Below, piece by piece: positions 1 through 64,000 of a DNA stretch of 64,000 nucleotides. A model generated the notes under the pieces. The model was not told the DNA's origin. It searched no databases and was given only the letters and a program-made list of their open reading frames with translations. Location of the stretch: assembly GCA_017398485.1 (NCBI GenBank), contig JAFQFY010000075.1, forward strand, positions 8,768 through 72,767, given 5' to 3'. Made by a program: the position numbers and the translations under genes. Position 1 is the first letter of the stretch, and each line of letters starts with the position of its first letter. The DNA comes from Clostridia bacterium. GTDB lineage: Bacteria; Bacillota; Clostridia; Oscillospirales; Acutalibacteraceae.

Positions 1-2
1 AG

Positions 3-251
3 CGCGACGACCTTGACGGTGCACTCGTGCTGGCGTCAGCCTTGGTGCAGGATTTCGACCGTCGCACCCGATTGTTTCCTTGCTTTATGAGCCACAGCGA
101 CATCGTCGGCTGTCGCGAGTGTGTGGTACTGTTGCCTGCAATACTTGCAGAGGGAAACCCGGAGGAATTCCGCATGGAATCCGCGCGCTGTCGCGCACAA
201 TTCGAGCGTCTGCTGTTGGTAGAGATCCCGAATCTGCAAAATATTCTATAA
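3..251 (+). CDS. partial CDS (3' end) of unknown product entering from the left edge
   Basis: Frame is open from nt 3 to TAA at 249-251 and hairpin 257-283 follows. No family recognised. The competing antisense ORF 36-239 starts with TTG and has no RBS. Confidence 0.3.
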   Translation, partial: RDDLDGALVLASALVQDFDRRTRLFPCFMSHSDIVGCRECVVLLPAILAEGNPEEFRMESARCRAQFERLLLVEIPNLQNIL

Positions 252-256
252 GTGAA

Positions 257-283
257 ACGACCTCAACCGTCGGCTGAGGTCGT
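257..283. terminator. GC-rich hairpin between convergent genes (possible bidirectional terminator)
   Basis: Arms ACGACCTCA / TGAGGTCGT (257-265 / 275-283). Overlaps the stop codon of the 263-1315 gene. Flanks are only moderately T-rich. Confidence 0.4.
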
Positions 284-1315
284 TGTTTCGTCTTGTGATT
301 TGCTCGGACAATACGCTGTGTAGATATCAAACGCGTCGTACGTCGCCTCCCAGCGATTACTGCCTTTCATGGTGACGAGCACATAATCGTGCCCGTTCTC
401 CCCCTCGGCGTAGCTGACCATCGTGTGTCCTGCTTCGGTGGTGTAGCCTGTCTTGCCGGCGATAATGGTCGCGCCGTCCGGCTCGGTGCCGTACATACGA
501 CCGAACATGGTACTCGTCAGCAAGATCCCTTCGGGATGCTGCGGCGTCGAAGTCGTGGTATACTGATAGGTTGACAGCACTTGGCGACAATGCTCGTTTG
601 CCATCGCCGCGGTCATGATCACCGCCATATCCTCCGCACTCGTATAGTGGTCGGGGTGATGCAGGCCGTCGGGGTTGACGAAATGGGTGTTGACAAGTCC
701 CAACTCTGCCGCACGGTCATTCATAAGCTTGACGAACGCTTCGCTCGAGCCGGCGACATGCAACGCAAGTGCCTGACAAGCGTCTGCTCCGGACGGCAGG
801 ATCGCGCCGTACAGCAGATCCTCGATCGGCACGGTCTCATTGTTCGAGAAGCCGGCAACCGTCGCGTTGGCAAGATACAGCGGATCTGTGATGGCATAGG
901 TCATCGTAAAGGGCGCCGTGAAATCAGTGGTTTTCTCCACTGCAACGAGCAGTGTCATTACCTTGGTGATGGAGGCAGGATACACACGCACTGCCGCCTT
1001 TTTGGACGCAACGACGCGGTTGTCGGTCACGTCGATCAGCACGGCATAATCCGCATCCACGCTCTCCCCCATCCGTGCCGTATCAGAAGCATACAGCGGA
1101 TAGGTGATCGGCTCGGTCGGGTTGCTGACCACCGGCTCGGTCGGCGTATCAACGCTGCGCACGGCGAGACTGATCGGAATCGCTATCGCCGTCACCACGA
1201 CCGCAAGGATCGCAAACTCGATCACGCGCTGGCGCAGGCGAAACAGACGGCGCCGCCGCGCACGGCGCCGCTCCCGTTCGGTTGCATATTCTTTTTTGGC
1301 AAATATACTTCCCAT
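263..1315 (-). CDS. D-alanyl-D-alanine carboxypeptidase (serine peptidase S11, PBP5/DacB-like)
   Basis: SxxK active-site box in 'PASITKVMT'. Arg-rich N-terminus followed by a TM helix. ATG 1315 is preceded by GGGGGAAG; the ORF-track start at 1339 is also possible. Confidence 0.85.
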   Translation of the reverse strand: MGSIFAKKEYATERERRRARRRRLFRLRQRVIEFAILAVVVTAIAIPISLAVRSVDTPTEPVVSNPTEPITYPLYASDTARMGESVDADYAVLIDVTDNRVVASKKAAVRVYPASITKVMTLLVAVEKTTDFTAPFTMTYAITDPLYLANATVAGFSNNETVPIEDLLYGAILPSGADACQALALHVAGSSEAFVKLMNDRAAELGLVNTHFVNPDGLHHPDHYTSAEDMAVIMTAAMANEHCRQVLSTYQYTTTSTPQHPEGILLTSTMFGRMYGTEPDGATIIAGKTGYTTEAGHTMVSYAEGENGHDYVLVTMKGSNRWEATYDAFDIYTAYCPSKSQDETTTSADG

Positions 1316-1371
1316 GGCTTCCCCCGGACAAAGCGGCAAAAGCCTCCGATGAATCGGAGGCTTTACGCCGA

Positions 1372-2916
1372 TTAATTCGTACTCTTTTGCTCCTTGAGCG
1401 TCACGGTCACGTTGAAAGACGTAACACGACCGTTCTTACTCGAACGCAATAATTCCAGCGTCACCTTATCGCCGATCTCATGCTTGGCGAGCTCACTGCG
1501 CAATTCACCGTAATTCGTCACATCGACACCGTCCACGCCCACGATCAGATCGCCCTCGGCCGCCTTCGTGCCTTCAAATGCCGAATCGCGTTCGATCTCG
1601 GTGATGAGGAAGCCGCTGTACATGCCGGAGGATATCGTCTGACCTTTGATGCCAAGCGCCACGCGGCCCTTGACATACCCGAACTTCACAAGCGAGTCGA
1701 TAATGGTCTTTGCCTCGTTGATCGGGATGGAGAAGCCCAGACCCTCGTAACCGGTCGCGGCGATCTTCGCAGAGTTGATACCAACGACCAGACCTTGGTT
1801 GTTGAGCAAGGGACCGCCCGAGTTACCGGGGTTGATGGCGGCATCCACCTGCAAGCATTTGATGGCGTAGCCGGTGTCCTCGTACACGTCACGCGCAACC
1901 GCCGACACATAGCCGAAAGTCGCCGTCCAGGACAGTCCCGCGGCGTTACCGAGCGTTGCTACGCGATCACCGACCGACAAAGTAGCGCTGTCGCCGAACT
2001 GTGCAACCGACAAGCCGGTTGCCTCGATCTTGATCACGGCAAGGTCCGTAGACTCATCCGCGCCGATAATGGTCGCGCCCTCATACGTCTTGCCGTCGTG
2101 CAAGGTCACGTCCACGCGGTCGAACGCGCGACCCGTGTCCTCGTTGATGACACAATGCCAGTTGGTAATGATATACCCGTCCTCACTCATCACGATGCCA
2201 CTGGCGGCGCCCGATTCTACCAGGCCGCTCTCGCCGAAATTGTAGCTGTTGTTATTGGTATAGGTGGTGATGACCACCGTGGAATCGTAATTGCGGTTGA
2301 CGATCTCTTTATAACTCAGGCCACCGTCGTTGTCATCCCAATCGGTGATCTCCAACGAAGGTGCGTTTTCATTCGGCAGGTCTTGCGATGATTCCGTAGA
2401 CGTTACGGGATCGGAGACAGAGACGTCCGGCGACACCTCGTTGACCATACCCATTCCCAAAAATACCACGGAAGCCACCACCGCGACCGCCGCAATGATC
2501 GCCAAGGCAATGACAAGACCGTTATGCTTCTTCGGCGGCGGCACGGGCGGCACGCCGTTTGGCCGAGAGTACGGATTGCCCTGGCCGTTATTATTCGGGG
2601 TGAAAGGCGGTACGGGCGGCACGCCGTTGTCACGCGGCACATAGCGATAGCTGCTGCCATTGCTCCAACCGGCATTCTGCGGCGTCACCGGCTCCTGCAT
2701 CGGCGTCGGCTCCTGCGGAGCAGACGGGGCAGGCGTCATTACCGGCTCCTGCGGAGCAGACGAGACAGACGGCGGCGTCGGCTCCTGCGGAGCAGACGGC
2801 ACAGGTGGCATCACCGGCTCCTGCGGCGCAGACGGGGCAGACGGCGGCGTCGGCTCCTGCGTCGGCGTCGGCTCGTTCGTTTGTTGGGGATCCGGAATAT
2901 TCCAATTATCCGACAT
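1372..2916 (-). CDS. htrA: HtrA/DegP-family serine protease with PDZ domain and Pro-rich repetitive N-terminus
   Basis: Catalytic boxes 'TNWHCV' and 'GNSGGPLLN', a single TM helix ('LVIALAIIAAVAVVASVVFLGMG') and a C-terminal PDZ-like region. The N-terminus carries SAPQEP repeats. Confidence 0.9.
   Translation of the reverse strand: MSDNWNIPDPQQTNEPTPTQEPTPPSAPSAPQEPVMPPVPSAPQEPTPPSVSSAPQEPVMTPAPSAPQEPTPMQEPVTPQNAGWSNGSSYRYVPRDNGVPPVPPFTPNNNGQGNPYSRPNGVPPVPPPKKHNGLVIALAIIAAVAVVASVVFLGMGMVNEVSPDVSVSDPVTSTESSQDLPNENAPSLEITDWDDNDGGLSYKEIVNRNYDSTVVITTYTNNNSYNFGESGLVESGAASGIVMSEDGYIITNWHCVINEDTGRAFDRVDVTLHDGKTYEGATIIGADESTDLAVIKIEATGLSVAQFGDSATLSVGDRVATLGNAAGLSWTATFGYVSAVARDVYEDTGYAIKCLQVDAAINPGNSGGPLLNNQGLVVGINSAKIAATGYEGLGFSIPINEAKTIIDSLVKFGYVKGRVALGIKGQTISSGMYSGFLITEIERDSAFEGTKAAEGDLIVGVDGVDVTNYGELRSELAKHEIGDKVTLELLRSSKNGRVTSFNVTVTLKEQKSTN
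2688..2875 (-). repeat. in-frame tandem repeat (about 36-nt period) encoding SAPQEP(V/T)xxPxP units inside htrA
   Basis: The plus-strand motif CGGCTCCTGCGGAGCAGACGG recurs about every 36 nt (near 2706, 2742, 2779, 2813, 2850). Confidence 0.8.
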
Positions 2917-2993
2917 ATACTACACAACCTTCCCGAAAGTTGATATGATCAACATTTCATGCATATTAGTTTATTGACCGAAAAAGAACGATG

Positions 2994-4442
2994 TCACGGT
3001 GTATCCACCGCGGCAGGTAACCAGAAAGAAAACTCCGTGAACTCGCCTTCGACCGACCGCACGGCAACCTCACCACGATGCAGATTGATCACCGTCTTAA
3101 CGATATACAGACCCAATCCCATACCGTTTTTATCCAGTGCACGTGAACGATCGCTCTTGTAGAAGCGTTCGAAGATCTGCGGCATCTCCTGCGCCGGTAT
3201 ACCGGCACCCGTGTTGCGAATGGTGAAGTGGACACGTCCACTGTCGCGCGTCAAGCGAATATCGATCTGTCCGCCCTCGTCGGTAAACTTAATGGCGTTA
3301 TCCACCAAATTATACAACACCTGGCACAGCAGGTCGTAGTCGCCGTCAATGGCGTATTTCTCGCATTCCTCTAAGCCGGTGATGCGCAAGCGCTTTTGCT
3401 CGATGCGTTGCTCCGACGCCACCAGCACGCTGCACAGCGCCTCGACCAAGTCCATGCGCACCGTCGTCATTTTCAGCTCGCCGCTGTCGATGCGCGACAG
3501 GTCCAGCATCGAACGCACCAGACGCGACAGGCGCTTGACCTCGTCGGAAACGATCTGCATATAATGCGTCTGCTTTTCTGGCGGAATGGTACCGTCGAGA
3601 ATACCGTCGACAAAGCCCGTGATAGTGGTCATCGGCGTCTTCAGCTCGTGGGACACGTTTGCCACGAAGCTGCGGCGGGTCGTTTCGCTCGCAGAGAGCG
3701 ACACCGCCATGTGGTTGAGCGCCTCACCGAGTTGTGCCATCTCGTCCTTGCCCTTGATCTGCACGCGCGCGCTGAAATCGCCCTGTGCAAACCGCCGCGT
3801 TGCCGCCGCCATCTGTCGCAACGGGCGCACGACGCGGTAGGTCAGCAGATACACGACCATACAGGACAGCGCCAGCGCGCCGAGCGCCGACATAAGATAC
3901 ACCTTGAGGTTATCACCGAGAACGCTCCATACCGACGTCGACGGTGCACTGACAAGCACATAGCCGACGGTATGATCCTTTATCTCAAGCGGCGCGCCTG
4001 CCACATATTGCGGCTGTTCGAACAAACCGTTCATGGTAGACGGTGCGATATTCATCTGCCCGACCTGCTCCGTCACGCCGCCAAGCGCGGTCTGCTTTGC
4101 CATCGGCAAAAGCCGCTCGTCCGAACAAAGAAGCACCTCGCCATCCGTGTCAGTCAGCAGAATGGTCGCGTCGATGGCATCCCCCATCATACGCATAAAC
4201 GGCGTCATCATCTCTTGATTGATGCGGTAGACGATGTGTCCGTCGCCGATATACTGCGTCTCCACGGATGACACCACCGTCTGTCGGGCGATGTTGTCAG
4301 CGTTTTCCTGCAACAACGTGTATTTATCCTGCGCGACCGATCGGGTGAACAGCAGAATATGCAAGCCGCTCATGACCAGATAACCGGCCAGGGTGATGAG
4401 GGAAATGCCGGTGAAGTATTTGGAAAAAACACTTTTAAACAT
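2994..4442 (-). CDS. sensor histidine kinase (two TM helices, HAMP, HisKA, HATPase_c)
   Basis: H-box 'SHELKTPMTTITGF', N-box 'YNLVDNAIKFT', G-boxes 'IRNTGAGIP' and 'GMGLGLYIVK'. Only 4 nt separate it from the upstream response regulator. Confidence 0.9.
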   Translation of the reverse strand: MFKSVFSKYFTGISLITLAGYLVMSGLHILLFTRSVAQDKYTLLQENADNIARQTVVSSVETQYIGDGHIVYRINQEMMTPFMRMMGDAIDATILLTDTDGEVLLCSDERLLPMAKQTALGGVTEQVGQMNIAPSTMNGLFEQPQYVAGAPLEIKDHTVGYVLVSAPSTSVWSVLGDNLKVYLMSALGALALSCMVVYLLTYRVVRPLRQMAAATRRFAQGDFSARVQIKGKDEMAQLGEALNHMAVSLSASETTRRSFVANVSHELKTPMTTITGFVDGILDGTIPPEKQTHYMQIVSDEVKRLSRLVRSMLDLSRIDSGELKMTTVRMDLVEALCSVLVASEQRIEQKRLRITGLEECEKYAIDGDYDLLCQVLYNLVDNAIKFTDEGGQIDIRLTRDSGRVHFTIRNTGAGIPAQEMPQIFERFYKSDRSRALDKNGMGLGLYIVKTVINLHRGEVAVRSVEGEFTEFSFWLPAAVDTP

Positions 4443-4446
4443 CGCG

Positions 4447-5133
4447 TCACCCTATGACTTCAAATTTATACCCGACGCTCCACACGGTTTTAAGCCGCCA
4501 TTGGTCGGATACACCGTCAAGTTTTTCACGCAGGCGTTTGACGTGCACGTCGATGGTGCGGCTATCGCCGTAGTATTCAAACCCCCACACCTCGTCGAGC
4601 AACTGGTCGCGCGTGAACACGCGGTTGGGGTTGCTCGCCAGGTGATAGATAAGTTCCAACTCCTTGGGCGGCGTATCCACCAGCTTACCGTGCACGCGCA
4701 GTTCGTAATTCTCCATATTAATGTATAATCCGTCGTATTCCACCTGTCGCTCTTTCTTCGTGACGGTGACACTGCGGCGCAATACCGCTTTAACGCGAGC
4801 GATGACCTCTTTGGTCTCAAAGGGCTTGACCACGTAGTCGTCGGCGCCCAGTTCCAAACCGAGCACCTTGTCGAACACCTCGCCTTTGGCGGTGATCATA
4901 ATGATCGGACACTGGGATTTCTTGCGGATCTCGCGGCATACCTGCCAGCCGTCAAGCCGCGGCATCATCACGTCAAGCAGTATCAGATCCGGCTTCTCAC
5001 GTTCAAACAGCTCTAACGCTTTCACACCGTCCGGAGCAATGACCGTTTCGAATCCTTCCTTTTCCAAATACAACCGTAACAATTCACAGATGTTACTGTC
5101 GTCGTCCACGACCATGATTTTCAGTCCTATCAT
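4447..5133 (-). CDS. OmpR/PhoB-family response regulator
   Basis: Receiver domain ('MVVDDD', 'LLDVMMP', 'ITAKG') plus winged-helix C-terminus ('YYGDSRTIDVHVKRLREKL'). GGGAGGTG RBS lies 5 nt before the ATG. Confidence 0.92.
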   Translation of the reverse strand: MIGLKIMVVDDDSNICELLRLYLEKEGFETVIAPDGVKALELFEREKPDLILLDVMMPRLDGWQVCREIRKKSQCPIIMITAKGEVFDKVLGLELGADDYVVKPFETKEVIARVKAVLRRSVTVTKKERQVEYDGLYINMENYELRVHGKLVDTPPKELELIYHLASNPNRVFTRDQLLDEVWGFEYYGDSRTIDVHVKRLREKLDGVSDQWRLKTVWSVGYKFEVIG

Positions 5134-5207
5134 AGGAACACCTCCCGTCCAGTAGGTACACTAATAGTGTAACATAATTTTTGCGCGGTATATGAACAAA
5201 CGTTGAA

Positions 5208-6320
5208 TTATTTCGTAAGAATGTGTGTAATAAGCGTGTTGGACACCAAAAAGCCGTCACGCGTCAAGCGGATGCCGTTCCCGTCGGCGCACACGAGCGT
5301 TTTGGGCAGCCGTCGCGCGCGCTCGAACCATACCGACGGCATCGGCTCTCCGAAGCGCGCGGCAAAATCCGCCGCCGTCACGCCCTCGCTCAATCGCAAA
5401 CGCAACAGGGCGTATTCCTCGGGACTGCCCACCGCGATCGCGGAGCACGGCTCGTCGGTCGGCTCCTCCCCTCGCATGAACGCATCTATATCGCGTGCAT
5501 AAGAGAAGCGCCGATCCCCGATACACGAGCTCGCCGCCGGGCCGATGCCGAGATACGGCTCACTGTGCCAATATTTGAGGTTGTGACGGCTCTCACGGCC
5601 GATGAGCGCCGCGTTGGAGATCTCGTACTGATGATAACCGAGGGTGTCGAGCGTATCCATCACCGCCAGATAGGCGTCCGCTGTCGCGTCCTCGTCCGGC
5701 AAGGACGGCGTGCAACGGCCGAACGGGGTGTTCGGCTCGATTTTAAGCATATACGCCGACACGTGCGTTGCGCCGAGCGCCGCCGCCTGCTGTGCCGAGT
5801 GCCGCGCGCTGTCCGTGGTCTGTTCGGGGACACCGAGCATGATGTCCAGCGACACGTTATTGATGCCGACGCGGTGAGCGTCGGCAACGGTGCGCGCTAC
5901 GTCGTGCGGCGTGTGCCGTCGGCCGAGCGCCGTCAGCTCCGCCGCGCAGATCGACTGCATACCGAGCGACAGGCGATTGCCGCCCTCGGCGGCAAAGGCC
6001 GACAGCGTGTCGTAGAGATCGTCCGCCGGATTCGCCTCCAACGTGATCTCTGCCGTCGACAGGCCAAAGCGGGCACGCGCACGGCGCAGAATCGCCGCCA
6101 GACGCTCGCCGCCGAGCAGACTCGGCGTACCGCCGCCGAAATACAGCGTGTCTGCCGTTACTTCGGGCAGACGTGCCGCCCATACGTCCAGCGTGTCGCA
6201 TACACGCGCGGCATAGGCGTCCAACATCGCATCGGACGGTAGCGCAACGGAATAAAAATCACAATAGGGACATTTGGAGACGCAAAACGGCACATGAATA
6301 TATAATCCGACCGTATTCAT
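5208..6320 (-). CDS. hemW: radical-SAM HemW/HemN-like heme chaperone (oxygen-independent coproporphyrinogen oxidase-like)
   Basis: CxxxCxxC box 'CVSKCPYCDF' close to the N-terminus. ATG 6320 ('MNTVGLYIHVPFC') has a GGAGGTGG RBS; the ORF-track start 6353 has none. Confidence 0.85.
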   Translation of the reverse strand: MNTVGLYIHVPFCVSKCPYCDFYSVALPSDAMLDAYAARVCDTLDVWAARLPEVTADTLYFGGGTPSLLGGERLAAILRRARARFGLSTAEITLEANPADDLYDTLSAFAAEGGNRLSLGMQSICAAELTALGRRHTPHDVARTVADAHRVGINNVSLDIMLGVPEQTTDSARHSAQQAAALGATHVSAYMLKIEPNTPFGRCTPSLPDEDATADAYLAVMDTLDTLGYHQYEISNAALIGRESRHNLKYWHSEPYLGIGPAASSCIGDRRFSYARDIDAFMRGEEPTDEPCSAIAVGSPEEYALLRLRLSEGVTAADFAARFGEPMPSVWFERARRLPKTLVCADGNGIRLTRDGFLVSNTLITHILTK

Positions 6321-6492
6321 GCGTTCCACCTCCGCTATACTATCTAATTCCATATTTTATCATAATTTTTTATATAGAGCAAGACTTGATCGCGGATTTC
6401 CTCTTGACCGCCGTCAAAGGATGGGGTATAATGTGAAGAGAAGTAATAAAATGTCATTTTTCACGATATTTCATACGAAAGGACGAAAGATT

Positions 6493-6846
6493 ATGGATTC
6501 GGTACAGAAAGTAACGCTCACCATCTGCGGTACAGACTATATCATCACCACCGACGAGGCTCCCGGCTATATGCAGGAGCTCGGCATGCAGGTGGATGCC
6601 CGTATCCGCAACCTCATGAACAGCAACAACCGCACCTCCCTCGTCATGGCGGCCGTGATGACCGCGATCATGCAGGCAGACGAAGCCAAGAAGGCGGCAC
6701 AGACTGCCGACAACCTGCGCAAGCAGCTCAAGACCTTCTTCGACGACAATAACCGCTCTCGCTCCGAGACCGACAACCTGCGTCGTGAAGTTGCGCGTCT
6801 GAAACACGAGAAGGAAGAACTCGAAAGGAAATTGGCGGCGCGGTGA
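6493..6846 (+). CDS. zapA: cell division protein ZapA
   Basis: N-terminal 'VTLTICGTDYIITTDE' ZapA-like core followed by a C-terminal coiled coil. ATG 6493 is preceded by AAAGGACGAAAG. TTGACC-17-TATAAT promoter lies near 6405-6433. Confidence 0.75.
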   Translation: MDSVQKVTLTICGTDYIITTDEAPGYMQELGMQVDARIRNLMNSNNRTSLVMAAVMTAIMQADEAKKAAQTADNLRKQLKTFFDDNNRSRSETDNLRREVARLKHEKEELERKLAAR

Positions 6847-8924
6847 ACGCTCACTCAATAGAGGTGCTGGCTCCGGCCGGCTCATACGAAAGCCTGACAG
6901 CGGCGGTGCGTAGCGGCGCCGCCGCTGTTTATTTAGGGCTGTCCGCGTTCAACGCCCGTCGCGCGGCACATAATTTCACCGAACAGGAGCTCACCGAGGC
7001 GGTCGCTTATTGTCATGCGCGCGGTGTCAAGGTGCATCTTGCGCTCAACACCCTCGTGCGCGACGACGAGCTCGACAGCGCTCTGGCGGTCGCTGAATTT
7101 GCCTGCTCCATCGGCATCGACGCACTCATCGTGCAGGATCTCGGTCTGGCGCGTTGCATTCACGCCGCCGCGCCGACGATGCCTCTGCACGCCTCGACGC
7201 AACTGTCGTGCCACACACCTGCCGGCGTAGATTTTCTGCGCGATGCCGGTTTTTCGCGCGTGGTGCTCGCGCGCGAGATGAGCCGAGAGGAGATCGCGGC
7301 ATGCGCCGGGCGCGGCGTGGAGCTCGAGGTGTTCGTGCACGGCGCGCTGTGCATGAGCGTGTCGGGGCAGTGTTATTTCTCCGCCATGCTCGGCGGCAGA
7401 AGCGGCAACCGCGGTGCCTGCGCACAGACTTGCCGTCTCCCCTTTGCGCCGACACGCGACCGCGCACAGCCCTGCGCACCTGACGAGGCGGCGTTGAGTC
7501 TCAAAGACAACTGCCTGTTAGACCACGTGCAAGACCTCGCCGCCTTGGGCGTCGCGTCGCTGAAGATCGAGGGGCGCATGAAACGCCCCGAATACGTGGC
7601 GGCGGCGAGCGCCGTATACAGTGCCGCGGCACGCGGCGAGACTGTCGATCCGCAAACGCTCGACGCGCTGACCAAGGTGTTCTCTCGCAGCGGTTTTACC
7701 GACGGCTACTACACACATCGACTCGGCGGCACCATGTTCGGCACACGCCGCAAGCAAGATGTCACCGCCGCCGCAGGCGTGCTCGGCACGCTCGCGCGGC
7801 TGTATGACCGCGAAACGCCGCTGGTCGCGGTAACAATGGCGCTCGCGGTCGAAAAAGACGCCTGCACCCTCACGGTCTCCGACGAGGACGGACACCGCGT
7901 ATGTATCACTGCCGACGGCGCCGAAGCAGCGCTTAACAAACCGCTGGATCCCGACCGCGCACGCGAACAACTGCAAAAGACCGGCGGCACACCGTTCTTC
8001 GTGACAGCAACGGATATTGCCGTCGGTGAGGGATTGACCCTGCCTGCATCGCGACTCAACGCCCTGCGACGCGAGGCGCTCGACGCGCTTCTTACCGTGC
8101 GAGGCAAGATAACGCCCATCCCATTTGACAAAGCCGCCATCCCTCCGTGTAAGCGCGGCAAAACACCCGACGCGGCGACTTGGATCGTGCGTCTGGCAAC
8201 CGTCGAGCAATATTCATCGGCGTTGCGCGAGCATCTCGTGATCCTGCCGCTGAACACACCCGTCGATACCGTCCATGCACTGACCGCTGACGGGCAGGCG
8301 ATCGGTGTCGAAATTCCGCGCGGTCTGTTCGGCACCGAGGATGCGGTCGCCGCCGCGCTTGTCGCCGCCGCGAAAGCCGGCGCCACTGCCGCATTGTGCG
8401 GCAACGTCGGCGCCATTGCATTGGCCAAGCGCGCAGGTCTCACCGCCATCGGCGGTTTTGGACTCAATTTGATGAATTCCCAAGCGCTTTCATTCTGTAA
8501 AGGCGTCGGGCTTGACAGTGCAACGTTATCAACGGAACTCACCTTTCCGCAGATCAGCGCGCTCGGCAACACGCCGCTCGCCTGCGGCATCCTGCTCTAC
8601 GGCCGCCAGCCGCTGATGCTTACGCGCAACTGTCCGCGCCAAGCGGCACTCGGCTCCTGCGCGCACTGTCACGGGCAGGGCTTGATCGACCGTACCGGAG
8701 CACAATTCCCAGTTATCTGCTCAGGCGGTTGCAGTGAAGTGCTCAACAGCGTGCCGCTCTACTGGGGCGATCGCATGAACGAAGTGCCGCGCGCCGCGTT
8801 CTATGTATTCCACTTCACCACCGAATCGACAGACGAGGTGCGTGCCGTCCTCAACGCCTATCGCGAGGGCACAACGTCTCCCCCGTCCATCACACGCGGT
8901 CTCTACCGCCGCGGCGTAGAATAA
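6843..8924 (+). CDS. peptidase U32 family protein (collagenase-like)
   Basis: Near-perfect U32 signature 'EVFVHGALCMSVSGQCYFS' (E-x-F-x2-G-[SA]-[LIVM]-C-x4-G-x-C). GTG start overlaps the zapA stop (GTGA). Confidence 0.88.
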   Translation: MNAHSIEVLAPAGSYESLTAAVRSGAAAVYLGLSAFNARRAAHNFTEQELTEAVAYCHARGVKVHLALNTLVRDDELDSALAVAEFACSIGIDALIVQDLGLARCIHAAAPTMPLHASTQLSCHTPAGVDFLRDAGFSRVVLAREMSREEIAACAGRGVELEVFVHGALCMSVSGQCYFSAMLGGRSGNRGACAQTCRLPFAPTRDRAQPCAPDEAALSLKDNCLLDHVQDLAALGVASLKIEGRMKRPEYVAAASAVYSAAARGETVDPQTLDALTKVFSRSGFTDGYYTHRLGGTMFGTRRKQDVTAAAGVLGTLARLYDRETPLVAVTMALAVEKDACTLTVSDEDGHRVCITADGAEAALNKPLDPDRAREQLQKTGGTPFFVTATDIAVGEGLTLPASRLNALRREALDALLTVRGKITPIPFDKAAIPPCKRGKTPDAATWIVRLATVEQYSSALREHLVILPLNTPVDTVHALTADGQAIGVEIPRGLFGTEDAVAAALVAAAKAGATAALCGNVGAIALAKRAGLTAIGGFGLNLMNSQALSFCKGVGLDSATLSTELTFPQISALGNTPLACGILLYGRQPLMLTRNCPRQAALGSCAHCHGQGLIDRTGAQFPVICSGGCSEVLNSVPLYWGDRMNEVPRAAFYVFHFTTESTDEVRAVLNAYREGTTSPPSITRGLYRRGVE

Positions 8925-8998
8925 CGCCATAATTCCTATATATATATACTCGCAAAGCCGCCGATCCGGTAAAGGTCGACGGCTTTTTAAAATAGTTC

Positions 8999-9049
8999 TT
9001 GACATTTTTAAGCAGAAAGTGTACTATTGTGTTAGTGAACTAATACACT
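8999..9049 (+). promoter_or_regulatory. promoter TTGACA-17-TACTAT with overlapping imperfect inverted repeat (candidate GntR/YtrA operator)
   Basis: -35 at 8999-9004 and -10 at 9022-9027. Inverted repeat AGTGTACTAT (9018-9027) / CTAATACACT (9040-9049), 8 of 10 complementary. Confidence 0.5.
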
Positions 9050-9067
9050 TTTAAGAGAGGTGACGCT

Positions 9068-9427
9068 ATGCAATGGTCATTGGATAAAAACAGACCGCTG
9101 ACGCCACAGATCTGCGAGCAGGTGTGCCTGCAAATTGCACTCGGACAGTTGCAACCCAACGAGCGACTGTACTCGGTGCGAGAGGCCGCCATTGAGGCCG
9201 GTGTCAACCCCAACACCGTACAGCGCGCATTCGAACTGCTGGAAGGGCAGAACATTCTCTATTCCGTGCGCGGCTCCGGCTGGTACGTCTCCGAGGACAT
9301 CTCCGCGGCGACGGACACGCTCAAAGCACTGTGGCGAGAAAAGACCGCCGCCTATTTTGCTACGATGCAGGCGCTCGGTATGACAACGCAAGCAATCAAA
9401 AACTTTGTAGAGGAGTGGACAGAATGA
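9068..9427 (+). CDS. GntR-family (short YtrA-like) transcriptional regulator
   Basis: 119 aa with winged HTH 'LYSVREAAIEAGVNPNTVQRAFELLEGQNILYSVRGSGWYV'. Stop overlaps the next start (ATGA). Confidence 0.88.
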   Translation: MQWSLDKNRPLTPQICEQVCLQIALGQLQPNERLYSVREAAIEAGVNPNTVQRAFELLEGQNILYSVRGSGWYVSEDISAATDTLKALWREKTAAYFATMQALGMTTQAIKNFVEEWTE

Positions 9428-10122
9428 GTGAATTGCTGGTTTGCAGAAATCTGACGAAGAAGTTCGGCAGTCTTGCCGCGCTGGATCACGTGGATATCAC
9501 GCTCCAAAGCGGTCGTATCGTGGGTCTCTTGGGTCCAAACGGCTCGGGCAAGACCACACTGATCAAGATTCTCAACGGACTTCTCACCCCCACCGAGGGT
9601 GAGGTGTATATCGACGCAAACGCACCCGGCGTCGAGACGAAAAAGATTGTCGCGTATCTACCTGACAACGTCTACCTTAACGGCTGGATGACGGTGCGGC
9701 AGATCGTCAACTATTTCAAAGATTTCTACGCCGATTTTCGCGAAGAACTTGCCTATGAGATGTTCAAAAAACTGAACATTTCCCCGAACAGCAAGCTCAA
9801 ATCTCTTTCAAAAGGCAACAAGGAGAAGGTGTGTCTCATACTGACGATGAGCCGCAACGCCAAATTGTACGTGCTCGACGAGCCGATCGCCGGCGTTGAT
9901 CCTGCGGCACGCGACTATGTGATCTCCACCATTATCAACAACTACAACCCCGATGCCGTCGTGCTCATCTCCACCCATCTCATTGCGGATATTGAGCAGA
10001 TTCTCGACGAAGTGATCTTCATTCAGAACGGGCGCGTGCTGTTGCAAAAGACCGTCGACGCCATCCGCGAGGAAAACGGCAAGAGTGTCGACGAACTGTT
10101 CCGGGAGGTGTTTAAATGGTAA
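9424..10122 (+). CDS. ABC transporter ATP-binding protein
   Basis: Walker A 'GPNGSGKTT', signature 'LSKGNKEK', Walker B 'LYVLDEP'. True start 'MSELLVCRNL' at 9424; the ORF-track start 9331 lies inside the GntR gene. Confidence 0.9.
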   Translation: MSELLVCRNLTKKFGSLAALDHVDITLQSGRIVGLLGPNGSGKTTLIKILNGLLTPTEGEVYIDANAPGVETKKIVAYLPDNVYLNGWMTVRQIVNYFKDFYADFREELAYEMFKKLNISPNSKLKSLSKGNKEKVCLILTMSRNAKLYVLDEPIAGVDPAARDYVISTIINNYNPDAVVLISTHLIADIEQILDEVIFIQNGRVLLQKTVDAIREENGKSVDELFREVFKW

Positions 10123-10949
10123 AGAAGTTGTTAAAGCACGAGTTTGCCTATTATCTGCGCTCGATGCTCCCTATCTACGCCATACTGTTGCTCGTCGCGA
10201 CGGCAGGCCGTGTCATCCAGTTCTTTGAAGCCGACAACACCGTCTACGACATCTTGTTCGCCATCGCCATGCTCACCTACGTCGGTGCTATCATCGCGGT
10301 GTGCGTGATGACGCTGGTGTTCACCATCACGCGCTTCTATCGCAACCTGTTCACCAGTGAGGGCTATCTCTCCTTCTCCCTGCCGGTCACCCCGACCCAG
10401 CACATATCCACCAAGCTGATCGCCGCCATCGTCACCCACGCGGCGTCCTTTATCGTGACGCTCGTCTCGGTGTGTATCATCACCGCCGGCGACGTGCTCG
10501 CAGAGATCGTCAAAGCGATCGCGTATATATGCAACCAAGCGCCCGTCCTACTCGCGCTGGCATTCGATGCCTACACCGAAGCGCAGTGGAGCGCCAACCT
10601 CTGGCTGTTCGCCATCGAGTTTGTTCTGCTGGTGCTCACGACGACGGTGTATGCACAGTTGCTCTACTACACCTGCATCACGGTCGGTCAGCTCTTCAAC
10701 AAAAACCGTGCGCTCGCCGCGGTCGGCGCCTACGGTGCCTACTATGTGGCGACGGAATCCATCAGCACGGTCGTGGTCGTTGTCGCACAGTTCTTGCCGT
10801 GGGAAGCCATCGGCGAAAACTTCTTTAACGCCCCTATCCCCTATATCCACGCAATGTTGCTCGGTTATCTCGTGCTCAACCTACTCCTGTCGGCCGCGCT
10901 GTTCTTTGTATCCCACACGATCATCCGCCGTCGACTGAATTTGGAATAA
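10116..10949 (+). CDS. multi-pass membrane protein, probable permease partner of the ABC ATPase
   Basis: About 6 hydrophobic helices. GGGAGGTG RBS lies 5 nt before ATG 10116. Overlaps the ATPase stop by 7 nt. Confidence 0.7.
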   Translation: MVKKLLKHEFAYYLRSMLPIYAILLLVATAGRVIQFFEADNTVYDILFAIAMLTYVGAIIAVCVMTLVFTITRFYRNLFTSEGYLSFSLPVTPTQHISTKLIAAIVTHAASFIVTLVSVCIITAGDVLAEIVKAIAYICNQAPVLLALAFDAYTEAQWSANLWLFAIEFVLLVLTTTVYAQLLYYTCITVGQLFNKNRALAAVGAYGAYYVATESISTVVVVVAQFLPWEAIGENFFNAPIPYIHAMLLGYLVLNLLLSAALFFVSHTIIRRRLNLE

Positions 10950-10961
10950 GGAGGGATCCGC

Positions 10962-11798
10962 ATGAAAAAAGCAACGCGACTCATTGCCCTGCTCGCGGCG
11001 TTGGCTCTTATGTGCCTGTCGGTGACCGGCTGTAACGCACTCGACGACATGCGCGCGCGCCACGGCGTATTCACCGAAAACGGCACCATCAAGATCGGTA
11101 ACGCCGAATATATCCGTCTGCCGGAGAACCAATATTTTACTCCTGCAAACGGCGACGAAGATAACGTCTACATCACCACCGACGACGTCCCGGTGCTGCT
11201 GAGCGTCTTGCTCGGTGAGGGATATTATATCAGCGGTGATCGGTTGTTCGTGTATTCTTCCGCTTACGGCGATAGCTTCCACTACTGTCGCGCGGATAAG
11301 CACGCCGAGATCGCCGCGCAATTGGAGGGCGAATTCAACCCCACCGATTATTGCTATACCTACTCGTTCTTCAACCCGAAAACCGAGGTGTACGAGACAC
11401 GCGACTATCAGCTCACCGAAGAGCAGAAGAACGCCGTCAAGCGTATCCTCGCCACCGTTGAAGGCAAGGTGCGTGACGAAAACGCTCATTACTACTACGA
11501 TCACTGCGTATCACTCGAAGCGTGCACGAGCAATATGCTGTTGCGAGACTGGCGATACGATATTGAAGTGTATAACAGCACCTATTATCTCGTCACGAAA
11601 AATAACGGCCTCGCCTACACCGTGCCGGAGGCATACAACGAGGTGTTCGGGAGTATCTTGGCACCGATGCTCGAAGCAGAAAAAGCCGAAAAGGAATATT
11701 TCGGTGACTATTACGACGACTTCTACGACGAGGACATCGACTACGACGACTTCTACGACGACGAGGACATCGACTACGACGATATGTTGCTCATTTAA
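10962..11798 (+). CDS. lipoprotein with acidic Asp/Tyr-rich repetitive C-terminal tail, unknown function
   Basis: Signal peptide plus lipobox 'LSVTGC'. AAGGAGGG RBS. Tail is 'DDFYDEDIDYDDFYDDEDIDYDD'. Confidence 0.75.
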   Translation: MKKATRLIALLAALALMCLSVTGCNALDDMRARHGVFTENGTIKIGNAEYIRLPENQYFTPANGDEDNVYITTDDVPVLLSVLLGEGYYISGDRLFVYSSAYGDSFHYCRADKHAEIAAQLEGEFNPTDYCYTYSFFNPKTEVYETRDYQLTEEQKNAVKRILATVEGKVRDENAHYYYDHCVSLEACTSNMLLRDWRYDIEVYNSTYYLVTKNNGLAYTVPEAYNEVFGSILAPMLEAEKAEKEYFGDYYDDFYDEDIDYDDFYDDEDIDYDDMLLI

Positions 11799-11842
11799 CG
11801 AAACAAAAACACTCCCCGCCGCTCGGCGGGGAGTGTTTGCCT

Positions 11843-12760
11843 TTATTTGAGGAAGCCGCTGACGATCTGCTCTTCCGCCTCCTGCTCGGTGAGTCCGAGG
11901 GTCATGAGCTTGATGAGCTGCTCGCCGGCGATCTTACCGATCGCGGCCTCGTGAATGAGCGCCGCTTCGAGATGGTTGGCGGTGACTTCGGGGATCGCGC
12001 TGACACAGGCGTCGTCCATGATGATCGCATCACACTCGGTGTGTCCCGAACAACGGTTGTTGCCGTTGATGCGCGAGCGGAACACCTGCTTGGAGTTCCC
12101 TTTCGCCACCGAACGGGACATGACGTTTGCACTGCAATCCACGCCGTCCATATCGACGGTAAAATCCGTCTCGGCATACTGCTTACCATGGGTCATGATC
12201 TTTTCCTTGACGATAAGGGTTGCACCGTCACCGAGCTTACCCTTGGTCACGCGCACGGTGGAGGAAATGCCCTTGATCTGGGTGGTCTCCATCTCCATAT
12301 ACGCGTCCTCGCCGAGTTCGACCACGGTGGTAGGGTTCATGACGTTTTCGCCGTTGCCGTCCCCGTCGCCGTAGTGCTTCTCGATATAGCGCAGGCGCGC
12401 GCCCTTGGCAAGATGGAACGAGTGGATGCCGTCGTGGCGCGATTCGTCGTCGCCGGCGTTGTGAATACCGCATCCGGCCACGATGGTGATATCGGCGTCC
12501 TCGCCGATATAGAAATCGTTGTACACGAGGTCCTGCAAGCCCGTCTGACTGATAAGTACGGGGATATGCACGCTTTCGTTCTTGGTGCCGGGCTTGATAA
12601 TGATATCAATACCGGGCTTGTCCGTCTTGGTGACGATGTCAATATTTTCGGTCGTTGCACGACCCGAGAGCTGCCCGTTGGCACGGATGTTGTACGCGCC
12701 CTGCGGCACGTCGTGCAGATCCGTGATCTGTTCGAGCAGATTTTTTTCGATCTTATCCAT
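11843..12760 (-). CDS. SufB/SufD-family Fe-S cluster assembly protein (short form)
   Basis: 305 aa with a beta-helix-type repetitive core. C-terminus 'HEAAIGKIAGEQLIKLMTLGLTEQEAEEQIVSGFL' is typical of SufB/D. Adjacent to a SufC-like ATPase. Confidence 0.75.
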   Translation of the reverse strand: MDKIEKNLLEQITDLHDVPQGAYNIRANGQLSGRATTENIDIVTKTDKPGIDIIIKPGTKNESVHIPVLISQTGLQDLVYNDFYIGEDADITIVAGCGIHNAGDDESRHDGIHSFHLAKGARLRYIEKHYGDGDGNGENVMNPTTVVELGEDAYMEMETTQIKGISSTVRVTKGKLGDGATLIVKEKIMTHGKQYAETDFTVDMDGVDCSANVMSRSVAKGNSKQVFRSRINGNNRCSGHTECDAIIMDDACVSAIPEVTANHLEAALIHEAAIGKIAGEQLIKLMTLGLTEQEAEEQIVSGFLK

Positions 12761-12772
12761 AGCTTGTACCTC

Positions 12773-13495
12773 TTATAACTTCTCCGTCAGCACCGAGCAG
12801 GTCTCGTGGTTGCTGAGCAGCTCCGGCAGGATATCCTCACGCGCGCCGTCGGCACGCACGCGACCGTCTGCGATGACGATGACGCGGTCCGCAATATTGA
12901 GAATACGCTCCTGATGGGAGATGATCATGATCGAGCCGCCGAGCTTTTGATGCATCTTCTCAAACACCTGAATGAGGTTGTTGAAGCTCCACAGGTCAAT
13001 GCCTGCCTCCGGCTCGTCAAAGAGCGAAAATTTCGTGCCGCGCGCCATGATCATGGCGATCTCAATGCGCTTAAGCTCGCCGCCCGAAAGGCTGGCGTTG
13101 ATCTCGCGCCCGATATATTCGCGCGCGCACAGACCCACCTCCGACAGATACGCGCACGCCTCGGACACCGAGATCTCGCGGCCTGCCGCGAGGGTGATGA
13201 GGTCGCGCACCGTCAGACCCTTAAAGCGCACCGGCTGCTGGAACGCAAAACTGATGCCCAAGCGTGCGCGCTCGGTGATAGTCTTGTCGGTGATGTCCTC
13301 GCCGTCAAGCAGGATGCGACCCGCAGTCGGCGTGACGATACCGGCGATGACGCGCGCGAGGGTGGATTTACCGCCGCCGTTAGGGCCGGTCAGCGCCACG
13401 AAGCGCTCGTTGATGGTGAGATTGATATCTTTGAGTATCTCGCGCTTAACGCCGTTGTCCTCAACGACGAACGAGATGTTTTGCAATTCGAGCAT
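12773..13495 (-). CDS. sufC: SufC-like ABC ATPase
   Basis: Walker A 'GPNGGGKST', 'FAFQQPV', signature 'LSGGELKR', Walker B 'FSLFDEPEAGID'. Start 'MLELQNISF' at 13495; the ORF-track start 13687 overlaps the upstream gene. Confidence 0.8.
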   Translation of the reverse strand: MLELQNISFVVEDNGVKREILKDINLTINERFVALTGPNGGGKSTLARVIAGIVTPTAGRILLDGEDITDKTITERARLGISFAFQQPVRFKGLTVRDLITLAAGREISVSEACAYLSEVGLCAREYIGREINASLSGGELKRIEIAMIMARGTKFSLFDEPEAGIDLWSFNNLIQVFEKMHQKLGGSIMIISHQERILNIADRVIVIADGRVRADGAREDILPELLSNHETCSVLTEKL

Positions 13496-13502
13496 AGAGC
13501 GT

Positions 13503-14183
13503 TTATTCCTCCACTGCGGTGCCGACAACCTCGATCTCGTAGGTGAGCTTCTCGAGGGTGGCGTCCTTGACCTTAACGTGTTCCGGTTTGATGTACATGG
13601 TATAGGTGTTATACTGCTGTGCGCCGACGCGGTAGGTCTCATCGATCGCCTCGGTGTAGCCGCTGGCAATGAGCTCGCCCGTGTCACCGTTGGAGATCTT
13701 GACCGAAAGCGAATCGAGCTTGCGCGTGTCCTCGGTGCCGTTGCCCAGCGTCATGTTGACGCACAGATAGTCACCCTTGGTATAGAACACCTCGTTGACG
13801 ACGCAGGAAATGCCGTCCTCCTCCAACGAAGGAAGCGCCTCAAGGTCGTAGAAATGGGCGGTGTTGGTCTCGCTCGGGTCGTACACGGCATTGTTGTTCT
13901 CTCGCGCGATCTGCACGCCGACGACCACACCGCAGATCGCAATAACGCTCAACGCAATACCCAGCATGATGAGCGTATCCTTGCGCCCTGCCTTACGATC
14001 CGCCTTGCGCGCCGCGCGTTCGGCGCGACGCGCATCACGCAGCGCTTGAATCTCGCGCGCGCGCTGTTCTTTGCGCTGTGCTTTTATCTCCTCGCGAGAT
14101 TGCGAGCGACCAAATATCCCCAGCTCCTCGTTGAGTTCAACGTCAGAGCTTATTTTTGTCGAATTCTTCTTATTCTTCGCCAT
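13503..14183 (-). CDS. membrane-anchored protein of unknown function (Lys/Arg-rich N-terminus, one TM helix)
   Basis: AAAGGACG RBS before ATG 14183 ('MAKNKKNS'). TM helix 'LIMLGIALSVIAICGVVVGVQI'. No family recognised. Confidence 0.6.
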   Translation of the reverse strand: MAKNKKNSTKISSDVELNEELGIFGRSQSREEIKAQRKEQRAREIQALRDARRAERAARKADRKAGRKDTLIMLGIALSVIAICGVVVGVQIARENNNAVYDPSETNTAHFYDLEALPSLEEDGISCVVNEVFYTKGDYLCVNMTLGNGTEDTRKLDSLSVKISNGDTGELIASGYTEAIDETYRVGAQQYNTYTMYIKPEHVKVKDATLEKLTYEIEVVGTAVEE

Positions 14184-14280
14184 GAAAGCACGTCCTTTCA
14201 TACAAATACCTATTCCGTATCATTTTACACGAATTTATGTGCTTTGTAAAGCAAAAACGGCAAAATTCTCAAAACAAAAA

Positions 14281-14300
14281 GGCAGGACGAACGTCCTGCC
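14281..14300 (-). terminator. rho-independent terminator of the small membrane-protein gene
   Basis: Perfect hairpin GGCAGGACG-a-CGTCCTGCC followed on the minus strand by TTTTTGTTTT. Confidence 0.8.
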
Positions 14301-14305
14301 TTCAC

Positions 14306-14485
14306 TCAAAACATATCCGTCACGTTTTCCAGCAGATCTCCGATGGAATGCAGCGTTCTCCCGGCGTTGCGTTTGAGCCCTTTTTTGTTCTTTTTCACAT
14401 AGCAGGTGCCGACCACGCCGACCGCAACGCCGACCGCGACGCCCATGCCCATCCCTTTCATGAAATTGCAGAATGTCTTGCGCAT
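14306..14485 (-). CDS. 59-aa small membrane protein (below the ORF-track cutoff)
   Basis: My translation is MRKTFCNFMKGMGMGVAVGVAVGVVGTCYVKKNKKGLKRNAGRTLHSIGDLLENVTDMF. AAAGGAGG RBS lies about 8 nt upstream and a terminator follows immediately. Confidence 0.6.
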   Translation of the reverse strand: MRKTFCNFMKGMGMGVAVGVAVGVVGTCYVKKNKKGLKRNAGRTLHSIGDLLENVTDMF

Positions 14486-14618
14486 ACCCTACGCCTCCTT
14501 TCGGGTATAGTTTGAACAAAACGCGAGAAATTATCACGCGCAGCGTGATTTTTGTTGCACGAAGAGCGAAAATATGGTAGGATATCTACCGAACACAAGC
14601 AAAAAAGGAAGTGAGCGT

Positions 14619-15065
14619 ATGGCAACGCTGAATATCGTGTTGGTCGAGCCGGAGATCCCACAGAACACCGGCAACATCAGCCGCACCTGCGCCGCGACGG
14701 GCGCGCGCCTGCACCTTGTCGAGCCGCTGGGCTTTCGCATCGACGATAAAAAGTTGAAACGTGCCGGCCTCGACTACTGGCATCTGCTGGACATCACCTA
14801 CTACAAGAACCTCGACGACTTTTTCGCGCGCAATAAGGGTCCGTTCTATTATTTTTCCACCAAGGCAAAGCATATTCACTCGGATGTCACCTACCCCGAC
14901 GGCGCGTATCTCGTCTTCGGCAAGGAGACCAAGGGTCTGCCCGAGTGGCTGCTGCACGACAATCCCGACTCCTGCGTGCGCCTGCCGATGATCAACAACG
15001 ACGCGGCGCGTTCGCTCAATCTCTCCAACTCCGTGGCGGTCGGCGTGTACGAGGTGTTGCGCTAG
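14619..15065 (+). CDS. trmL: tRNA (cytidine/uridine-2'-O-)-methyltransferase TrmL (SpoU family)
   Basis: 'LNIVLVEPEIPQNTGNISRTCAATGARLHLVEPLGF..DDKKLKRAGLDYW' matches the TrmL N-terminal pattern. ATG 14619 follows AAGGAAG. Confidence 0.88.
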   Translation: MATLNIVLVEPEIPQNTGNISRTCAATGARLHLVEPLGFRIDDKKLKRAGLDYWHLLDITYYKNLDDFFARNKGPFYYFSTKAKHIHSDVTYPDGAYLVFGKETKGLPEWLLHDNPDSCVRLPMINNDAARSLNLSNSVAVGVYEVLR

Positions 15066-15123
15066 TGGAACTACCCCGATCTGCGCACCGAGGGACACCT
15101 GACACAATACGAGGATTAACCCC

Positions 15124-15159
15124 ATTCCCTGCTCGCTTTGGCGCGCAGGGAATTTTTTT
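15124..15159 (+). terminator. rho-independent terminator after trmL
   Basis: Arms ATTCCCTG / CAGGGAAT followed by a T7 run. Confidence 0.8.
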
Positions 15160-15160
15160 G

Positions 15161-15190
15161 TTGACAAATCGGTCTATCGATGATAGACTA
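15161..15190 (+). promoter_or_regulatory. promoter TTGACA-17-TAGACT overlapped by a 7-bp-arm palindrome (candidate BlaI-family operator)
   Basis: -35 at 15161-15166. Palindrome GTCTATC-gat-GATAGAC at 15172-15188. A third ATAGAC half-site lies at 15212-15217. Confidence 0.55.
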
Positions 15191-15233
15191 AACTTGTAAG
15201 GTTTACTGACAATAGACCAAAGGAGTGTTGAGT

Positions 15234-15596
15234 ATGGACGATCTGCGTTTAGGCGTCGTGGAGGCGCGGTTTGCGGACATCGTGTGGGCGCACGCGCCCA
15301 TCGCCTCGGGAGAACTCGTGCGGTTGTGCGGACAGGAACTGGAATGGAAAAAGTCCACCACCTACACCGTCCTGCGCAAGCTGTGCGACCGCGGAATTTT
15401 CCAAAACGAGGGCGGCGTGGTGAGTGCCCTGCTCACGCGCGACGCGTTTTACGCCGCACAAAGCCGACGCTTCGTCGAGCAGACCTTTGACGGCTCGTTG
15501 CCGGCGTTTCTCGCCGCGTTTACGGGCGGTCGGGCGCTGACCGATAAGGAGATCGCTGAAATTCAGCAGTTGATCGACGCACACAAGGAGGGATGA
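15234..15596 (+). CDS. BlaI/MecI/CopY-family transcriptional repressor
   Basis: About 120 aa winged helix ('EWKKSTTYTVLRKLCDRGIFQNE'). AAAGGAG RBS before ATG 15234. Stop overlaps the downstream M56 gene start (ATGA). Confidence 0.85.
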   Translation: MDDLRLGVVEARFADIVWAHAPIASGELVRLCGQELEWKKSTTYTVLRKLCDRGIFQNEGGVVSALLTRDAFYAAQSRRFVEQTFDGSLPAFLAAFTGGRALTDKEIAEIQQLIDAHKEG

Positions 15597-18394
15597 GCAT
15601 GCAAGCGGTATTTCTGCAAATCCTCAACATGAGCCTGACGGCAAGCTGGCTGGTGCTCGCCGTGGTTATCCTGCGCGTGCTGCTCAAACGCGCGCCCAAA
15701 GCGATCCGCTGCGTGCTGTGGGCGTTTGTCGGCCTTCGTCTGGCGTGTCCGTTCTCCATCGAGAGCGCGCTGAGCCTCATTCCGAGCGCCAAACCGATCC
15801 CCGACACCATCACCACCGACGCCACGCCGACCATCAACAGCGGCGTGCCGGCGGTCAACGCCGTAGTCAACCCTGTACTGTCCCAAAGCTTTACACCAAA
15901 TCCCGGCGACAGCGTTAACCCCATGCAGATACTCGCCTTTGTTGCCGCCGTAGCATGGCTGGTCGGCATCGCGGTGTTGCTTGTCTACGCCGCGGTGAGC
16001 TTTTGGCGCGTGCGACGGCAGGTGGGTGCAAGCCTGCATCTGCGCGACAACGTATACCTCTGTGACGGTCTGCCCTCCCCTTTTATCCTCGGCATCCTGC
16101 GTCCGCGCATCTATCTGCCGACGGGTCTCGACGACGAGGCAACCGCCCATATCCTCGCGCACGAGCAGGCACACCTGCGCCGCCGCGACCATTGGTGGAA
16201 GCCGCTGGGGTATCTGCTTTTGACGGTGCACTGGTTTAACCCGATCGTATGGGTGGCGTATATCCTACTGTGCCGCGACATTGAGCTCGCCTGCGACGAG
16301 CGCGTCGCGCGTACCCTCGACGAGGACGGCAAAGCCGCCTATTCGAGCACCCTGCTCGCCTGTGGCGCGCACCGCCGCATGGTCACCGCCTGCCCCCTCG
16401 CGTTCGGCGAGGTCGGCATCAAGGCGCGCGTCAAATCGGTGCTCAGCTATAAAAAGCCGACGCTTTGGATCCTGCTCGCCGCAGTTCTTGCCGCCGTCGC
16501 GGTCGCCATCGGGTTTTTGACCAACCCGACAAACAAGATGCCGCCCGACGGCACCTACCGCGCCGAACAAAGCGTCTGCATCGTGGATCACGGCTCGGTC
16601 TCCTCCTACGGTATGCTAAACGATCTCGACTGGCGTGTCAAAGGCGGTTCCCTATGGGCTCTCTACGACGGCAGTTTATCTGAAACAAATCTCGGTGAGT
16701 TAGAGTCCTTTACGCTGACCGAGGAGAATTTCGATAACTTCTTCAAGCAGGAATTGCGTCCCGATAGCCATTTCGTCGACTGGCGCGTCGACACGGACGC
16801 CGCCACCCTGCGTATGCAAACGAAACGCGCGTGGCGTTGCAAGCAAACAGAGCATAACGAATACTATTACATCCTGCAAGCGCGCGATGGCAGCTACTAC
16901 GCCTGCTACGGCGTATCGGCAGACGTGGTGTCCGACATTGCACGCAACTACGCGTATATCACCAGGCTCAACCTTACCACCGCCGACGGCGTGTTGCCCA
17001 AAACCGGCCTGTACGAACCGGGCGAAGTGCTCTGCCGTTTTGAAGGCGAGACATACGGTTTCAACCAAAATGCATCCTCGTTATTCATCGATAACGGTAC
17101 ATTATTTCTGTTAGGCGACGCCGGAAATTTGGAAATCGGAAAATTCGAGCCATTCACACCGAACAAAGAGAATTTCGACGCATTCTTTAAATCCCGCGGC
17201 AACGTTGTCGGAAACATGGTATGGAATGCCGACTCCTCTGCCGCCGAACTGCGCCAAAACACACATGCCGCATGGCGAATCGTCACCACCAACGGACACC
17301 CCTGCTATTATTATCTGCTGGAAATGAATAACGGCGAACTGATTTTCTGTGACGGCATGAGCGATACCGTCATGCACAATTTCTTCATCGTCAACAAAAT
17401 CGCACCCATCAAAGGCTTCTGCGCCACGGTGTTGGAGGTGCAGCAAAACCATCTGCTCGTCGCACCGTTTGAGGGAGAGGAGATCCGCCGCTGTTCCGAC
17501 AGGATCGAGGTGCCGACGAGTCTGCTTTCCTACGAAGTGCCCGAGTTGTACAGCGGTGACCAAGTGTGGATCGGTTACGACGGCGACGTACAGGACACCT
17601 ACCCTGCCCGTTTGGCGAGCTTGCCGATTTCCATCGTACATATCAAAGGACACCGCGATCTCTCCACCGTCGGCACCTATGCCGTTGAGATCACCGAATC
17701 GCGTAATGATCGGCTCGAAACGGTCTATACGCGCAAAGAAGGCGTCGAAGAGGACTACAACCTCCACTATTTCACCATCAACGACGCGACCATCGTCATC
17801 GGCAACAAGCCCGTCAGCCTTAAAACGGCGCTCGCAAACGGTAGTATCACCACAGCGCAGTTACTGCTGCAAGCCAACAAGGACGCCAACGCCGACATTT
17901 GTCACGAAGATGCGTACGATGACGGCGGCTCGATCCTGTACTCGTATGACGGCTACCGTCTGCTGCTGCGATACAGCAACACTGAATGGGGCGACGCGAC
18001 GACGGGTCTGTACGACCTGTATCTGATGTCCCACTACGGCTCTCTTGATACGCTTGAACGCGTGTTGTACGGCGAAACGGAAGATACGGGCAGTACGACG
18101 ACCACAGCCGCTACGACCGTGTCCACCACCACCACGAAAAGAGTGCCGGACACCTGCAAGGTCAACCCGACGGTCATCGTCGCGATCGAGGGCGACCGGG
18201 TCATCGTCGACGCCAAAGACCATTATATCCACGTAAACGACAGCCGCTATAACGGCTACGACCGTTATGCGTTCGCCGTCGACAACATCGGTGATTTTCA
18301 GGTCGGCGATAAGGTGAAAGTCGTCCACGACGGCTCCTTCACCGACGGCGAGCCGCCGCGCGGCAGACTGCTCTCCATCAGCCGCATAGAATAA
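15593..18394 (+). CDS. BlaR1/MecR1-like M56 metalloprotease signal transducer with a 620-aa non-PBP extracellular region
   Basis: TM helices plus the zinc motif 'HEQAHLRRRDHWWK' (aa 189-202) and a last TM at about aa 290-310. The C-terminal region has an internal duplication, a Thr-rich linker and two small 'GDxVxV..DG...(S/T)YP'-type domains. Confidence 0.8.
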   Translation: MSMQAVFLQILNMSLTASWLVLAVVILRVLLKRAPKAIRCVLWAFVGLRLACPFSIESALSLIPSAKPIPDTITTDATPTINSGVPAVNAVVNPVLSQSFTPNPGDSVNPMQILAFVAAVAWLVGIAVLLVYAAVSFWRVRRQVGASLHLRDNVYLCDGLPSPFILGILRPRIYLPTGLDDEATAHILAHEQAHLRRRDHWWKPLGYLLLTVHWFNPIVWVAYILLCRDIELACDERVARTLDEDGKAAYSSTLLACGAHRRMVTACPLAFGEVGIKARVKSVLSYKKPTLWILLAAVLAAVAVAIGFLTNPTNKMPPDGTYRAEQSVCIVDHGSVSSYGMLNDLDWRVKGGSLWALYDGSLSETNLGELESFTLTEENFDNFFKQELRPDSHFVDWRVDTDAATLRMQTKRAWRCKQTEHNEYYYILQARDGSYYACYGVSADVVSDIARNYAYITRLNLTTADGVLPKTGLYEPGEVLCRFEGETYGFNQNASSLFIDNGTLFLLGDAGNLEIGKFEPFTPNKENFDAFFKSRGNVVGNMVWNADSSAAELRQNTHAAWRIVTTNGHPCYYYLLEMNNGELIFCDGMSDTVMHNFFIVNKIAPIKGFCATVLEVQQNHLLVAPFEGEEIRRCSDRIEVPTSLLSYEVPELYSGDQVWIGYDGDVQDTYPARLASLPISIVHIKGHRDLSTVGTYAVEITESRNDRLETVYTRKEGVEEDYNLHYFTINDATIVIGNKPVSLKTALANGSITTAQLLLQANKDANADICHEDAYDDGGSILYSYDGYRLLLRYSNTEWGDATTGLYDLYLMSHYGSLDTLERVLYGETEDTGSTTTTAATTVSTTTTKRVPDTCKVNPTVIVAIEGDRVIVDAKDHYIHVNDSRYNGYDRYAFAVDNIGDFQVGDKVKVVHDGSFTDGEPPRGRLLSISRIE

Positions 18395-18397
18395 GCC

Positions 18398-18436
18398 AAA
18401 AAAAGAAGCTCCCTACCGTGTAGGGAGCTTCTTTTT
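18398..18436. terminator. bidirectional rho-independent terminator between the BlaR1-like gene and the ABC exporter
   Basis: A7-GAAGCTCCCTA-ccgtg-TAGGGAGCTTC-T5. Confidence 0.85.
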
Positions 18437-20087
18437 ATTCACAAAAGCGTCCGTCCTCGATGCGGATCACACGGTCGCATACGCCGAGCGCCGCCGGGCG
18501 GTGAGAAATACAGATGCAGGTCTTGTCCGTCAGCGCGCGCAGGTTGCGCAGCACCGTTTCCTCGGTCGCCTCGTCGAGTGACGCGGTCACCTCGTCGAGC
18601 AGCAATATCGGTGCGTCACACAGCACCGCGCGCGCGATCGCGAGGCGTTGCAGTTGCCCCTCGGACAATCCCGAACCGCGCTCGCCGAGCGGCGTGTCAA
18701 GCCCATTCGGCAGGCTCGCGATGACATCGTCGATCGCCGCGACCTTGGCCGCGGCCATGATCTGCTCATCGGTCACGTCAGGGCAACAGAACGCGATGTT
18801 CTCGCGTATCGTACCCGATAGAAGAATGCTCTGTTGCGGCACGTAGGCGAACAGCCCACGCGTGTCGGCGCCGAGCGCATATCGGCCGTCGTCGGTGGCG
18901 ACCTCCAGCGTGCCGCTCTGCGGTGCATAAAACCCAAGCATAAGCTTAAACAGCGTCGTTTTGCCGATACCCGAAAAGCCGCTGAGCGCGACAAACTCGC
19001 CGCGACGAACGGTCAGCGACGCATCGGTGAGGATCGGGTGCTCCGGCTCATAGGCAAAGGTCACCCCGTTGATCGCCAGCGCCTGCGGCGTCACGCTCTT
19101 GCAATCAAGAGCCTGCTGTGCGCGCGGCTCGTCCGGCAGGTCCTCCAACTCAATGAGCCGCTCTGCCGACGCGATCATGTGATAGTATTGCGGCAACACA
19201 TGGGACATCTGCATAAACGGCATACGGATCTGGCTGACGATCTGCAAAAACGCGGTCAACGTGCCGTAAGAGATCGCACCGGCCGCCAGACGTAATGCAC
19301 CCCAAGCGAGCGCCGCGTAGTAACTGCCCGAAAACAGAATGTGGATCGAAGCGTTGGAAAAGCTGCTCCACCGATTGCGCGCGATCGAACGGTCAAAATG
19401 TACCTTCAAACGATCCCATAGCCGACCGCGCACGTGTTCACTGCCCTCGAACGACTGGATCATCATCCAGTTTTCCAGGCTCTCCTGCGTATACGAGCGC
19501 GCTTTTCCGTCGCTTTCCTGCGTCTGCTTATGTAAGACCTTCACCCGTTTACCGAACAGGCGGCTTACCGCCACGAGCACAACGCCGAGCGCGAGCATCA
19601 CCGCCGTGAAGCGTGCATCCAGCATCAACAGCACCGCAAGGCACGCGACAAGGCGCGTCGTGAGCGACACGATGCGTGGGATAAGCGACACCACTCCGTT
19701 GGCGACAAAGTGGCTATCAGAATTGAGACGGTTGAGCAGCTCGCCCGAATGGAAACGGCTGACGTCCTGCCACTTCTTTTTGAACAACGTAGCAAACACG
19801 GTGTCCTTGATGCGCATCTCCATGCGCCCGAGGATGCGCGCGGTGAACTGACTGTTGAACACATCCATCGCCACCTGAAACAACAGCACGATAAACAGCC
19901 CTGCAATATTCCACCAGAGGTTCCCCTGCTGGTCACCGAGGGCAATGTCGATCACGCGCTGGGTCAGCACCGCAAACACCACCGTCGTCAACGAGGTGAT
20001 GCCCGTCGTCACCGACAGCAGCACAATGCGCGCCATATCCGCACGCGAAACGCGCCATATCCAGTTTTTTGCCGAGGATTTTTTCAT
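18435..20087 (-). CDS. ABC exporter, fused permease/ATPase half-transporter (no C39 peptidase domain)
   Basis: Six-helix TMD followed by an NBD. Walker A 'GFSGIGKTT', signature 'LSEGQLQRLAIARA', Walker B 'ILLLDEVT'. Start is coupled to the upstream stop (TGATATG). Confidence 0.9.
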   Translation of the reverse strand: MKKSSAKNWIWRVSRADMARIVLLSVTTGITSLTTVVFAVLTQRVIDIALGDQQGNLWWNIAGLFIVLLFQVAMDVFNSQFTARILGRMEMRIKDTVFATLFKKKWQDVSRFHSGELLNRLNSDSHFVANGVVSLIPRIVSLTTRLVACLAVLLMLDARFTAVMLALGVVLVAVSRLFGKRVKVLHKQTQESDGKARSYTQESLENWMMIQSFEGSEHVRGRLWDRLKVHFDRSIARNRWSSFSNASIHILFSGSYYAALAWGALRLAAGAISYGTLTAFLQIVSQIRMPFMQMSHVLPQYYHMIASAERLIELEDLPDEPRAQQALDCKSVTPQALAINGVTFAYEPEHPILTDASLTVRRGEFVALSGFSGIGKTTLFKLMLGFYAPQSGTLEVATDDGRYALGADTRGLFAYVPQQSILLSGTIRENIAFCCPDVTDEQIMAAAKVAAIDDVIASLPNGLDTPLGERGSGLSEGQLQRLAIARAVLCDAPILLLDEVTASLDEATEETVLRNLRALTDKTCICISHRPAALGVCDRVIRIEDGRFCE

Positions 20088-20088
20088 A

Positions 20089-20658
20089 TCAGTTCCCCTT
20101 AAACAATCGGATACATTTATTTTTCACGCGGCGCGGCAGATGGTAAAACCAAACAAGCGGTGCACGAAGCGGCAACAGCCTGTGCCAACGCAGACAGCGG
20201 CGGCGATAGGCGGTGCTGTGACAATCAATGCATTTACCGTCGCGGATAAACGCCGCGGCAACCGCCAGAATCTGTTCGGGACGCACGTTCGGCTCGCGCT
20301 CGGTCTGCGCGTCACCGAGCATGGTGTAGGTCAGCCCACTGCTCGAATGCATCGACGGCAACGTTTGCTTTTCGCCGTAGAAACGGCGCTTTTTGCCGTC
20401 ATCGCGCTCGACGATGCGGTGCAGCACGATCTGTCCGTTGTCGCGGCGATACAGCGGCACGTCGCCCGTGCGCAACACCGTCGGATCCGACGGTTTGACC
20501 AACACCACCTGATCGCGCTCATGCCGCAAAAACGGGCTCATACTGTAACCGGTGACGGTCAGCCGAACCTCCTGCCCCATATCAAGGCATTCCAGCATCA
20601 GCGGTGTCAGCTGTGCCTGGGATACCCGGGTCATTTGCGAAGCGTTTTCGCTTTTCAT
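20089..20658 (-). CDS. S24/S26-family (Sec11/SipW-like) serine peptidase without a membrane anchor
   Basis: Boxes 'VTGYSMSPFL', 'GDVPLY' and 'IVLHRIVER'. No N-terminal hydrophobic helix. Cys/Arg-rich C-terminal tail. ATGA overlap with the upstream gene. Confidence 0.7.
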   Translation of the reverse strand: MKSENASQMTRVSQAQLTPLMLECLDMGQEVRLTVTGYSMSPFLRHERDQVVLVKPSDPTVLRTGDVPLYRRDNGQIVLHRIVERDDGKKRRFYGEKQTLPSMHSSSGLTYTMLGDAQTEREPNVRPEQILAVAAAFIRDGKCIDCHSTAYRRRCLRWHRLLPLRAPLVWFYHLPRRVKNKCIRLFKGN

Positions 20659-20918
20659 GCGAGCAAAGCCGCCTCGCGCAAGCTGTCAATAAAGCGAGCC
20701 ACGTCTGCACGCGCGGCGTCCTCGGTGACGTCGTATTCCTCCAACAGCGCCGCCGTCAACGCCTCCTCGGTGATCTCCTTCTGTAGCTTTTGCCACAAGA
20801 ATGCGCCGGTGTCGTTGAGCGTAAGCATGCAGTTAAAATCCACCGTCTGCGCGCCGATGGGTACGACGATGTGGTGACCGCCGATCCGGCGCAGAACAAA
20901 TCCGTCTTTGAGTTTCAT
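20655..20918 (-). CDS. PqqD-family peptide-binding protein (RiPP recognition element-like)
   Basis: 87 aa: 'MKLKDGFVLRRIGGHHIVVPIG...MLTLNDTGAFLWQKL...EEYDVTEDAARADVARFIDSLREAALL'. AGGAGGG RBS. Only the last 87 codons of ORF-track entry 20655-21455 are used. Confidence 0.8.
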   Translation of the reverse strand: MKLKDGFVLRRIGGHHIVVPIGAQTVDFNCMLTLNDTGAFLWQKLQKEITEEALTAALLEEYDVTEDAARADVARFIDSLREAALLA

Positions 20919-20919
20919 A

Positions 20920-21813
20920 TCAGTGTCCCTCCTGAGAGAATATCGCGTTATACGCGGTTTCCACCGCCTCACGGCTGATGTTGCAGGCAAGTCCGTAGAT
21001 CGGCACGCTCGCCAGCAGACGCTCGGTAAAATCCAACACCCGAACGCCGAGCGATTCGTCGTAATACGGTCGCGCAATCTGGGTGGTAAGGTTGAGCATG
21101 CTGTCCACCGTGTCCAAGCGGCGTACGGCGTTCTCGGTGCCGCGCTCGATGAACACGATCGCGCGCAACGGCACGGCAAGGTTGCGGTTGAGCGCGGTCT
21201 TTCCGCTCCACGGCGTGCCGCAGATCCTCGCCTGCTCGCCGTCAAAATAGATGGCAGGCTTATCGTCGTTGACGATCTCGACCGCATCACCGAAATATTC
21301 CTTCCACAAACCCGTGTGGGTGGATTTGCCCGTGCCGGAATGGGCGGAGAAGGCAACGCCTTTTCCTTTGTACGCCAGGCACGAGCTGTGCAACACGCCG
21401 CCGCCGAGATACGACAGGCGGTTCTGGAACGAGATGCCGGTGTACATATATTCAAAGTCAGTCAGCGTAAAGGTCGGATGATGCCGACCCGAGAACAATT
21501 CGATATCCACGCGCGCATAGTCGGGGGTGAAATAGATGGCAAACAGCACAGGGCCGTTCTCCCCCGACGGAGTGACGCCGTGCGCATAACGGCAGAAGCG
21601 ACCGTCCGCCAGACGCACCACAGTTATGTTCTTAATGCGCTCGACAAGCTCGCCCTCAGGCACGCGCACCTCACCGACGCGGCGGGTACGCATGACCATG
21701 ACCGGCTCACGCGCGTCATCGCGCACATAGTCGGCAAAGCGCTTGGCAAAAAACGCCTTATCCGCGCTCTCCACGCGAATCGGCAGACCGGCAACGCACA
21801 GATCCATTGACAT
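20920..21813 (-). CDS. HPr-kinase-like P-loop protein (HprK C-terminal-domain family)
   Basis: 'HSSCLAYKGKGVAFSAHSGTGKSTH' parallels the HprK block 'HGVLVDVYGVGVLITGxSGVGKSE'. GGGAGGG RBS. First gene behind the promoter at 21845-21873. Confidence 0.7.
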   Translation of the reverse strand: MSMDLCVAGLPIRVESADKAFFAKRFADYVRDDAREPVMVMRTRRVGEVRVPEGELVERIKNITVVRLADGRFCRYAHGVTPSGENGPVLFAIYFTPDYARVDIELFSGRHHPTFTLTDFEYMYTGISFQNRLSYLGGGVLHSSCLAYKGKGVAFSAHSGTGKSTHTGLWKEYFGDAVEIVNDDKPAIYFDGEQARICGTPWSGKTALNRNLAVPLRAIVFIERGTENAVRRLDTVDSMLNLTTQIARPYYDESLGVRVLDFTERLLASVPIYGLACNISREAVETAYNAIFSQEGH

Positions 21814-21844
21814 ACCCTCCCATCATAAAAGTACATATATATTA

Positions 21845-21873
21845 ATTCTATCAAGATTCTTTAAACAAGTCAA
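21845..21873 (-). promoter_or_regulatory. sigma-A-type promoter TTGACT-17-TAGAAT for the HprK-like/PqqD/peptidase/ABC operon
   Basis: -35 is complementary to 21868-21873 and -10 to 21845-21850, with an exact 17-nt spacer, about 30 nt upstream of the first start codon. Confidence 0.6.
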
Positions 21874-21875
21874 CT

Positions 21876-21914
21876 AAAAATAAACGGGCGACCGACAAAA
21901 GTCGGTCGCCCGTT
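21876..21914 (-). terminator. rho-independent terminator ending the phage-like head/holin operon
   Basis: Hairpin AACGGGCGACCGAC-tttt-GTCGGTCGCCCGTT followed on the minus strand by TATTTTT. Confidence 0.8.
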
Positions 21915-21922
21915 CAATCCGA

Positions 21923-22219
21923 TCAGCTCTTCTTTGCCGTCGTTATGCGGCTGACGAAATCCGCCAGATAGTTGGAGCCTCTGGCAATCAGGACACCGGT
22001 CAGCACGCGACCGCCGATGTCCCCCAGCTCAATGCCCAGCACGCCGAACAGGTCCGCGCCCGACATTAAGCACAGCAGCACCGACACCACTGCCGCGAGC
22101 AGCTGTACGATCAGTGTCTTCCAACCGCCCTGCGTCAGCGCGCCGAGCAGAGACTTGGCGTATTCCACCAACGCTTCCACTGTCACCGCCAGCATGGCGG
22201 TCAATGCGATTTGTGTCAT
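21923..22219 (-). CDS. putative phage holin
   Basis: 98 aa with 2-3 hydrophobic helices and a charged C-terminus ('RITTAKKS'). An 'RGSNYLADF' box resembles phi-LC3-type holins (from memory). AGGAGA RBS lies 5 nt before ATG 22219. Last gene of the operon. Confidence 0.6.
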   Translation of the reverse strand: MTQIALTAMLAVTVEALVEYAKSLLGALTQGGWKTLIVQLLAAVVSVLLCLMSGADLFGVLGIELGDIGGRVLTGVLIARGSNYLADFVSRITTAKKS

Positions 22220-22233
22220 TGCGTTCTCCTTTC

Positions 22234-22524
22234 TCACTCCGTATGTTCCAATGCGTTGAGTCGATGGTGCGCGTTCTTCACCGACTCCTCCAGCCGTGTG
22301 ACACGATCCTTCACGTCTCCGAGCTGTACGCGGATATCCGCCATGAGCACGTCGCTTTTATCCACCTGTCCTCGAATGTGCTTAATGTCCGAGCGCATCT
22401 CGGTCAGTTCCCCTGCTTTTCGCTCGTTTTTGTCACGCAACGAACGCAGATTGACGATCAACGCGACGATCACGCCCAACGCCGACACAATCGACAGCCA
22501 ATCGGTCAGGCTCGGCGCCGTCAT
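22234..22524 (-). CDS. phage-cassette membrane-anchored coiled-coil protein, unknown function
   Basis: N-terminal TM helix 'LSIVSALGVIVALIVNL' followed by a heptad-rich helix. ATGA overlap with the upstream small ORF. Confidence 0.6.
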   Translation of the reverse strand: MTAPSLTDWLSIVSALGVIVALIVNLRSLRDKNERKAGELTEMRSDIKHIRGQVDKSDVLMADIRVQLGDVKDRVTRLEESVKNAHHRLNALEHTE

Positions 22525-22667
22525 TCACTCTCTCCGTCGGATTTTTGTCCGTCGGCCTCCGTGGTCTTTGCGCGGCGTTGCCGCATATACGCGGCAAGGT
22601 CGCGTTGCAACACCAAACGGTCGAGTGCTTCACGATCGTAAGCCTTTACACCTCTCGGTTTTTCCAT
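22521..22667 (-). CDS. 48-aa phage-cassette ORF (not in ORF track)
   Basis: My translation is MEKPRGVKAYDREALDRLVLQRDLAAYMRQRRAKTTEADGQKSDGESE. GGGAGGA RBS. Stop overlaps the next ATG. Overlaps the 3' end of the upstream gene by 22 nt. Confidence 0.4.
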   Translation of the reverse strand: MEKPRGVKAYDREALDRLVLQRDLAAYMRQRRAKTTEADGQKSDGESE

Positions 22668-23029
22668 AGCACGTCCTCCCGTTTCGCAAAACTGCCGCCT
22701 GCGTGGGATGCCGCGCGATGATACAGCGACAAAAAGCGATCATGCAACGCCTGCGCTTCGCCGTCAGCACACAGCAGCATTGCCGTGCCGTAGGCCAACG
22801 CCGGCATAAAGCGGCAGGGCAACAACAGCGGCTGCTGCAACGCGTCGAGCGGCGTGAACGCCGTACGATGCTCCCTGCTCCACAATTCGCCGTATATCTG
22901 GTTGACCATCGCCAGACCAGCATCATCCGCGTCTGCGGTGGCGGCACGCTTCTCATCCCCAAGCAAGCCGCACGCTTGTTTGAGTATCATGACTCCGGTC
23001 AAGGGTATCCCTCCTTGCGCGAAAATCAA
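22646..23029 (-). CDS. phage-cassette protein following the capsid gene (possible head-completion/connector protein)
   Basis: Function suggested by position only. The listed start is TTG overlapping the capsid stop. An AAGGAGGG RBS favours TTG at 23002 or ATG at 22990. Confidence 0.5.
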   Translation of the reverse strand: MIFAQGGIPLTGVMILKQACGLLGDEKRAATADADDAGLAMVNQIYGELWSREHRTAFTPLDALQQPLLLPCRFMPALAYGTAMLLCADGEAQALHDRFLSLYHRAASHAGGSFAKREDVLWKNREV

Positions 23030-23937
23030 TAGACGTAGGTGTACACACCGCCGGAGAGGCTGTTTTTGAGCACCACGTCATAGTACAGACGGTAGTCCAT
23101 CTTCCATGCGTCTGCCTGCAGGTTGTGCGCCGGGTCAAAGCAACGCACCTGCTCGGTCTTCTTGATGAGCGACGCGGCACGGCGCGGCATGACCAGCAGA
23201 CCGATGCTCTTGGCGCCCTCGGCGGGAACGAAGCCGCCCTCCTGCTGACCGTCGGTGACACCGTCGTTAAAGGTGTAGGCAGTCTTCATGCGGCTGTCCG
23301 GCACGGGCAGGATCGACACACCGTTGAAGGAGGTCACGTCGGTGTGCATCTCGCCGCGCTTGAAGCTGCCGACAACCAGCATGCGAGAGATCTCCGGGCT
23401 GTTCTGCAACGCCGACCACATAGCGCTGTCGACGAACGCAATGAGTTCTTCGTCGTAGCCGACCTCGTTCTGCACGTTGGCGATGGCGGTGGTGAGCATG
23501 GTCAGCGCCTCGGTGGTGGGATTGCCGCTGACCGTCTGAGAGACGCCGGCGGCATAGCCGGCGATCTTGGACAACACGTAAGCGTCCACCTCGGGCACGA
23601 CCTGCGTGCGCACAAACTCGCCCATGATCTGACCGGCGAGATCCGCCACGCCGGACTCGTCGTGGTCCTCACGGTCGAGCTGGAAGGAGCGGCCGCGGTC
23701 CATGGTCAGCGTAAAGGGCGTTGCAGATACCGATACCGTGCCGTTGACAAAGCCGGTGTCGCGGTTATAGTCGCCGAGACCCGATACGTTCATCTCGGGG
23801 ATCATGACCGTCTTGGCACCGACGAACTTGCCGCGCAGGTTGTTATCCGCAAGAAAGCCGGTAACCGGCTTTTCGGCAACCGCCTTGTCCAACTCGTCGG
23901 TCATCTTTTTGGAGATCATTTCTAAATTCAGGCTCAT
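23026..23937 (-). CDS. putative phage major capsid protein
   Basis: 303 aa, placed directly after the acidic scaffold-like gene in the terS-terL-portal-scaffold order. General resemblance to small HK97-fold capsid proteins (from memory, no motif claim). Confidence 0.65.
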   Translation of the reverse strand: MSLNLEMISKKMTDELDKAVAEKPVTGFLADNNLRGKFVGAKTVMIPEMNVSGLGDYNRDTGFVNGTVSVSATPFTLTMDRGRSFQLDREDHDESGVADLAGQIMGEFVRTQVVPEVDAYVLSKIAGYAAGVSQTVSGNPTTEALTMLTTAIANVQNEVGYDEELIAFVDSAMWSALQNSPEISRMLVVGSFKRGEMHTDVTSFNGVSILPVPDSRMKTAYTFNDGVTDGQQEGGFVPAEGAKSIGLLVMPRRAASLIKKTEQVRCFDPAHNLQADAWKMDYRLYYDVVLKNSLSGGVYTYVY

Positions 23938-23961
23938 ACTACATTTTCCTTTCTGTTACTG

Positions 23962-24417
23962 TTATTTTAACGCCGTACGAAATGCCCGAAGAAAAGCGTC
24001 CTGCTCAGGATGTGTGTCCACCGTCCCCTGCTGCAAGGAGCCGGCGGAACTGGCCGCCGCCTGCTGACGACGCTGCTGTTCGCGCTCGACGCGCTTTCGC
24101 TCCTCGTGGCAAAAACGCAAATACGCGTCAAACAGCGATATAGACTTCTCCGCCGCCATATCCAGCACCGCATCGGGCAACTGGTCCGGACGCTCAATAG
24201 ACGGGAATTCTTCGCGCAGAAGAATAAACTCCTCGGCAAGTCGGTGGGTGATGTCCGACTCATCCGCCGTCTCCTCCTCTGCAGCGTCCTCACACGGCGC
24301 AATTTCTGCTTGCGGCGGCAGTACCGTTTGTTCGTCCTGCGTCGGCAAGGGTGCCTCCTCGATCGGCATGCTCTCTTCGGGCGCGACCTCTACGGGTCGC
24401 CGTTCTTCCATTTCCAT
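23962..24417 (-). CDS. putative phage scaffolding protein
   Basis: 151 aa with a very acidic N-terminal half and a helical, Gln/Arg-rich C-terminal half. Lies between portal and capsid. Confidence 0.55.
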   Translation of the reverse strand: MEMEERRPVEVAPEESMPIEEAPLPTQDEQTVLPPQAEIAPCEDAAEEETADESDITHRLAEEFILLREEFPSIERPDQLPDAVLDMAAEKSISLFDAYLRFCHEERKRVEREQQRRQQAAASSAGSLQQGTVDTHPEQDAFLRAFRTALK

Positions 24418-24472
24418 GCTATACCTCCTAAATCATGAATTCCCCCTCCTTTCCTGTCGGATCGGTGAGAGT

Positions 24473-26104
24473 TTATTTCAGCTCCTGCAACAAGGCGTCC
24501 AGCTCGGGAACATAGCCCTGCGGCAGACGGCTGAGATACTGTTTTGCGGTGAGTACGCCGTTTTTGTAGAGATTATCCAGCGTCTCCACCGTACGCAATT
24601 CGCTGTACGGGTTGCCGGTGCCGACATCCACGCGAATATCCAGCAACAGATCACGGTATTTCTCCGCCTCAAAAGGCATATACCAAACGCCGCCGTCCCG
24701 ACGGATCTTCAAAGCGCGGTTGCCGTACATCGCCATCCAGAACTCACACCAGATGCGCGCCACATTCTCAATGAAGTGATAATAGCGGTTTTGCACCATC
24801 TGCAACGGCATCAGCGACGCCTCGCGAACCGCCAGGATCGCCGAAGCGTTATCCGGTTTGATATCGCCGAGCAGGGCACTGCTGATACCCGACTGCGAGA
24901 GAGTGTCGTTGATAAGGTTGTGCACGTTGGCATCCAACTGAGCGGTGAACGCCGGCGGATCGACATACCGTATCGCGTTCTGCACCTCTTCGCCTGCTCC
25001 GTATACCGGAATGACCTGCCCCGGATCGTTGGTGATGGGCTGCTGCACCACGTCGCCGTTGACCAGCATGATGGGCATGCCCATCATCATCACCGCCCAC
25101 ACACCTGCCGACACCGTGCGGTTGATGGCGATCTGATTTGGGATTAGATTGGGGATTTCACTCTCGCCGTAGGCGCGACAGCGCTTTTCTTCCCAACGAA
25201 ACAACGACAAGGGGTATAACTTTACACCGAGATCCCATTCGGGACGCACTACGGCGCCGCGACAAACCTGTACGGCTTTGACGCGACAAGCACTGCCGTC
25301 CTCGTTCCACTCCTTCCAGAAGCGCGTGATGACCGTCGCGTGCGCACTCATATCATCGCCGCCCTCGTCGGGACGAACGGAACGCCAATCCGCACTGCCG
25401 TAATGCTTCGCCATACGTTGCAAGCGTTCCGCCGGCTTGCGCTGTTCAATGAGAATATACGGTTGCTGTTGCAGATCCTCCAGCAACGGATCACCGACGT
25501 ACACGTGGTCGATCTCCAACACCTCACACGAAATGTCGCCGCAGATCGGCGCGGTGCGCGACACGTCGGCGTACAGACCGGTGCGTATACTATCGTCCCA
25601 ATAGGTATACAGCACACCCGTGCCGGTGATATAGGCGTTGCGAAGTGCTTGGCGACCGAGGGTATCCAGACAAAGGCGGCGCGAAGTGGTGGCAAAATAA
25701 TCCGTCAGCGCGGCGGCAATCGTCTGCGCCTGTTCATCCGCCGAGATCGGTTCGTTCATCGACCCTCCCTGTTGCAGTTGGCCGCGGATCGCGCTGACGC
25801 GCTCCTTGACCGCCGGCGTGTCAGGCAGGCCCTCTGCCGAAAACTGCACCGACACCGGTGCCGCGGCGACCACCGCCATTTTATAATCTGCGATACGGCG
25901 AATAACGTTGTGTCGCACCAGAGGGCGATTGTCCCCACAGTTGACGCCGTACCACTGATCGCCGGAATAAAAGCGCTCGTTGATGCGGTTCTGCTCAAAC
26001 ATGCCGTGCTTGCCGAGCGATTCCTTGTAGGTCACGCAACGGTGGTATTCGGAAAACACCTGTTGCGGCGTGACGCGGTTTAATCGGATGACCTTTTCAC
26101 TCAT
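24473..26104 (-). CDS. phage portal protein
   Basis: 543 aa, positioned after terL. The N-terminal 'NERFYSGDQWYG' block resembles SPP1 gp6-type portals (from memory). Confidence 0.7.
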   Translation of the reverse strand: MSEKVIRLNRVTPQQVFSEYHRCVTYKESLGKHGMFEQNRINERFYSGDQWYGVNCGDNRPLVRHNVIRRIADYKMAVVAAAPVSVQFSAEGLPDTPAVKERVSAIRGQLQQGGSMNEPISADEQAQTIAAALTDYFATTSRRLCLDTLGRQALRNAYITGTGVLYTYWDDSIRTGLYADVSRTAPICGDISCEVLEIDHVYVGDPLLEDLQQQPYILIEQRKPAERLQRMAKHYGSADWRSVRPDEGGDDMSAHATVITRFWKEWNEDGSACRVKAVQVCRGAVVRPEWDLGVKLYPLSLFRWEEKRCRAYGESEIPNLIPNQIAINRTVSAGVWAVMMMGMPIMLVNGDVVQQPITNDPGQVIPVYGAGEEVQNAIRYVDPPAFTAQLDANVHNLINDTLSQSGISSALLGDIKPDNASAILAVREASLMPLQMVQNRYYHFIENVARIWCEFWMAMYGNRALKIRRDGGVWYMPFEAEKYRDLLLDIRVDVGTGNPYSELRTVETLDNLYKNGVLTAKQYLSRLPQGYVPELDALLQELK

Positions 26105-26300
26105 ACTGTTCCTCCTTGTTTATCGGCATTTCGGTTCCGTCATAGTACAGAAAATTACGCGTGTTCTCCCAATGTTTTTCATCCTGCCGCACGGGCAGTC
26201 TGCGTCTTGGCGGTTTCGGCGGCATGCGGGTCTGCCGCCGATGCACGAACAGAAACGGCAGCATCACCGCGATGCCGCATATAAACCCAACCAATACCAT
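26097..26300 (-). CDS. small phage-cassette membrane protein
   Basis: 67 aa with N-terminal TM 'VLVGFICGIAVMLPFLFV' and a basic Pro-rich tail. GGGGGAGAG RBS before ATG 26300. Overlaps the portal start by 8 nt. Confidence 0.5.
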   Translation of the reverse strand: MVLVGFICGIAVMLPFLFVHRRQTRMPPKPPRRRLPVRQDEKHWENTRNFLYYDGTEMPINKEEQYE

Positions 26301-26314
26301 ACTCTCTCCCCCTT

Positions 26315-27607
26315 TCACTGCGTCCAGCCGCCGCGAAACCCGTAGCGGCGCGGCGTTTCCCTTTTAGTACTCGTGCGCGGCGCGTCCTCCATTGCGTAGC
26401 GCAGGGCATCCATCAGGTGATTGTCCCGATCGGTCGGGCGGTTAATGAACGTCCCGTCGCGCACGCCCTGCTGCCAGCAATACGCCGCCAGCTCGGCGGC
26501 GGTGTGCACGCATCGCTCGTGCACGAGCAGGCGGTATTCCTGCAACCGTGCGATGCCTGCGTTGACCGAGTCAGGACCCTTGCACGCCGCCTGGATTCGC
26601 CCGATCCCCAGCCGCCGCAGATCGTCGTTGGATTTCGGCTCGGCACTGTCGGCGCGGATGCGTTCTTTTTGATAGCCTTTTTCCTTGATCATCGCCGCGA
26701 TGTCCTCATTGAGCATACGCGTCTTATAATACTCGTCGTAAATATAGATGACCTTGTGCGTTTCATCCACCGCCGCGGCGATAAAGGCGGTGGGATCGTT
26801 GGTGTAGCCGTAGTCGAGGCCGAACACGTGACGCAGGCCCTCGCGCCGCAGCTCTTGCAGTGAGAACGCCTCCACCTGCCAGTTCTCGAACACCAAACCC
26901 TCGCTGTGTCCCCACTGACCGAGTCCGGCGACCGCGTATTGCCGCGGATTATTCAGCCGCATCTGCTCGTACAGCGCACGGTCGGTGTCGTCGAGGAACT
27001 CGTTACAGCGATAGTCGGTGGTGATAGCCAGCACCTGTTCGTCGGCGCGGTCAAAGAATCGCCCTTTAAGCCAATGGTTTTCGTTCCACGGATTGAACGT
27101 CAGCGTCGTCTGCTTAAACAGCGGCGGCGATACCTGCCCGCGCGGCGCCGAGAGATCGAGCTTGTCAAAATCCGCCTCCCGTGCGATCTCGAACGCCTCC
27201 TCCACCCACACCCAGCACAGCACGCCTTTGGTAACGGTGGTGGAAGCAAGCTTCTCGACATTATCGAGTCCTCGGAACAGAATGCGCTGACCCGTCGGGC
27301 GATAGCGCAATTCCAGCGGCTCGCGGCTTGCCTGCCACAGATGCTCAACCTTTAACCGACGGATCGCCCAGTTGAGCTGTGCAAAGGTGCTGTCGACATG
27401 GGTGCGATGCACCTGCCGCACGACCAGAAGATTTGCCTGCGGATATTTCATCATGTGCAGGATATACCACAGCGCCGTGGTGGAGGATTTTTTGGAAGCC
27501 TTACCGCCCTTGACGACGCGATACCGCCGCCGACAGCGCCAAAACTCGCCGTAACCGCCGCCGACGATCTCCGGCAACGACACCACCGTGCCGATGCCCT
27601 CGATCAT
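26315..27607 (-). CDS. phage terminase large subunit (PBSX-like)
   Basis: N-terminal ATPase with P-loop-like 'VVKGGKASKKSS' and Walker-B-like 'LCWVWVEEAFE'. C-terminal nuclease-like 'VFGLDYGYTNDPTAF'. ATG 27607 overlaps the upstream stop (ATGA). Confidence 0.8.
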   Translation of the reverse strand: MIEGIGTVVSLPEIVGGGYGEFWRCRRRYRVVKGGKASKKSSTTALWYILHMMKYPQANLLVVRQVHRTHVDSTFAQLNWAIRRLKVEHLWQASREPLELRYRPTGQRILFRGLDNVEKLASTTVTKGVLCWVWVEEAFEIAREADFDKLDLSAPRGQVSPPLFKQTTLTFNPWNENHWLKGRFFDRADEQVLAITTDYRCNEFLDDTDRALYEQMRLNNPRQYAVAGLGQWGHSEGLVFENWQVEAFSLQELRREGLRHVFGLDYGYTNDPTAFIAAAVDETHKVIYIYDEYYKTRMLNEDIAAMIKEKGYQKERIRADSAEPKSNDDLRRLGIGRIQAACKGPDSVNAGIARLQEYRLLVHERCVHTAAELAAYCWQQGVRDGTFINRPTDRDNHLMDALRYAMEDAPRTSTKRETPRRYGFRGGWTQ

Positions 27608-27777
27608 TTTCCCGTCAAGTAGGGACGCAGCATACACATCACCTCCTGCAACTCGTCCATTTCCTCCTCGAGCAACGCTACGCGCTTATCGTAGACGATG
27701 CGCTCGCGCGTCAGCTCCTCGTGGCGTCGGCGCAGCTTTTCAAACGACTCTTTGTATACCTGCATCAATTCTTTCAT
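27604..27777 (-). CDS. 57-aa coiled-coil protein between terS and terL
   Basis: MKELMQVYKESFEKLRRRHEELTRERIVYDKRVALLEEEMDELQEVMCMLRPYLTGK. Start lies 1 nt after the terS stop and its stop overlaps the terL ATG. Confidence 0.5.
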   Translation of the reverse strand: MKELMQVYKESFEKLRRRHEELTRERIVYDKRVALLEEEMDELQEVMCMLRPYLTGK

Positions 27778-27778
27778 G

Positions 27779-28171
27779 TCAGTCACCGATATTCTCCTCT
27801 CCGATAAACACGACCGGCGGCGTATCGCCGCCTTGCTTTTCTTCCGCAGGCCTGTCATAGCCGGCGTTGTTTTTGAGATACAGCATGTGCATGTTGGCAC
27901 TCGAGCCGCGACGCATCGCGTGCTCCACCACGCTGGCAGTCGCCTCGCCGCAGGCGCGGCGGATCAACGCCACCTTCCGCCGCGCCGATGCGCTCGTGCA
28001 CGCCACCTCTTCGTGTGCCACGCGATGTAAATCTGCCAGATCCATGTCCAGCTCCGCCGCCAGCCGTTCCGCCGTGAGCGGCACATCCTGCGCTTGTGCA
28101 TATTCCTTGGCACGCTGTATCGCCGCCTCGATGTCCGATTGCCTGCGCTTAGCAAGCGATTTATACTGCAT
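27779..28171 (-). CDS. putative phage terminase small subunit
   Basis: 130 aa immediately upstream of terL, with an HTH-like N-terminal half. The 'MLYLKNNAGYDRP' tail is reminiscent of TerS 'WLKNR' tails. GGGAGGTG RBS before ATG 28171. Confidence 0.55.
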   Translation of the reverse strand: MQYKSLAKRRQSDIEAAIQRAKEYAQAQDVPLTAERLAAELDMDLADLHRVAHEEVACTSASARRKVALIRRACGEATASVVEHAMRRGSSANMHMLYLKNNAGYDRPAEEKQGGDTPPVVFIGEENIGD

Positions 28172-28214
28172 AAGCACCTCCCGATATTGCATTTTGCAAC
28201 TTTACGGATAAAAA

Positions 28215-28409
28215 TTAAAAGCCTTGTCCCAACTCCACCACCACACAGGGAACCCAGCCCTCTCGTCCGACCCACATCTGCGACGTCTTGATCGTCGCGC
28301 CGTCACAATAGGCATCGCTCGCCAGCGGCTCGGCGGTGGAATTATAAAAAATCACCGGTAAATCCGGTGATAATGTAGCCGTGATCTTTTGGATATCCCC
28401 TACTACCAT
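28215..28409 (-). CDS. first gene of the head operon, 64 aa, unknown function
   Basis: GAGGTGAG RBS before ATG 28409. The longer ORF-track start 28433 lies inside the LexA box. No HTH recognised. Confidence 0.5.
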   Translation of the reverse strand: MVVGDIQKITATLSPDLPVIFYNSTAEPLASDAYCDGATIKTSQMWVGREGWVPCVVVELGQGF

Positions 28410-28427
28410 GTTCTCACCTCGTAAACA

Positions 28428-28439
28428 GAACATTTGTTC
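28428..28439. promoter_or_regulatory. LexA (Cheo/SOS) box GAAC-N4-GTTC
   Basis: The sequence aGAACATTTGTTCg lies just downstream of the -10 of the head-operon promoter and about 12 nt upstream of its first RBS. Confidence 0.65.
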
Positions 28440-28450
28440 GTCTGTAAATA

Positions 28451-28479
28451 ATTGTAGACGGTATTTCAGCGTCTGTCAA
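28451..28479 (-). promoter_or_regulatory. consensus promoter TTGACA-17-TACAAT of the head operon
   Basis: -35 is complementary to 28474-28479 and -10 to 28451-28456, with an exact 17-nt spacer. Confidence 0.65.
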
Positions 28480-28481
28480 TA

Positions 28482-28520
28482 GCAAAATGCAACTTTTTTG
28501 AAAATATGGTTGCATTTTGC
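28482..28520. promoter_or_regulatory. perfect 12-bp inverted repeat in the divergent control region (candidate operator of the CI-like repressor)
   Basis: GCAAAATGCAAC (28482-28493), 15-nt spacer, GTTGCATTTTGC (28509-28520). Abuts the head-operon -35 and overlaps the repressor promoter -35 (TTGCAT 28511-28516; -10 TAAGAT 28533-28538). Confidence 0.6.
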
Positions 28521-28580
28521 GATTTTATGTGGTAAGATATTGTCGTAACCTGTCGAAATACTGAATAGGAGTTGAAAAAC

Positions 28581-29225
28581 ATGGATAACCTGACCGCTTT
28601 TCGCTTACGCCAATGCCGTGTCGAATCCCATGAAACACTCGAACAGATCGGCCGCGTCGCCGACGTCAACAAATCCACCGTCATGCGTTGGGAGAAGGGT
28701 GACACCTCCAAGATCAACCTTGCCACCATCCACCTGCTCGCGCACCACTTCCGCGTCAGCCCTCTGTGGTTGCAAGGGTTAACCGATGATCCCACCGTCA
28801 TCGAGACGCCGCGCGATCACCTTACCGCCGACGTCATTCCCCTGCCGATCATTGGCGCTGTGCGCGCCGGTTGCGGCGGATTGGTGTTCGAGGAACACAC
28901 CGATACCGAGCCGATCAACGCCGAGCTTCTGCGCGGCGGCGACGACTATTTCTGGTTGCGCGTGAGCGGCGACAGCATGACGCCCGTCATCAACGACCGC
29001 GATCTGGTGCTGGTGCGTCGGCAGGAAAGCGTCGACAGCGGCCGCTATGCAGTGGTACTCGTCGACGGCGAAGAAGGACTGGTCAAACGCGTGGTATACA
29101 GCGATAACTGGTTGGAGCTGCAAAGTGTCAACCCCTACTATCCCCCACGCCGCTTTGAAGGCGAGCAGATCTCCGAGGTCACCATTATCGGCTTGGTTGT
29201 CGAGAGTAAAAGAAAATATGTCTGA
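28581..29225 (+). CDS. CI/LexA-like repressor: XRE-type HTH fused to an S24 autopeptidase domain
   Basis: HTH 'ETLEQIGRVADVNKSTVMRWEKG'. Cleavage-site-like 'GAVRAGCGG'. S24 boxes 'GDSMTPVI' and 'GLVKRVV'. ATG 28581 lies 9 nt after TAGGAG; the ORF-track start 28572 is TTG. Confidence 0.85.
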   Translation: MDNLTAFRLRQCRVESHETLEQIGRVADVNKSTVMRWEKGDTSKINLATIHLLAHHFRVSPLWLQGLTDDPTVIETPRDHLTADVIPLPIIGAVRAGCGGLVFEEHTDTEPINAELLRGGDDYFWLRVSGDSMTPVINDRDLVLVRRQESVDSGRYAVVLVDGEEGLVKRVVYSDNWLELQSVNPYYPPRRFEGEQISEVTIIGLVVESKRKYV

Positions 29226-29226
29226 A

Positions 29227-29265
29227 CAAAAAAACTGCCGTGCAGATCTCTGCACGGCAGTTTTT
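29227..29265. terminator. bidirectional rho-independent terminator (repressor gene / GH3 gene)
   Basis: A8-CTGCCGTGCAGA-tc-TCTGCACGGCAG-T5. Confidence 0.85.
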
Positions 29266-29275
29266 ATTTATAATA

Positions 29276-30886
29276 TTACATATAATTCTCATCAACGTCC
29301 AACGCAAGCGGCAGAATACCCGTCGCCTTTTCGCGACCCATCAGCACGTCAATGAGTGCATCAATTGTATAAGGGTCTTCTTTCGGAATCGGGCGCATCG
29401 AATTGAGATACACCAACTCGTCCTGGAAATATACGTCGTACATATTGGCAAGACCAGAGGAGATGACGTAACGCTTGCGCGGATCGATACGCCGGATCGT
29501 CCACACGCACTTCATGGCGATATGACCGGGAATGGTGTACACGTTGGTGGCTCCCACCACGCAGAAGATAAAGAGATCATACTTTTCCTGAATCTCTTTG
29601 GCCTCCTTGCCGTCAAGACCAAGGTTCTCCACATAATCCACCTCAAAGCCCTCGGCCGTGAGCTTTTCGATCAGCGACTCCAGCGTCCACGGCACGGCAC
29701 CGCACTGGATACCGCACAGGCATATCTTCTTGACCTTGCTCCTGTCGATCGGGAATTCGGGGTTTTGACGCGTCATTGCCACGATACCTCGTTTGGCGAG
29801 CGCGCGCAGAGTTTCGTGCGCCTGCTTTTCGTCGAGCAGATGCTTGAGATCACGGCTGCCGTCGAGCAGACCGAGTTTATTCTTAAACTCATAGATGCGG
29901 CGCATCGCGTCGTCCAAACGGGACATCGGGATCTCACCGTTTTCCAGCATCTCAACGATCAAGTCCACGGCGTCAAGATTGGGGAACAGCAGAACGTCGT
30001 GACCGGCGGCGAACGCTTCTGCGGTGACGCGGCGCGTGTCACTGCAATCAATGCCGCCCATGACCAGTGCGTCGGTGATGACAACGCCGTCAAAGCCGAG
30101 CTCGTTTTTGAGCAGCTCGGTGGTCACCTCGTAGGAAGTCGTCGCCGGCGGATATTTACCCGTGCGCTCGTCCACTTTTGCATACGCAGGGAACGCAACG
30201 TGGCTGGTCATGACGGACATAACGCCTGCTTCGATAAGCTTACGATAGACATAACCGTGGGTCCTGTTCCACTCGTCCTTCGACATATAGTTACGCGCCA
30301 TCGCCATATGGAAATTACAGGGCGAGGTGCCGATACCGGGGAAATGTTTGGTGGTTGTCGCAACGCCCATCTCCTGACAGCCGCGAATAAACGCACCGAT
30401 CAGTCTTGCGCTCACATCGGGGTCATCGCTGACGAAGTCACCAAACGCGTGGGACATCTTATCCTTCGGCAGATCACAGGACGGCTCCAAACAGTAATCG
30501 ATACCCGTATAGATCTGCTGCATCGCATTGAGCTGACCGGCACGATACGCCAATTCTTCATCATTGGCGGCACCGTATTGCAGTTTACGCATCGGGCAAG
30601 TGATGCCGGCAAAGCCGGTCAAGCCGTCGTGCACAAAAGACATCGGCACGCGACCTTTGTAGTTCTCGACGATCGCCTCGTACGCGCTGACCGTCTCCCC
30701 TTTTTCGGTGTTCGGCTTACGATCCGCATTACCGGAAAAGAAATAAAAGCCGATCGGGTACTTTTCGGTGTCAAAGCCGTACTCGGCAAACTGCCGAGCG
30801 GTCGGTGCCATCATCTGACACACCTTTTCACGCAAGGTCAGGTTTTCAAAGTTGACACCAAAATCCATGTTGTTCGTAGTTTTCAC
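29276..30886 (-). CDS. glycoside hydrolase family 3 protein (NagZ/beta-hexosaminidase-like), copy 1
   Basis: GH3 box 'KHFPGIGTS' and 'VITDALVMGG'. No signal peptide. Start is uncertain: GTG 30886 after GGGGTGG, or ATG 30868. The ORF-track start is 30985. Confidence 0.8.
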   Translation of the reverse strand: MKTTNNMDFGVNFENLTLREKVCQMMAPTARQFAEYGFDTEKYPIGFYFFSGNADRKPNTEKGETVSAYEAIVENYKGRVPMSFVHDGLTGFAGITCPMRKLQYGAANDEELAYRAGQLNAMQQIYTGIDYCLEPSCDLPKDKMSHAFGDFVSDDPDVSARLIGAFIRGCQEMGVATTTKHFPGIGTSPCNFHMAMARNYMSKDEWNRTHGYVYRKLIEAGVMSVMTSHVAFPAYAKVDERTGKYPPATTSYEVTTELLKNELGFDGVVITDALVMGGIDCSDTRRVTAEAFAAGHDVLLFPNLDAVDLIVEMLENGEIPMSRLDDAMRRIYEFKNKLGLLDGSRDLKHLLDEKQAHETLRALAKRGIVAMTRQNPEFPIDRSKVKKICLCGIQCGAVPWTLESLIEKLTAEGFEVDYVENLGLDGKEAKEIQEKYDLFIFCVVGATNVYTIPGHIAMKCVWTIRRIDPRKRYVISSGLANMYDVYFQDELVYLNSMRPIPKEDPYTIDALIDVLMGREKATGILPLALDVDENYM

Positions 30887-30983
30887 AGTCGCCACCCCAC
30901 TTGTATGATCAAACACCGTTCCTATCGTAACCACAATATACCATTTCCTCTCCGTATTTACAACCCTTTTTACGAAAAAATAC

Positions 30984-31021
30984 AAAAAAAATTACCACGC
31001 CGCACAAGGCGGCGTGGTAAT
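30984..31021 (-). terminator. rho-independent terminator after GH3 copy 2
   Basis: Hairpin TTACCACGCCGCC-ttgt-GCGGCGTGGTAA followed on the minus strand by T8. Confidence 0.75.
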
Positions 31022-31058
31022 CGTTCTTTACAAGGTGACAAAATTTGTGTTTTCGCAA

Positions 31059-32666
31059 TCAGCGCTCAAAATACTCGTCGGTTTCCACCTTAAAGGGCAA
31101 CTTGCCGGTCGCCTTCTGGCGGCCTACAAGAACATCGACTACCGCCTGTACCATATCCTCTTCCGTCGCCATAGAATAATCCATAGCATTAACGTAGATC
31201 GGCTCATCCGCGAAATAGACATCATGCAGCTTCGGCGCGCCGAACTGCACGACGCAGCGTTTGCTGCGATCAATACGGCGCATACCCCAAATGGTGCGCA
31301 TCGCCACGTGACCGGGTATAACGTAGGTCGCTGTCAAGCCGGTCGGGCAGGAGATGATCATATCGTACTTCGCTTGGAACTCCTTAACCGTGATGTGGTC
31401 AAGACCAACGTTCTCTTGGAAATCCACCTCAAAGCCTTCCGCTTTGAGCTTGTTGAGGAACAGCGTGTAATCCATATGGTTGTCGCTGCAATGAATCGCG
31501 CACACACAAATCTTCTTGACCTTGTTCTTGTCAATCGGGAACATCGGCGCATTGTGCGTCAGGGCGACAATGCCGCGACGGATGCGCTCCTCGTGAGTAC
31601 GCTTAGCAAAATCCTCGTCGAGCAGATGTTTCAGATTACGGCTGCCGTCAAGCAGACCCATCTTTTCTTTATATTCGTAGATGCGGCGCATCGCGTCGTC
31701 CAGACGAGACATCGGGATCTCGCCCTTTTCCAAACGGTCGATGATGATATCCACCGCATCAAGGCTCGGGAAGAGTAGCACGTCACTGCCGGCGGCAAAC
31801 GAATCCGCCGTCACCTTGGCAGGATCGGTAATATCCAAGGCGCCCATCACCAATGCGTCGGTCACAACCAGACCGTTGAAACCGAGCTTGTTTTTGAGCA
31901 GCTCGGTGGTCAGCTCATACGACACGGTTGCAGGGGGATACTCGCCGTTTTCGTCTTTGGTCGAATACGCCGGCAGCGAATTGTGGCCGGTCATAATTGC
32001 CATGACGCCATCATCAATGAGCTTCTTGTATATTTCACCGAAGCTGCTGTCCCACTCCTCCTTAGACAGATAGGTGCGCTCACGCGCCATGTGAGGATTG
32101 GTGTACGACGAACCCATACCGGGGAAGTGCTTGATAGTTGCGGCAACACCCAGCTCCTGCATACCCTTAACGTAAGCACCGCAAAGCGACAGGCAATCCT
32201 CTTTGATGCCACTAAAGAAATCACCGAAAGCAACCGACATCGGATGAGACGGCAGATCGCAAGACGGCTCCAAGCAAAGATCGACGTCGTTATAAATCTG
32301 TTGCATAGCGGTAACCTTGCCGTAACGATACGCAAGATCGGGATCGTTGGAAGCGCCGATCGAAAGTTTGCGTAGCACAGAGTTGATACCGGCAAAGCCG
32401 GTCAGACCATCGTGCGTGATGGACAACGGCACACGACCTTTGTAATTGTCAACAATAGCCTCGTAAGCACTAATCGTCTCACCGGCTTTCTCATTCGGTC
32501 TTTTGTCGGCGGCACCGGCATACCAAAAGAAGCCGATTGGGTATTTCTCGGTGTCAAAACCATAATCAGAAAACTGTCTGGCGGTAGGTGCCATCAACTG
32601 GCACACCTTTTCTCTTAATGTCAGGTTTTCAAAATTGACGCCAAATTCGTAAGTTGTTTTGCTCAT
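31059..32666 (-). CDS. glycoside hydrolase family 3 protein (NagZ/beta-hexosaminidase-like), copy 2
   Basis: GH3 box 'KHFPGMGSS' and 'VVTDALVMGA'. N-terminus 'MSKTTYEFGVNFENLTLREKVCQLMAP' is colinear with copy 1. GGAGGG RBS before ATG 32666. Confidence 0.85.
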   Translation of the reverse strand: MSKTTYEFGVNFENLTLREKVCQLMAPTARQFSDYGFDTEKYPIGFFWYAGAADKRPNEKAGETISAYEAIVDNYKGRVPLSITHDGLTGFAGINSVLRKLSIGASNDPDLAYRYGKVTAMQQIYNDVDLCLEPSCDLPSHPMSVAFGDFFSGIKEDCLSLCGAYVKGMQELGVAATIKHFPGMGSSYTNPHMARERTYLSKEEWDSSFGEIYKKLIDDGVMAIMTGHNSLPAYSTKDENGEYPPATVSYELTTELLKNKLGFNGLVVTDALVMGALDITDPAKVTADSFAAGSDVLLFPSLDAVDIIIDRLEKGEIPMSRLDDAMRRIYEYKEKMGLLDGSRNLKHLLDEDFAKRTHEERIRRGIVALTHNAPMFPIDKNKVKKICVCAIHCSDNHMDYTLFLNKLKAEGFEVDFQENVGLDHITVKEFQAKYDMIISCPTGLTATYVIPGHVAMRTIWGMRRIDRSKRCVVQFGAPKLHDVYFADEPIYVNAMDYSMATEEDMVQAVVDVLVGRQKATGKLPFKVETDEYFER

Positions 32667-32873
32667 AACGTTACCCTCCGCGTCCGCCTTACGGCGTTTT
32701 GTTTGGTTTACATCACATGCAACTTGTGGTTGCGTTGGTATAATACCATACATTTATTGAAAAATCAACCTGTATTACGGTATTTTTTATTCGAAAAATG
32801 CTTTTCGCGCACATCATACACCATTAAAAAAACGGCTATCGCAATCACTCGCAATAGCCGTTTTTGGCGCATA

Positions 32874-33299
32874 TTAGTCGTCCTGCTCGTCCTCGTCGTC
32901 CTCGCAGTCGAAGTCAAACTCGAGATTCTCGCCGCAGTTGGGGCAGTCGATGCTGCCATCCAGCAAGGTGTCCTCGTCGACCTCAAACTCCTCGCCGCAG
33001 CTCGGGCAGGTCACGTCGTAATACTCATCGTCGTCGCAGTCGCAGCAGCAGCCGTCGCACTCGTCCTCGTCGTCCCACTCCTCGTAGAAATCCTCTTCGA
33101 GAGAGTTGAGGTCCTCATCGACCGCGTCCACCTGCTCGGTGAGTTCAGCGGTGTAGTCCTCGAGATCGGCGACGTTGTTGGACAGATCGTCCAGGATCTC
33201 CGCGATCAGGGCGAACAGCTTGCCCTCGTTGGTCGCTTCGTCCAGCTTCATGCCTTCCATAAGGCCCTTCAAATACGCTACCTTCTCGGTCGTTGTCAT
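32874..33299 (-). CDS. highly acidic protein with C-terminal Cys cluster and zinc ribbon, unknown function
   Basis: 141 aa containing 'CDGCCCDCDDDEYYDVTCPSCGEEFEV...DCPNCGENLEF'. Located directly downstream of efp. Confidence 0.7.
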   Translation of the reverse strand: MTTTEKVAYLKGLMEGMKLDEATNEGKLFALIAEILDDLSNNVADLEDYTAELTEQVDAVDEDLNSLEEDFYEEWDDEDECDGCCCDCDDDEYYDVTCPSCGEEFEVDEDTLLDGSIDCPNCGENLEFDFDCEDDEDEQDD

Positions 33300-33335
33300 A
33301 GCAAATGCCCTCCTTATAGTAAGTTGCAGTTGATC

Positions 33336-33893
33336 TTAAGCGCGCTCCATATACTCGCCGGTACGGGTGTCGATGCGGATCATCTCGCCCTCTTCAATGA
33401 ACAGCGGCACGCGCACCTCGGCACCGGTCTCAAGCGTTGCGGGTTTGGTGGTGTTGGTCGCGGTGTCGCCCTTAAAGCCGGGGTCGGTCTGGGTGACCTG
33501 CAGCTCAACGAAGTTGGGCGGCTCGACGCCGAACACCTTGCCCTTGTAGGACACGATGCGGCAAACCATATTCTCTTTCACGAAACGGAAGTTATCCGAC
33601 AACTCGCTGGCATTGATCGGCACGAGCTCATAGGTCTCGGGATCCATGAAGTAGTACAGATCGCCGTCGTTGTAGGAATACTCCATCTCCTTACGCTCAA
33701 TATAAGCGGTCGGGAACTTGGCAGTGGGGTTGTAGCTCTTTTCAATCACCGCACCGGTGAGCACGTTCTTGGTCTTGGTACGCACGAACGCAGCACCCTT
33801 ACCGGGCTTGACGTGCTGGAACTCAACGACCTGCAACACGTTGCCGTCCTCTTCAAAAGTTACGCCGTTACGAAAATCACCTGCAGAAACCAT
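33336..33893 (-). CDS. efp: elongation factor P
   Basis: 185 aa with '[23 protein letters not shown]', the conserved EF-P loop. Confidence 0.95.
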
Positions 33894-33995
33894 AGTGTTA
33901 TTCCTCCATTTTTATTCTACTACATATTGTACCCTATATACGGGCAGATTTCAAGCACTATTTTCAGTTTTTTGCCACTTTCTGGACGAATTTAC

Positions 33996-34859
33996 TTATT
34001 TTACGACCGCCTGCCTGTACAAAGCCTGCATGGCGGCGGCATCGGCAGTCTGCGTGCCGGCAGACTCGCAGATAACGGTCGGACACAAGCCGCGCTCGGC
34101 GAGCAGACGCATCAGCGGTGCCGGCTCGGGGCCGAATTGCTCATCCGCGAAGGTGAGATGCTTTTTCTCGCCGCCCACAGTGTATTCGATTTTGGAAAAG
34201 TGGATGTGAAACGCCTTTTGCCGTTCTTTGCCGAGCTGATCGCCGATGCGATCCAGCACGGCGGCAAACGCCTCGGCGGTGTTGGTCTCGCCGCCGGTGC
34301 GGCTGTTTAGGTGACCGAAGTCCACGCACGGCAAAAACCGTTCTTCCGCGCGGCAAAAACCGAGCACCTCGTCAAGCGTCCCGAGCTGATTGATCTTCCC
34401 CATCACCTCGGGACAAACGTGCACGTGACCAAGGTGTTCCGCGTCCAGTGCCGCCTGCGCGCGCAGCAACGTGTCGGTCGCCAGTGCCGCCGCTTCTTCG
34501 CGACTGCGACCGCCCAGACCGCCGGGATGCACGACGATGCGATCGCCGCCCATCTTATCCACCGCGCGCGCGCTTTCCAGGATATAGCGGATACTGTTTT
34601 CACGCTTCTCCTCCTCTGCCGAAGCAAGGGAGATAAAATACGGTGCGTGAAGCGACACGGTGATGCCGTGTTCGCTCGCTTTGCGGCGAATGGCGGCGGC
34701 CGACTCATCGCTGACGCGCACGCCGCGACCGCACTGGTATTCATACGCAGTCAGCCCGCGCTGCTGCAAAAAGCCAAACACCTGCACCGTGGCTTTGTAG
34801 CCGGCGGCGGCGAATTCGTCGCAATTGCCGGCAGGACCGAATAAGGCTGTGTCACGCAT
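33996..34859 (-). CDS. TIM-barrel AP-endonuclease-2 family (endonuclease IV-like) protein
   Basis: 'SLHAPYFISLAS' and 'IVVHPGG' resemble Nfo-type boxes. Start 'MRDTALFGPAGN' at 34859; the ORF-track start 35147 overlaps the upstream gene. Confidence 0.7.
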   Translation of the reverse strand: MRDTALFGPAGNCDEFAAAGYKATVQVFGFLQQRGLTAYEYQCGRGVRVSDESAAAIRRKASEHGITVSLHAPYFISLASAEEEKRENSIRYILESARAVDKMGGDRIVVHPGGLGGRSREEAAALATDTLLRAQAALDAEHLGHVHVCPEVMGKINQLGTLDEVLGFCRAEERFLPCVDFGHLNSRTGGETNTAEAFAAVLDRIGDQLGKERQKAFHIHFSKIEYTVGGEKKHLTFADEQFGPEPAPLMRLLAERGLCPTVICESAGTQTADAAAMQALYRQAVVK

Positions 34860-35376
34860 TTTCGTAATCCCCTTCCCGACGGCGTCTCTGACGCGCGTTG
34901 CGCATGAGCAGACGCTCGATACGCCGTTTGAATACGATGAATTTCTGTTTGACCTCCGGCTCGATCGGTTCGAGCAGCACCGACGGCATACCGGCGAGAT
35001 TGGCGCCGAGAATGTCGGTAAAGATCTGGTCACCCACCACCAAACAATGACGCGGTGAAAATCCCATCGCACGCGCCGCGGCACGATAACCGTGCGGCAG
35101 AGGCTTGGCGGCCTTCGCCTGATAGCCGAGACCCAGCTTTTCGGCAAAGGGGCGCACGCGCTCGTCGCTGTTGTTCGACACCACCATCAGCAAAAAGCCT
35201 GCCTGCCGCACGGTGTCCAGCCACGCGAGGATCGACGCATCCACGGTCGGATCGTCGTGCGGTGTCAGGGTGTTATCCACGTCCAGCAGAATACCCTGCA
35301 CGCCCAAGCGGTGCATAAGCTCCACCGACAGATCGGTAATGCGCCGACGATAGATCGTCGGATAAAACAAGGACAT
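34852..35376 (-). CDS. yqeG: YqeG-family HAD-IIIA phosphatase
   Basis: 'GILLDVDNTLTPH', 'VVSNN' and 'VGDQIFTDILGAN' are HAD motifs I-III in YqeG arrangement. Confidence 0.85.
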   Translation of the reverse strand: MSLFYPTIYRRRITDLSVELMHRLGVQGILLDVDNTLTPHDDPTVDASILAWLDTVRQAGFLLMVVSNNSDERVRPFAEKLGLGYQAKAAKPLPHGYRAAARAMGFSPRHCLVVGDQIFTDILGANLAGMPSVLLEPIEPEVKQKFIVFKRRIERLLMRNARQRRRREGDYENA

Positions 35377-35436
35377 ATCGTACGCCTCCTTTCCAAAACA
35401 AAAAGCGAGCAGAGTGTCTGCTCGCTTTTTCCACGC

Positions 35437-35613
35437 TTATTTGTATTTTCTCTTGCGCGCAGCTTCCGATTTCTTTTTACGTTTTACGGAAGGTTTCTCG
35501 TAGTGCTCTCTCTTACGCACCTCGGCGAGAACGCCGGAGCGAGCGCAAGACTTTTTCCATCTGCGCAGAGCACTGTCCAGAGATTCATTTTCTTTGACAT
35601 GGACTTCTGACAT
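35437..35613 (-). CDS. rpsU: 30S ribosomal protein S21
   Basis: [71 protein letters not shown]. Terminator hairpin at 35396-35430. Confidence 0.95.
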
Positions 35614-35668
35614 CTTTATTCCCTCCCTCCGCTGTCTAGCAGGGGTAATCTGCAATAATGCATGGTCT

Positions 35669-35697
35669 ATTATACCGAATTATGCGACTCTCGTCAA
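35669..35697 (-). promoter_or_regulatory. promoter TTGACG-17-TATAAT upstream of rpsU
   Basis: -35 is complementary to 35692-35697 and -10 to 35669-35674, with an exact 17-nt spacer. Confidence 0.55.
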
Positions 35698-35741
35698 GAG
35701 AAATTTGCTTTTTTCTCAAAGATTTTTCGTCACGCGGTCGA

Positions 35742-38168
35742 TTATTGCGGTTTGACAACGATATTGACCAGCTTACCGGGGACGTACAGTTCCTTAACGA
35801 TCTGCATGCCGTCAAGTGCCGTTGCAACCTTCTCGTCTGCTTTGGCGGCGGCGATGGCATCCGCTGAAGCGATGTCGGCTGCCACTGCGATGCGGTTGCG
35901 GATCTTGCCGTTGACCTGCAAGGCGATCTCCACCGTGTCCTCAACGCACTTCGACTCGTCGTAGGTCGGCCACGCCTCATACGCAATCGTATCCGCATGA
36001 CCGAGCGCCTGCCACATTTCCTCGCCCACATGCGGCGTGATGCAGGAAAGCATCTTGATAAAGCCCTCGGCGTATTCCTTCGGGCAAGAACCGACCTTAT
36101 ACACCTCGTTGACGAAGATCATCATCTGTGCGATGGCAGTGTTGAAACCGAGCACCTCAAAGTCGTTCGTGACCTTCTTGACGGTCTGATGGTAAATCTT
36201 GGTCAGCTTATCATCGTTCGTATCCGTGATATTGCCCGGCTCGGTGAAGAAGTTCCAAACGCGATTAATAAACTTTCTCGCACCGGCGACCGCGGTGGTC
36301 GACCACGGCTTCGACACCTCGAGCGGGCCCATAAACATTTCGTACAAGCGCAGGGTGTCCGCGCCGTAATCACGCACGATATCGCTGGGATTGACCACGA
36401 ACTCGGGGAAGCGCTTGCCCATCTTGATGCCGTTTTCACCGAGGATCATGCCCTGGTGTACCAGTTTCATGAACGGCTCCTTGACAGGCGAAATGCCCTC
36501 GTCATACAGGAAGCGGTTCCAGATACGCGCATACATCAAGTGACCGACCGCATGCTCGGGACCGCCGACGTACAGATCGACCGGCAGCCAGTGCTTGAGC
36601 AGGACGGGATCGCACAGTGCCTTGTCGTTGTGCGGATCAATATAGCGCATGAAATACCACGACGAGCCGGCGGAACCGGGCATCGTGGAGGTCTCACGCA
36701 AGCCTTTAAGACCGTTTTTATCGTAGTGCTTCCATTCCTCGGCGTTTTCGAGCGGCGCCTGACCGCCGCGGCCCTTATAGTCCTCCAGCACCGGCAGAAT
36801 GACCGGCAGTTCTTCGTCGGGCAGGAACACCGTCTCGCCGTCCTCGGTGTAAACGCACGGCACCGGCTCGCCCCAGTAGCGCTGGCGCGCGAATATCCAC
36901 TCTCGGAAGTGGTAGTTTGTCTTACGGCGCGCGACGCCCATACCCTCAAGCTTGCAGGTGATGGCCTCCTTGGCCTGCTCCACCGTCATGCCGGTGAACT
37001 CCTCGGAGTTGACAAGCTTACAGCCTTTACCCAGGTAATCCTGCTTTTCAAACGCACAATCGGACACGTCGCGGCCCTCAATGACCTGCAACATCGGAAT
37101 GTTGTGCACGATCGCGTATTCGAAGTCGCGCTGGTCGTGGCTGGGCACCGCCATGACCGCGCCCGTGCCGTAGTTGGCAAGCACGAAGTCACCGATGAAC
37201 ACCGGCACCTCCTTGCCGTTGACGGGGTTAATGGCGTAGACGCCCTTGAGAGGACAGCCGGACTTGCCTTTGTTGAGGTCGGTGCGGTCCATATCCGATT
37301 TCTTGACGGTCTCGTCTATGTACGCCTGCACCTCGTCACGGTTTTCCACGCGATCGAGAAGGCTCGCGGTGATCTTACCGTCGGGCGCGAGCACCATGAA
37401 GGTGATACCGTAGATGGTTTCGATACAGGTGGTGTAGATGGAGAACTCACCGCCGCCGACGAGCTTGAAGTCAACCTCCACGCCGGTGGATTTGCCGATC
37501 CAGTTGCGCTGAATCTCTTTGGTCGATTCGGGCCAGTTGATCTCGTCAAGTCCGGCAAGCAGCTTTTCCGCAAAAGCAGGCTGATCGATGACCCACTGCA
37601 TCATGTTCTTTTTAACAACCGGATAGCCGCCGCGCTCGGATTTTCCGTCGATAACCTCGTCGTTGGACAGCACCGTGCCCAGTTCCTCGCACCAGTTGAC
37701 CGGCATCTCAATGCGTTTGGCATAGCCCTTCTCCCACAGTTTCTTAAAGATCCACTGCGTCCACTTGTAGAATTCGGGGTCGGAGGTGGCGGTCATCTTG
37801 GACCAGTCATAGTCGAAGCCGAGTTCCTTGAGCTGCTTGGAGAAGGTCTTGATATTTTCCTGTGTGAAGCCGTTGGGATGATTACCCGTCGACACAGCGT
37901 ATTGCTCCGCCGGCAGACCGAACGAGTCGTAGCCCATCGGGTGCAACACGTTATAGCCCTGCATGCGCTTCATGCGGGACATAATATCCGTGGCGGTGTA
38001 GCCCTCGGGATGACCGGCGTGCAGACCGACGCCCGACGGATACGGGAACATATCCAACACGTAGTACTTGGGTTTAGAGAAATCCCACACGTCGGTCTTA
38101 AAGGTTTCGTTCTCTTCCCAATACTGCTGCCATTTTTTCTCAATTTCTGCCGGATTGTAATGTGCCAT
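35742..38168 (-). CDS. leuS: leucine--tRNA ligase
   Basis: N-terminus 'MAHYNPAEIEKKWQQYWEEN', HIGH-type 'GLHAGHPEGY' and KMSKS-type 'KMGKR'. Length about 808 aa. The ORF-track start 38243 overlaps rsfS. Confidence 0.95.
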   Translation of the reverse strand: MAHYNPAEIEKKWQQYWEENETFKTDVWDFSKPKYYVLDMFPYPSGVGLHAGHPEGYTATDIMSRMKRMQGYNVLHPMGYDSFGLPAEQYAVSTGNHPNGFTQENIKTFSKQLKELGFDYDWSKMTATSDPEFYKWTQWIFKKLWEKGYAKRIEMPVNWCEELGTVLSNDEVIDGKSERGGYPVVKKNMMQWVIDQPAFAEKLLAGLDEINWPESTKEIQRNWIGKSTGVEVDFKLVGGGEFSIYTTCIETIYGITFMVLAPDGKITASLLDRVENRDEVQAYIDETVKKSDMDRTDLNKGKSGCPLKGVYAINPVNGKEVPVFIGDFVLANYGTGAVMAVPSHDQRDFEYAIVHNIPMLQVIEGRDVSDCAFEKQDYLGKGCKLVNSEEFTGMTVEQAKEAITCKLEGMGVARRKTNYHFREWIFARQRYWGEPVPCVYTEDGETVFLPDEELPVILPVLEDYKGRGGQAPLENAEEWKHYDKNGLKGLRETSTMPGSAGSSWYFMRYIDPHNDKALCDPVLLKHWLPVDLYVGGPEHAVGHLMYARIWNRFLYDEGISPVKEPFMKLVHQGMILGENGIKMGKRFPEFVVNPSDIVRDYGADTLRLYEMFMGPLEVSKPWSTTAVAGARKFINRVWNFFTEPGNITDTNDDKLTKIYHQTVKKVTNDFEVLGFNTAIAQMMIFVNEVYKVGSCPKEYAEGFIKMLSCITPHVGEEMWQALGHADTIAYEAWPTYDESKCVEDTVEIALQVNGKIRNRIAVAADIASADAIAAAKADEKVATALDGMQIVKELYVPGKLVNIVVKPQ

Positions 38169-38188
38169 AATCCTATATCTCCTTGTGC

Positions 38189-38551
38189 TCAAGATTCTTG
38201 TATCAAATATGGGGTGATATCCACGCGCGCAGCGTCGGTCCATAAGCGCTCGAGGTCGTAGAACTCACGCGTTTCGCGACAAAAGACGTGCACGAGCAGG
38301 TCGCCGTAGTCGAGGGTGATCCAGTCGCCCGTGCGATAACCCTCAATACGCTTGGGATGCACTCCTTCGCGCGCGAGTTCCTGCTCGACGTAGTCCGACA
38401 GGCTGCGTACGTTGGTCGCGCTCGTGCCGGTCGCAAGCAGAAAATAATCCGCAATCGAGGTCACGCCCGACACCCTTAACGCCAGCAGGTCCTCGCCCTT
38501 GTGCTTATCCAAGGACATGACCGCGTGCTGTAAAATTTGCTGTGCTTCCAT
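38189..38551 (-). CDS. rsfS: ribosome silencing factor RsfS
   Basis: 120 aa; 'DYFLLATGTSATNVRSLSDYV' and 'WITLDYGDLLVHVF' are typical of RsfS/YbeB. Confidence 0.9.
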   Translation of the reverse strand: MEAQQILQHAVMSLDKHKGEDLLALRVSGVTSIADYFLLATGTSATNVRSLSDYVEQELAREGVHPKRIEGYRTGDWITLDYGDLLVHVFCRETREFYDLERLWTDAARVDITPYLIQES

Positions 38552-38563
38552 GAAAACTCCTTA

Positions 38564-39826
38564 TTACTCCTCGGTCGCTTTGACCAATACCTGATCGAGA
38601 GTAGTGATTGCCGCGTCGACCTCGGGCGGATTTTGTTTGAGCTCGGGCACCGTGACGGTGGTGTCGTCCAGCGCCAGCCCGTAAGGGTTCATATACTGAC
38701 CGAGCAGAGCGAGCGTCTGCGTCTTATTGACACTGTATACGGTCGACGTGCCGCGTTTGACACTGACGCCGGGCAGCGTACAATAGGTGATATCCTCCAT
38801 ATCCACACGCCCGATGTCATGTATGAATGCCGCGAGCGCCGCGATATACTTGACATTCTCCGCACGGCTTTCGGAGATGTCCATCAAGCGCGCCTTGCCG
38901 AACGAGGTGGTGTCGTAGCGGATGGGATCGGCACCGAGCATCACGCCCGACAGCACGTCCTTGACCGCCGCGTTGTACAATTCGCTTTCCTTATATTCGG
39001 ACAGGCGAGCAAGCAGGCTCGCGAACAACTGACGCTGGCGCAGCAACCGCGCGCGGTCGGCGTCCGGCGTGCCGTTATAGTTGTATTCGACGGCGTAATA
39101 TACCGCCGCCTTGCCGGACAGCGTCTGCACACCTTTTTTGTATTGTACCTCGTCGAGCGTGAAATCGCCGTCGAGGTTCATATCTACTCCGCCGACCTCG
39201 TCGATGAGTTTAGCGAGTCCGTCGCGCGGAACGACCAGATAGTTGTCGATCGGCAGACCGTATTGTTTGTTGAACACCGCGGCAAGATCCGTAAAGGACG
39301 AGCCGACGCGTGAAGTCAGCTTCGTGCCGCACACCGTGTGCTCGTCGCCGCTGATCTCGTCGGCGGCAGTCACCTTACAGCGGCAGGTATCGCACCATGT
39401 CAGCGGCGAGGGATTGCCCCACACGTCACCGACGACACTTGCGGCAAAGGTGCCGTCCTCACCGAGATAGGTCGCCACCGGCAACTGCAACACGGTGATC
39501 TTATCCGCCTTACGGTCGTAACACATCACCGCAACCATATCCATGCGGTCGGTGGACTTGTCGCCGAGCACGCCCAGCGCAAAATACGATACCTTGCCGG
39601 CGATGTCGTCGGGCGTGACGGTATACTGTACGGTCTCGCGCGCGGTGAGCGACGGGCCTTGCTCGTCACAGCCGCGCACGAACAGCGCCACGAGCAACGC
39701 AACCACCAGCACGACCGCGATGATGATCAAACGGATACGTTTTTTCTGCGTGGTGGTCTTGGTCTCTCGCTTGCCGGCGGCGGCGCCGGCGAGACTAACC
39801 TGTTTTGGCTTCTGATTGTCATTCAT
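38564..39826 (-). CDS. LytR-CpsA-Psr (LCP) family cell-envelope protein
   Basis: N-terminal TM helix followed by 'DRMDMVAVMCYDRKADKITVLQLPVATYL' and 'GLPIDNYLVV', which are LCP-type blocks. Confidence 0.8.
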   Translation of the reverse strand: MNDNQKPKQVSLAGAAAGKRETKTTTQKKRIRLIIIAVVLVVALLVALFVRGCDEQGPSLTARETVQYTVTPDDIAGKVSYFALGVLGDKSTDRMDMVAVMCYDRKADKITVLQLPVATYLGEDGTFAASVVGDVWGNPSPLTWCDTCRCKVTAADEISGDEHTVCGTKLTSRVGSSFTDLAAVFNKQYGLPIDNYLVVPRDGLAKLIDEVGGVDMNLDGDFTLDEVQYKKGVQTLSGKAAVYYAVEYNYNGTPDADRARLLRQRQLFASLLARLSEYKESELYNAAVKDVLSGVMLGADPIRYDTTSFGKARLMDISESRAENVKYIAALAAFIHDIGRVDMEDITYCTLPGVSVKRGTSTVYSVNKTQTLALLGQYMNPYGLALDDTTVTVPELKQNPPEVDAAITTLDQVLVKATEE

Positions 39827-41024
39827 GCGTTTGCCCTCCTGCCATCTTGGCCAGTATCAGCTCGTTGTAGACGGCCAGCGTATCCGGATGGATCGCCTGT
39901 CCTCGGTTGAGCAGGTCGTGAATGGTATACGCCAGCGCGTATTCCATCGTTTCTTCGAGGGAAATGTCACTCAGCCGACGGATCTCGTCGACGTCGGGAT
40001 AGTTGCGGTCTGCGGAGGTGAAATCCGCGACGAACACGATCTTCTCGAGCAACGACATGCCGGCGCGGCCGGTGGTATGATACCGCACGGCGTTTACGAT
40101 TTCCGCATCGCCGACATGCAGGATCTTATCAATGAATACCGCACCGACGCGTGCGTGCCACAGCTTCTTGACCTGCCGTTCCACTCCGTCCAACAGTATA
40201 GCAAAGTCGTCAAGAATTTGCAACTGTGTATTGGGATCGGTATCCTTCATAATATCGTGCAAAAGTCCGGCGGTATACGCTTTTTTCTCGTCACCGCCGT
40301 AGCGTTTCGCCAGACGCTTCGCCTCGTCGGCGACGCACAGCGAATGGTGATAGCGATAATCGCCCAGCCGCGCGCGGATGATGGCGCGGAATTGCTCGTC
40401 GCGGTCGCCCGTCTGCGCCGCGGCGGTACTGTACAGTCCGTGCGCGCGGATATAGTCTTCCACGCCGTCGGGCAATAATCCGTCGATCGGCTCATTTGAC
40501 GCCAGACGCTCGCGAACGTCGCTCGAGGACACGGTCGTCACCGCCGCATCCGCAACGAAGCACCGCGCACCTTGCTGCTGCAAGGTCGCCGCGTATTCGC
40601 GTAGCCTTTGCCCGTCGGTGCCGTCGCGCGGCACGGTGCACAAGGTCGCCATTGCGGCAATATCCGCAAAGCGATACCAACTGCGCATGGTGCAAAACAT
40701 ATCCGCACCGGTGAACAGATACCATGCAGTGTCGGGATACTGCTCGGATAATTCTGTCAGCGTATCCACCGTGAAGCTCGCACCGCCGCGCGTGATCTCC
40801 ATATCCGAAACGGTGATCTTCGCATACGGCTCGGCGGCGATGCGGCACATCGCCAGACGATCGGCGGCAGGAGTGAGCGACTCTTTAACTTTATGCGGCG
40901 GAACGTGGGTGGGCATGAGTATGACGCTGTCCAGCGCGAGCGCATCTGCCAAGCGCAACGCCGTCTCGATATGTCCCCGATGAATCGGGTCGAACGTACC
41001 GCCAAACAAAGCGATCTTTTTCAT
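39819..41024 (-). CDS. nadD: fusion protein: nicotinate-nucleotide adenylyltransferase NadD plus HD-domain YqeK phosphohydrolase
   Basis: N-terminus 'IALFGGTFDPIHRGH'. C-terminal HD domain ('RYHHSLCVADEA', 'GLLHDIMKD'). ATG 41024 follows AAAGGGGA. Confidence 0.85.
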   Translation of the reverse strand: MKKIALFGGTFDPIHRGHIETALRLADALALDSVILMPTHVPPHKVKESLTPAADRLAMCRIAAEPYAKITVSDMEITRGGASFTVDTLTELSEQYPDTAWYLFTGADMFCTMRSWYRFADIAAMATLCTVPRDGTDGQRLREYAATLQQQGARCFVADAAVTTVSSSDVRERLASNEPIDGLLPDGVEDYIRAHGLYSTAAAQTGDRDEQFRAIIRARLGDYRYHHSLCVADEAKRLAKRYGGDEKKAYTAGLLHDIMKDTDPNTQLQILDDFAILLDGVERQVKKLWHARVGAVFIDKILHVGDAEIVNAVRYHTTGRAGMSLLEKIVFVADFTSADRNYPDVDEIRRLSDISLEETMEYALAYTIHDLLNRGQAIHPDTLAVYNELILAKMAGGQTHE

Positions 41025-41056
41025 GCCCATTCCCCTTTCCGTAAAATCATCATGCA

Positions 41057-41362
41057 TTATCGCGGCAATTTGATCTGCGATTCCTTTTCATTCTGACGGA
41101 ACAGCACGAAGGTGCGCCCGATCACGTGCACCACCTCGGCATTTACCGCCGCGGCGATCTGCTCGGCGATCTCACGCGCCGAAGCCGGCGCCGTTTCCAG
41201 CGCCTTGCCCTTGATGATCTCGCGCGCAGTCAGCGCATCGTCTGCCTGCTTGATCATAGCATCCGACACGCCGCCTTTACCGGCGTGTACGATGGGTTCG
41301 AGTTTATTCGCTAAAGAGCGTAAATACGCGCGTTGTTTGCTGGTCATAGGTTGGTTCCTCAC
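41057..41362 (-). CDS. yhbY: YhbY/CRS1-type RNA-binding protein
   Basis: 101 aa with 'LRSLANKLEPIVHAGKGGVSDAMIKQADDAL..REIIKGK'. Confidence 0.88.
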   Translation of the reverse strand: MRNQPMTSKQRAYLRSLANKLEPIVHAGKGGVSDAMIKQADDALTAREIIKGKALETAPASAREIAEQIAAAVNAEVVHVIGRTFVLFRQNEKESQIKLPR

Positions 41363-41952
41363 TTGTTCAGATACTCTTTCAGCTTCTCCGCAAACGCCGC
41401 CAGTGCGCGACCGCGGTGGCTGATGGCGTCCTTTTCCGCCGCCGACATTTCGGCGGTGGTGCGATCCCCGACGTAGAACAGCGGATCGTAGCCAAAGCCG
41501 TTCTTGCCCTTGGCCTCAAAGCCGATCTCGCCGCGCACGATACCCTCACTGCGCAACACGTCGCCGTTGGGGAACACGCAGCACACGGCGGATACGAACT
41601 GTGCCTGCCGCTGACCGACGGGGATATCTTTCATGTTTTTGAGCAACAGATCGTTGCGATCATTGTCGTCGAGGCCTTCGCCGCCGTAGCGTGCCGAATA
41701 CACGCCCGGCTCGCCGCCGAGCGCGTCCACCGCGATACCGGAATCATCCGCGATGGCAGGCATGTCGGCGAACTTACACGCCGCCTGCGCTTTGATAAAC
41801 GCGTTTTCGGCAAAGGTCGTGCCGGTCTCCTCCACCTCGGGCAAAGCGATGCCAAGGTCGCGGTCGGTCACCGCCTCGATACCGAGCGGCTCAAGAATGC
41901 GGCTGATCTCCGCTAATTTATGCGCGTTATGGGTGGCAATAATATATTTCAT
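41359..41952 (-). CDS. rdgB: XTP/dITP diphosphatase (Ham1/RdgB family)
   Basis: 'IIATHNAHKLAEI' and 'GFGYDPLF'. ATG 41952 is preferred over the GTG at 41964. Confidence 0.9.
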   Translation of the reverse strand: MKYIIATHNAHKLAEISRILEPLGIEAVTDRDLGIALPEVEETGTTFAENAFIKAQAACKFADMPAIADDSGIAVDALGGEPGVYSARYGGEGLDDNDRNDLLLKNMKDIPVGQRQAQFVSAVCCVFPNGDVLRSEGIVRGEIGFEAKGKNGFGYDPLFYVGDRTTAEMSAAEKDAISHRGRALAAFAEKLKEYLNK

Positions 41953-41960
41953 ACCAAAAA

Positions 41961-42869
41961 TCACTCCTCAAACAAAGCCTCGGCAAACTGCACGGGGTCA
42001 AAAGGTTGCAGATCATCCACGCCCTCACCGACGCCGATGAATTTGACCGGCACCTGCAGATCCTCGCGGATCGCAAGCACCACGCCGCCGCGTGCGGTGC
42101 CGTCGAGCTTGGTCAGCACGATGCCGGTGATGCCGGCAGCCTGCTTAAACTCGCGCGCTTGGTTGACGGCGTTTTGTCCCGTGGTGGCGTCCACCACCAG
42201 CAGAATCTCCTTATCGGCTTCGGGCAATTCACGGTCGATGACGCGACCGATCTTTGCCAATTCGTCCATAAGATTTTTCTTATTGTGCAGACGGCCGGCG
42301 GTGTCGCAGATGACCACGTCAGCGCCGCGCGCCTTTGCCGCCGCGACGGTGTCGAATACCACCGCCGCCGGATCGGCACCCTGCGCGTGCTTGACGATAT
42401 CCACGGCGGCGCGCTGTGCCCAGATCTCTAACTGTTCGATGGCGGCGGCGCGGAAGGTATCTGCCGCGCCGAGGATGACTTTTTTACCGTCGGCCTTGAA
42501 GCGTGCCGCCATCTTGCCGATGGTGGTAGTCTTGCCCACACCGTTGACGCCGATGACTAAAATGGCCGACGGCTTGGTGTTCATGGCAAGCTCCTGGCCG
42601 CCCTCCAGCATACCGGCGACCGTCTCTTTGAGCAAGTCGCGGATGGCGGTGGGATCGGTAACGCCGCGTTGCTTGACCGTCGCGCGCAATTCTTCGCAGA
42701 TACGCGACGCGGTGGCGGTGCCGACGTCCCCGAGCACCAATATCTCCTCAAGTTCCTCGAACAACTCCTCGTCGATGCGCGTAAAGCTGTGCAGCATGGA
42801 ATTCATCGACTGCATCATAGCGTCGCGCGTTTTCTTTAATCCTTGACCGATCTTGCTAAACAGCCCCAT
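41961..42869 (-). CDS. ftsY: signal recognition particle receptor FtsY
   Basis: NG domain with 'GVNGVGKTTTIGK', 'DTAGR' and 'TKLDGTARGG'. Confidence 0.95.
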   Translation of the reverse strand: MGLFSKIGQGLKKTRDAMMQSMNSMLHSFTRIDEELFEELEEILVLGDVGTATASRICEELRATVKQRGVTDPTAIRDLLKETVAGMLEGGQELAMNTKPSAILVIGVNGVGKTTTIGKMAARFKADGKKVILGAADTFRAAAIEQLEIWAQRAAVDIVKHAQGADPAAVVFDTVAAAKARGADVVICDTAGRLHNKKNLMDELAKIGRVIDRELPEADKEILLVVDATTGQNAVNQAREFKQAAGITGIVLTKLDGTARGGVVLAIREDLQVPVKFIGVGEGVDDLQPFDPVQFAEALFEE

Positions 42870-42880
42870 ACGGCGCCTCC

Positions 42881-45800
42881 TTAGTTGGTTTTTGCGGCAG
42901 CCTTGCCGTCGTCGAGCTTGAGGCCGAGCTTCTGCTCAACCTCGCTGGCGCGCAGTTCGAGCAGTTTCGACACGCCGCGCTCCTGCATGGTGACACCATA
43001 CAATGTGTCGGCTTCTTCCATCGTGCCGCGGCGGTGAGTGATCGCGATAAACTGTGAGCGCTTGCACATACGGCGCAGATAGTTTGCATAGCGATCGACG
43101 TTGACGTCGTCGAGCGCCGCCTCGACCTCATCGAGCACGCAGAACGGCGAGGGAGTCACTTTCAGGATAGCGAACAGCAACGCCGTCGCCGCGAGAGCCT
43201 TTTCACCGCCGGAGAGCGCCTCGAGATTGAGGATGACCTTGCCGGGCGGTTGGATGAACATATCGATACCCGAGCCGAGAATGTCGTCGGGATCGCTCAG
43301 ACGCAATTCGCCCTTACCGCCGCCGAACAGTTCGGCAAACACGACGCCGTACTGCTCGTTGATCTGTTTAAAGCGCTCGATAAACACCTCGCGCATCTGC
43401 ACGGTGAGGTCGCCGATCTGTTTGAGCAGCTCCTCTTTGGTCTTTTCGACATCTGCGATCTGCGTTTTGAGGAATTGATAGCGTTCGTTGACCTCTTTGA
43501 ATTCCTCGATGGCGTCGACGTTGACACTGCCGAGGGCACGGATCTTATTTTTGAGTTCGGTCACGCGGCGATTGGCCTCGGTGACGTTCTCGATGGGCTT
43601 GGCGATCGCCTCCGCCTCCATGCGCGTTAGTTCATACTCTTCGTACAAGCGACGGGACAGATCGTCCACTTCTTTCTTGATGTTGGCGGTCTTTTCTTCC
43701 AAACGGACGACCTCCTGACCCATGCGCTCGCGCTCATCGGTCTTTTCGCGGGAATCCAGTCGCAGCTTGGTCTGCTTGGCCTCGCCTTCGGCGCGTTTCG
43801 CCACGAGAGCAGCGATCGCATCGCCCGAGGCCGCCGCCTGCACACGCAAGCCGGCCGCCTGCGCCTGTACCTCTTCGATCTTACTCTGCGTTTCGGCGTT
43901 CGCCTGCTCGAATTCGGCGATCTGCTGTTCAAGCATCTGCTTATGGCCTGCCGAATCCTGCTGACGCGCGCGCAATTCATCGATTGCTTGACGCAGATTT
44001 TCGATCTCTTTCTCGGCGCTGAACGCAGCAAGCTTTTGTTCGGAGATACGGGCCGATAACGCCTCGCGTTGCTCGGCAAGCTTCTGGCGACCGCCGCTGA
44101 GCAATTCGAGCTCCTGCTCGATGGCGTTCTGCTTCTCGGACAGAGTGGCCGTCTCCTGCGCCGCGGCGTCGATCGCCTCGCGGCACGCGGTCGCGCGCTC
44201 ACCGAGGGTCGTGATCTCCCGTGCGGCCTCCTCGGCGGCAAGGCGGTTCTGCTCCGCCTGCTCCTGCAAGCGACGCACCTCGCCCTCCAAGCGTATCTTG
44301 TCCTCTTGCGCGGTGGTCAATTCACCGCGTGCACCGACGAGCTGTGCCTCCACGGCGGCAACGTCCTGTTGCAACCGACGAAACTGCTCACGCGCCGTTT
44401 CCAGCGCCTGCATCTTCTCGGTGACGTCTTTGCGCAGGCGGTCGATCTCCGCGCGACGCGACATAAGACCCGCGCCCTTGATACTCGAACCGCCGGTCAG
44501 CGAACCGCCGGCGTTGACCACCTGACCGTCCAGCGTGACGATACGGAATTTATAGCCGTGGCGCTTGGCCATGGCGGTGGCATAATCCAGATCCTCGGCG
44601 ATGACCGTGCGACCGAGCAGCGAGCACGCAACGCCCTCGTATTTCGCGTCGTAGGTCACCAGATCACACGCCAGACCGACAAATCCGGCGTCGTCCTTCG
44701 GAATGGTATCGAGACGCTTGCCTTTGGTGTTATCCAGCGGCAGGAAGGTCGCACGACCACCCTTCGTCTCCTTCAAATATGCGATCGCGCGCTTGGCGTC
44801 GCTCTCACGCTGACACACGAGGTTTTGCGCCGCGGCGCCGAGAGCCGTCTCGATCGCCAGGGCGTGTGCCGCCTGCGGTTGGAACAGGCGCGATACAGGG
44901 CCTAAGATACCTTGCAATTCGCCGCGCTCACCTTGCTTGATGATGGCTTTGACGCTCTGCTGGAAGCCGTCCATGCTGCGTTCCATTTCTTCGAGCATAC
45001 GGATACGGCGCTGACGCTCCTCAACATCCAGCGCTTGCTTATCCAGCGCCTCTTTGGCGGTGGCAAGCTTCGCCGAGCGGGTCTGATGACGATATTCGTA
45101 GCCGGACAGCGTATTTTGCAGACTCTGTGCTTTTTCGGCACAGATGTCAAACGCCTTTTTGCTCTCGTCGAGCTCCGCCTGCGCGGCGTCTGCCTGCTGC
45201 TTGCGCAACACGGTCGCCGCCGTCAACTGCGACAGGCGCAGGGTGATCTCCTGCAAGGAGGACTCGTTGGTCACACTCTTGACGCGCGTTTCGGACAACT
45301 GCAACGCAATGTCTGCCGCCGCCTTTTGCTTCTCGTCAAGCTGACCTGACGCCTCGTCACTGTTGCGCGCAAGCTGATCCATCGCGTCGGTGAGTGCGAG
45401 GCGCTCTTCCTCCGCTTTACGCACCGCCTGCTCCTTGGTCTCAATATCCGCCGTACGCGCGGCGATGGTTTCTTCGATATGCGCGTCGCCCTCGTCTGCG
45501 AGTTCGATCTCGCCGCGAATACGCGCAATATTTTCGTTGTTATGGAAAATGTCGTTGTTGAGAACGGCGACCTGGCTGTCGCACACCGCCGCTTGCTCCT
45601 CAAGAGCCGCCGCGGCACGGCGCACCTCGTCCATCTGCACCTCAAGCTGTTGCGCTTCGATGGCGATGCGTTCGATCTCTTGGTCGAAGGATTCAAGGCT
45701 CTCCCCCGTCGCCTCGTATTGCAGGCGCGCGTTGGCGAGCTTCGCGTCGAGGTCGCGCAGGATGCCGCGCGACTCATTCATCGTGCGCAACCACAGACCG

Positions 45801-46480
45801 ATCTCAAGTTCTTTCTTTTCACCGGCGAACAACAGGAATTTCTTTGCCTTCTCCGCCTGATGCTCCAAAGGACCGACACGATCCTCCAGCTCCTGCAAAA
45901 TATCGTGCAGGCGGTCGAGATTATCCTGCGTTTTGCGCAGGCTGTTCTCCGCCTTGTCTTTCTTATAGCGATATTTGGCGATACCGGCCGCCTCGTCGAA
46001 TATCTCGCGGCGATTCTGCGAGCGCGAGGTGACGATCTCGTCGATACGGCCCTGACCGATGATGGAATAGCCGTCGCGGCCGAGACCCGTGTTCATAAAC
46101 AACAGACGAATATCCTCCAAGCGCGCCGTGGCGCCGTTGAGCTGATATTCACTGCCGCCCGAGCGGTAGCAACGGCGCGACACGCGCACCTCCTCGGCGT
46201 CGCATTCGAGCACGTGGGTGGAGTTGTCGATGACCAGCGTCACCTCCGCGTAGCCCATCGGGCGGCGCTGGGCGGTGCCGTTGAAAATGACATCCTCCAT
46301 CTTTGAACCGCGCAGACTCTTGCTGGACTGCTCACCGAGCACCCAGCGGATCGCGTCACTGATATTGGATTTGCCGCTGCCGTTGGGGCCGACGACGGCG
46401 GTGATGCCGTCGCTGAAATTCAGCACGGTCTTATCGGGAAAGGATTTGAATCCGTGTAATTCCAATGCTTTGAGTAACAA
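42881..46480 (-). CDS. smc: chromosome partition protein Smc
   Basis: 1199 aa. N-terminal Walker A 'GPNGSGKSN', long coiled coils with a central hinge, C-terminal 'LSGGEKALAATALLFA' and 'FCVLDEVEAALD'. Confidence 0.97.
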   Translation of the reverse strand: MLLKALELHGFKSFPDKTVLNFSDGITAVVGPNGSGKSNISDAIRWVLGEQSSKSLRGSKMEDVIFNGTAQRRPMGYAEVTLVIDNSTHVLECDAEEVRVSRRCYRSGGSEYQLNGATARLEDIRLLFMNTGLGRDGYSIIGQGRIDEIVTSRSQNRREIFDEAAGIAKYRYKKDKAENSLRKTQDNLDRLHDILQELEDRVGPLEHQAEKAKKFLLFAGEKKELEIGLWLRTMNESRGILRDLDAKLANARLQYEATGESLESFDQEIERIAIEAQQLEVQMDEVRRAAAALEEQAAVCDSQVAVLNNDIFHNNENIARIRGEIELADEGDAHIEETIAARTADIETKEQAVRKAEEERLALTDAMDQLARNSDEASGQLDEKQKAAADIALQLSETRVKSVTNESSLQEITLRLSQLTAATVLRKQQADAAQAELDESKKAFDICAEKAQSLQNTLSGYEYRHQTRSAKLATAKEALDKQALDVEERQRRIRMLEEMERSMDGFQQSVKAIIKQGERGELQGILGPVSRLFQPQAAHALAIETALGAAAQNLVCQRESDAKRAIAYLKETKGGRATFLPLDNTKGKRLDTIPKDDAGFVGLACDLVTYDAKYEGVACSLLGRTVIAEDLDYATAMAKRHGYKFRIVTLDGQVVNAGGSLTGGSSIKGAGLMSRRAEIDRLRKDVTEKMQALETAREQFRRLQQDVAAVEAQLVGARGELTTAQEDKIRLEGEVRRLQEQAEQNRLAAEEAAREITTLGERATACREAIDAAAQETATLSEKQNAIEQELELLSGGRQKLAEQREALSARISEQKLAAFSAEKEIENLRQAIDELRARQQDSAGHKQMLEQQIAEFEQANAETQSKIEEVQAQAAGLRVQAAASGDAIAALVAKRAEGEAKQTKLRLDSREKTDERERMGQEVVRLEEKTANIKKEVDDLSRRLYEEYELTRMEAEAIAKPIENVTEANRRVTELKNKIRALGSVNVDAIEEFKEVNERYQFLKTQIADVEKTKEELLKQIGDLTVQMREVFIERFKQINEQYGVVFAELFGGGKGELRLSDPDDILGSGIDMFIQPPGKVILNLEALSGGEKALAATALLFAILKVTPSPFCVLDEVEAALDDVNVDRYANYLRRMCKRSQFIAITHRRGTMEEADTLYGVTMQERGVSKLLELRASEVEQKLGLKLDDGKAAAKTN

Positions 46481-46512
46481 AACGCCACTTCCTTCTTCTT
46501 ACTTGCGTCATC

Positions 46513-47199
46513 TTATTCGTATCCCATGAGCTTTAACGCTTCGTGGGCGGCCAATTGTTCTGCCTCTTTTTTACTGTGTCCACGTCCTTTGCCGATGACG
46601 TTGGAGTTGAGATGAACCTCCACCGTGAACACCTTGCAATGGTCGGGACCCGACGCGCCTACCAGGACATACTCCAACCGTTCACCGGGGTTTTGTTGGA
46701 TGATCTCCTGCAAGGCGGTCTTGTGGTCCTTGAAATGACGGCGGCGCTGGTTATCCGCTTCGGGAATAACGAAGCGCAGCACGAACGCCTCTGCAGGCTG
46801 CATGCCGCCGTCGAGATAAATGGCGGCGAGCACCGCCTCGTACATATCCGCGAGGATCGAGGGGCGTTTGGCGCCGCCGTTTTGTGCTTCGCCGCGTCCG
46901 AGGCGCATATAGTCCCCGATACCCAACGCCTGTGAATAAGAACACAGCGCCTTTTCACACACCACCGCGGCACGCAGTTTGGTCAGTTCGCCCTCGGGCG
47001 CGCGGTCGTTCTCGAACAGGTGTCGCGCGGTGATAAAGCCGAGCAACGAATCCCCCAGAAATTCGAGGCGTTCGTAGCTCTCTCGCGCGCCTTTTCCCTC
47101 ATTGGCATAGGAGGAATGGGTCAGCGCCTGTTCGAGCAGCCGCACGTTATGAAATTCATAGCCGATCGCTTGCATCAGCGGCGTCAGGTCACGCGCCAT
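46513..47199 (-). CDS. rnc: ribonuclease III
   Basis: 'HSSYANE' and 'ERLEFLGDSLL' signature plus a C-terminal dsRBD. Start 'MARDLTPLMQ' at 47199; the ORF-track start 47394 overlaps acpP. Confidence 0.93.
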   Translation of the reverse strand: MARDLTPLMQAIGYEFHNVRLLEQALTHSSYANEGKGARESYERLEFLGDSLLGFITARHLFENDRAPEGELTKLRAAVVCEKALCSYSQALGIGDYMRLGRGEAQNGGAKRPSILADMYEAVLAAIYLDGGMQPAEAFVLRFVIPEADNQRRRHFKDHKTALQEIIQQNPGERLEYVLVGASGPDHCKVFTVEVHLNSNVIGKGRGHSKKEAEQLAAHEALKLMGYE

Positions 47200-47203
47200 G
47201 CTC

Positions 47204-47443
47204 TCAGTCCTCCTCGTTGAGTGTATCTTCAATATAAGCCACCACGTCCTCGACGGTCTCGAAGCCGTCGAGCGTGTCGTCGTCGATGTCGACGCCGTAA
47301 ATTTCACCGAGCACCATCGCCATATCGTCGCGTTCGTGCGGTGCAATGTTGAGCTCGTCCAGCGACGCCGCCATGGCGACGTCGTCAGGGTCACACCCGT
47401 ATTTTTCGCAAAACAGGGCGGTCAGGATATCCAGCACTCTCAT
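47204..47443 (-). CDS. acpP: acyl carrier protein-like (divergent)
   Basis: 79 aa, acidic, with an 'ASLDEL' Ser box. Occupies the conserved plsX-acpP-rnc position. Diverges from the canonical 'GADSLD' context. Confidence 0.65.
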   Translation of the reverse strand: MRVLDILTALFCEKYGCDPDDVAMAASLDELNIAPHERDDMAMVLGEIYGVDIDDDTLDGFETVEDVVAYIEDTLNEED

Positions 47444-48453
47444 TCGGCGGGCTCCTCTTTCGTGCTCACCTGCGCGGCGATCGCCTCCACGACGCCGCTC
47501 TCGGCAAATTCCGCCGCCACGCGCACTGCGCTGGCGATCGCCTTGGCGTTGGCGTTGCCGTGCGCCTTAACGACGGGACGGTTGACACCGAGCAGCACCG
47601 CGCCGCCGTGTTCGGAGGCAGACAGTTTCTTTTTGAGCGCGCGCATTGCCGGCAACACCAGCATCGCGCCGATCTTGGTGCGCAGGGAGCTCATCAAAGC
47701 GCCTTTGAGGTTCTTCATGAGCATATCCACCGTGCCTTCCAGCGTTTTGAGCAGGATATTGCCGTTGAAGCCGTCGGCAACCACCACGTCGGCAACACCG
47801 GCCGGCACGTCGCGCGCCTCGATGTTGCCGATGAAGTTGAGCCCACTGTCTTTGAGCAACGGGAAGGTCGCGTGCTGTAATTCGCCGCCCTTGGTGTCCT
47901 CCGTACCGACGTTGAGCAGACCCACGCGCGGCTGTTTCTTGTCGGCGAACATGTGGGACACGTAGATACTGCCCATGTGCGCGAATTGCAGCAGCATTTC
48001 GGGACGGCAGTCGGCGTTGGCGCCGCAGTCGATGAGCATAAAGGGTCCTTCATCGGACGGCAGAATGGGCGCGAGCGCCGGACGGGAGATACCCTTGATG
48101 CGCTTAACGATAAAGGTCGCACCCATCAGCAACGCACCGGTGCTGCCGGCACTGACAAGCGCGTCACCCTTGCCCTCGCTGAGCAAGCGAAGCGCCACCG
48201 CCATCGAACTTTCCTTATGCTCACGCAGAATGCTCTTGGGGTGGTCCTCCATGGTCATGATATCGGTGCAATGCTCAATGGTGATGCGATCGAGCGAGAT
48301 ATTCTCCTTTTGTGCGAGCGCGCGCAAAGTCTCCTCATTACCCGTGAGGATGATGTCGTGGCCGTATTCTGCCACCGCCTGCGCGGCACCTTTCAGGATC
48401 TCGAGCGGCGCGTTGTCACCGCCAAAAGCATCTACGATAACTCTCATGATCAA
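47440..48453 (-). CDS. plsX: phosphate acyltransferase PlsX
   Basis: 'IVDAFGGDNAP' N-terminal block; 337 aa. Confidence 0.93.
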   Translation of the reverse strand: MIMRVIVDAFGGDNAPLEILKGAAQAVAEYGHDIILTGNEETLRALAQKENISLDRITIEHCTDIMTMEDHPKSILREHKESSMAVALRLLSEGKGDALVSAGSTGALLMGATFIVKRIKGISRPALAPILPSDEGPFMLIDCGANADCRPEMLLQFAHMGSIYVSHMFADKKQPRVGLLNVGTEDTKGGELQHATFPLLKDSGLNFIGNIEARDVPAGVADVVVADGFNGNILLKTLEGTVDMLMKNLKGALMSSLRTKIGAMLVLPAMRALKKKLSASEHGGAVLLGVNRPVVKAHGNANAKAIASAVRVAAEFAESGVVEAIAAQVSTKEEPAE

Positions 48454-49778
48454 TTTCCGTCCTTTCCGTCTTGTGCGAGCGCCGCCTCCAAGCTGTCGAG
48501 CGCACGATTAGCCAGCGCGGCATAGCGCGCCTTTTTGTCGCGGATATGCGGTTCGATGGGCGGCAGGATACCGAAGTTCGCCCCCATCGGCTGATAATGT
48601 TTATTCTCGTCACACACGTGACCGGCGAGCGCACCCATCATGGTGTCGCGCGGCAGGATGAGCGGCGCTTCCCCACGCACCTGACGCACGGCGTTGATGC
48701 CGGCGAGGATGCCGGACGCCGCCGATTCCATATATCCCTCGACACCGGTCATCTGTCCGGCAAAGAAGAGATTGTGATTTTCCTTTAACCGAAACGCCCC
48801 GTCGAGCAGGCGCGGCGCATCGAGGAAGGTGTTGCGATGCATCACGCCGTAGCGCACGAACTCGGCGTTTTTGAGTGCCGGGATCATGCCGAATACGCGC
48901 TTTTGCTCGCCGAATTTGAGGTTGGTCTGAAACCCGACGAGATTATACAGCGTCCCCTCTTTATTCTCGGTACGCAACTGCACCACCGCCCACGGACGAT
49001 GTCCCGTATGGGGATCACGCAGGCCGACCGGCTTCATCGGGCCGAATCGGATCGCGTCGGTGCCGCGCGAGGCGAGCACCTCGATGGGCATGCAACCCTC
49101 GTACACCGTCAGGTCGCTCGGCGTATCAAAGGCGTGGAGCGGTGCGCGTTCGGCGGCGATGAGCGCCTCGTGGAACGCCTCGTATTCCGCCTTGTTGAGA
49201 GGGCAATTGATATAATCGCCCTCACCGCTCTCCTCGCGGTCGTAGCGCGACGCACGGAAAGCGCTGGTCATGTCCACGCTGTCTGCTGTCACGATCGGTG
49301 CAGCGGCGTCGTAGAAGCTCAACCCACCGCCGCACAGGGCGGCGATCTCCTTGGCCAGCGGCTCGGAGGTGAGCGGACCGGTCGCGACGACCGTCACGCC
49401 GTCGTTTGGAATCGCCGTAACCTCGCCGTGTCTGACCGTAATGTTTGGATGGGAACGGATCGCGTCGGTCACGGCGGCGGAGAACAGATCGCGGTCCACC
49501 GCGAGCGCTCCGCCCGCCGGCACGGCGCATTGCCGTGCGATCGGTACACAAAGGCTACCTAAACGCGCCATCTCCTCTTTAAGAAGGCCTGCGGCGCTTT
49601 CCAAACAGGCGGCTTTGAGAGAGTTTGAGCACACCAACTCCGCAAACAGCGGTTGCTTGTGCGCCGGTGTATATTTATCGGGCTTCATCTCCCACAAGAC
49701 GACCTGCTCACCGGCCTGCGCGGCGGCCCACGCCGCCTCACAGCCGGCAAGGCCGGCACCGATCACTGTGATAGCCAT
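48450..49778 (-). CDS. trmFO: methylenetetrahydrofolate--tRNA-(uracil-5-)-methyltransferase TrmFO
   Basis: FAD-binding N-terminus 'VIGAGLAGCEAAW'; 442 aa; 'CSNSLK' block. Confidence 0.93.
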   Translation of the reverse strand: MAITVIGAGLAGCEAAWAAAQAGEQVVLWEMKPDKYTPAHKQPLFAELVCSNSLKAACLESAAGLLKEEMARLGSLCVPIARQCAVPAGGALAVDRDLFSAAVTDAIRSHPNITVRHGEVTAIPNDGVTVVATGPLTSEPLAKEIAALCGGGLSFYDAAAPIVTADSVDMTSAFRASRYDREESGEGDYINCPLNKAEYEAFHEALIAAERAPLHAFDTPSDLTVYEGCMPIEVLASRGTDAIRFGPMKPVGLRDPHTGHRPWAVVQLRTENKEGTLYNLVGFQTNLKFGEQKRVFGMIPALKNAEFVRYGVMHRNTFLDAPRLLDGAFRLKENHNLFFAGQMTGVEGYMESAASGILAGINAVRQVRGEAPLILPRDTMMGALAGHVCDENKHYQPMGANFGILPPIEPHIRDKKARYAALANRALDSLEAALAQDGKDGN

Positions 49779-49793
49779 AAATCGTTCCTCGCG

Positions 49794-51857
49794 TTATTTT
49801 TGATAGTTACAGCCCTCGGTCTGGCAGACCAAGCCGCCGTTTTTGCCTTTTTTACGGAACAGCGTCTTACCGCACTGAGGACAGACCTCACCCGACGGCT
49901 CGTTCCACGTTGCAAAGTCACACTTCGGATAGTGACTGCAACCGAAGAATTTGCGACCGCCGCGCGACTTCTTCGCCACCAGGGCGTTGCCGCATTTCGG
50001 GCAGGTACCGGGCGCGGTCTCGACAATGCGCTTGGTGTTCTTGCACTCGGGATAGCCGGGGCAAGCCAGGAACTTGCCGTAGCGGCCGGTCTTAACGACC
50101 ATGCGGCGACCGCAGATCTCGCACACCTCGTCGCTCTCGATCTCGGGGACCTTCACGCGTTCGAGGTCGGATTCGGCGTTTTTGAGCGTACGGGCGAAGC
50201 CGCCGTAGAACTTATCCAGCACGGCGACCCAATCCGCCTTACCGTTTTCGACGCCGTCGAGTTGTTTTTCCATATGGGCGGTAAAATCAAGATCGACGAT
50301 CTCGGGGAACTGCTTTTCCATCAGGTCGGTGACGACCTCGCCGAGATTGGTCGGCTTGATCGCCTTACCCTCGCGCTCAACGTAGTCGCGCGCGAGAACC
50401 GTGCTGACCGTCGGCGCGTAGGTAGAGGGACGGCCGATGCCGTTTTCCTCCATGGTCTTGATGAGGGTCGCTTCGGTATAGCGTGCCGGCGGCTGGGTGA
50501 AGTGCTGGTTGCCGCCGAGTTCACGGCAAAACAGCGTATCGCCCTGCTTGATGACCGGCAAAGGCTTGTTTTCGTCGTCCTTTTCGTCCTTGCCCTCGAC
50601 GTAAAGCACGGTGTGTCCGTCGAACTTCACCGTATAGCCGGATGCTTTGAAGATATACTTGTCGACGGCGATATCCACCTGACAGGTGTTCTGGATCTGA
50701 TCCGCCATCAGGCTGGCGGTAAAGCGCTCCCAAATGAGCTTATACAGACGGTACTGATCGGAGGACAGCGAATTTTTCACCTGCTCGGGCGTCAGCGACG
50801 GCACGGAGGGACGAATCGCCTCGTGAGCGTCTTGTGCGTTACCCTTCTGCTTGAACACGCGCGCTCTCGACGGCAGATACTCTGCGCCGTAGGTGTTGCG
50901 TATATACTCATTGCCGGCGGCACGCGCCTCGTCGGAGATGCGCAACGAATCGGTACGCATATAAGTGATAAGACCCATTGCACCGATATTTTCCAGTTCA
51001 ATACCTTCGTACAGCTCCTGCGCCGCTTTCATGGTGCGACGAGAGGAGAAGTTGAGCTTGCGGTTAGCCTCCTGCTGCATGGTGGAGGTGGTAAAGGGCG
51101 GCGCAGGCGCAACGCGGCGCGTACCGGTCTTAACGTTCTGCGCAACGTACGTGGCGTTTTCCAGCTCGGCGAGAATGGCGTCTGCCTGCTGTTTATCCAC
51201 GATCCTGATCTTGTTGTCGGCGGTGCCGTAGAACTTCGCCGGGAAGGTGCGACCCTTTTCCGTCACCGAGAACAAGCCGTCCAGCGTCCAATATTCCTCG
51301 CTGACAAAGGCGCGTATCTCGCGCTCACGGCTGACCACCAGGCTGACGGTGGCCGACTGCACGCGGCCGGCGGATAAGCCCTTGCGCACCTTCTTCCACA
51401 GGAAGGGGCTGAGCTTGTAGCCGACGATACGGTCAAGGATACGGCGCGCCTGCTGGGCGTTGACCAAATTCATGTCCAGCGTGCGCGGTGCCGCCATACC
51501 GGCGGTGACGCCCGAATGAGTGATCTCGTTGAATGTGATACGGTTTTTCTCGTTCACAGGGATGCCGAGCAGCATCGCCAAATGCCAGGAGATCGCCTCG
51601 CCCTCGCGGTCCGGGTCGGTAGCAAGATAGACCTGCTCGCTGTTCGCGGCGGCGGTCTTTAATTGGCGAATGAGCGCCGTCTTACCGGGAATATCCACGT
51701 AGCGCGGACGGAATCCCTTTTCCACGTCCACGCCGAGCAGGGTCTTGGGCAGATCGCGGATGTGTCCCATCGAGGCGATCACCTCATAATCCTTGCCCAA
51801 ATACTTCTTAATCGTTTTCGCCTTGGCAGGCGACTCCACTATGACCAGCTTCGCCAT
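49794..51857 (-). CDS. topA: DNA topoisomerase I
   Basis: Toprim 'LVIVESPAKAKTI', active-site region 'GLITYMRTDS' and C-terminal CxxC zinc ribbons. Confidence 0.96.
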   Translation of the reverse strand: MAKLVIVESPAKAKTIKKYLGKDYEVIASMGHIRDLPKTLLGVDVEKGFRPRYVDIPGKTALIRQLKTAAANSEQVYLATDPDREGEAISWHLAMLLGIPVNEKNRITFNEITHSGVTAGMAAPRTLDMNLVNAQQARRILDRIVGYKLSPFLWKKVRKGLSAGRVQSATVSLVVSREREIRAFVSEEYWTLDGLFSVTEKGRTFPAKFYGTADNKIRIVDKQQADAILAELENATYVAQNVKTGTRRVAPAPPFTTSTMQQEANRKLNFSSRRTMKAAQELYEGIELENIGAMGLITYMRTDSLRISDEARAAGNEYIRNTYGAEYLPSRARVFKQKGNAQDAHEAIRPSVPSLTPEQVKNSLSSDQYRLYKLIWERFTASLMADQIQNTCQVDIAVDKYIFKASGYTVKFDGHTVLYVEGKDEKDDENKPLPVIKQGDTLFCRELGGNQHFTQPPARYTEATLIKTMEENGIGRPSTYAPTVSTVLARDYVEREGKAIKPTNLGEVVTDLMEKQFPEIVDLDFTAHMEKQLDGVENGKADWVAVLDKFYGGFARTLKNAESDLERVKVPEIESDEVCEICGRRMVVKTGRYGKFLACPGYPECKNTKRIVETAPGTCPKCGNALVAKKSRGGRKFFGCSHYPKCDFATWNEPSGEVCPQCGKTLFRKKGKNGGLVCQTEGCNYQK

Positions 51858-51888
51858 AAACCGATCCATCCTTTCTTACACACGAGAG

Positions 51889-53103
51889 TTACTTTCTATA
51901 ATATTGCTGACCGGCGGCATTGCCGGCACAGCCGAACATTTCGAGTTCTGTTAACGCGCCGAGCAGGGCGGCAACCGACAAGCCGGTCTCAACCGCCAGA
52001 TCGTCCACCGGACAAGGCTTGTCGGTAAGCACCGCAAACACCTGCCGCGCGGTCGGTGACGCCGCTTCGGGACACACCGTCGGCGCCGACGGTGTCGGGG
52101 TCGGCTCCGTCATCTTCGGCGCGGCGGCCTTACGGCTCTTTTTCGCCGTTTCAGGCTTTGTCGCCGTTTTGGTTTCCAGCAGCTTGTGCGTCTGCTTCGC
52201 CGCGTCTATATCCAGTGCATCGCCGAACAGCGCGGTATATTCCGTCAACAAATCCGCCGCACAGGTGATCAGCGCCGCACCGCCTTGGATCTCTCGATGA
52301 GCACCGTCGTTGCGGTGTCCCGTCAGTGAGCCGGGCATCGCGTACACGTCACGGCCCTGCTCGCGCGCCAAGCGCGCGGTAATACGCGCACCGCTGCGCG
52401 TCGGCGTTTCGCCAAGGCAGACCCCGTGGCTCATACCGGCCAGTAAGCGGTTACGGATCTCATAAACGCAACGGTACGGTTGACCGTGGGGATATTCACT
52501 CATGAGCAGACCGCCGTCTGCGACGATGCGCTCACGCAACGCGACGTTCTCGACCGGATAGCGCTCGTCTACGGGACAACCCATCACCGCGACCGTGATA
52601 CCGCCGCTTTCCAGCGCGCCTGCGTGTGCCGCCGCGTCGATGCCCTTGGCACCGCCGCTGACGACGATCGCTCCGCCTGCGGCAAGCTCGGCGGCCAACC
52701 GATAGGTCTCTTGCCATCCCTCATCCGAACAATGGCGCGTGCCGACTACCGCGACGGTCAGGTGTATATCCATATCCGGCATCGTTCCCCGGCAGTACAG
52801 GGCTGTCGGGCGATCCGGCAAGCGGCGTAAGCCGTTAGGATACAACGCATCGTCGGGTGTCAGCACCCAGTCCCCTGCCTCAACGACGCGGTTGAGGATC
52901 GCACGCGCTTCTTGCAGAGATTTGTCTTTCAGCCGTCGCAGTACGTTGTTGCCGATGCCGACGGCTTGCAGATCTTTTTCGGTTGCGGCGTAGATCGCCA
53001 CCGCCGTGTCAAACGCATCCAGCAGATCGCCCGTCGACGCGTTGCCCGGACCCAAGGCCTGTGCAAGCCATATCCAGTACAGACGGCTGTCCACGGACGT
53101 CAC
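51889..53103 (-). CDS. dprA: DNA-processing protein DprA
   Basis: Rossmann-like core 'VVSGGAKGIDAAAH' and 'GSLTG'. C-terminal winged-helix-like extension preceded by a Lys/Pro/Thr-rich linker. Confidence 0.9.
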   Translation of the reverse strand: MTSVDSRLYWIWLAQALGPGNASTGDLLDAFDTAVAIYAATEKDLQAVGIGNNVLRRLKDKSLQEARAILNRVVEAGDWVLTPDDALYPNGLRRLPDRPTALYCRGTMPDMDIHLTVAVVGTRHCSDEGWQETYRLAAELAAGGAIVVSGGAKGIDAAAHAGALESGGITVAVMGCPVDERYPVENVALRERIVADGGLLMSEYPHGQPYRCVYEIRNRLLAGMSHGVCLGETPTRSGARITARLAREQGRDVYAMPGSLTGHRNDGAHREIQGGAALITCAADLLTEYTALFGDALDIDAAKQTHKLLETKTATKPETAKKSRKAAAPKMTEPTPTPSAPTVCPEAASPTARQVFAVLTDKPCPVDDLAVETGLSVAALLGALTELEMFGCAGNAAGQQYYRK

Positions 53104-53115
53104 TCCTCTTCTGTG

Positions 53116-53910
53116 TTAATCTTCCTTGCGGGTCATCTCCCACATAACAATACCGGCCGCCATCGACGCGTTAAGCGATTCGGCGCGACCGCCCATGGGA
53201 ATGGTCACGCGCCGTTTGCAGGCGGCGACCGTCTGCTCGCGCAGACCGTTGCCCTCGTTGCCGATAACGCACAAAGCGCCGCTCGACATATCCACCTGCC
53301 CGATCGGGGCGGCATCGGCGTCGACCACGCAGGCGAATGCGGTCATTCCGCGCGCCTGCAACGTCGCAATGGTATTCGGCAGATCCGCGCATACCATCAT
53401 CGGCAAACGGAACACCCCGCCCATGCTGCTGCGCAGCACCTTGGGGTTATACATGTCGCAACAGCCGTCGGAGAGTATCAGCCCGTCCAACCCGAACGCC
53501 TCGGCGGTGCGAATCATCGTGCCGAGATTACCGGGATCCCGAATATCCTCCAAAACGCCGTAACGACCCATACTATCTATTGTATCTAAACTTAACTGAA
53601 TGTCAAGTGATTTTACGACACAAAATACACCCTGCGGATGCGTTGTATCCGCCATAGCGCTCGCAATCTGGGGTGTGATCTCGACCGCTTCGCGCGCCGC
53701 GGCGACGAGACCCTCGGTCACGGCGGCATAGTTTTCACGGGCCGCGGCGGTGTACAGCACCGCTTCGACGGCCAATCCGCTCGCCAGCGCATCGCCGCAA
53801 AGGCGCGCGCCCTCAATGGCGAACAGACCGCTTTCGCGGCGTTGCCGTGCGCCGCTGTTGAGCGCGCGCCACAGCTTGACAAGTCGGTTATCTTTACTGG
53901 TTATCCGCAT
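53116..53910 (-). CDS. TrmH/SpoU-family RNA 2'-O-methyltransferase
   Basis: 'IRDPGNLGTMIRTA', 'VIGNEGNGL' and 'ESLNASMAAGIVMWE'. Start 'MRITSKDNRLVK' at 53910. Confidence 0.88.
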   Translation of the reverse strand: MRITSKDNRLVKLWRALNSGARQRRESGLFAIEGARLCGDALASGLAVEAVLYTAAARENYAAVTEGLVAAAREAVEITPQIASAMADTTHPQGVFCVVKSLDIQLSLDTIDSMGRYGVLEDIRDPGNLGTMIRTAEAFGLDGLILSDGCCDMYNPKVLRSSMGGVFRLPMMVCADLPNTIATLQARGMTAFACVVDADAAPIGQVDMSSGALCVIGNEGNGLREQTVAACKRRVTIPMGGRAESLNASMAAGIVMWEMTRKED

Positions 53911-53974
53911 AAAAACCTCCGGATTAAAGCGAAATTGCACCCACGGGCAAGCCCGTGGGCGCAATCTAAGCTTT

Positions 53975-54331
53975 TTATTTCAGGGCAGCCTTGGCCTGCT
54001 CCGCGAGCGCGGCAAACGCGGCCGCATCCGACACCGCCAGCTCAGCGAGCATCTTGCGGTTGAGGGTCACGCCGGCCTTTTTCAGACCGTTCATGAAGGT
54101 GGAGTAGTTCATGCCGTTGATTTTGGCAGCGGCGTTGATACGGGCGATCCACAGGCGGCGGAAATCACGCTTACGCTGCTTGCGGCCGATATACGCATAC
54201 TGACCGGATTTCATGACCGCTTCCTTGGCGGTCTTGAAGAGCTTGGACTTGGCACCGAAGTAGCCTTTCGCCAGCTTGAGAACTTTCTTTCTTCTTTTGC
54301 GCGTCATCATAGCGCCTTTAATACGAGCCAT
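53975..54331 (-). CDS. rplT: 50S ribosomal protein L20
   Basis: [33 protein letters not shown]... Confidence 0.97.
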
Positions 54332-54356
54332 TTTCTTTACCTCCGTCTCTCATCAA

Positions 54357-54554
54357 TTATTTGTAGGGGATCATGCGCTTGATGGCAGCCAAGTTGGTCT
54401 TATCGGCCGTGGCAGTCTTACGCAGGTTTCTCTTACGCTTGGTGGTCTTCTTGTTCAGGATGTGAGACTTGAAAGCATGACCACGGATGGCCTTGCCGGT
54501 CTTGCTGAGCTTAAAACGCTTTTTCGCACCGCTGTGCGTCTTGATCTTAGGCAT
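54357..54554 (-). CDS. rpmI: 50S ribosomal protein L35
   Basis: [21 protein letters not shown]... Confidence 0.97.
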
Positions 54555-54625
54555 ATTACATGTCCTCCTTAATTTTTTGTGTCAACAGGCTTTCGCCCGA
54601 ACGCAACGAATGAATGGTTTACGGC

Positions 54626-55144
54626 TTATTTCGCCGTTTTGGGAGCGAGGAACATCAGCATGTTCCGACCCTCGAGCTTAGCAGGCTTCTCGATGTTGGA
54701 AACCTCGGCACACGCCTCGGCAAAGCGGCGCATGGATTCCAGGCCCATCTCGGGATGGCCCATCTCGCGACCGCGGAAGCGGATGCTGACCTTGACCTTG
54801 TCGCCGTGTTGCAGGAACTTGGTCGCCTGCGAGACCTTAGTGTTGAAGTCACCGACGTCGGTGTTCAGACCCAAGCGCACCTCTTTGATGTCCACGACGC
54901 GCTGGTTCTTACGCGCTTCCTTTTCTTTCTTCGCCTGTTCGAAGCGGTATTTGCCGTAATCCATGATGCGGCATACCGGCGGCGTAGCGGTGGGCGCGAT
55001 CTTCACAAGGTCGAGACCGGCTTCATCTGCCAGGTTTTGCGCCTCGCGCGCCGACATCACGCCCAACTGGGCACCGTCTGCACCGATGACGCGCAACTCG
55101 TTGTCACGAATTTGCTCGTTGATCTGCATTTCTTTCTTCGCTAT
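54626..55144 (-). CDS. infC: translation initiation factor IF-3, probable non-AUG (AUA) start
   Basis: 'INEQIRDNELRVIGADG' IF-3 N-terminus. GGGAGGTG SD lies 7 nt before in-frame ATA 55144 but 22 nt before the first ATG (55129). Confidence 0.9.
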   Translation of the reverse strand: MAKKEMQINEQIRDNELRVIGADGAQLGVMSAREAQNLADEAGLDLVKIAPTATPPVCRIMDYGKYRFEQAKKEKEARKNQRVVDIKEVRLGLNTDVGDFNTKVSQATKFLQHGDKVKVSIRFRGREMGHPEMGLESMRRFAEACAEVSNIEKPAKLEGRNMLMFLAPKTAK

Positions 55145-55300
55145 GGTGAAACACCTCCCGTTTCTCTATAACAAAAAAGCGGACAGCCGCGCTGTCCGCA
55201 CACACAGAAATCCCACCCATCACGGCAGGTACAATCTCTGTATCAACCCTTCGGAACGGTATCCTGGGGTGAGAACGGACAAACGCTCTGCTTTGTTTTC
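55145..55300 (-). promoter_or_regulatory. L20-leader-type transcription attenuator upstream of infC-rpmI-rplT
   Basis: About 155-nt leader behind the promoter at 55307-55335, ending in hairpin GCGGACAGCGCGGCTGTCCGC plus T6 (55173-55199) just before the infC SD. Same layout as the Firmicutes L20 leader. Confidence 0.6.
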
Positions 55301-55306
55301 TCGAAG

Positions 55307-55335
55307 ATTATATCAGCCTTTGCCGTTCCTGTCAA
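55307..55335 (-). promoter_or_regulatory. consensus promoter TTGACA-17-TATAAT for the infC operon
   Basis: -35 is complementary to 55330-55335 and -10 to 55307-55312, with an exact 17-nt spacer. Confidence 0.65.
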
Positions 55336-55353
55336 GTGGTTTTTTCAATTTTT

Positions 55354-55944
55354 TTAATTTTCGGGATGCCAAAAGATAAGCGCGATCGCGTAGCCGCTGA
55401 CGATAAGCAGGGTGCCGTTGCCGCGCCCCGACAAAACCAACCAAAACGCCACCACCGCGAGCGGCAACAGCACGACGGCAGACAGCACGCGTATCAAACA
55501 CGGTGCTGTTCGCTCGCGTCCTGTCATACACAACAGACAATACATCACCTGTCCTCCGTCAAGCGCCGACGCCGGCAGCAGATTAAACGCCGCGAGCACC
55601 GCGTGTACCACCGCCGCCTGTCGACAGCCGAGCGCCCACAAAAGCGGTGCGGCGAGCAGGTTGACGGTCGGCCCGGCGAGCGAGATGAGGATGTTGCGCC
55701 GATAGCCGACCATCCGCCGCGCGCCCATCTCGATGCGCATACCAAACGCGCCGAGGGTGCAGGCGTGCGGCGGACAACCGAGCATAAGCATCGCCAGCAG
55801 ATGCCCTGCCTCATGCATTGCCGAAGCGATCACACAAGACACCGCCGGCGAGTCGGCCCGCGCGAGCAACAGGGCCGAAAGCAACGCCGGAAACAGCAAA
55901 CTCACGCGAAAGCGAACGCCGCACAGCGTCTTTTCCAGCATCAT
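55354..55944 (-). CDS. M50-family site-2 metalloprotease (SpoIVFB-like)
   Basis: Polytopic membrane protein with 'HEAGH' in a TM segment and 'NLLPASALDGG', the second M50 motif. Confidence 0.8.
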   Translation of the reverse strand: MMLEKTLCGVRFRVSLLFPALLSALLLARADSPAVSCVIASAMHEAGHLLAMLMLGCPPHACTLGAFGMRIEMGARRMVGYRRNILISLAGPTVNLLAAPLLWALGCRQAAVVHAVLAAFNLLPASALDGGQVMYCLLCMTGRERTAPCLIRVLSAVVLLPLAVVAFWLVLSGRGNGTLLIVSGYAIALIFWHPEN

Positions 55945-55947
55945 GCG

Positions 55948-56397
55948 TCACGGCGACCGCCCGACCGTCGTGGTCGAGGTGGTCGAAGACGCGGCGGTAG
56001 CGGTGGTAGCGGTGGTCGAGGTCGCATCGGGTGAAGTCGTCGTGGTTGAAGGCGCAGTGGTAGCGGTGGTTGAAGGCACCTCATCTTCTTCCAGCGGATC
56101 CGATGAGACCGCATCCAACGGGTCGCCGTCCCATATACGGGCAAGCACCGCAACCAGATCGTTTCGCATCATCCCGTCGGCAAAGCCGCGGCGCAACGCC
56201 TCGAACGGCGCGCCGCCCGCCGCGCGTGCGAGCAGGGCGAGCAGCAGGATCACCACGCAGGCGATACTCTGCACCGCCAGCACCGACCAGCCACCCGATG
56301 CCGATCTCTTCTCTTTTTCGGGCGGCTTCGCCTGCGCTTGTGCCTGTGCGCGTTGTTCGGCACGCGCCATGGCGGCCTGTATGTCGTGTTTTACCAT
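55948..56397 (-). CDS. membrane protein with Thr-rich C-terminal tail, unknown function
   Basis: One TM helix ('WSVLAVQSIACVVILLLALLA'). Low-complexity tail 'TTATTAPSTTTTSPDATSTTATTATAASSTTSTTT'. Only 3 nt from the M50 gene. Confidence 0.55.
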   Translation of the reverse strand: MVKHDIQAAMARAEQRAQAQAQAKPPEKEKRSASGGWSVLAVQSIACVVILLLALLARAAGGAPFEALRRGFADGMMRNDLVAVLARIWDGDPLDAVSSDPLEEDEVPSTTATTAPSTTTTSPDATSTTATTATAASSTTSTTTVGRSP

Positions 56398-56410
56398 AAT
56401 GTGATCACCC

Positions 56411-57892
56411 TTATACGATGATGCAGATCAGACCGTTACAGCCCTCGTTAATAATACGCTCGACCGTTTCTTTGAGCTTTTGCCGCGCATCCTCCGGCAT
56501 ATGATGAAGCTTGTTATGCAACCCCTCATTGACCAACCCGTACAGTGAGGTGCCGAAAATATTAGACTCCCAGATGCGTCCCGGCTCCTCCTCGAACTGT
56601 CCGAGCAGATAGCTGACCAGTTCCTCGCTCTGCCGCTCCGAGCCGACGATGGGACTGACCTCGGTGGTGATCTGTGCCTTCATCATGTGGATGGATGGCG
56701 CGGCGGCGCGCAAGCGAACGCCGTAGCGGCCGCTTTGACGAATGATCTCCGGCTCTTCGAGGGACATCTCCTCCATCTCGGGCATCACGATGCCGTAGCC
56801 GGTCGCCTCGACCTGTTCGAGCGCGCCGCGGATCTTCTCATATTGTCGGCAGGTCTGCGCCATTTCCAGCATGCGCGCCATAAGCACGCCCTCGTCGGCG
56901 ATATCCATGCCGGTGACTTCACCGAGGATCTGATAGAATAACTGCGGTTGCATCACCACCGTCACGGTGGCAACGCCGCTGCCCAGATCAATGCGTTCGG
57001 TCGCCGCTGTGTCGACGTAGTCGCACGCACACAACGCCTCAGCGAACGCGACGGTGTCGCTGACGCGCTCGACCTTGTGCGCCGCACCGCGCACCGTGCG
57101 CGTCAGCGCCGCGCGCACGGGGTGGGTACGATCGAGCCGCATCACCCAGCGCGGCAACGCCACCCCGATCTCTTTGATGGGGAATTGGGACAGCAACGCC
57201 GCGAGCATTGCCTGCATCTCGGCGGCAGACATATCGCGGCAGTTGACCGGCAACACCGGCACGCCGTATTGCTCCTGCAAGGATGCCGCGAGCGCTACCG
57301 TGGCGGCGGCGTGGGGATCAAGGGCATTGAGCAACACCGCAAAAGGCTTGTTGATCTCTTGCAGTTCGCGGATGACGCGCGCCTCCGCCTCGGCGTATTC
57401 CTCGCGCGGAATGTCAGTGATACTGCCGTCGGTGGTGATGACCAGACCGACGGTGGAATGCTCGTTGATGACGCGACGCGTGCCCTCCTCCGCCGCCATG
57501 TTGAACGGGATCTCCTCGTCATACCACGGTGTCTTGACCATACGCGGCTGTTCATCCTCGATATAACCGAGAGCCGACGGCACGATATATCCGACGCAGT
57601 CGATGAGCCGCACGCGCATATTCGTCACCCCGTCGGGCGACACCTCCGCCGCCTGCTCGGGGATAAACTTCGGCTCGGTGGTCATGATGGTGCGTCCTGC
57701 CGCCGACTGCGGCAGTTCGTCGTTCGCTCGCTCGCGGCGATACCCGTCCGTCATATTCGGAATGACCAGCGTATCCATAAACCGTTTAATAAAGGTGGAT
57801 TTTCCGGTTCGCACCGGACCCACCACGCCCAGATAAATATCGCCTCCGGTGCGCGCCGCGATATCCTGATATAAGCTGTTCGTTGCTTCCAT
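56411..57892 (-). CDS. spoIVA: stage IV sporulation protein A
   Basis: 'LYQDIAARTGGDIYLGVVGPVRTGKSTFIKRFMD' is colinear with the B. subtilis SpoIVA N-terminus. ATG 57892 lies 8 nt after GGAGG. Confidence 0.93.
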   Translation of the reverse strand: MEATNSLYQDIAARTGGDIYLGVVGPVRTGKSTFIKRFMDTLVIPNMTDGYRRERANDELPQSAAGRTIMTTEPKFIPEQAAEVSPDGVTNMRVRLIDCVGYIVPSALGYIEDEQPRMVKTPWYDEEIPFNMAAEEGTRRVINEHSTVGLVITTDGSITDIPREEYAEAEARVIRELQEINKPFAVLLNALDPHAAATVALAASLQEQYGVPVLPVNCRDMSAAEMQAMLAALLSQFPIKEIGVALPRWVMRLDRTHPVRAALTRTVRGAAHKVERVSDTVAFAEALCACDYVDTAATERIDLGSGVATVTVVMQPQLFYQILGEVTGMDIADEGVLMARMLEMAQTCRQYEKIRGALEQVEATGYGIVMPEMEEMSLEEPEIIRQSGRYGVRLRAAAPSIHMMKAQITTEVSPIVGSERQSEELVSYLLGQFEEEPGRIWESNIFGTSLYGLVNEGLHNKLHHMPEDARQKLKETVERIINEGCNGLICIIV

Positions 57893-57996
57893 TGTCATTG
57901 CCTCCACTCGTTATCGTGTTTGTACAAGAGTATGTGCACGGCGGCGGTTTTATGACAAGCAAAAAGACCGACGAGAAACTCTCGTCGGTCTTTGTT

Positions 57997-59100
57997 TTAC
58001 GATGGGAACGGCCACCAAGACGGTCGCGTGCGCAGACATTTCAGCTTGATCCACAGATCCTTTTGTAATTTAAGCGTTTTGTCGTCAAGGGTGATGAACA
58101 CCTCCGTCTTATCCAACACTTCCTCGTCGGGATAGAACATCGGGTCGTTTACCACCTCGGGATCGAGCAATTCCAGTGCCTCGGTGTGCGGCGTGGAATA
58201 GCAGATATACTCCGCGTTTGCCACCGCCACGTCGGTGCGACACATGAAGTTGATGTACTGCTCGGCTTCTTTTTGGTGCTTGGTGGTGGCAAGCACACAC
58301 ATGGCGTCGACGAACAGGTTCGTGCCCTGATGCGGCACGAAATAGCCGATATCCTCGTTGCCGTCGTCGCCGGTGATCATGTTGGCTCCGTCGCCCGAAT
58401 AATACGGCGCGAGCCACCCTTCCTCGTTGGTCATTTTCTGGAACACCTGGTCCATAAAATAGCCCTGCACGAGCGGCTTTTGCTCGGCGAGCGCGTCGTA
58501 CGCCGCTTTCCATTCCGCCGGGTTGGTGGTGTTCATGGAATAGCCGAGTTTTTTCAGCGCGATCATAAAGGAGTCGCGCGCGTTGTCGAACATAAAGATC
58601 TTGCCGGCGTATTTCTCGTTCCACAGGATATCCCAGCCCTGTGCGAGATCCGCTTCGTCAACGTATTTCTTATTGTAGAAGATGCCCACCGTACCCCAGG
58701 TATAAGGAACGGAATATTCGTTGTTGGGATCGTATTCGAGACCCTTGTGCACCTCGTCGATATACTTATAGTTCGGAATGTTGTCAAAATTGAGCTTGGC
58801 AAGCATCCCTTCCTGTATCATCTTACCGATCATGTAATCCGACGGAATGACCACGTCGTATTCTGCGGCGCCGGATTCGAGCAGGGTGTACATCGACTCG
58901 TTGCTTTCAAAGGTCTTATAATTGATCTTAATACCGGTTTCTTGTTCGAACAGGGCGTTGACGTCGAGTATCTCGTCGTCGATGTATTCGCCCCAGTTAT
59001 ACACGTTCAGCGTCACTGTTTCTTTGGTCGGTTGTACGTCGCAGCCGCCGAAGGCACCGCACACAACGCAAACCGCCAGCAAACAGGCCAGTTTTTTCAA
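57997..59100 (-). CDS. potD: spermidine/putrescine ABC transporter substrate-binding lipoprotein
   Basis: Lipobox 'AFGGC', PotD-like periplasmic binding fold, last gene of the potABCD order. Confidence 0.88.
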   Translation of the reverse strand: MKKLACLLAVCVVCGAFGGCDVQPTKETVTLNVYNWGEYIDDEILDVNALFEQETGIKINYKTFESNESMYTLLESGAAEYDVVIPSDYMIGKMIQEGMLAKLNFDNIPNYKYIDEVHKGLEYDPNNEYSVPYTWGTVGIFYNKKYVDEADLAQGWDILWNEKYAGKIFMFDNARDSFMIALKKLGYSMNTTNPAEWKAAYDALAEQKPLVQGYFMDQVFQKMTNEEGWLAPYYSGDGANMITGDDGNEDIGYFVPHQGTNLFVDAMCVLATTKHQKEAEQYINFMCRTDVAVANAEYICYSTPHTEALELLDPEVVNDPMFYPDEEVLDKTEVFITLDDKTLKLQKDLWIKLKCLRTRPSWWPFPS

Positions 59101-59104
59101 CGCC

Positions 59105-59905
59105 CTATCTCCTTTCCTTTTGCTTTTTGAGATCCCGCACTTGACGCGCGTTCACGATAACCAGCAGGATCAACACGCTGCCGAACATCAGCGTCGACAG
59201 TGCGTTGACCTCAGGGGTAACCGGTTTTTTGGTCATGGAATAGATGGTGACCGACAGATTTTGTGCGGTCGAGCCGGAATTAAAGTAGCTGATGACGAAG
59301 TCGTCCAGCGACATGGTGAACGCCATGAGCGCGCCGGTGATGACACCGGGCATGATCTCGGGCAGTACCACCTTAAAGAACGCCGCAAACGGCGTACAGC
59401 CGAGGTCGAGCGCCGCCTCGTACATGTGCTTGTTCATCTGGCGCAATTTCGGCATCACCTGCAACACCACGTAGGGTATGCAGAAGGTGATGTGCGCGAT
59501 GAGCAGCGTCGCGAAGCCGGGCTGCAGCAGTCCGGTCGCGCGATAGATCGCCACGAACATCAGCATCATGGAGATACCGGTGACGATCTCGGGATTGACC
59601 ATGGGAATGTTGTTAAGCGACTCCATCGCGCGGCGAAGGCGACCGTTCATATTAAAAATGCCGACCGCCGCCATCGTGCCGATGACGGTGGAGATGATCG
59701 CGGCAAGCACCGCGATCTGCAGAGTAACCGCCAGGGATTCCAAGATCAATTCGTTGCTGAACAGATCGCGATACCAGTCGAGCGTGAAGCCGCCCCACTG
59801 CACGCGGTTTTTGGAATCGTTGAAGGAATAGACGATAAGCACCACGATCGGTGCATACAGGAAGGTAAAGATAATGCCGTTGTAGATCTTGGAGAGAGTC
59901 TTCAT
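59105..59905 (-). CDS. potC: spermidine/putrescine ABC transporter permease PotC
   Basis: Six TM helices with EAA loop 'YEAALDLGCTPFAAFFKVVLP'. Confidence 0.88.
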   Translation of the reverse strand: MKTLSKIYNGIIFTFLYAPIVVLIVYSFNDSKNRVQWGGFTLDWYRDLFSNELILESLAVTLQIAVLAAIISTVIGTMAAVGIFNMNGRLRRAMESLNNIPMVNPEIVTGISMMLMFVAIYRATGLLQPGFATLLIAHITFCIPYVVLQVMPKLRQMNKHMYEAALDLGCTPFAAFFKVVLPEIMPGVITGALMAFTMSLDDFVISYFNSGSTAQNLSVTIYSMTKKPVTPEVNALSTLMFGSVLILLVIVNARQVRDLKKQKERR

Positions 59906-60717
59906 GCCATCATACCTCCCAACTCGTCCTCGCCGTTGTCAACACGGCGCATGAGGGACATACAGATGAGCATGAGCACCATCAGCACCAGCGACAGTGC
60001 CGCGCCCACGTTGTAGTTGCAGCCGTCGCCCATGAACATGGACTCAATGACGTCACCGATCATCATATATTTACTTCCGCCGAGCAGCTTGGAGATAACG
60101 AAGGTACTCACCGCCGGCACGAACACCATCGTCACACCGGACACAATGCCGGGCGCACTCAACGGCAGAATAACGCGACGCAGGATCTGCCAGTTGTTCG
60201 AACCGAGGTCCTGCGCAGCCTCGATGACGCGGTTGTCCATCTTGGCCATGACGGAATACAGCGGCAGGATCATAAAGGGCAGGAAGTTATACACCATGCC
60301 CAGCACCACCGCCGCGTCGGTGTTAATAATGCTCCAATGCAGACCGATCTGACCGAGCAGGTGGTTGATCAGACCGTTTTCTTCCAGCAGGGACATCCAC
60401 GCATAGGTGCGAAGCAAAAAGTTCATCCACATAGGCAGCATCACGATCATGACCATGGTGCGCTGGACGTGCTCTGCTTTGCGCGCGATGCTCAGTGCCA
60501 GCGGATACGCCAGCACCAGGCAGATGACCGTCGCAAGTGCACCCATCCAAATGGAATCCACGTACGTGCCGCTGTACTGCCAGATCTCAGCTATATTGCG
60601 CAGAGTGAACGCTCCGTTTTCGTCGGTGAAGGCAAACCACAGCACGATGGCCATCGGCACGACGGTGAAAATGCCCATCCACACGGCAAAGGGAGCAGCA
60701 GACAGGCGTTTTTTCAT
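59902..60717 (-). CDS. potB: spermidine/putrescine ABC transporter permease PotB
   Basis: EAA loop '[21 protein letters not shown]'. Start '[10 protein letters not shown]' at 60717 overlaps the potA stop (ATGA); the ORF-track start 60912 lies inside potA. Confidence 0.88.
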
Positions 60718-61859
60718 TCCTCGCCCTCCCCGGCGTCCTCCGCCAAGCCGGCCTCGGGATCGCCCAGCTCGTCGAATTCCTCGGAATAGGAGCTGTAATC
60801 GCCGAACATACCCGAATATTCGGATTTCTTCATGATATGGATATCCTCGGGGTTGAGCACGATGCCGATGACCGAGCCGACCGGATAATAGTCGGTGGTC
60901 TGGATAAGCCATTTGAAGCCCTTGAAGTCCACGATGGTCTCGTAATGCACGCCCTTGAAGGTGACGTTGGTCACCTTTCCGGTGAGCGTACCCTTGACCG
61001 GCTCGACGATGTCGATATCTTCGGGGCGAATGACCACGTCCACCGGCTCATTCGGTTCAAAGCCGGCGTCCAGACAGCTGAACTGCCGACCGAAGAACTC
61101 AACGAGATAATCCTGAATCATCACGCCGTCGAGAATGTTACTCTCACCGATGAAATCCGCCACGAACGCGTTTTTCGGCTCGTTATAGATATCCTGCGGC
61201 GTGCCGATCTGCTGGATCTCACCGTTGTTCATAACCACGACGGTATCGGACATGGACAGCGCCTCTTCTTGGTCGTGAGTAACGTAGATAAAGCTGATGC
61301 CGAGGCTCTTTTGGATGTTTTTAAGCTCGGTCTGCATGTCCTTACGCAGTTTCAGATCCAGCGCGGCGAGCGGCTCGTCGAGCAGCAGAACGCGCGGATT
61401 GTTCGCCAACGCGCGCGCAATGGCGACGCGCTGCTGCTGACCGCCCGACAGCGTCGACACCGAGCGCTTTTCGAAACCGACGAGGTTGACGAGCTTCAAC
61501 ATACGCGCGACCGTCTCTTTGATCTCGTCGTTCGGCTTTTTCTGCACGCGCATACCGAACGCAACGTTTTCATATACATTCAAATGCGGAAACAGCGCGT
61601 AGCGTTGAAAGATGGTGTTGACCGTGCGCTTGTGCGCAGGCAGGTCATTGACGCGTTTTCCGTCAAAAAAAACATCGCCCTCGTCCGGCTCAACGAAACC
61701 GCCGATGATGCGCAACGTGGTGGTCTTGCCACAGCCCGAAGGACCCAGCAAGGTCACGAACTCGCCATCGGAAATGCTCAGATCGAGATTTTTGAGCACC
61801 GGCTCGCCGTCAAACGACACAGCAATGTTTTTCAGTTCGATAATTTTGTTTTCACCCAT
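60714..61859 (-). CDS. potA: spermidine/putrescine ABC transporter ATP-binding protein PotA
   Basis: Walker A 'GPSGCGKTT', '[15 protein letters not shown]', 'LLLDEPL' and a C-terminal TOBE-like domain with an acidic tail. Confidence 0.92.
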
Positions 61860-62033
61860 GGATATGCATCCCCCTTTGCGGTAATAAAGATCTCTGCCGA
61901 GACGGCAGGCGCATCCGCTGTGGCAACGCCCTCCGCAAAGGGTTTTTCACAGCCATCCGTCGGTGGCTGCGGCGCTGTTTGGCGGGTGCAGGAAACGTGC
62001 TTAGATGCATGCCTGTTTATAAGACAGGCAACA
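61860..62033 (-). promoter_or_regulatory. long structured 5' leader of potABCD with an SD-sequestering helix (unclassified cis-regulatory candidate)
   Basis: About 175 nt between the promoter (62040-62068) and the potA ATG. A perfect 10-bp pairing CCCUUUGCGG / CCGCAAAGGG has a 3' arm running into the SD (AAGGGGGA). Internal hairpins CUGCCG-ucu-CGGCAG and GCCUGU-cuuauaa-ACAGGC. Confidence 0.45.
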
Positions 62034-62039
62034 TTTATC

Positions 62040-62068
62040 AATATAGTGTCTATTAAGGGAATTGTCAA
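62040..62068 (-). promoter_or_regulatory. consensus-like promoter TTGACA-17-TATATT for potABCD
   Basis: -35 is complementary to 62063-62068 and -10 to 62040-62045, with an exact 17-nt spacer. Confidence 0.6.
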
Positions 62069-62206
62069 TATGATTTTTCGAAATCTACCCAAAATGCGAC
62101 AAAATTTACGCGATTTTCGCGGTTTATGGGAAATATTTCCCGTATTTCTCCTCGAATTCTCGCGTATACGCCGATAAAAAGACTTTTTCAACAGGAGGAA
62201 CGCCGT

Positions 62207-62896
62207 ATGCCGCAAAACCAAACCGATCCGGACGTCCAAAAGCGTATCGAGCAATACAGCCGCCAACTGCTCGACGCCTATCGACAGCGCACCGAAAATC
62301 CCACGCCGCTGACGCCATCGCCACCATCACCGCTACCGACGACACCCACCGTCGATGCCGCATGGCTGGAGGAAAACTTTCCCCTGCCGAACGTCGAGCG
62401 TGACCGTGCGGCGATCGCCGTCGCTGCGCCGCAACCACCCTCGGAGCCGTCAGCGCCTTCGCCTGACACCGAACAAACGCCCGATGGCGAGGCCCCGAAC
62501 ATCGGGGAGAGTCCGTACGTCGGCTATCTGCGCGTGTTCGTGTTTACGGGTCAGACCGCCGAACCGTTGCAGGACGCAAGCGTTACCGTCACGCGCCGTC
62601 AAGGCGAGCAGGAGATCCTGTTTGCCTCCGCCGTGACCGACGGCGACGGTTTTACTCCCGTCATCCCCCTGCCGTCGGTCGATCCGTTGCTGACCATGCA
62701 GCCCGGCAGCGTCGCGCCCTATGTCGCCTACGACATTCGCGTCAGCGTTCCCGGCTTTCAGACCACGCTGTACGAGAACGTACCGGTATACGGCAACAAC
62801 TACGTCACACAATCCGCCGCGATGTTGCCGCTGATTCCCGGGCAGGATCCCGACGCCGTGCGCATTTTCCGTTCCGGCGCGCCGACAAACCTGTAA
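62207..62896 (+). CDS. Pro-rich protein with C-terminal beta-sandwich-like (carboxypeptidase-regulatory-like) region, unknown function
   Basis: AGGAGGAA RBS before ATG 62207 ('MPQNQTDPD'). 'YLRVFVFTGQTAEPLQDASVTVT...TDGDGF' resembles CarboxypepD_reg-type repeats. Confidence 0.55.
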   Translation: MPQNQTDPDVQKRIEQYSRQLLDAYRQRTENPTPLTPSPPSPLPTTPTVDAAWLEENFPLPNVERDRAAIAVAAPQPPSEPSAPSPDTEQTPDGEAPNIGESPYVGYLRVFVFTGQTAEPLQDASVTVTRRQGEQEILFASAVTDGDGFTPVIPLPSVDPLLTMQPGSVAPYVAYDIRVSVPGFQTTLYENVPVYGNNYVTQSAAMLPLIPGQDPDAVRIFRSGAPTNL

Positions 62897-62912
62897 AGGA
62901 GAGAAACTTCAC

Positions 62913-64000
62913 ATGACGGGAACACCCTTTATTCCGAACACGATCGTCGTGCATCTGGGCGCGCCGCAGTCCAATGCGGAAAACGTCTATGTGTCCTTCC
63001 CCGATTATATCAAAAACGTTGCCTCGGGCGAGATCTACCCGACCTGGCCGGAAGCGGCACTGCGCGCAAACATCTACGCACAGATCTCCTTTGCGCTCAA
63101 TCGCTATTACACCGAGTTCTACCGTAGCCAAGGCTACGATTTCGATATCACCAACAACACGCAGTTCGATCAATCCTTTTCTCCCGGTCGTGAGATCTAC
63201 GATTCCATCAGCCGCGTTGTCGACGATATTTTCAATTCCTACATCGTACAGGGAGATAATATCGAGCCGTATTTCACCCGTTACTGTAACGGTACCACCT
63301 CGACCTGCGACGGCTTATCCCAATGGGGTACCGTACCGCTCGCCGAGCAGGGACTCGGCGCCTACGACATTCTCACGCGCTTTTACGGTGACAACATCAA
63401 CATCGTCGAAAACGCGCCGATACGCAACGGACAGCCATCCTATCCGGGACGCGCGTTGCGCCTCGGGGATTCCGGCAACGATGTGCAGGCAAAGCAGATC
63501 CAGCTCAACCGCATCTCCACCAACTACCCGAGCATTCCGAAAATCAACCCGGCCGACGGCATCTTCGGTGTGGAGACCGAGGACGCCGTACGCGCGTTCC
63601 AGCGCATCTTCGATCTCACCGAGGACGGCATTATCGGCAACGCCACCTGGAACCGTCTGTCCTACATATTCAACGCCGTCAAGCGTTTGAGCGAACTGGA
63701 CAGCGAGGGGATCCGCTTCGAGGATCTGCCGCAGGAATACGACACCGAGCTGACTCTCGGCGACACGGGCCGCGAGGTGCTTGCCATACAATACTATCTC
63801 AATGTCATCGCCGCCTTTTACGACACCATCCCGCGCATCGTCATCAACGGCGTATACGACGAAGCGACCGACCAAGCGGTGCGCGCATACCAGACGCAGT
63901 TCGGTCTGCCGGGCGACGGCGTGCTTGACCGTGCCACCTGGCAGTCGATGGTCGACACCTATCGCAGTATCTTAGATACCTCACAGCTCATCGACGGCGG
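62913..64000 (+). CDS. peptidoglycan-binding-domain protein (partial, runs off the right edge; absent from the ORF track)
   Basis: My translation is open from ATG 62913 (AAAGGAGAG RBS) to the window end. Two PG_binding_1-like repeats ('LGDSGNDVQAKQIQLNRI...DGIFGVETEDAVRAFQ', 'LGDTGREVLAIQYYLN...NGVYDEATDQAVRAYQTQFGLPGDGVLDRATW'). Confidence 0.75.
   Translation, partial: MTGTPFIPNTIVVHLGAPQSNAENVYVSFPDYIKNVASGEIYPTWPEAALRANIYAQISFALNRYYTEFYRSQGYDFDITNNTQFDQSFSPGREIYDSISRVVDDIFNSYIVQGDNIEPYFTRYCNGTTSTCDGLSQWGTVPLAEQGLGAYDILTRFYGDNINIVENAPIRNGQPSYPGRALRLGDSGNDVQAKQIQLNRISTNYPSIPKINPADGIFGVETEDAVRAFQRIFDLTEDGIIGNATWNRLSYIFNAVKRLSELDSEGIRFEDLPQEYDTELTLGDTGREVLAIQYYLNVIAAFYDTIPRIVINGVYDEATDQAVRAYQTQFGLPGDGVLDRATWQSMVDTYRSILDTSQLIDG

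What the first reader, a model, noticed from the sequence alone, without database searches (positions are those of the whole stretch)
18435..21873. Orphan peptide-maturation/export operon: HprK-like P-loop protein, PqqD-type recognition protein, TM-less S26 peptidase and ABC exporter, with no cyclase, no radical-SAM enzyme and no precursor gene
Seen: four minus-strand ORFs (20920-21813, 20655-20918, 20089-20658, 18435-20087) are joined by TGATATG / ATGA / TGATATG stop-start junctions. They are driven by a TTGACT-17-TAGAAT promoter (21845-21873) and closed by a strong hairpin terminator (18398-18436). ORF1 carries 'HSSCLAYKGKGVAFSAHSGTGKST', which mirrors the HPr-kinase C-terminal P-loop block (H-G-V-L-x4-G-x-G-V-L-x2-G-x-S-G-x-G-K-S). 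ORF2 is an 87-aa PqqD-like protein. Known: PqqD-like domains are the leader-peptide recognition elements of RiPP pathways. HprK-like kinases phosphorylate lasso-peptide precursors in paeninodin-type clusters. Those clusters also contain an Asn-synthetase-like cyclase and a transglutaminase-like protease, and neither is present here. No ORF of any size fits between the promoter and ORF1 or after the exporter. Inference: this is a RiPP-like or signalling-peptide system that matches no class I can name, for example a phosphorylated, leader-trimmed linear peptide, and its substrate is encoded elsewhere.
Basis: partly seen in the sequence, partly recalled or inferred. Interest (0 to 1): 0.8.

Follow-up and report, generated by a model that had tools for sequence, protein, structure and literature searches.

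The report
Orphan ScmC–PqqD peptide maturation/export operon
This four-gene operon from an uncultured Clostridia bacterium most likely modifies, trims and exports a small ribosomal peptide encoded elsewhere in the genome, and it belongs to a very large gene-cassette family that databases list but, as far as I could find, nobody has studied experimentally.

Summary
Four translationally coupled minus-strand genes lie between a promoter-like site and a strong terminator.

- **ORF1** has a PEPCK/HPr-kinase fold with a P-loop. Pfam files the identical protein under PF27840 "ScmC". It gave no hit to the Pfam-A library, which should include Hpr_kinase_C.
- **ORF2** is a PqqD domain, closest to lasso-peptide B1 chaperones.
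- **ORF3** is a soluble Sec11/SipW-type (Ser-His) signal-peptidase homologue.
- **ORF4** is a half-size ABC exporter.

The ORF1 family is very large: 9,071 clusters at 50% identity and at least 589 species, mostly Clostridia. About 29 of 80 retrieved loci carry all four genes.

These share a conserved leader (M-K-K-x-Y-x-K-P-x-L-E…E-D-I-I-T-x-S) followed by variable acidic cores. No lasso cyclase recurs. Radical-SAM enzymes appear in only 3 loci.

The 64-kb window has no such precursor. Stand-alone precursor loci do exist elsewhere, so a substrate encoded elsewhere is plausible.

Related cassettes often sit in polysaccharide loci. The chemistry, possibly phosphorylation, is inferred and not shown. 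I rate this a new variant of a known kind.

The parts
21845..21873 (-). Sigma-70-like promoter TTGACT-17-TAGAAT with a TG-extended -10
   Evidence: the only match in 18200-22400, 10 of 12 positions. It lies between the upstream terminator and the ORF1 ribosome-binding site. The motif alone is not above chance.
21881..21916 (-). Intrinsic terminator that closes the upstream phage-like module and separates it from the operon
   Evidence: 16-pair stem with 10 G-C pairs, followed by a T run.
20920..21813 (-). ORF1: ScmC-family P-loop protein with a PEPCK/HPr-kinase fold. The likely true start is the ATG at 21807 (295 aa).
   Evidence: The 100%-identical P0001 carries PF27840, which names ScmC. AlphaFold2 pLDDT is 92.9. 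Foldseek finds PEPCK 1oen at E = 3e-8 and L. casei HprK/P 1kkm at E = 9e-7. H142, S144, G160-T161-G162-K163-S164-T165-H166, N182-D183-D184-K185-P186 and G199-T200-P201-W202-S203-G204-K205 are invariant in 19 homologues.
20655..20918 (-). ORF2: 87-aa PqqD-type leader-recognition (RRE) protein
   Evidence: PF05402 at E = 2e-18. Best NCBIfam hits are lasso_PqqD_Strm (E = 1e-10) and lasso_PqqD_Bac, both below cut-off. The best PDB sequence hits are lasso B1 proteins 9x90_B, TfuB1 and TbiB1.
20089..20658 (-). ORF3: soluble Sec11/SipW-type (S26B, Ser-His) signal-peptidase homologue, the putative leader peptidase
   Evidence: G37, S39, M40, P42, D66, G75, L79, H80, R81, G115 and D116 are invariant. 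The family profile hits human SEC11C/SEC11A and aligns SGSMEP, VHRV and GDNN. It scores below cut-off on TIGR02228 (32 bits) and Peptidase_S24. No hydrophobic segment is visible by eye.
18435..20087 (-). ORF4: half-size ABC exporter (TMD plus NBD) without a C39 peptidase domain
   Evidence: ABC_membrane at 2e-30 and ABC_tran at 4e-27. It resembles MsbA, BmrA, Sav1866 and ABCB1.
18398..18436 (-). Intrinsic terminator that closes the operon
   Evidence: -28.2 kcal/mol, z = -6.7, followed by a U run.

Best explanation
The operon is an orphan copy of a widespread Clostridia cassette (ScmC, PqqD, a soluble S26B peptidase and an ABC exporter) that matures and exports small ribosomal peptides.

Proposed steps:
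1. ORF2 (the PqqD recognition protein) binds the N-terminal leader of a short precursor. In relatives this leader is M-K-K-x-Y-x-K-P-x-(L/I/F)-E-...-E-D-I-I-T-x-S, which contains the Y-x-x-P-x-L element known from lasso-peptide leaders.
2. ORF1 (ScmC, a PEPCK/HprK-fold P-loop enzyme) uses ATP to modify the bound peptide. Ser/Thr O-phosphorylation is the most likely reaction, by analogy with the HprK-like kinases of paeninodin-type lasso clusters.
3. ORF3, a cytoplasmic Sec11/SipW-like Ser-His peptidase, removes the leader, probably after the conserved T/A-x-S, which fits the -3/-1 rule of type I signal peptidases.
4. ORF4 exports the product.

No lasso cyclase is involved, so the product is not a lasso peptide. 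In this genome the precursor is not within the 64 kb seen and is presumed to lie elsewhere.

**Shown here:** gene identities, folds, conserved catalytic residues, co-occurrence of the genes, adjacency of precursors in relatives, and the existence of unlinked precursors.
**Inferred:** who binds what, the chemistry of ScmC, the cleavage site, and that this particular copy has a substrate.
For: - **Anatomy.** Four translationally coupled genes have their own promoter-like site and terminator.
- **Family size.** More than 5,302 hits in the 90% clusters, 9,071 clusters at 50% identity and at least 589 species genomes.
- **Co-occurrence.** Of 80 loci, 29 show all four genes by tblastn, mostly in the same order. 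By ORF clustering, PqqD is in 55 loci, the S24-like gene in 45 and an ABC gene in 36.
- **Precursors.** 20 short ORFs with one conserved leader (E from 2e-11 to 9e-5) lie upstream of ScmC in 12 of the 80 loci. The same holds in L081-L084. It also holds in 9 metagenome loci where enough downstream sequence exists.
- **Recognition protein.** ORF2 is nearest to lasso B1 recognition proteins. PqqD proteins of orphan and precursor-linked cassettes keep the same conserved residues: G22, L34, N35, W42, Y62, D72 and F76.
- **ScmC.** The model has pLDDT 92.9 and matches PEPCK and HprK/P. It has an invariant His, a P-loop Lys-Ser and an Asp-Asp.
- **Peptidase.** ORF3 keeps the Ser, His and Asp motifs of Sec11.
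- **Leader end.** In 88 leaders, position 21 is T/A/S and position 23 is S/T/G. Conservation stops after that point.
- **Unlinked precursors.** L091, L095 and L102 have no cassette within 5 kb or more. Their G+C is 0.54-0.61, similar to the window clade at 0.52-0.59.
- **Precedent.** HprK-like kinases phosphorylate lasso precursors, and an NTP_transf_5 enzyme decorates them further (PMC7533575, read). NTP_transf_5 accompanies ScmC in 13-14 of the 80 loci.
Against: - No precursor is present in the 64-kb window, nor in the closest relatives L001-L005, L007-L020, L085 and L087. The central claim is therefore untested for this copy.
- Most cassettes in the sample, roughly three quarters of those with a PqqD gene, have no detectable adjacent precursor.
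- ORF1 reaches no curated kinase profile. Phosphorylation is an analogy only.
- Sister loci L121-L126 have lost the ABC gene, so export by ORF4 is not obligatory.
- The frequent embedding in polysaccharide loci is not explained by a simple secreted-peptide model.
- A soluble S26B enzyme acting as a leader peptidase has no precedent that I know of.
Confidence: 0.6

Rival explanations
1. The cassette is a cell-envelope or exopolysaccharide accessory module rather than a producer of a diffusible peptide. It would act on a protein or a lipid- or glycan-linked intermediate of capsule or EPS assembly, or make a peptide whose only role is inside that pathway. The MsbA-like ABC protein would flip or export that intermediate.
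For: - 19 of 80 loci have Wzz/BY-kinase, CpsB phosphatase, Bac_transf or LCP genes within 7 kb. VanZ occurs in 7 loci, and SLH proteins also recur.
- The radical-SAM subgroup (L028, L048, L067) sits inside full polysaccharide loci. These contain GT4, a Wzx-like Polysacc_synt, Polysacc_synt_2, a glutamine-dependent Asn synthase and a NusG-like gene.
- L124-L126 have an EPS locus about 3 kb away.
- Most cassettes lack an adjacent precursor.
- ORF4 scores best against MsbA-type models.
Against: - Where a short ORF is present, it carries a conserved leader of the kind recognised by PqqD-type proteins and lies immediately upstream of ScmC.
- The window has no polysaccharide genes within the stretches I annotated.
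- PqqD domains are known only as peptide-binding modules (established knowledge).
Confidence: 0.17
2. The window copy is a relic. It was once linked to a precursor, is now substrate-less and is on its way to decay.
For: - No precursor lies within 64 kb.
- Sister species have already lost the ABC gene (L121-L126).
- BlaI/BlaR1 genes are inserted next to the cassette in the window, relative to L085 and L087.
Against: - All four ORFs are intact and translationally coupled.
- The catalytic residues of ORF1 and ORF3 are invariant in relatives with 54-74% identity.
- ORF2 is 57-76% identical to its counterpart in the nearest related loci (L085, L087, L001-L003), similar to or higher than ORF1 in most of them. 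That indicates purifying selection.
- Stand-alone precursors exist in contigs of similar G+C.
Confidence: 0.12
3. The operon is cargo of the adjacent phage-like element, for example a defence or exclusion module, or it serves that element.
For: A head-only phage-like module (repressor, large terminase, portal, scaffold, major head protein) lies directly upstream on the same strand. The pairing is kept in L001-L003, L085, L087 and L121-L126.
Against: - A strong terminator and a separate promoter-like site lie between the two.
- The pairing also keeps the same housekeeping flanks, so it looks like vertical synteny.
- Most other cassettes have no phage genes nearby.
- No ScmC relative was found in 2.9 million viral contigs.
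- PADLOC gives no hits except generic ABC ATPase matches.
Confidence: 0.04

Closest known systems
SynChlorMet (SCM) cassette of TIGRFAMs/NCBIfam: ScmC (TIGR04249), ScmD PqqD-like (TIGR04248), ScmE/ScmF radical-SAM/SPASM (TIGR04250/04251); Pfam PF27840 'ScmC'
   Same: - ORF1 and all sampled relatives give their best NCBIfam hit to ScmC.
- The identical database protein is tagged PF27840 ScmC.
- ORF2 hits ScmD weakly.
- Relatives L028, L048 and L067 have the ScmC plus PqqD pair together with ScmE/F-like radical-SAM/SPASM enzymes and Cys-rich precursors.
   Different: - The window operon and most relatives have no radical-SAM enzyme.
- They add a Sec11-like peptidase and an ABC exporter.
- Scores are far below the equivalog cut-off (19 bits against 125).
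- I found no literature on the SCM cassette, so it offers a name but no mechanism.
Paeninodin/pseudomycoidin-type lasso-peptide clusters of Firmicutes (precursor, B1 PqqD, B2 protease, C cyclase, D ABC exporter, HprK-like kinase, NTP_transf_5)
   Same: - The recognition protein is lasso-B1-like.
- Leaders of related precursors contain Y-x-x-P-x-L. That this is the lasso leader motif is my own knowledge.
- The cassette has a P-loop enzyme with an HprK fold, an ABC exporter and, in 13-14 of 80 loci, an NTP_transf_5 gene.
- The kinase and nucleotidyltransferase precedents are described in PMC7533575.
   Different: - No Asn-synthetase-like cyclase and no transglutaminase-like B2 gene are present in the operon, and none recurs in relatives.
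- The leader is about two residues longer between the P-x-L element and the conserved Thr.
- ORF1 is in the ScmC family, not Hpr_kinase_C.
- The peptidase belongs to a different clan (S26B).
ER/archaeal/SipW-type signal peptidase I (MEROPS S26B: Sec11, SipW)
   Same: - The motifs G-x-S-M-x-P, x-H-R-x and G-D-x-x align to SEC11A and SEC11C.
- The catalytic Ser and His are invariant.
- The T/A-x-S end of the leader fits the -3/-1 rule (plus established knowledge).
   Different: - It has no membrane anchor and carries a basic C-terminal tail.
- It sits in a cytoplasmic operon context.
- It scores below the curated cut-offs.
- The presumed substrate is a hydrophilic leader, not a signal peptide.
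HPr kinase/phosphorylase and ATP-dependent PEP carboxykinase
   Same: - The fold matches.
- A His lies upstream of the P-loop, the P-loop carries Lys-Ser, and an Asp-Asp follows about 20 residues downstream. I compared this layout with HprK/P from memory.
   Different: - No sequence-profile match was found.
- The extra invariant motif G-T-P-W-S-G-K is, as far as I recall, absent from HprK/P.
- The partner is a PqqD protein, not HPr.

Membership tests
PqqD family (Pfam PF05402) | Score above the Pfam gathering threshold over the whole domain | tested here: met
   ORF2 scores 66.7 bits against a cut-off of 23.4 and covers profile positions 2-67 of 67.
Lasso-peptide B1 chaperone (NCBIfam NF033530 / NF033536) | Score above the curated cut-off | tested here: not met
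   41.7 bits against 70, and 33.8 bits against 80. These are nevertheless the best hits.
Lasso-peptide biosynthetic cluster | An Asn-synthetase-like cyclase (C) and a transglutaminase-like protease (B2) next to the precursor | tested here: not met
   Neither is among the four genes of the operon. No such family recurs in 80 loci. The PP-loop motif scan finds one Asn synthase in 126 loci, and it is a glutamine-dependent enzyme inside an EPS locus.
HPr kinase/phosphorylase (Pfam Hpr_kinase_C, PF07475) | Match to the family profile | tested here: not met
   ORF1 has no Pfam-A hit at E <= 0.1. A profile search of PDB sequences finds no HprK.
HPr kinase/PEPCK-like fold | Structural similarity, plus a P-loop Lys-Ser, an upstream His and a downstream Asp-Asp | tested here: met
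   The model has pLDDT 92.9. Foldseek gives E = 3e-8 for PEPCK and E = 9e-7 for HprK/P, with TM about 0.5. H142, K163-S164 and D183-D184 are invariant. The residue-by-residue correspondence to HprK/P was not aligned here.
ScmC (Pfam PF27840) | Pfam hit on the protein | tested here: met
   The hit is precomputed for P0001, the 100%-identical protein, and for nearly all of the 120 listed homologues. PF27840 never appeared in any scan of the local Pfam library, so I could not rescore it.
ScmC equivalog (NCBIfam TIGR04249) | Score of at least 125 bits | tested here: not met
   ORF1 scores 19.4 bits. Relatives score 19-41 bits.
SynChlorMet cassette | Two radical-SAM/SPASM maturases (ScmE, ScmF) alongside ScmC and ScmD | tested here: not met
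   The operon has none. They are present only in relatives L028, L048 and L067.
Signal peptidase I, S26B (Sec11/SipW; TIGR02228) | Catalytic Ser and His/Asp motifs | tested here: met
   S39, H80 and D116 are invariant.
Signal peptidase I, S26B (Sec11/SipW; TIGR02228) | Curated score cut-off and an N-terminal membrane anchor | tested here: not met
   32.1 bits against 51.85. Peptidase_S24 gives 16.6 bits against 23.3. No hydrophobic segment is visible in the sequence by eye; no TM predictor was run.
ABC exporter, type IV fold (ABC_membrane plus ABC_tran) | Both Pfam domains above threshold | tested here: met
   106.6 and 95.9 bits.
Bacteriocin-type peptidase-containing ABC transporter (PCAT) | An N-terminal C39 peptidase domain | tested here: not met
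   The 550-aa protein starts directly with the membrane domain. Alignments to PCAT models begin at about model position 130-160.

The most novel reading that the evidence does not exclude
ScmC cassettes define an undescribed class of ribosomally made, modified peptides, abundant in gut and rumen Clostridia. The peptides would be linear (not lasso) but would use a lasso-type leader and a B1-like recognition protein. A PEPCK/HprK-fold enzyme would modify them. A soluble Sec11-type signal-peptidase homologue would remove the leader, which would be a new job for that protease family. The products would be tied to capsule or exopolysaccharide assembly or its control. In the window's clade the cassette and its precursors would have become unlinked.
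Probability: 0.35. Interest if true: 0.8.

Novelty: new variant of a known kind. Interest (0 to 1): 0.6.

Why it matters
If the model holds, thousands of gut, rumen and environmental Clostridia carry an unstudied peptide-maturation pathway. Three points would interest specialists:

1. A lasso-type leader and recognition protein would be used without a cyclase.
2. A cytoplasmic relative of the eukaryotic and archaeal signal peptidase would act as the leader protease.
3. The pathway would be recurrently linked to capsule and exopolysaccharide loci.

The precursor family found here gives concrete peptides to synthesise and concrete loci to express. Cultured options are Paenibacillus doosanensis (L006), Ruminiclostridium cellobioparum (L067) and Herbivorax sp. 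(L033).

For the window itself the value is lower. This copy is an orphan whose substrate cannot be named from the data at hand.

Tried and rejected
- **Sequence searches of ORF1 against Pfam and PDB** gave nothing beyond the P-loop. Only the fold search was informative.
- **Literature searches** for PF27840, PF14907/NTP_transf_5, SynChlorMet, ScmC and several HprK/PqqD/RiPP combinations found no description of this cassette. The ScmC search was swamped by unrelated acronyms.
- **Other kinds of conserved short ORFs upstream of orphan cassettes** were looked for, using a ribosome-binding-site filter. Only pieces of the phage-like module turned up.
- **The first metagenome scan with the full precursor alignment** failed because no stretch was conserved enough. 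A narrower alignment worked.
- **The large secreted proteins found upstream of precursors** were compared with the window's 933-aa BlaR1-like neighbour. There is no similarity.
- **Defence-system reading:** PADLOC gave only generic ABC hits, and no ScmC was found in viral contigs.
- **Lasso-cluster reading:** rejected for lack of a cyclase and a B2 protease.
- **Linking stand-alone precursor contigs to the window clade through shared genes** (tblastx) gave only a short match to a helix-turn-helix region. This is uninformative.

Full report
**1. The observation**

Their junctions are TGA-T-ATG, ATGA and TGA-T-ATG.

- **Promoter.** The TTGACT-17-TAGAAT site (21873-21845, with TG before the -10) is the only sigma-70-like match in 18200-22400. 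One match is not above the shuffle expectation of 2.0 +/- 1.3, so position is the argument. It lies between a 16-pair terminator that ends the upstream genes (21916-21881) and the GGGAGGG ribosome-binding site.
- **Terminator.** The hairpin after ORF4 folds at -28.2 kcal/mol, z = -6.7.
- **Start codon.** The spacing to the ribosome-binding site and the N-termini of homologues suggest that ORF1 starts at the second ATG (21807, 295 aa). The database copy P0001 starts there.

**2. The four proteins**

*ORF1.* It has no hit in the local Pfam library. In NCBIfam it has only weak hits: ScmC TIGR04249 at E = 5e-4 (19 bits against a cut-off of 125) and HprK_rel_B at E = 0.04.
- The 100%-identical database protein, and nearly all of the 120 listed homologues, carry the precomputed tag PF27840. 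A later table names that family 'ScmC'.
- Eight diverse relatives all give ScmC as their best NCBIfam hit, followed by HprK_rel_A/B and PEPCK.
- An AlphaFold2 model built on 19 homologues is confident (pLDDT 92.9, pTM 0.90).
- Foldseek against the PDB returns ATP-dependent PEP carboxykinases (E = 3e-8, TM about 0.5 over the whole query). It also returns the catalytic domain of Lactobacillus casei HPr kinase/phosphorylase (E = 9e-7, TM 0.51 on the target).
- Invariant in the alignment are H142, S144, the P-loop G160-T161-G162-K163-S164-T165-H166, N182-D183-D184-K185-P186 and G199-T200-P201-W202-S203-G204-K205. The His / P-loop / Asp-Asp layout is that of HprK/P as I remember it.
- 'HprK-like' is therefore right for fold and active-site layout but wrong for family membership.

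*ORF2.* It is a full-length PqqD domain (E = 2e-18). Its best NCBIfam hits are the two lasso-peptide B1 models, both below cut-off. Its only PDB sequence hits are lasso B1 proteins: 9x90_B, TfuB1 6jx3 and TbiB1 5v1u.

*ORF3.*
- In 46 family members G37, S39, M40, P42, L79, H80, R81, G115 and D116 are invariant. D66 is conserved in 93% of them and is invariant in the 14-sequence subset.
- A profile of the family hits human SEC11C and SEC11A. It aligns G-x-S-M-x-P with SGSMEP, L-H-R-I with VHRV and G-D-x-Q with GDNN.
- That is the Ser-His type of signal peptidase I (S26B: Sec11, SipW, archaeal), not the Ser-Lys LexA type.
- It has no hydrophobic anchor and ends in a basic tail.
- PGAP names the near-identical NCBI protein 'S24/S26 family peptidase' and calls ORF1 'hypothetical'.

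*ORF4.* It is an ordinary half-size ABC exporter without a peptidase domain.

**3. The family and its neighbourhoods**

The ORF1 family is very large:
- more than 5,302 proteins in the 90%-identity clusters;
- 9,071 clusters at 50% identity, of which 6,304 have E <= 1e-10;
- at least 589 species genomes. Most are Clostridia (Acutalibacteraceae, Oscillospiraceae and others), with a few cultured strains: Paenibacillus doosanensis, Faecalimonas umbilicata, Ruminiclostridium cellobioparum and Herbivorax.

In 80 loci fetched with 8-kb flanks:
- tblastn finds all four window genes in 29 loci, mostly in the same order;
- clustering of all ORFs gives PqqD in 55 loci, the S24-like gene in 45 and an ABC gene in 36;
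- the next recurrent families are NTP_transf_5 (PF14907) in 14 loci by clustering, or 13 within 7 kb of the ScmC gene. Then come a Wzz chain-length/BY-kinase pair or fusion (13), VanZ (7-8), the CpsB phosphatase (6), Bac_transf (4), LCP (4) and SLH-domain proteins;
- no Asn-synthetase-like or transglutaminase-like family recurs. A PP-loop motif scan of 126 loci finds one Asn synthase, a glutamine-dependent enzyme inside a polysaccharide locus.

**4. Precursors**

*Discovery.* Clustering short ORFs that lie outside the large genes revealed a peptide family immediately upstream of the ScmC gene. A leader HMM then found 20 such ORFs (E from 2e-11 to 9e-5) in 12 of the 80 loci: L006, L021, L022, L028, L033, L041, L048, L056, L060, L067, L075 and L079.

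*Sequence.* The N-terminus is conserved: M-K-K-x-Y-x-K-P-x-(L/I/F)-E-(V/I)-x-x-F-x-V-E-D-(I/V)-I-T-x-S. The Pro is invariant and the Tyr nearly so. After about residue 24 the sequences diverge into short, mostly acidic cores. Examples are ...GGDGYIDFDDIL...SAGMEFDITAEGNEF and ...DDGWY, plus Cys-rich cores.

*Database status.* A profile search of the 5.8-billion-protein collection returned 77 members, all unnamed. Three examined contexts again show precursor, then ScmC, ABC, PqqD and the S24-like gene. One shows precursors, then ScmC, PqqD, S24-like, NTP_transf_5 and Wzz/BY-kinase.

*Metagenome scan.* A scan with the pattern F-[DES]-[VLT]-E-D-[IV]-I-[TA]-[VLA]-S gave 33 further loci. ScmC follows the precursor in 9 of them: L090, L092, L100, L103, L104, L105, L110, L116 and L120. 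In every one of those that extends beyond ScmC, further cassette genes follow too.

*Links to lasso systems.* Y-x-x-P-x-L is, to my knowledge, the element that lasso-peptide B1 proteins recognise. This fits ORF2's affinity to B1 proteins.

*Likely cleavage site.* The leader ends with small residues at positions 21 (T/A/S) and 23 (S/T/G). That is what a type I signal peptidase wants at -3 and -1, so I infer cleavage by ORF3 there.

*The radical-SAM subgroup.* The three loci with Cys-rich cores (L028, L048, L067) also carry ScmE/F-like radical-SAM or radical-SAM/SPASM enzymes. They are true SCM-type cassettes. The window type is the radical-SAM-less majority.

**5. The window copy is an orphan**

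Neither leader HMM finds anything in any frame of the 64-kb window. Nor do they find anything in the close relatives L001-L005 and L007-L020, which were scanned. The gene tables of L085 and L087 show no such gene either. The exact protein is on record on a 64,260-bp contig, so the window is nearly the whole contig.

Three results make a substrate encoded elsewhere reasonable:
- PqqD proteins of 46 orphan and 20 precursor-linked cassettes keep the same conserved residues.
- The catalytic residues of ORF1 and ORF3 are intact, and ORF2 is 57-76% identical to its counterpart in the nearest related loci.
- Precursor loci without any cassette exist. L091 (7.8 kb), L102 (12 kb) and L095 (5.1 kb) carry one or two leader-type ORFs. 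In L091 and L102 these are flanked by a secreted 412/425-aa protein and by housekeeping genes: PolA and Dus in one case, a GH38 mannosidase in the other. L088 is similar. These contigs have G+C of 0.54-0.61, like the window clade at 0.52-0.59. Most precursor-linked loci have lower G+C.

None of this proves that the window's genome has a precursor.

**6. Mechanism and rivals**

*Best reading.* ORF2 binds the leader. ORF1 modifies the peptide using ATP. ORF3 removes the leader. ORF4 exports the product.

Phosphorylation is proposed by analogy. HprK-like kinases phosphorylate lasso precursors, and an NTP_transf_5 enzyme decorates them further (PMC7533575). NTP_transf_5 is the most frequent extra gene next to ScmC. 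The chemistry is not shown.

*Main rival: a role inside capsule or EPS assembly.*
- 19 of 80 loci have hallmark polysaccharide genes within 7 kb.
- The radical-SAM subgroup sits inside complete polysaccharide loci.
- This may be compatible with the peptide model, for example a peptide that regulates or decorates the polymer, but I cannot say how.

*Relic.* This reading is weakened by the conserved catalytic residues, but it is not excluded. Sister loci L121-L126 have lost the ABC gene.

*Phage cargo or defence.* This reading has no support.

**7. What is known, and how new this is**

The closest named entity is the SynChlorMet cassette (ScmC, ScmD, ScmE, ScmF) and the Pfam family ScmC. Both are bioinformatic definitions. 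I found no paper on them in the library.

The closest studied systems are the paeninodin and pseudomycoidin lasso clusters. The present cassette lacks their defining cyclase and B2 protease.

I found no description of three things:
- the radical-SAM-less cassette with a soluble Sec11-like peptidase and an ABC exporter;
- its precursor family;
- its link to polysaccharide loci.

The library does not cover subscription journals, so that absence is weak evidence. I rate it a new variant of a known kind and a good experimental lead. The window's own copy is the least informative kind, because it is an orphan.

Noticed in passing
window 21923-29225 (also L001-L003, L085, L087, L121-L126): A compact head-only phage-like module lies directly upstream of the operon, mostly on the same strand. 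It comprises a CI/LexA-like repressor (28572-29225, plus strand), the large terminase (26315-27637), the portal (24473-26104), a scaffold-like gene (23962-24417), the major head protein (23026-23937, phrog_422 at E = 7e-77), several small genes and a 104-aa membrane protein (21923-22237). No tail, integrase or replication genes were seen in the stretch I annotated. The module and its housekeeping flanks are kept across species whose ORF1 is only 55-74% identical. That suggests a vertically inherited, possibly domesticated, capsid island.
   Followed up: partly
window 14306-14485 (minus strand); L088 113-274; L098 1225-1392: A 59-aa small membrane protein (Gly-rich hydrophobic segment, a KKNKKG linker, C-terminus ...HSIGDLLENVTDMF) is syntenic with the cassette throughout the clade. 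Its C-terminal motif GDL[LM]EN..[DE]MF occurs in 2.7 million scanned residues only in this family and in the cores of two stand-alone leader-type precursors (...DTVGDLMENIIDMFNNLGQ). It is the only sequence in the window that resembles any precursor core, but it lacks the leader. The meaning is unknown.
   Followed up: partly
L121-L126: In sister species the cassette is ScmC, PqqD and the S26-like peptidase only. The ABC exporter gene is missing, while the flanks are unchanged (phage-like module, SpoU-family methylase gene, 59-aa gene, SufBD).
   Followed up: no
window 15225-18394: A BlaI-like repressor (15225-15596) and a 933-aa BlaR1/M56 protein with a long extracellular tail (15593-18394) lie between the operon and the SpoU-family methylase gene. 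They converge on the operon's terminator. They are absent from that position in L085 and L087, so they are a local insertion.
   Followed up: no
L021, L033, L091, L102; L041, L084, L081, L075, L056: Precursor genes are usually preceded by a gene for a large secreted protein. One group of these proteins is mutually homologous: the 412/425-aa proteins of L091 and L102 match the C-terminal halves of the L021 734-aa and L033 580-aa proteins, and the L021 protein carries an InlB B-repeat. This group accompanies precursors with or without a cassette. In L041 one of the upstream proteins has a cohesin domain. The cores ending in GGDGYIDFDDIL resemble a dockerin or EF-hand calcium-binding loop (DGxIDxxD, from my own knowledge, untested).
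   Followed up: partly
L028, L048, L067: A subgroup has Cys-rich precursors, one or two radical-SAM enzymes (SPASM-type in L028), ScmC, PqqD, the S26-like peptidase and an ABC gene. It is embedded in full polysaccharide loci containing GT4, a Wzx-like flippase, Polysacc_synt_2, a glutamine-dependent Asn synthase, a NusG-like gene, CpsB and Bac_transf.
   Followed up: partly
window 29276-32753: Two tandem glycoside hydrolase family 3 genes (569 and 564 aa, minus strand) lie next to the repressor of the phage-like module.
   Followed up: no

Follow-up and report, generated by a model that had tools for sequence, protein, structure and literature searches.

A putatively domesticated podovirus head-plus-adaptor cassette with a conserved LexA box in Acutalibacteraceae: possible head locus of a GTA-like particle

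The FpGTA of Faecalibacterium prausnitzii is encoded by two operons, with TerS, TerL, portal, scaffold, MCP and nozzle in operon I and fibre, RBP, holin and endolysin in operon II, located 125 kb apart (Borodovich et al., Nat Commun 2026; PMC12946183). Its capsids, of about 40 nm and without visible tails, carry 8.4–8.9 kb of host DNA; operon II is undetectable in 7 of 12 strains, and the TerS proteins of GTAs are said to have no DNA-binding domain (PMC12946183). The statement in the initial annotation of the DNA analysed here that GTA-like elements keep tails does not agree with this picture, the FpGTA loci being split and many strains showing no detectable tail locus (PMC12946183).

Among described systems, the cassette reported here most resembles, by analogy, FpGTA operon I, although the protein families differ. 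It lies in a 64-kb window (the whole stretch of DNA that was analysed), where 12 minus-strand ORFs, all intact and with coordinates unchanged from the initial annotation, form a single operon in a 7.4-kb block:

21881–21916, minus strand: intrinsic terminator of the cassette, 16-bp stem with 10 G-C pairs, then a T run
21923–22219, minus strand: g12, 98 aa, membrane protein, putative holin; phrog_20258 (unknown function), E=6e-14
22234–22524, minus strand: g11, 96 aa, N-terminal TM (residues 6–24) and coiled coil, putative lysis-associated/holin-like; phrog_1863, E=1e-10
22521–22667, minus strand: g10, 48 aa, from the gene caller
22646–23002, minus strand: g9, 118 aa, predicted head-to-tail adaptor (P22 gp4/Sf6 gp7-like), from its AF2 fold
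23026–23937, minus strand: MCP, 303 aa, HK97-type coat; phrog_422 major head protein, E=7e-77
23962–24417, minus strand: g7, 151 aa, acidic, putative scaffolding protein, from net charge (-20) and position
24473–26104, minus strand: portal, 543 aa; phrog_156, E=1e-27, with weak P22_portal and Head-tail_con matches
26097–26300, minus strand: g5, 67 aa, one N-terminal TM (residues 1–19), conserved NFLxYxG motif
26315–27637, minus strand: TerL, 440 aa; Pfam Terminase_3, E=7e-45, and Terminase_3C, E=4e-27
27604–27786, minus strand: g3, 60 aa, coiled coil, from the gene caller; overlaps TerS and TerL; F18 in relatives
27779–28171, minus strand: TerS, 130 aa, P22 gp3-like, from GP3_package matches in its family
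28215–28409, minus strand: g1, 64 aa, opens the operon and is kept in every core locus; RBS GAGGTGA
28428–28439, unstranded: LexA (Cheo/SOS) box CGAACAAATGTTC (operon strand), 11 nt downstream of the -10
28451–28479, minus strand: operon promoter TTGACA-17-TACAAT, sigma-70-type, 11 of 12 consensus positions matched
28482–28520, unstranded: putative operator of the CI-like repressor, 12-bp inverted repeat GCAAAATGCAAC-N15-GTTGCATTTTGC abutting the -35
28581–29225, plus strand: CI-like repressor, 214 aa, HTH_3 and Peptidase_S24, divergent from the operon
29230–29265, plus strand: repressor terminator, 16-bp stem, then a T run

The single intact operon with its divergent repressor was thus found as first described, but not the nearly continuous ATGA or few-nucleotide overlaps: only five of the 11 junctions overlap, the others being gaps of 14–55 nt. 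Outside the cassette and the repressor, the window consists of host core genes. Neither the cassette nor the rest of the 64-kb window contains tail, endolysin, integrase or replication genes, and no att-like direct repeats were found flanking the cassette, in accordance with the earlier reading on endolysin, integrase, replication and att repeats.

Likeness to FpGTA lies in a podovirus-type, host-embedded locus of gut Oscillospirales devoid of replication and integration genes, in the order TerS-TerL-portal-scaffold-MCP, and in tail and lysis functions that are not all at one locus. On the other hand, the FpGTA MCP is of the N4-gp56 type while that of the cassette is of the phrog_422 type, with no match to the N4-gp56 NCBIfam, and the TerL of FpGTA bears the name 'Terminase-like family protein' while that of the cassette is a Terminase_3; therefore the cassette is no orthologue of FpGTA. 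The FpGTA nozzle sits in operon I and the cassette has none, so the analogy leaves the missing nozzle uncovered. Moreover, a CI-like repressor and a LexA box accompany the cassette, whereas FpGTA was seen in stationary-phase lysis, and its TerS, unlike that of FpGTA, keeps an HTH-like block; because GTA TerS proteins are described as being without a DNA-binding domain, packaging may here be site-specific and not random.

With the P22 late operon (3-2-1-8-5-4-10-26...) the cassette shares the succession of TerS (GP3_package family), TerL, portal, scaffold, coat and gp4-like adaptor and the lack of a prohead protease gene, and its relatives go on with genes for a gp10-like nozzle and for a protein resembling ejection proteins. 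The cassette itself, however, ends after the adaptor, with no nozzle, plug, ejection proteins, tailspike or lysis cassette; it has no immunity region, replication genes or integrase, and is chromosomally fixed in a Firmicutes host under predicted LexA control. Like cf-PICIs, it has genes of its own for TerS, TerL, portal, capsid and head-tail adaptor and none for a tail (PMC10085698); unlike them, it lacks an integrase, an AlpA-type regulator, a primase-replicase and att sites, is immobile as far as synteny shows, has heads of the podovirus type and not of the HK97/siphovirus type with a protease, and carries holin-like ORFs, 'forbidden' components in the cf-PICI model. The alphaproteobacterial RcGTA and CcGTA are likewise domesticated, vertically inherited, host-regulated, multi-locus and under purifying selection, but they are siphovirus-like with tail genes within the main cluster, respond to CtrA/GafA-type circuits instead of a promoter-embedded LexA box, and are unrelated to the cassette in sequence.

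Profile searches agreed with the original labels of TerL, portal and capsid, the MCP being 30–40% identical to capsid proteins annotated in Firmicutes phages. The TerS label stood by way of relatives, and so indirectly, with Pfam GP3_package matched by 4 of 15 family members (best E=1.7e-5); the HTH-like block PLTVERLAAELDM is conserved, as is a GEExIPD tail at the C terminus. For g7, which all relatives have between portal and MCP, position and composition fit a scaffold and the profile search gave no match. In nearly all subfamilies, g5 homologues (F10, F19) stand at the same place. The argument that a 303-aa HK97-like coat implies a capsid for far more than 7.3 kb was not sustained, as the podovirus-like FpGTA capsids of about 40 nm hold 8.4–8.9 kb (PMC12946183).

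The ORF of about 120 aa (g9) is a predicted P22 gp4/Sf6 gp7-like tail adaptor: its AF2 model (pLDDT 84.5) retrieved, as the top 15 Foldseek matches in PDB, podovirus tail adaptors exclusively (probability 0.96–0.99, TM 0.5–0.68), including Sf6 gp7 (5vgt/7sfs), P22 gp4 (9pgg), KHP30 and GP4. The former 'head-only' label, which had missed this gene, is therefore better replaced by 'head plus adaptor', and the order obtained from profiles (TerL, portal, MCP), family (TerS) and fold (adaptor) is that of P22 genes 3-2-1-8-5-4, ending where a nozzle gene is expected. Indeed, a protein of about 700 aa follows the adaptor in the sister cassettes L023–L025, in all related IMG/VR phages (20–39 kb) and in other compact cassettes, and its model (pLDDT 88) matches the podovirus nozzles of PhiM1 (E=2e-18), T7 (gp12) and P22 (gp10, 8eap, E=1e-11). 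No nozzle gene or remnant was found in the window and the 21 core loci (409 kb searched). Adaptor dN/dS is 0.08–0.22 in this nozzle-less clade versus 0.13–0.36 in nozzle-bearing cassettes; such equal constraint on the sequence without a nozzle in cis suggests that the adaptor retains a partner.

The nozzle-less cassette is present in at least 21 Acutalibacteraceae (gut Clostridia) species, often syntenic and with every ORF intact, with portal identity as low as 64%. Synteny with ScmC-PqqD-SPase-ABC holds in at least 11 species, the LeuRS side being also kept in L002. Comparison of orthologous loci, as had been proposed, showed the same tail-less cassette in syntenic relatives and no full prophage at the site in any relative examined. 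Values of dN/dS were 0.09–0.24 for TerS, 0.04–0.13 for TerL, 0.05–0.15 for portal, 0.04–0.15 for MCP and 0.04–0.13 for the repressor (0.04–0.24 overall, adaptor included), equal to or lower than those of the host flanks (0.09–0.26). Within each pair, cassette dS is close to flank dS, and cassette identity follows host-flank identity (Mantel r=0.82, p=2e-4). The view that selection and not decay preserved the locus is thus upheld.

The operon promoter is retained in all core loci, and TTGACA-17-TACAAT with CGAACAAAYGTTC is conserved in 22 loci with the box at the same position; in the 64-kb window, the cassette LexA box is the only instance of GAAC-N4-GTTC. In metagenomes the same promoter-and-box pattern precedes recA, uvrB, dinB-type Y-family polymerase, radA and lexA genes, which argues for the SOS control originally suggested. 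The repressor (Peptidase_S24 E=5e-27 and HTH_3 E=5e-6 in Pfam; phrog_4 E=4e-39) is accompanied by the putative operator inverted repeat wherever its gene adjoins, and the repeat is absent where it does not; promoter and box persist in a sub-clade that has lost repressor and operator. Intact ORFs, low dN/dS, flank co-divergence and LexA box thus identify the cassette, on sequence grounds, as a predicted domesticated member of the host SOS regulon.

We tentatively favour, at somewhat below even confidence, a vertically inherited, domesticated P22-like podovirus module acting as the SOS-wired head locus of a GTA-like particle system in this Acutalibacteraceae clade. We infer that, in the undamaged cell, LexA bound to the box immediately past the -10 would help to silence the operon, joined in this sub-clade by the CI-like S24 repressor on the inverted repeat by the -35. 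Upon DNA damage, active RecA would promote self-cleavage of both repressors and a single transcript would be produced. Procapsids would be built from portal, scaffold and coat protein along a P22-like pathway, as no protease is encoded; TerS and TerL would pump DNA through the portal, then capped by the gp4-like adaptor. The steps performed in P22 by gp10/gp26 (nozzle, plug), fibres and lysin are not encoded in the cassette and so would have to come in trans; the likeliest source is an unlinked locus elsewhere on the chromosome, by analogy with the two operons of FpGTA. No unlinked locus for nozzle, fibre or lysin came to light, and the 64-kb window has none; a metagenome scan for the promoter and LexA-box motif returned cassettes and ordinary SOS genes only, with no tail operon. 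Acutalibacteraceae DNA has been reported in VLP fractions of mouse gut (bioRxiv 10.64898/2026.07.08.737213).

The partner of the adaptor might instead belong to a related podophage, co-resident or superinfecting, whose nozzle, ejection proteins, fibres and lysis functions would complete DNA-filled capsids of the cassette, with or without cost to this helper. This chromosomally fixed, podovirus-type analogue of cf-PICIs, themselves defined by capsid making and tail stealing (PMC10085698), seems rather unlikely. It would fit the strongly constrained adaptor with no nozzle in cis, the TerS HTH-like block (compatible with specific packaging) and related phages in the same bacterial family, encoding homologous adaptors (27–42% identity) followed directly by nozzle and F534/F91; SOS would also fire the cassette together with a temperate helper, and one genome has a core cassette (L018) and such a phage-like element (L046) 40 kb apart on one contig. 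However, a scan found a second related portal locus in only one of 21 core genomes, integrase, replication module and att repeats are missing, and the cassette co-diverges with host flanks instead of moving; furthermore, podovirus tails assemble stepwise on the head, so 'stealing' requires co-expression in one cell. An anti-phage role, with capsid, portal and terminase competing with or hijacking, on infection or SOS, the assembly of an incoming related podophage in a PICI-like interference, is very improbable: portal, adaptor and coat are homologous to phages of the same hosts and induction would be under host control, but PADLOC matches none of the cassette proteins, a complete and strongly selected packaging machinery exceeds what interference would call for, and LexA answers DNA damage and not infection specifically.

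Tail-less capsids, DNA-filled or empty, might also be the end product released by SOS-induced cells, serving for instance as decoys or as a protected form of extracellular DNA, which we consider improbable. The nozzle is absent from the locus in 21 species, yet selection on the cassette is strong, tail-less prophage particles are reportedly the subject of a paper on Lactococcus starter cultures, and EM of FpGTA particles showed no identifiable tails (PMC12946183). Against this, the conserved adaptor would be left without an obvious role and no delivery mechanism is evident. P22 heads without gp10/gp26, besides, lose their DNA. That the cassette is a functionless remnant of a recently deleted prophage would account for the missing tail, lysin, integrase and replication genes, but the comparative evidence already contradicts it (ORFs intact across 21 or more species whose portals are as little as 64% identical, low dN/dS, conserved regulatory region, no relative with a full prophage at the site) and makes it hardly credible; intact in more than 20 species under a host DNA-damage switch, the cassette therefore appears to be a working domesticated module and no dead prophage.

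As for the 3' end of the operon, the patchy g11 and g12, with no endolysin for release, run against the GTA-like reading. The holin label of g12, which has one strong TM (residues 36–54), found no support, its sole PHROG match being a family of unknown function; the gene is patchy among relatives and missing from the closest ones, L002 and L004, the only two in which g10 is conserved. In L051-type cassettes, the PHROG family of g11 (F31) directly follows an NlpC/P60+SH3 lysin.

Twelve intact ORFs, arranged in one minus-strand operon (g1 to g12) and accompanied by a divergent repressor gene, were found at positions 21876–29265 of the window. The genes and signals recognised in this cassette were the following:

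Large terminase (TerL): Pfam Terminase_3 (E=7e-45) and Terminase_3C
Portal: phrog_156 (E=1e-27), with weak P22_portal and T7-type Head-tail_con matches
Major capsid protein (MCP): phrog_422 (E=7e-77), 30–40% identity to annotated Firmicutes phage capsid genes
Repressor: HTH_3 and Peptidase_S24
28479–28451, minus strand: promoter, TTGACA-17-TACAAT
21916–21881, minus strand: operon terminator with a 16-bp stem
29230–29265: the repressor gene's own terminator

Promoter and operon terminator were found again where the initial annotation had placed them, while the overlap it had described at almost every gene junction holds for only 5 of 11 junctions, the other six being gaps of 14–55 nt. Outside the cassette, the window consists of host core genes, with LeuRS, S21, EF-P, two GH3, SpoIVA, IF3, L35/L20, DprA, TopA, SMC and FtsY on one side, and a ScmC-like/PqqD/signal-peptidase-like/ABC cluster and BlaR1/BlaI on the other. 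No tail, lysin, integrase or replication gene was detected anywhere in the 64-kb window, and no att-like direct repeats flank the cassette. A mobile element was discarded on the lack of such repeats and of an integrase, the recurrent neighbouring family F13 being a host MatE transporter.

The four-gene cluster coding for ScmC-like (297 aa), PqqD, signal-peptidase-I-like (189 aa) and ABC exporter proteins (18435–21873) was also considered as part of the cassette, and was assigned to the host neighbourhood since it has its own promoter past the cassette terminator (21845–21873, minus strand) and is missing beside some cassettes. In at least 11 species it comes immediately after the cassette, and it has the appearance of a RiPP maturation/export set, in which a radical-SAM enzyme and a precursor peptide were not recognised. 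On the opposite side, two tandem GH3 glycoside hydrolase genes (29276–32753) separate the repressor gene from the Zn-ribbon/EF-P genes; the pair is missing in the related locus L002, where LeuRS-side synteny is otherwise kept, and is a local insertion beside the cassette. The BlaR1-type M56 peptidase (933 aa, 15593–18394), adjoining the BlaI-type repressor, has an unusually long C-terminal extension (~600 aa) ending with a DUF3221-like piece.

The g2 sequence of the window gave no match when searched alone. Conserved in its family are an HTH-like block PLTVERLAAELDM and, at the C-terminus, a GEExIPD tail, and 4 of 15 members matched Pfam GP3_package, the P22 gp3 small-terminase (TerS) family, with a best E-value of 1.7e-5. 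The g9 protein (118 aa, encoded after the capsid gene) was modelled from a 35-sequence alignment (pLDDT 84.5), and its best 15 PDB matches in Foldseek were all podovirus tail adaptors, namely Sf6 gp7, P22 gp4, KHP30 and GP4 (probability 0.96–0.99, TM 0.5–0.68, E-values of only 0.2–1). With a confident model, weak E-values and highly consistent matches, g9 is predicted to be a tail adaptor. The operon order is that of the P22 late operon 3-2-1-8-5-4 (TerS, TerL, portal, scaffold, coat, adaptor), with no prohead protease found in the operon; g7 was called as scaffold by its position, with its net charge of −20 in support. At the 3' end, g11 has one transmembrane segment and a coiled coil and belongs to phrog_1863, a family found in other cassettes directly 3' of an NlpC/P60+SH3 lysin gene. 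The previously proposed holin, g12, is indeed a 98-aa membrane protein, which leaves the assignment plausible, but its PHROG match is of unknown function. Both g11 and g12 are missing from the closest relatives. A further small ORF (26097–26300) has an N-terminal transmembrane segment in the window copy and a conserved NFLxYxG motif; almost every cassette and phage subfamily has a homologue (families F10/F19), placed between the genes for TerL and for portal or scaffold.

The intergenic region of the cassette is its most conserved non-coding feature and contains, in order on the operon strand:

28482–28493 and 28509–28520: 12-bp inverted repeat
TTGACA, 17 nt, TACAAT: promoter
28428–28439, 11 nt past TACAAT: putative LexA box CGAACAAATGTTC
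GAGGTGA ribosome-binding site and g1 start codon

The GAAC-N4-GTTC motif, whose overlap with a promoter was taken to mark SOS-regulon members, occurs once in the 64-kb window, at 28428–28439, and is found at the same promoter position in 22 loci. A scan of JGI metagenomes for the promoter+box pattern returned 80 loci, seven of them cassettes; among the others, the first downstream gene coded for a Y-family polymerase (~15), UvrB (3), RecA (2), RadA (1) or LexA (1), and no tail operon was retrieved. Since it shares promoter and box with these SOS genes, the cassette is placed by its sequence in the SOS (LexA) regulon of the host. A sub-clade of relatives (L013, L015–L021) has lost the gene for the CI-like repressor together with the inverted repeat, keeping promoter and box, and this joint loss argues for the repeat being the operator of the repressor. 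A palindrome at the g1/g2 junction (TTGCATTTTGCAA, 28187–28199) resembles the arms of this putative operator and is a candidate for another operator, internal to the operon; in L024, GTTGCATAATGCAAC is located just 5' of the TerS gene. In six environmental metagenome contigs (L098, L099, L135, L144, L160 and L162), a sigma-70 promoter and LexA box precede a gene for a conserved ~150-aa GerE/LuxR-type regulator, which may be an undescribed member of the SOS regulon.

When one genome was scanned for each GTDB species, 60 related loci were identified, nearly all of them labelled as Acutalibacteraceae or as unclassified Clostridia/Oscillospirales gut MAGs. A core clade of 21 loci (L001–L021, portal identity 64–79%), plus the fragment L048, has the architecture of the window, i.e., [repressor] g1-TerS-g3-TerL-g5-portal-scaffold-MCP-adaptor, with or without g10–g12. 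In at least 11 core loci the ScmC-PqqD-SPase-ABC cluster comes directly after the cassette, and L002 is syntenic on the LeuRS side too, this synteny being drawn from MAGs. Other host surroundings (e.g., MatE and GH95) were found at L006–L011, so that the cassette may occasionally have been relocated.

The sister loci L023–L025 share the repressor, and L023 and L025 also the same promoter and LexA box, the box being missing in L024. In these loci the adaptor is followed by a ~700-aa protein, F6, and then by host genes (GlgA in L025, glycoside hydrolases in L024). F6 had no Pfam, PHROG or PDB sequence match; its model (pLDDT 88.4) matched podovirus tail nozzles with probability 1.0, including PhiM1 (8vbx, E=1.6e-18), HRP29, T7 gp12 (6r21) and P22 gp10 (8eap, E=1.2e-11). 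Both g9 and F6 were identified solely via structure prediction and Foldseek, and no match was retrieved when the alignments of g9, nozzle and TerS were run as sequence profiles against PDB. All IMG/VR relatives reaching past the adaptor, 37–39-kb contigs included, carry adaptor and nozzle, followed in the longer ones by an F534/F91 protein; F534 weakly matches a 'pilot protein for DNA ejection' PHROG. PHROG and Pfam gave almost no annotation for the phage-like relatives L046 and L057. On one Acutalibacteraceae contig (JAZNJO010000063.1), L046, with genes for TerL, MCP, portal, adaptor, nozzle and an ejection-protein-like product, is located ~40 kb from the nozzle-less core cassette L018.

Seven diverse nozzles were compared by tblastn with the window and with 409 kb of sequence covering ±10 kb at the 21 core-clade loci, and no match was obtained at E≤1. 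The clade of the window is a nozzle-less derivative. Likewise, no match was obtained in the window when nozzle, F91, lysin, F24 and F31 served as tblastn queries, and a complete particle gene set including a tail was found neither within the 64-kb window nor in the 409 kb around the core-clade loci. Candidate tail sources were also followed. P0189 and P0185 both led to other compact cassettes and to no tail-only locus of the cassette lineage, and an 865-aa nozzle-like family, very abundant in gut metagenomes, belongs to a true phage (L065:1-19952). The latter encodes, besides this distant nozzle homologue, a 3218-aa PBECR3/ART-PolyVal protein, a reverse transcriptase (possibly of a DGR) and XkdX.

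The TerS, TerL, portal, MCP, adaptor and repressor genes are full length in every core locus covering them. Substitution ratios were as follows:

dN/dS ranges of cassette and flanking genes (Nei-Gojobori, only pairs with unsaturated dS; unreliable for small overlapping ORFs)
TerL: 0.04–0.13
Portal: 0.05–0.15
MCP: 0.04–0.15
Adaptor (nozzle-less clade): 0.08–0.22
TerS: 0.09–0.24
Repressor: 0.04–0.13
Flanking host genes (ScmC, ABC): 0.09–0.26

Within each pair, dS of the cassette was close to that of the flanks, and the mean identity of portal, TerL and MCP correlated with that of ScmC and ABC (Mantel r=0.82, p=2e-4, 45 pairs), which points to co-divergence of the cassette with its host flanks and thus to mainly vertical descent. 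In nozzle-bearing cassettes the adaptor showed dN/dS of 0.13–0.36 at higher dS, the nozzle-less clade being at least as constrained. These patterns indicate that the cassette is kept by selection, and the comparative data exclude an inert prophage remnant.

The closest described system is FpGTA, the podovirus-like gene transfer agent of Faecalibacterium prausnitzii. Its operon I includes TerS, TerL, portal, scaffold, MCP and nozzle, among others, whereas operon II, located 125 kb away and not detectable in 7 of 12 strains, codes for fibre, RBP, holin and endolysin; the particles are ~40-nm capsids with no visible tails, containing 8.4–8.9 kb of host DNA (PMC12946183). The likeness with the cassette is architectural and not orthologous. 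Orthology is argued against by the MCP, which in FpGTA belongs to the N4-gp56 family and in the window had no NCBIfam match at E≤0.01, and by TerL, a Terminase_3 in the window and, compared by name, a 'Terminase-like family protein' in FpGTA. Moreover, the nozzle (RCH50846) lies inside operon I in FpGTA, while no nozzle homologue is present at the cassette locus, and an operon for fibre, RBP, holin and endolysin was not found in the 64-kb window. Like a capsid-forming PICI (cf-PICI, PMC10085698), the cassette has its own TerS, TerL, portal, capsid and head-tail adaptor and no tail genes; unlike it, the window and flanking-repeat searches revealed neither integrase nor att sites, and the cassette has no primase-replicase or AlpA/MerR/Stl-type regulator, its sole regulator being the CI-like HTH_3+S24 protein. 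With a P22-like prophage it shares the late-operon order, but nozzle, plug, ejection proteins, tailspike, lysis, integration and replication modules are absent. PADLOC on the cassette proteins returned only coiled-coil and HTH noise, and a defence system was discarded. As in GTAs, phage-derived structural and packaging genes reside in the chromosome between host-core flanks, with no replication or integration genes; inheritance appears vertical, under purifying selection across species (dN/dS 0.04–0.24; synteny in at least 11 species), and the LexA box on the promoter in 22 loci suggests control by a host regulator. The TerS of GTAs is described as lacking a DNA-binding domain, whereas that of the cassette keeps its HTH-like block.

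In the best-supported reading, the cassette would be a domesticated module for head, packaging and adaptor that is induced by SOS, and its particles would be completed and released by functions encoded elsewhere. An unlinked chromosomal locus, for which FpGTA offers a precedent, appears a slightly more probable source of these functions than a helper phage, which nozzle-bearing relatives within the same family, once on the contig of a core cassette, could represent. Tail-less particles as the end product are less likely, considering that the adaptor is conserved and that P22 heads missing gp10/gp26 lose their DNA. The earlier argument that the capsid would hold far more than 7.3 kb fails, given that GTAs are known to have small T=3-like capsids. 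With the HTH-like block kept in TerS, packaging may be site-specific and directed to the cassette's own neighbourhood. A more specific scenario, which we regard as rather unlikely, is that of a non-mobile, SOS-triggered capsid factory that lost its nozzle after domestication in the ancestor of at least 21 sampled species, with the head and adaptor genes kept under strong selection all the same and particles finished by nozzle/fibre proteins of resident or infecting P22-like podophages. Given the HTH-like block of TerS, packaging may begin at a defined site and proceed into the adjoining chromosome. If true, this would be a chromosomally anchored, podovirus-type 'tail thief' with lateral-transduction-like export, and we know of no such system described.

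The first report of podovirus-like GTAs in gut Oscillospirales dates from 2026 and covers Faecalibacterium alone. With the cassette, a P22-like head module would have been domesticated a second time, independently and in another gut family of high abundance. The evolutionary series that comes with it is unusually clear: 37–39-kb phage, LexA/CI-controlled cassette with nozzle, the same without nozzle, and cassette under LexA alone. Its putative regulatory logic is directly testable thanks to the canonical SOS box on the promoter. Why a packaging machine and tail adaptor have been conserved so long without a nozzle in cis is the question posed, and the answer bears on the share of bacterial DNA in gut virus-like particles stemming from such elements, and on a possible boost of this DNA traffic by antibiotics and other SOS inducers.

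Other compact clusters were observed among the relatives. L050–L056, L058 (e.g., L051:6316-15322) and L068 (L068:4370-13235) are host-embedded cassettes of ~9 kb with the order TerS-TerL-scaffold-MCP-portal-adaptor-nozzle, a 395-aa MCP and a small protein after TerL. Their flanks are host genes (e.g., HtrA, DnaK/DnaJ, GlgC), and no LexA box was found in these cassettes. In L050–L056 and L058 the nozzle is followed by a 100-aa protein, an NlpC/P60+SH3 lysin and a holin-like gene; in L068 it is followed by a GHL10 protein instead. All are candidate complete mini podovirus-type GTAs. Finally, L066:2073-14408, a stretch with no annotated terminase, is a compact cluster between host genes coding for an 824-aa portal homologue, a tail-collar-domain protein, a collagen/Gp10_C fibre protein, a nozzle, a CBM96 protein and an NlpC/P60+PG_binding lysin.
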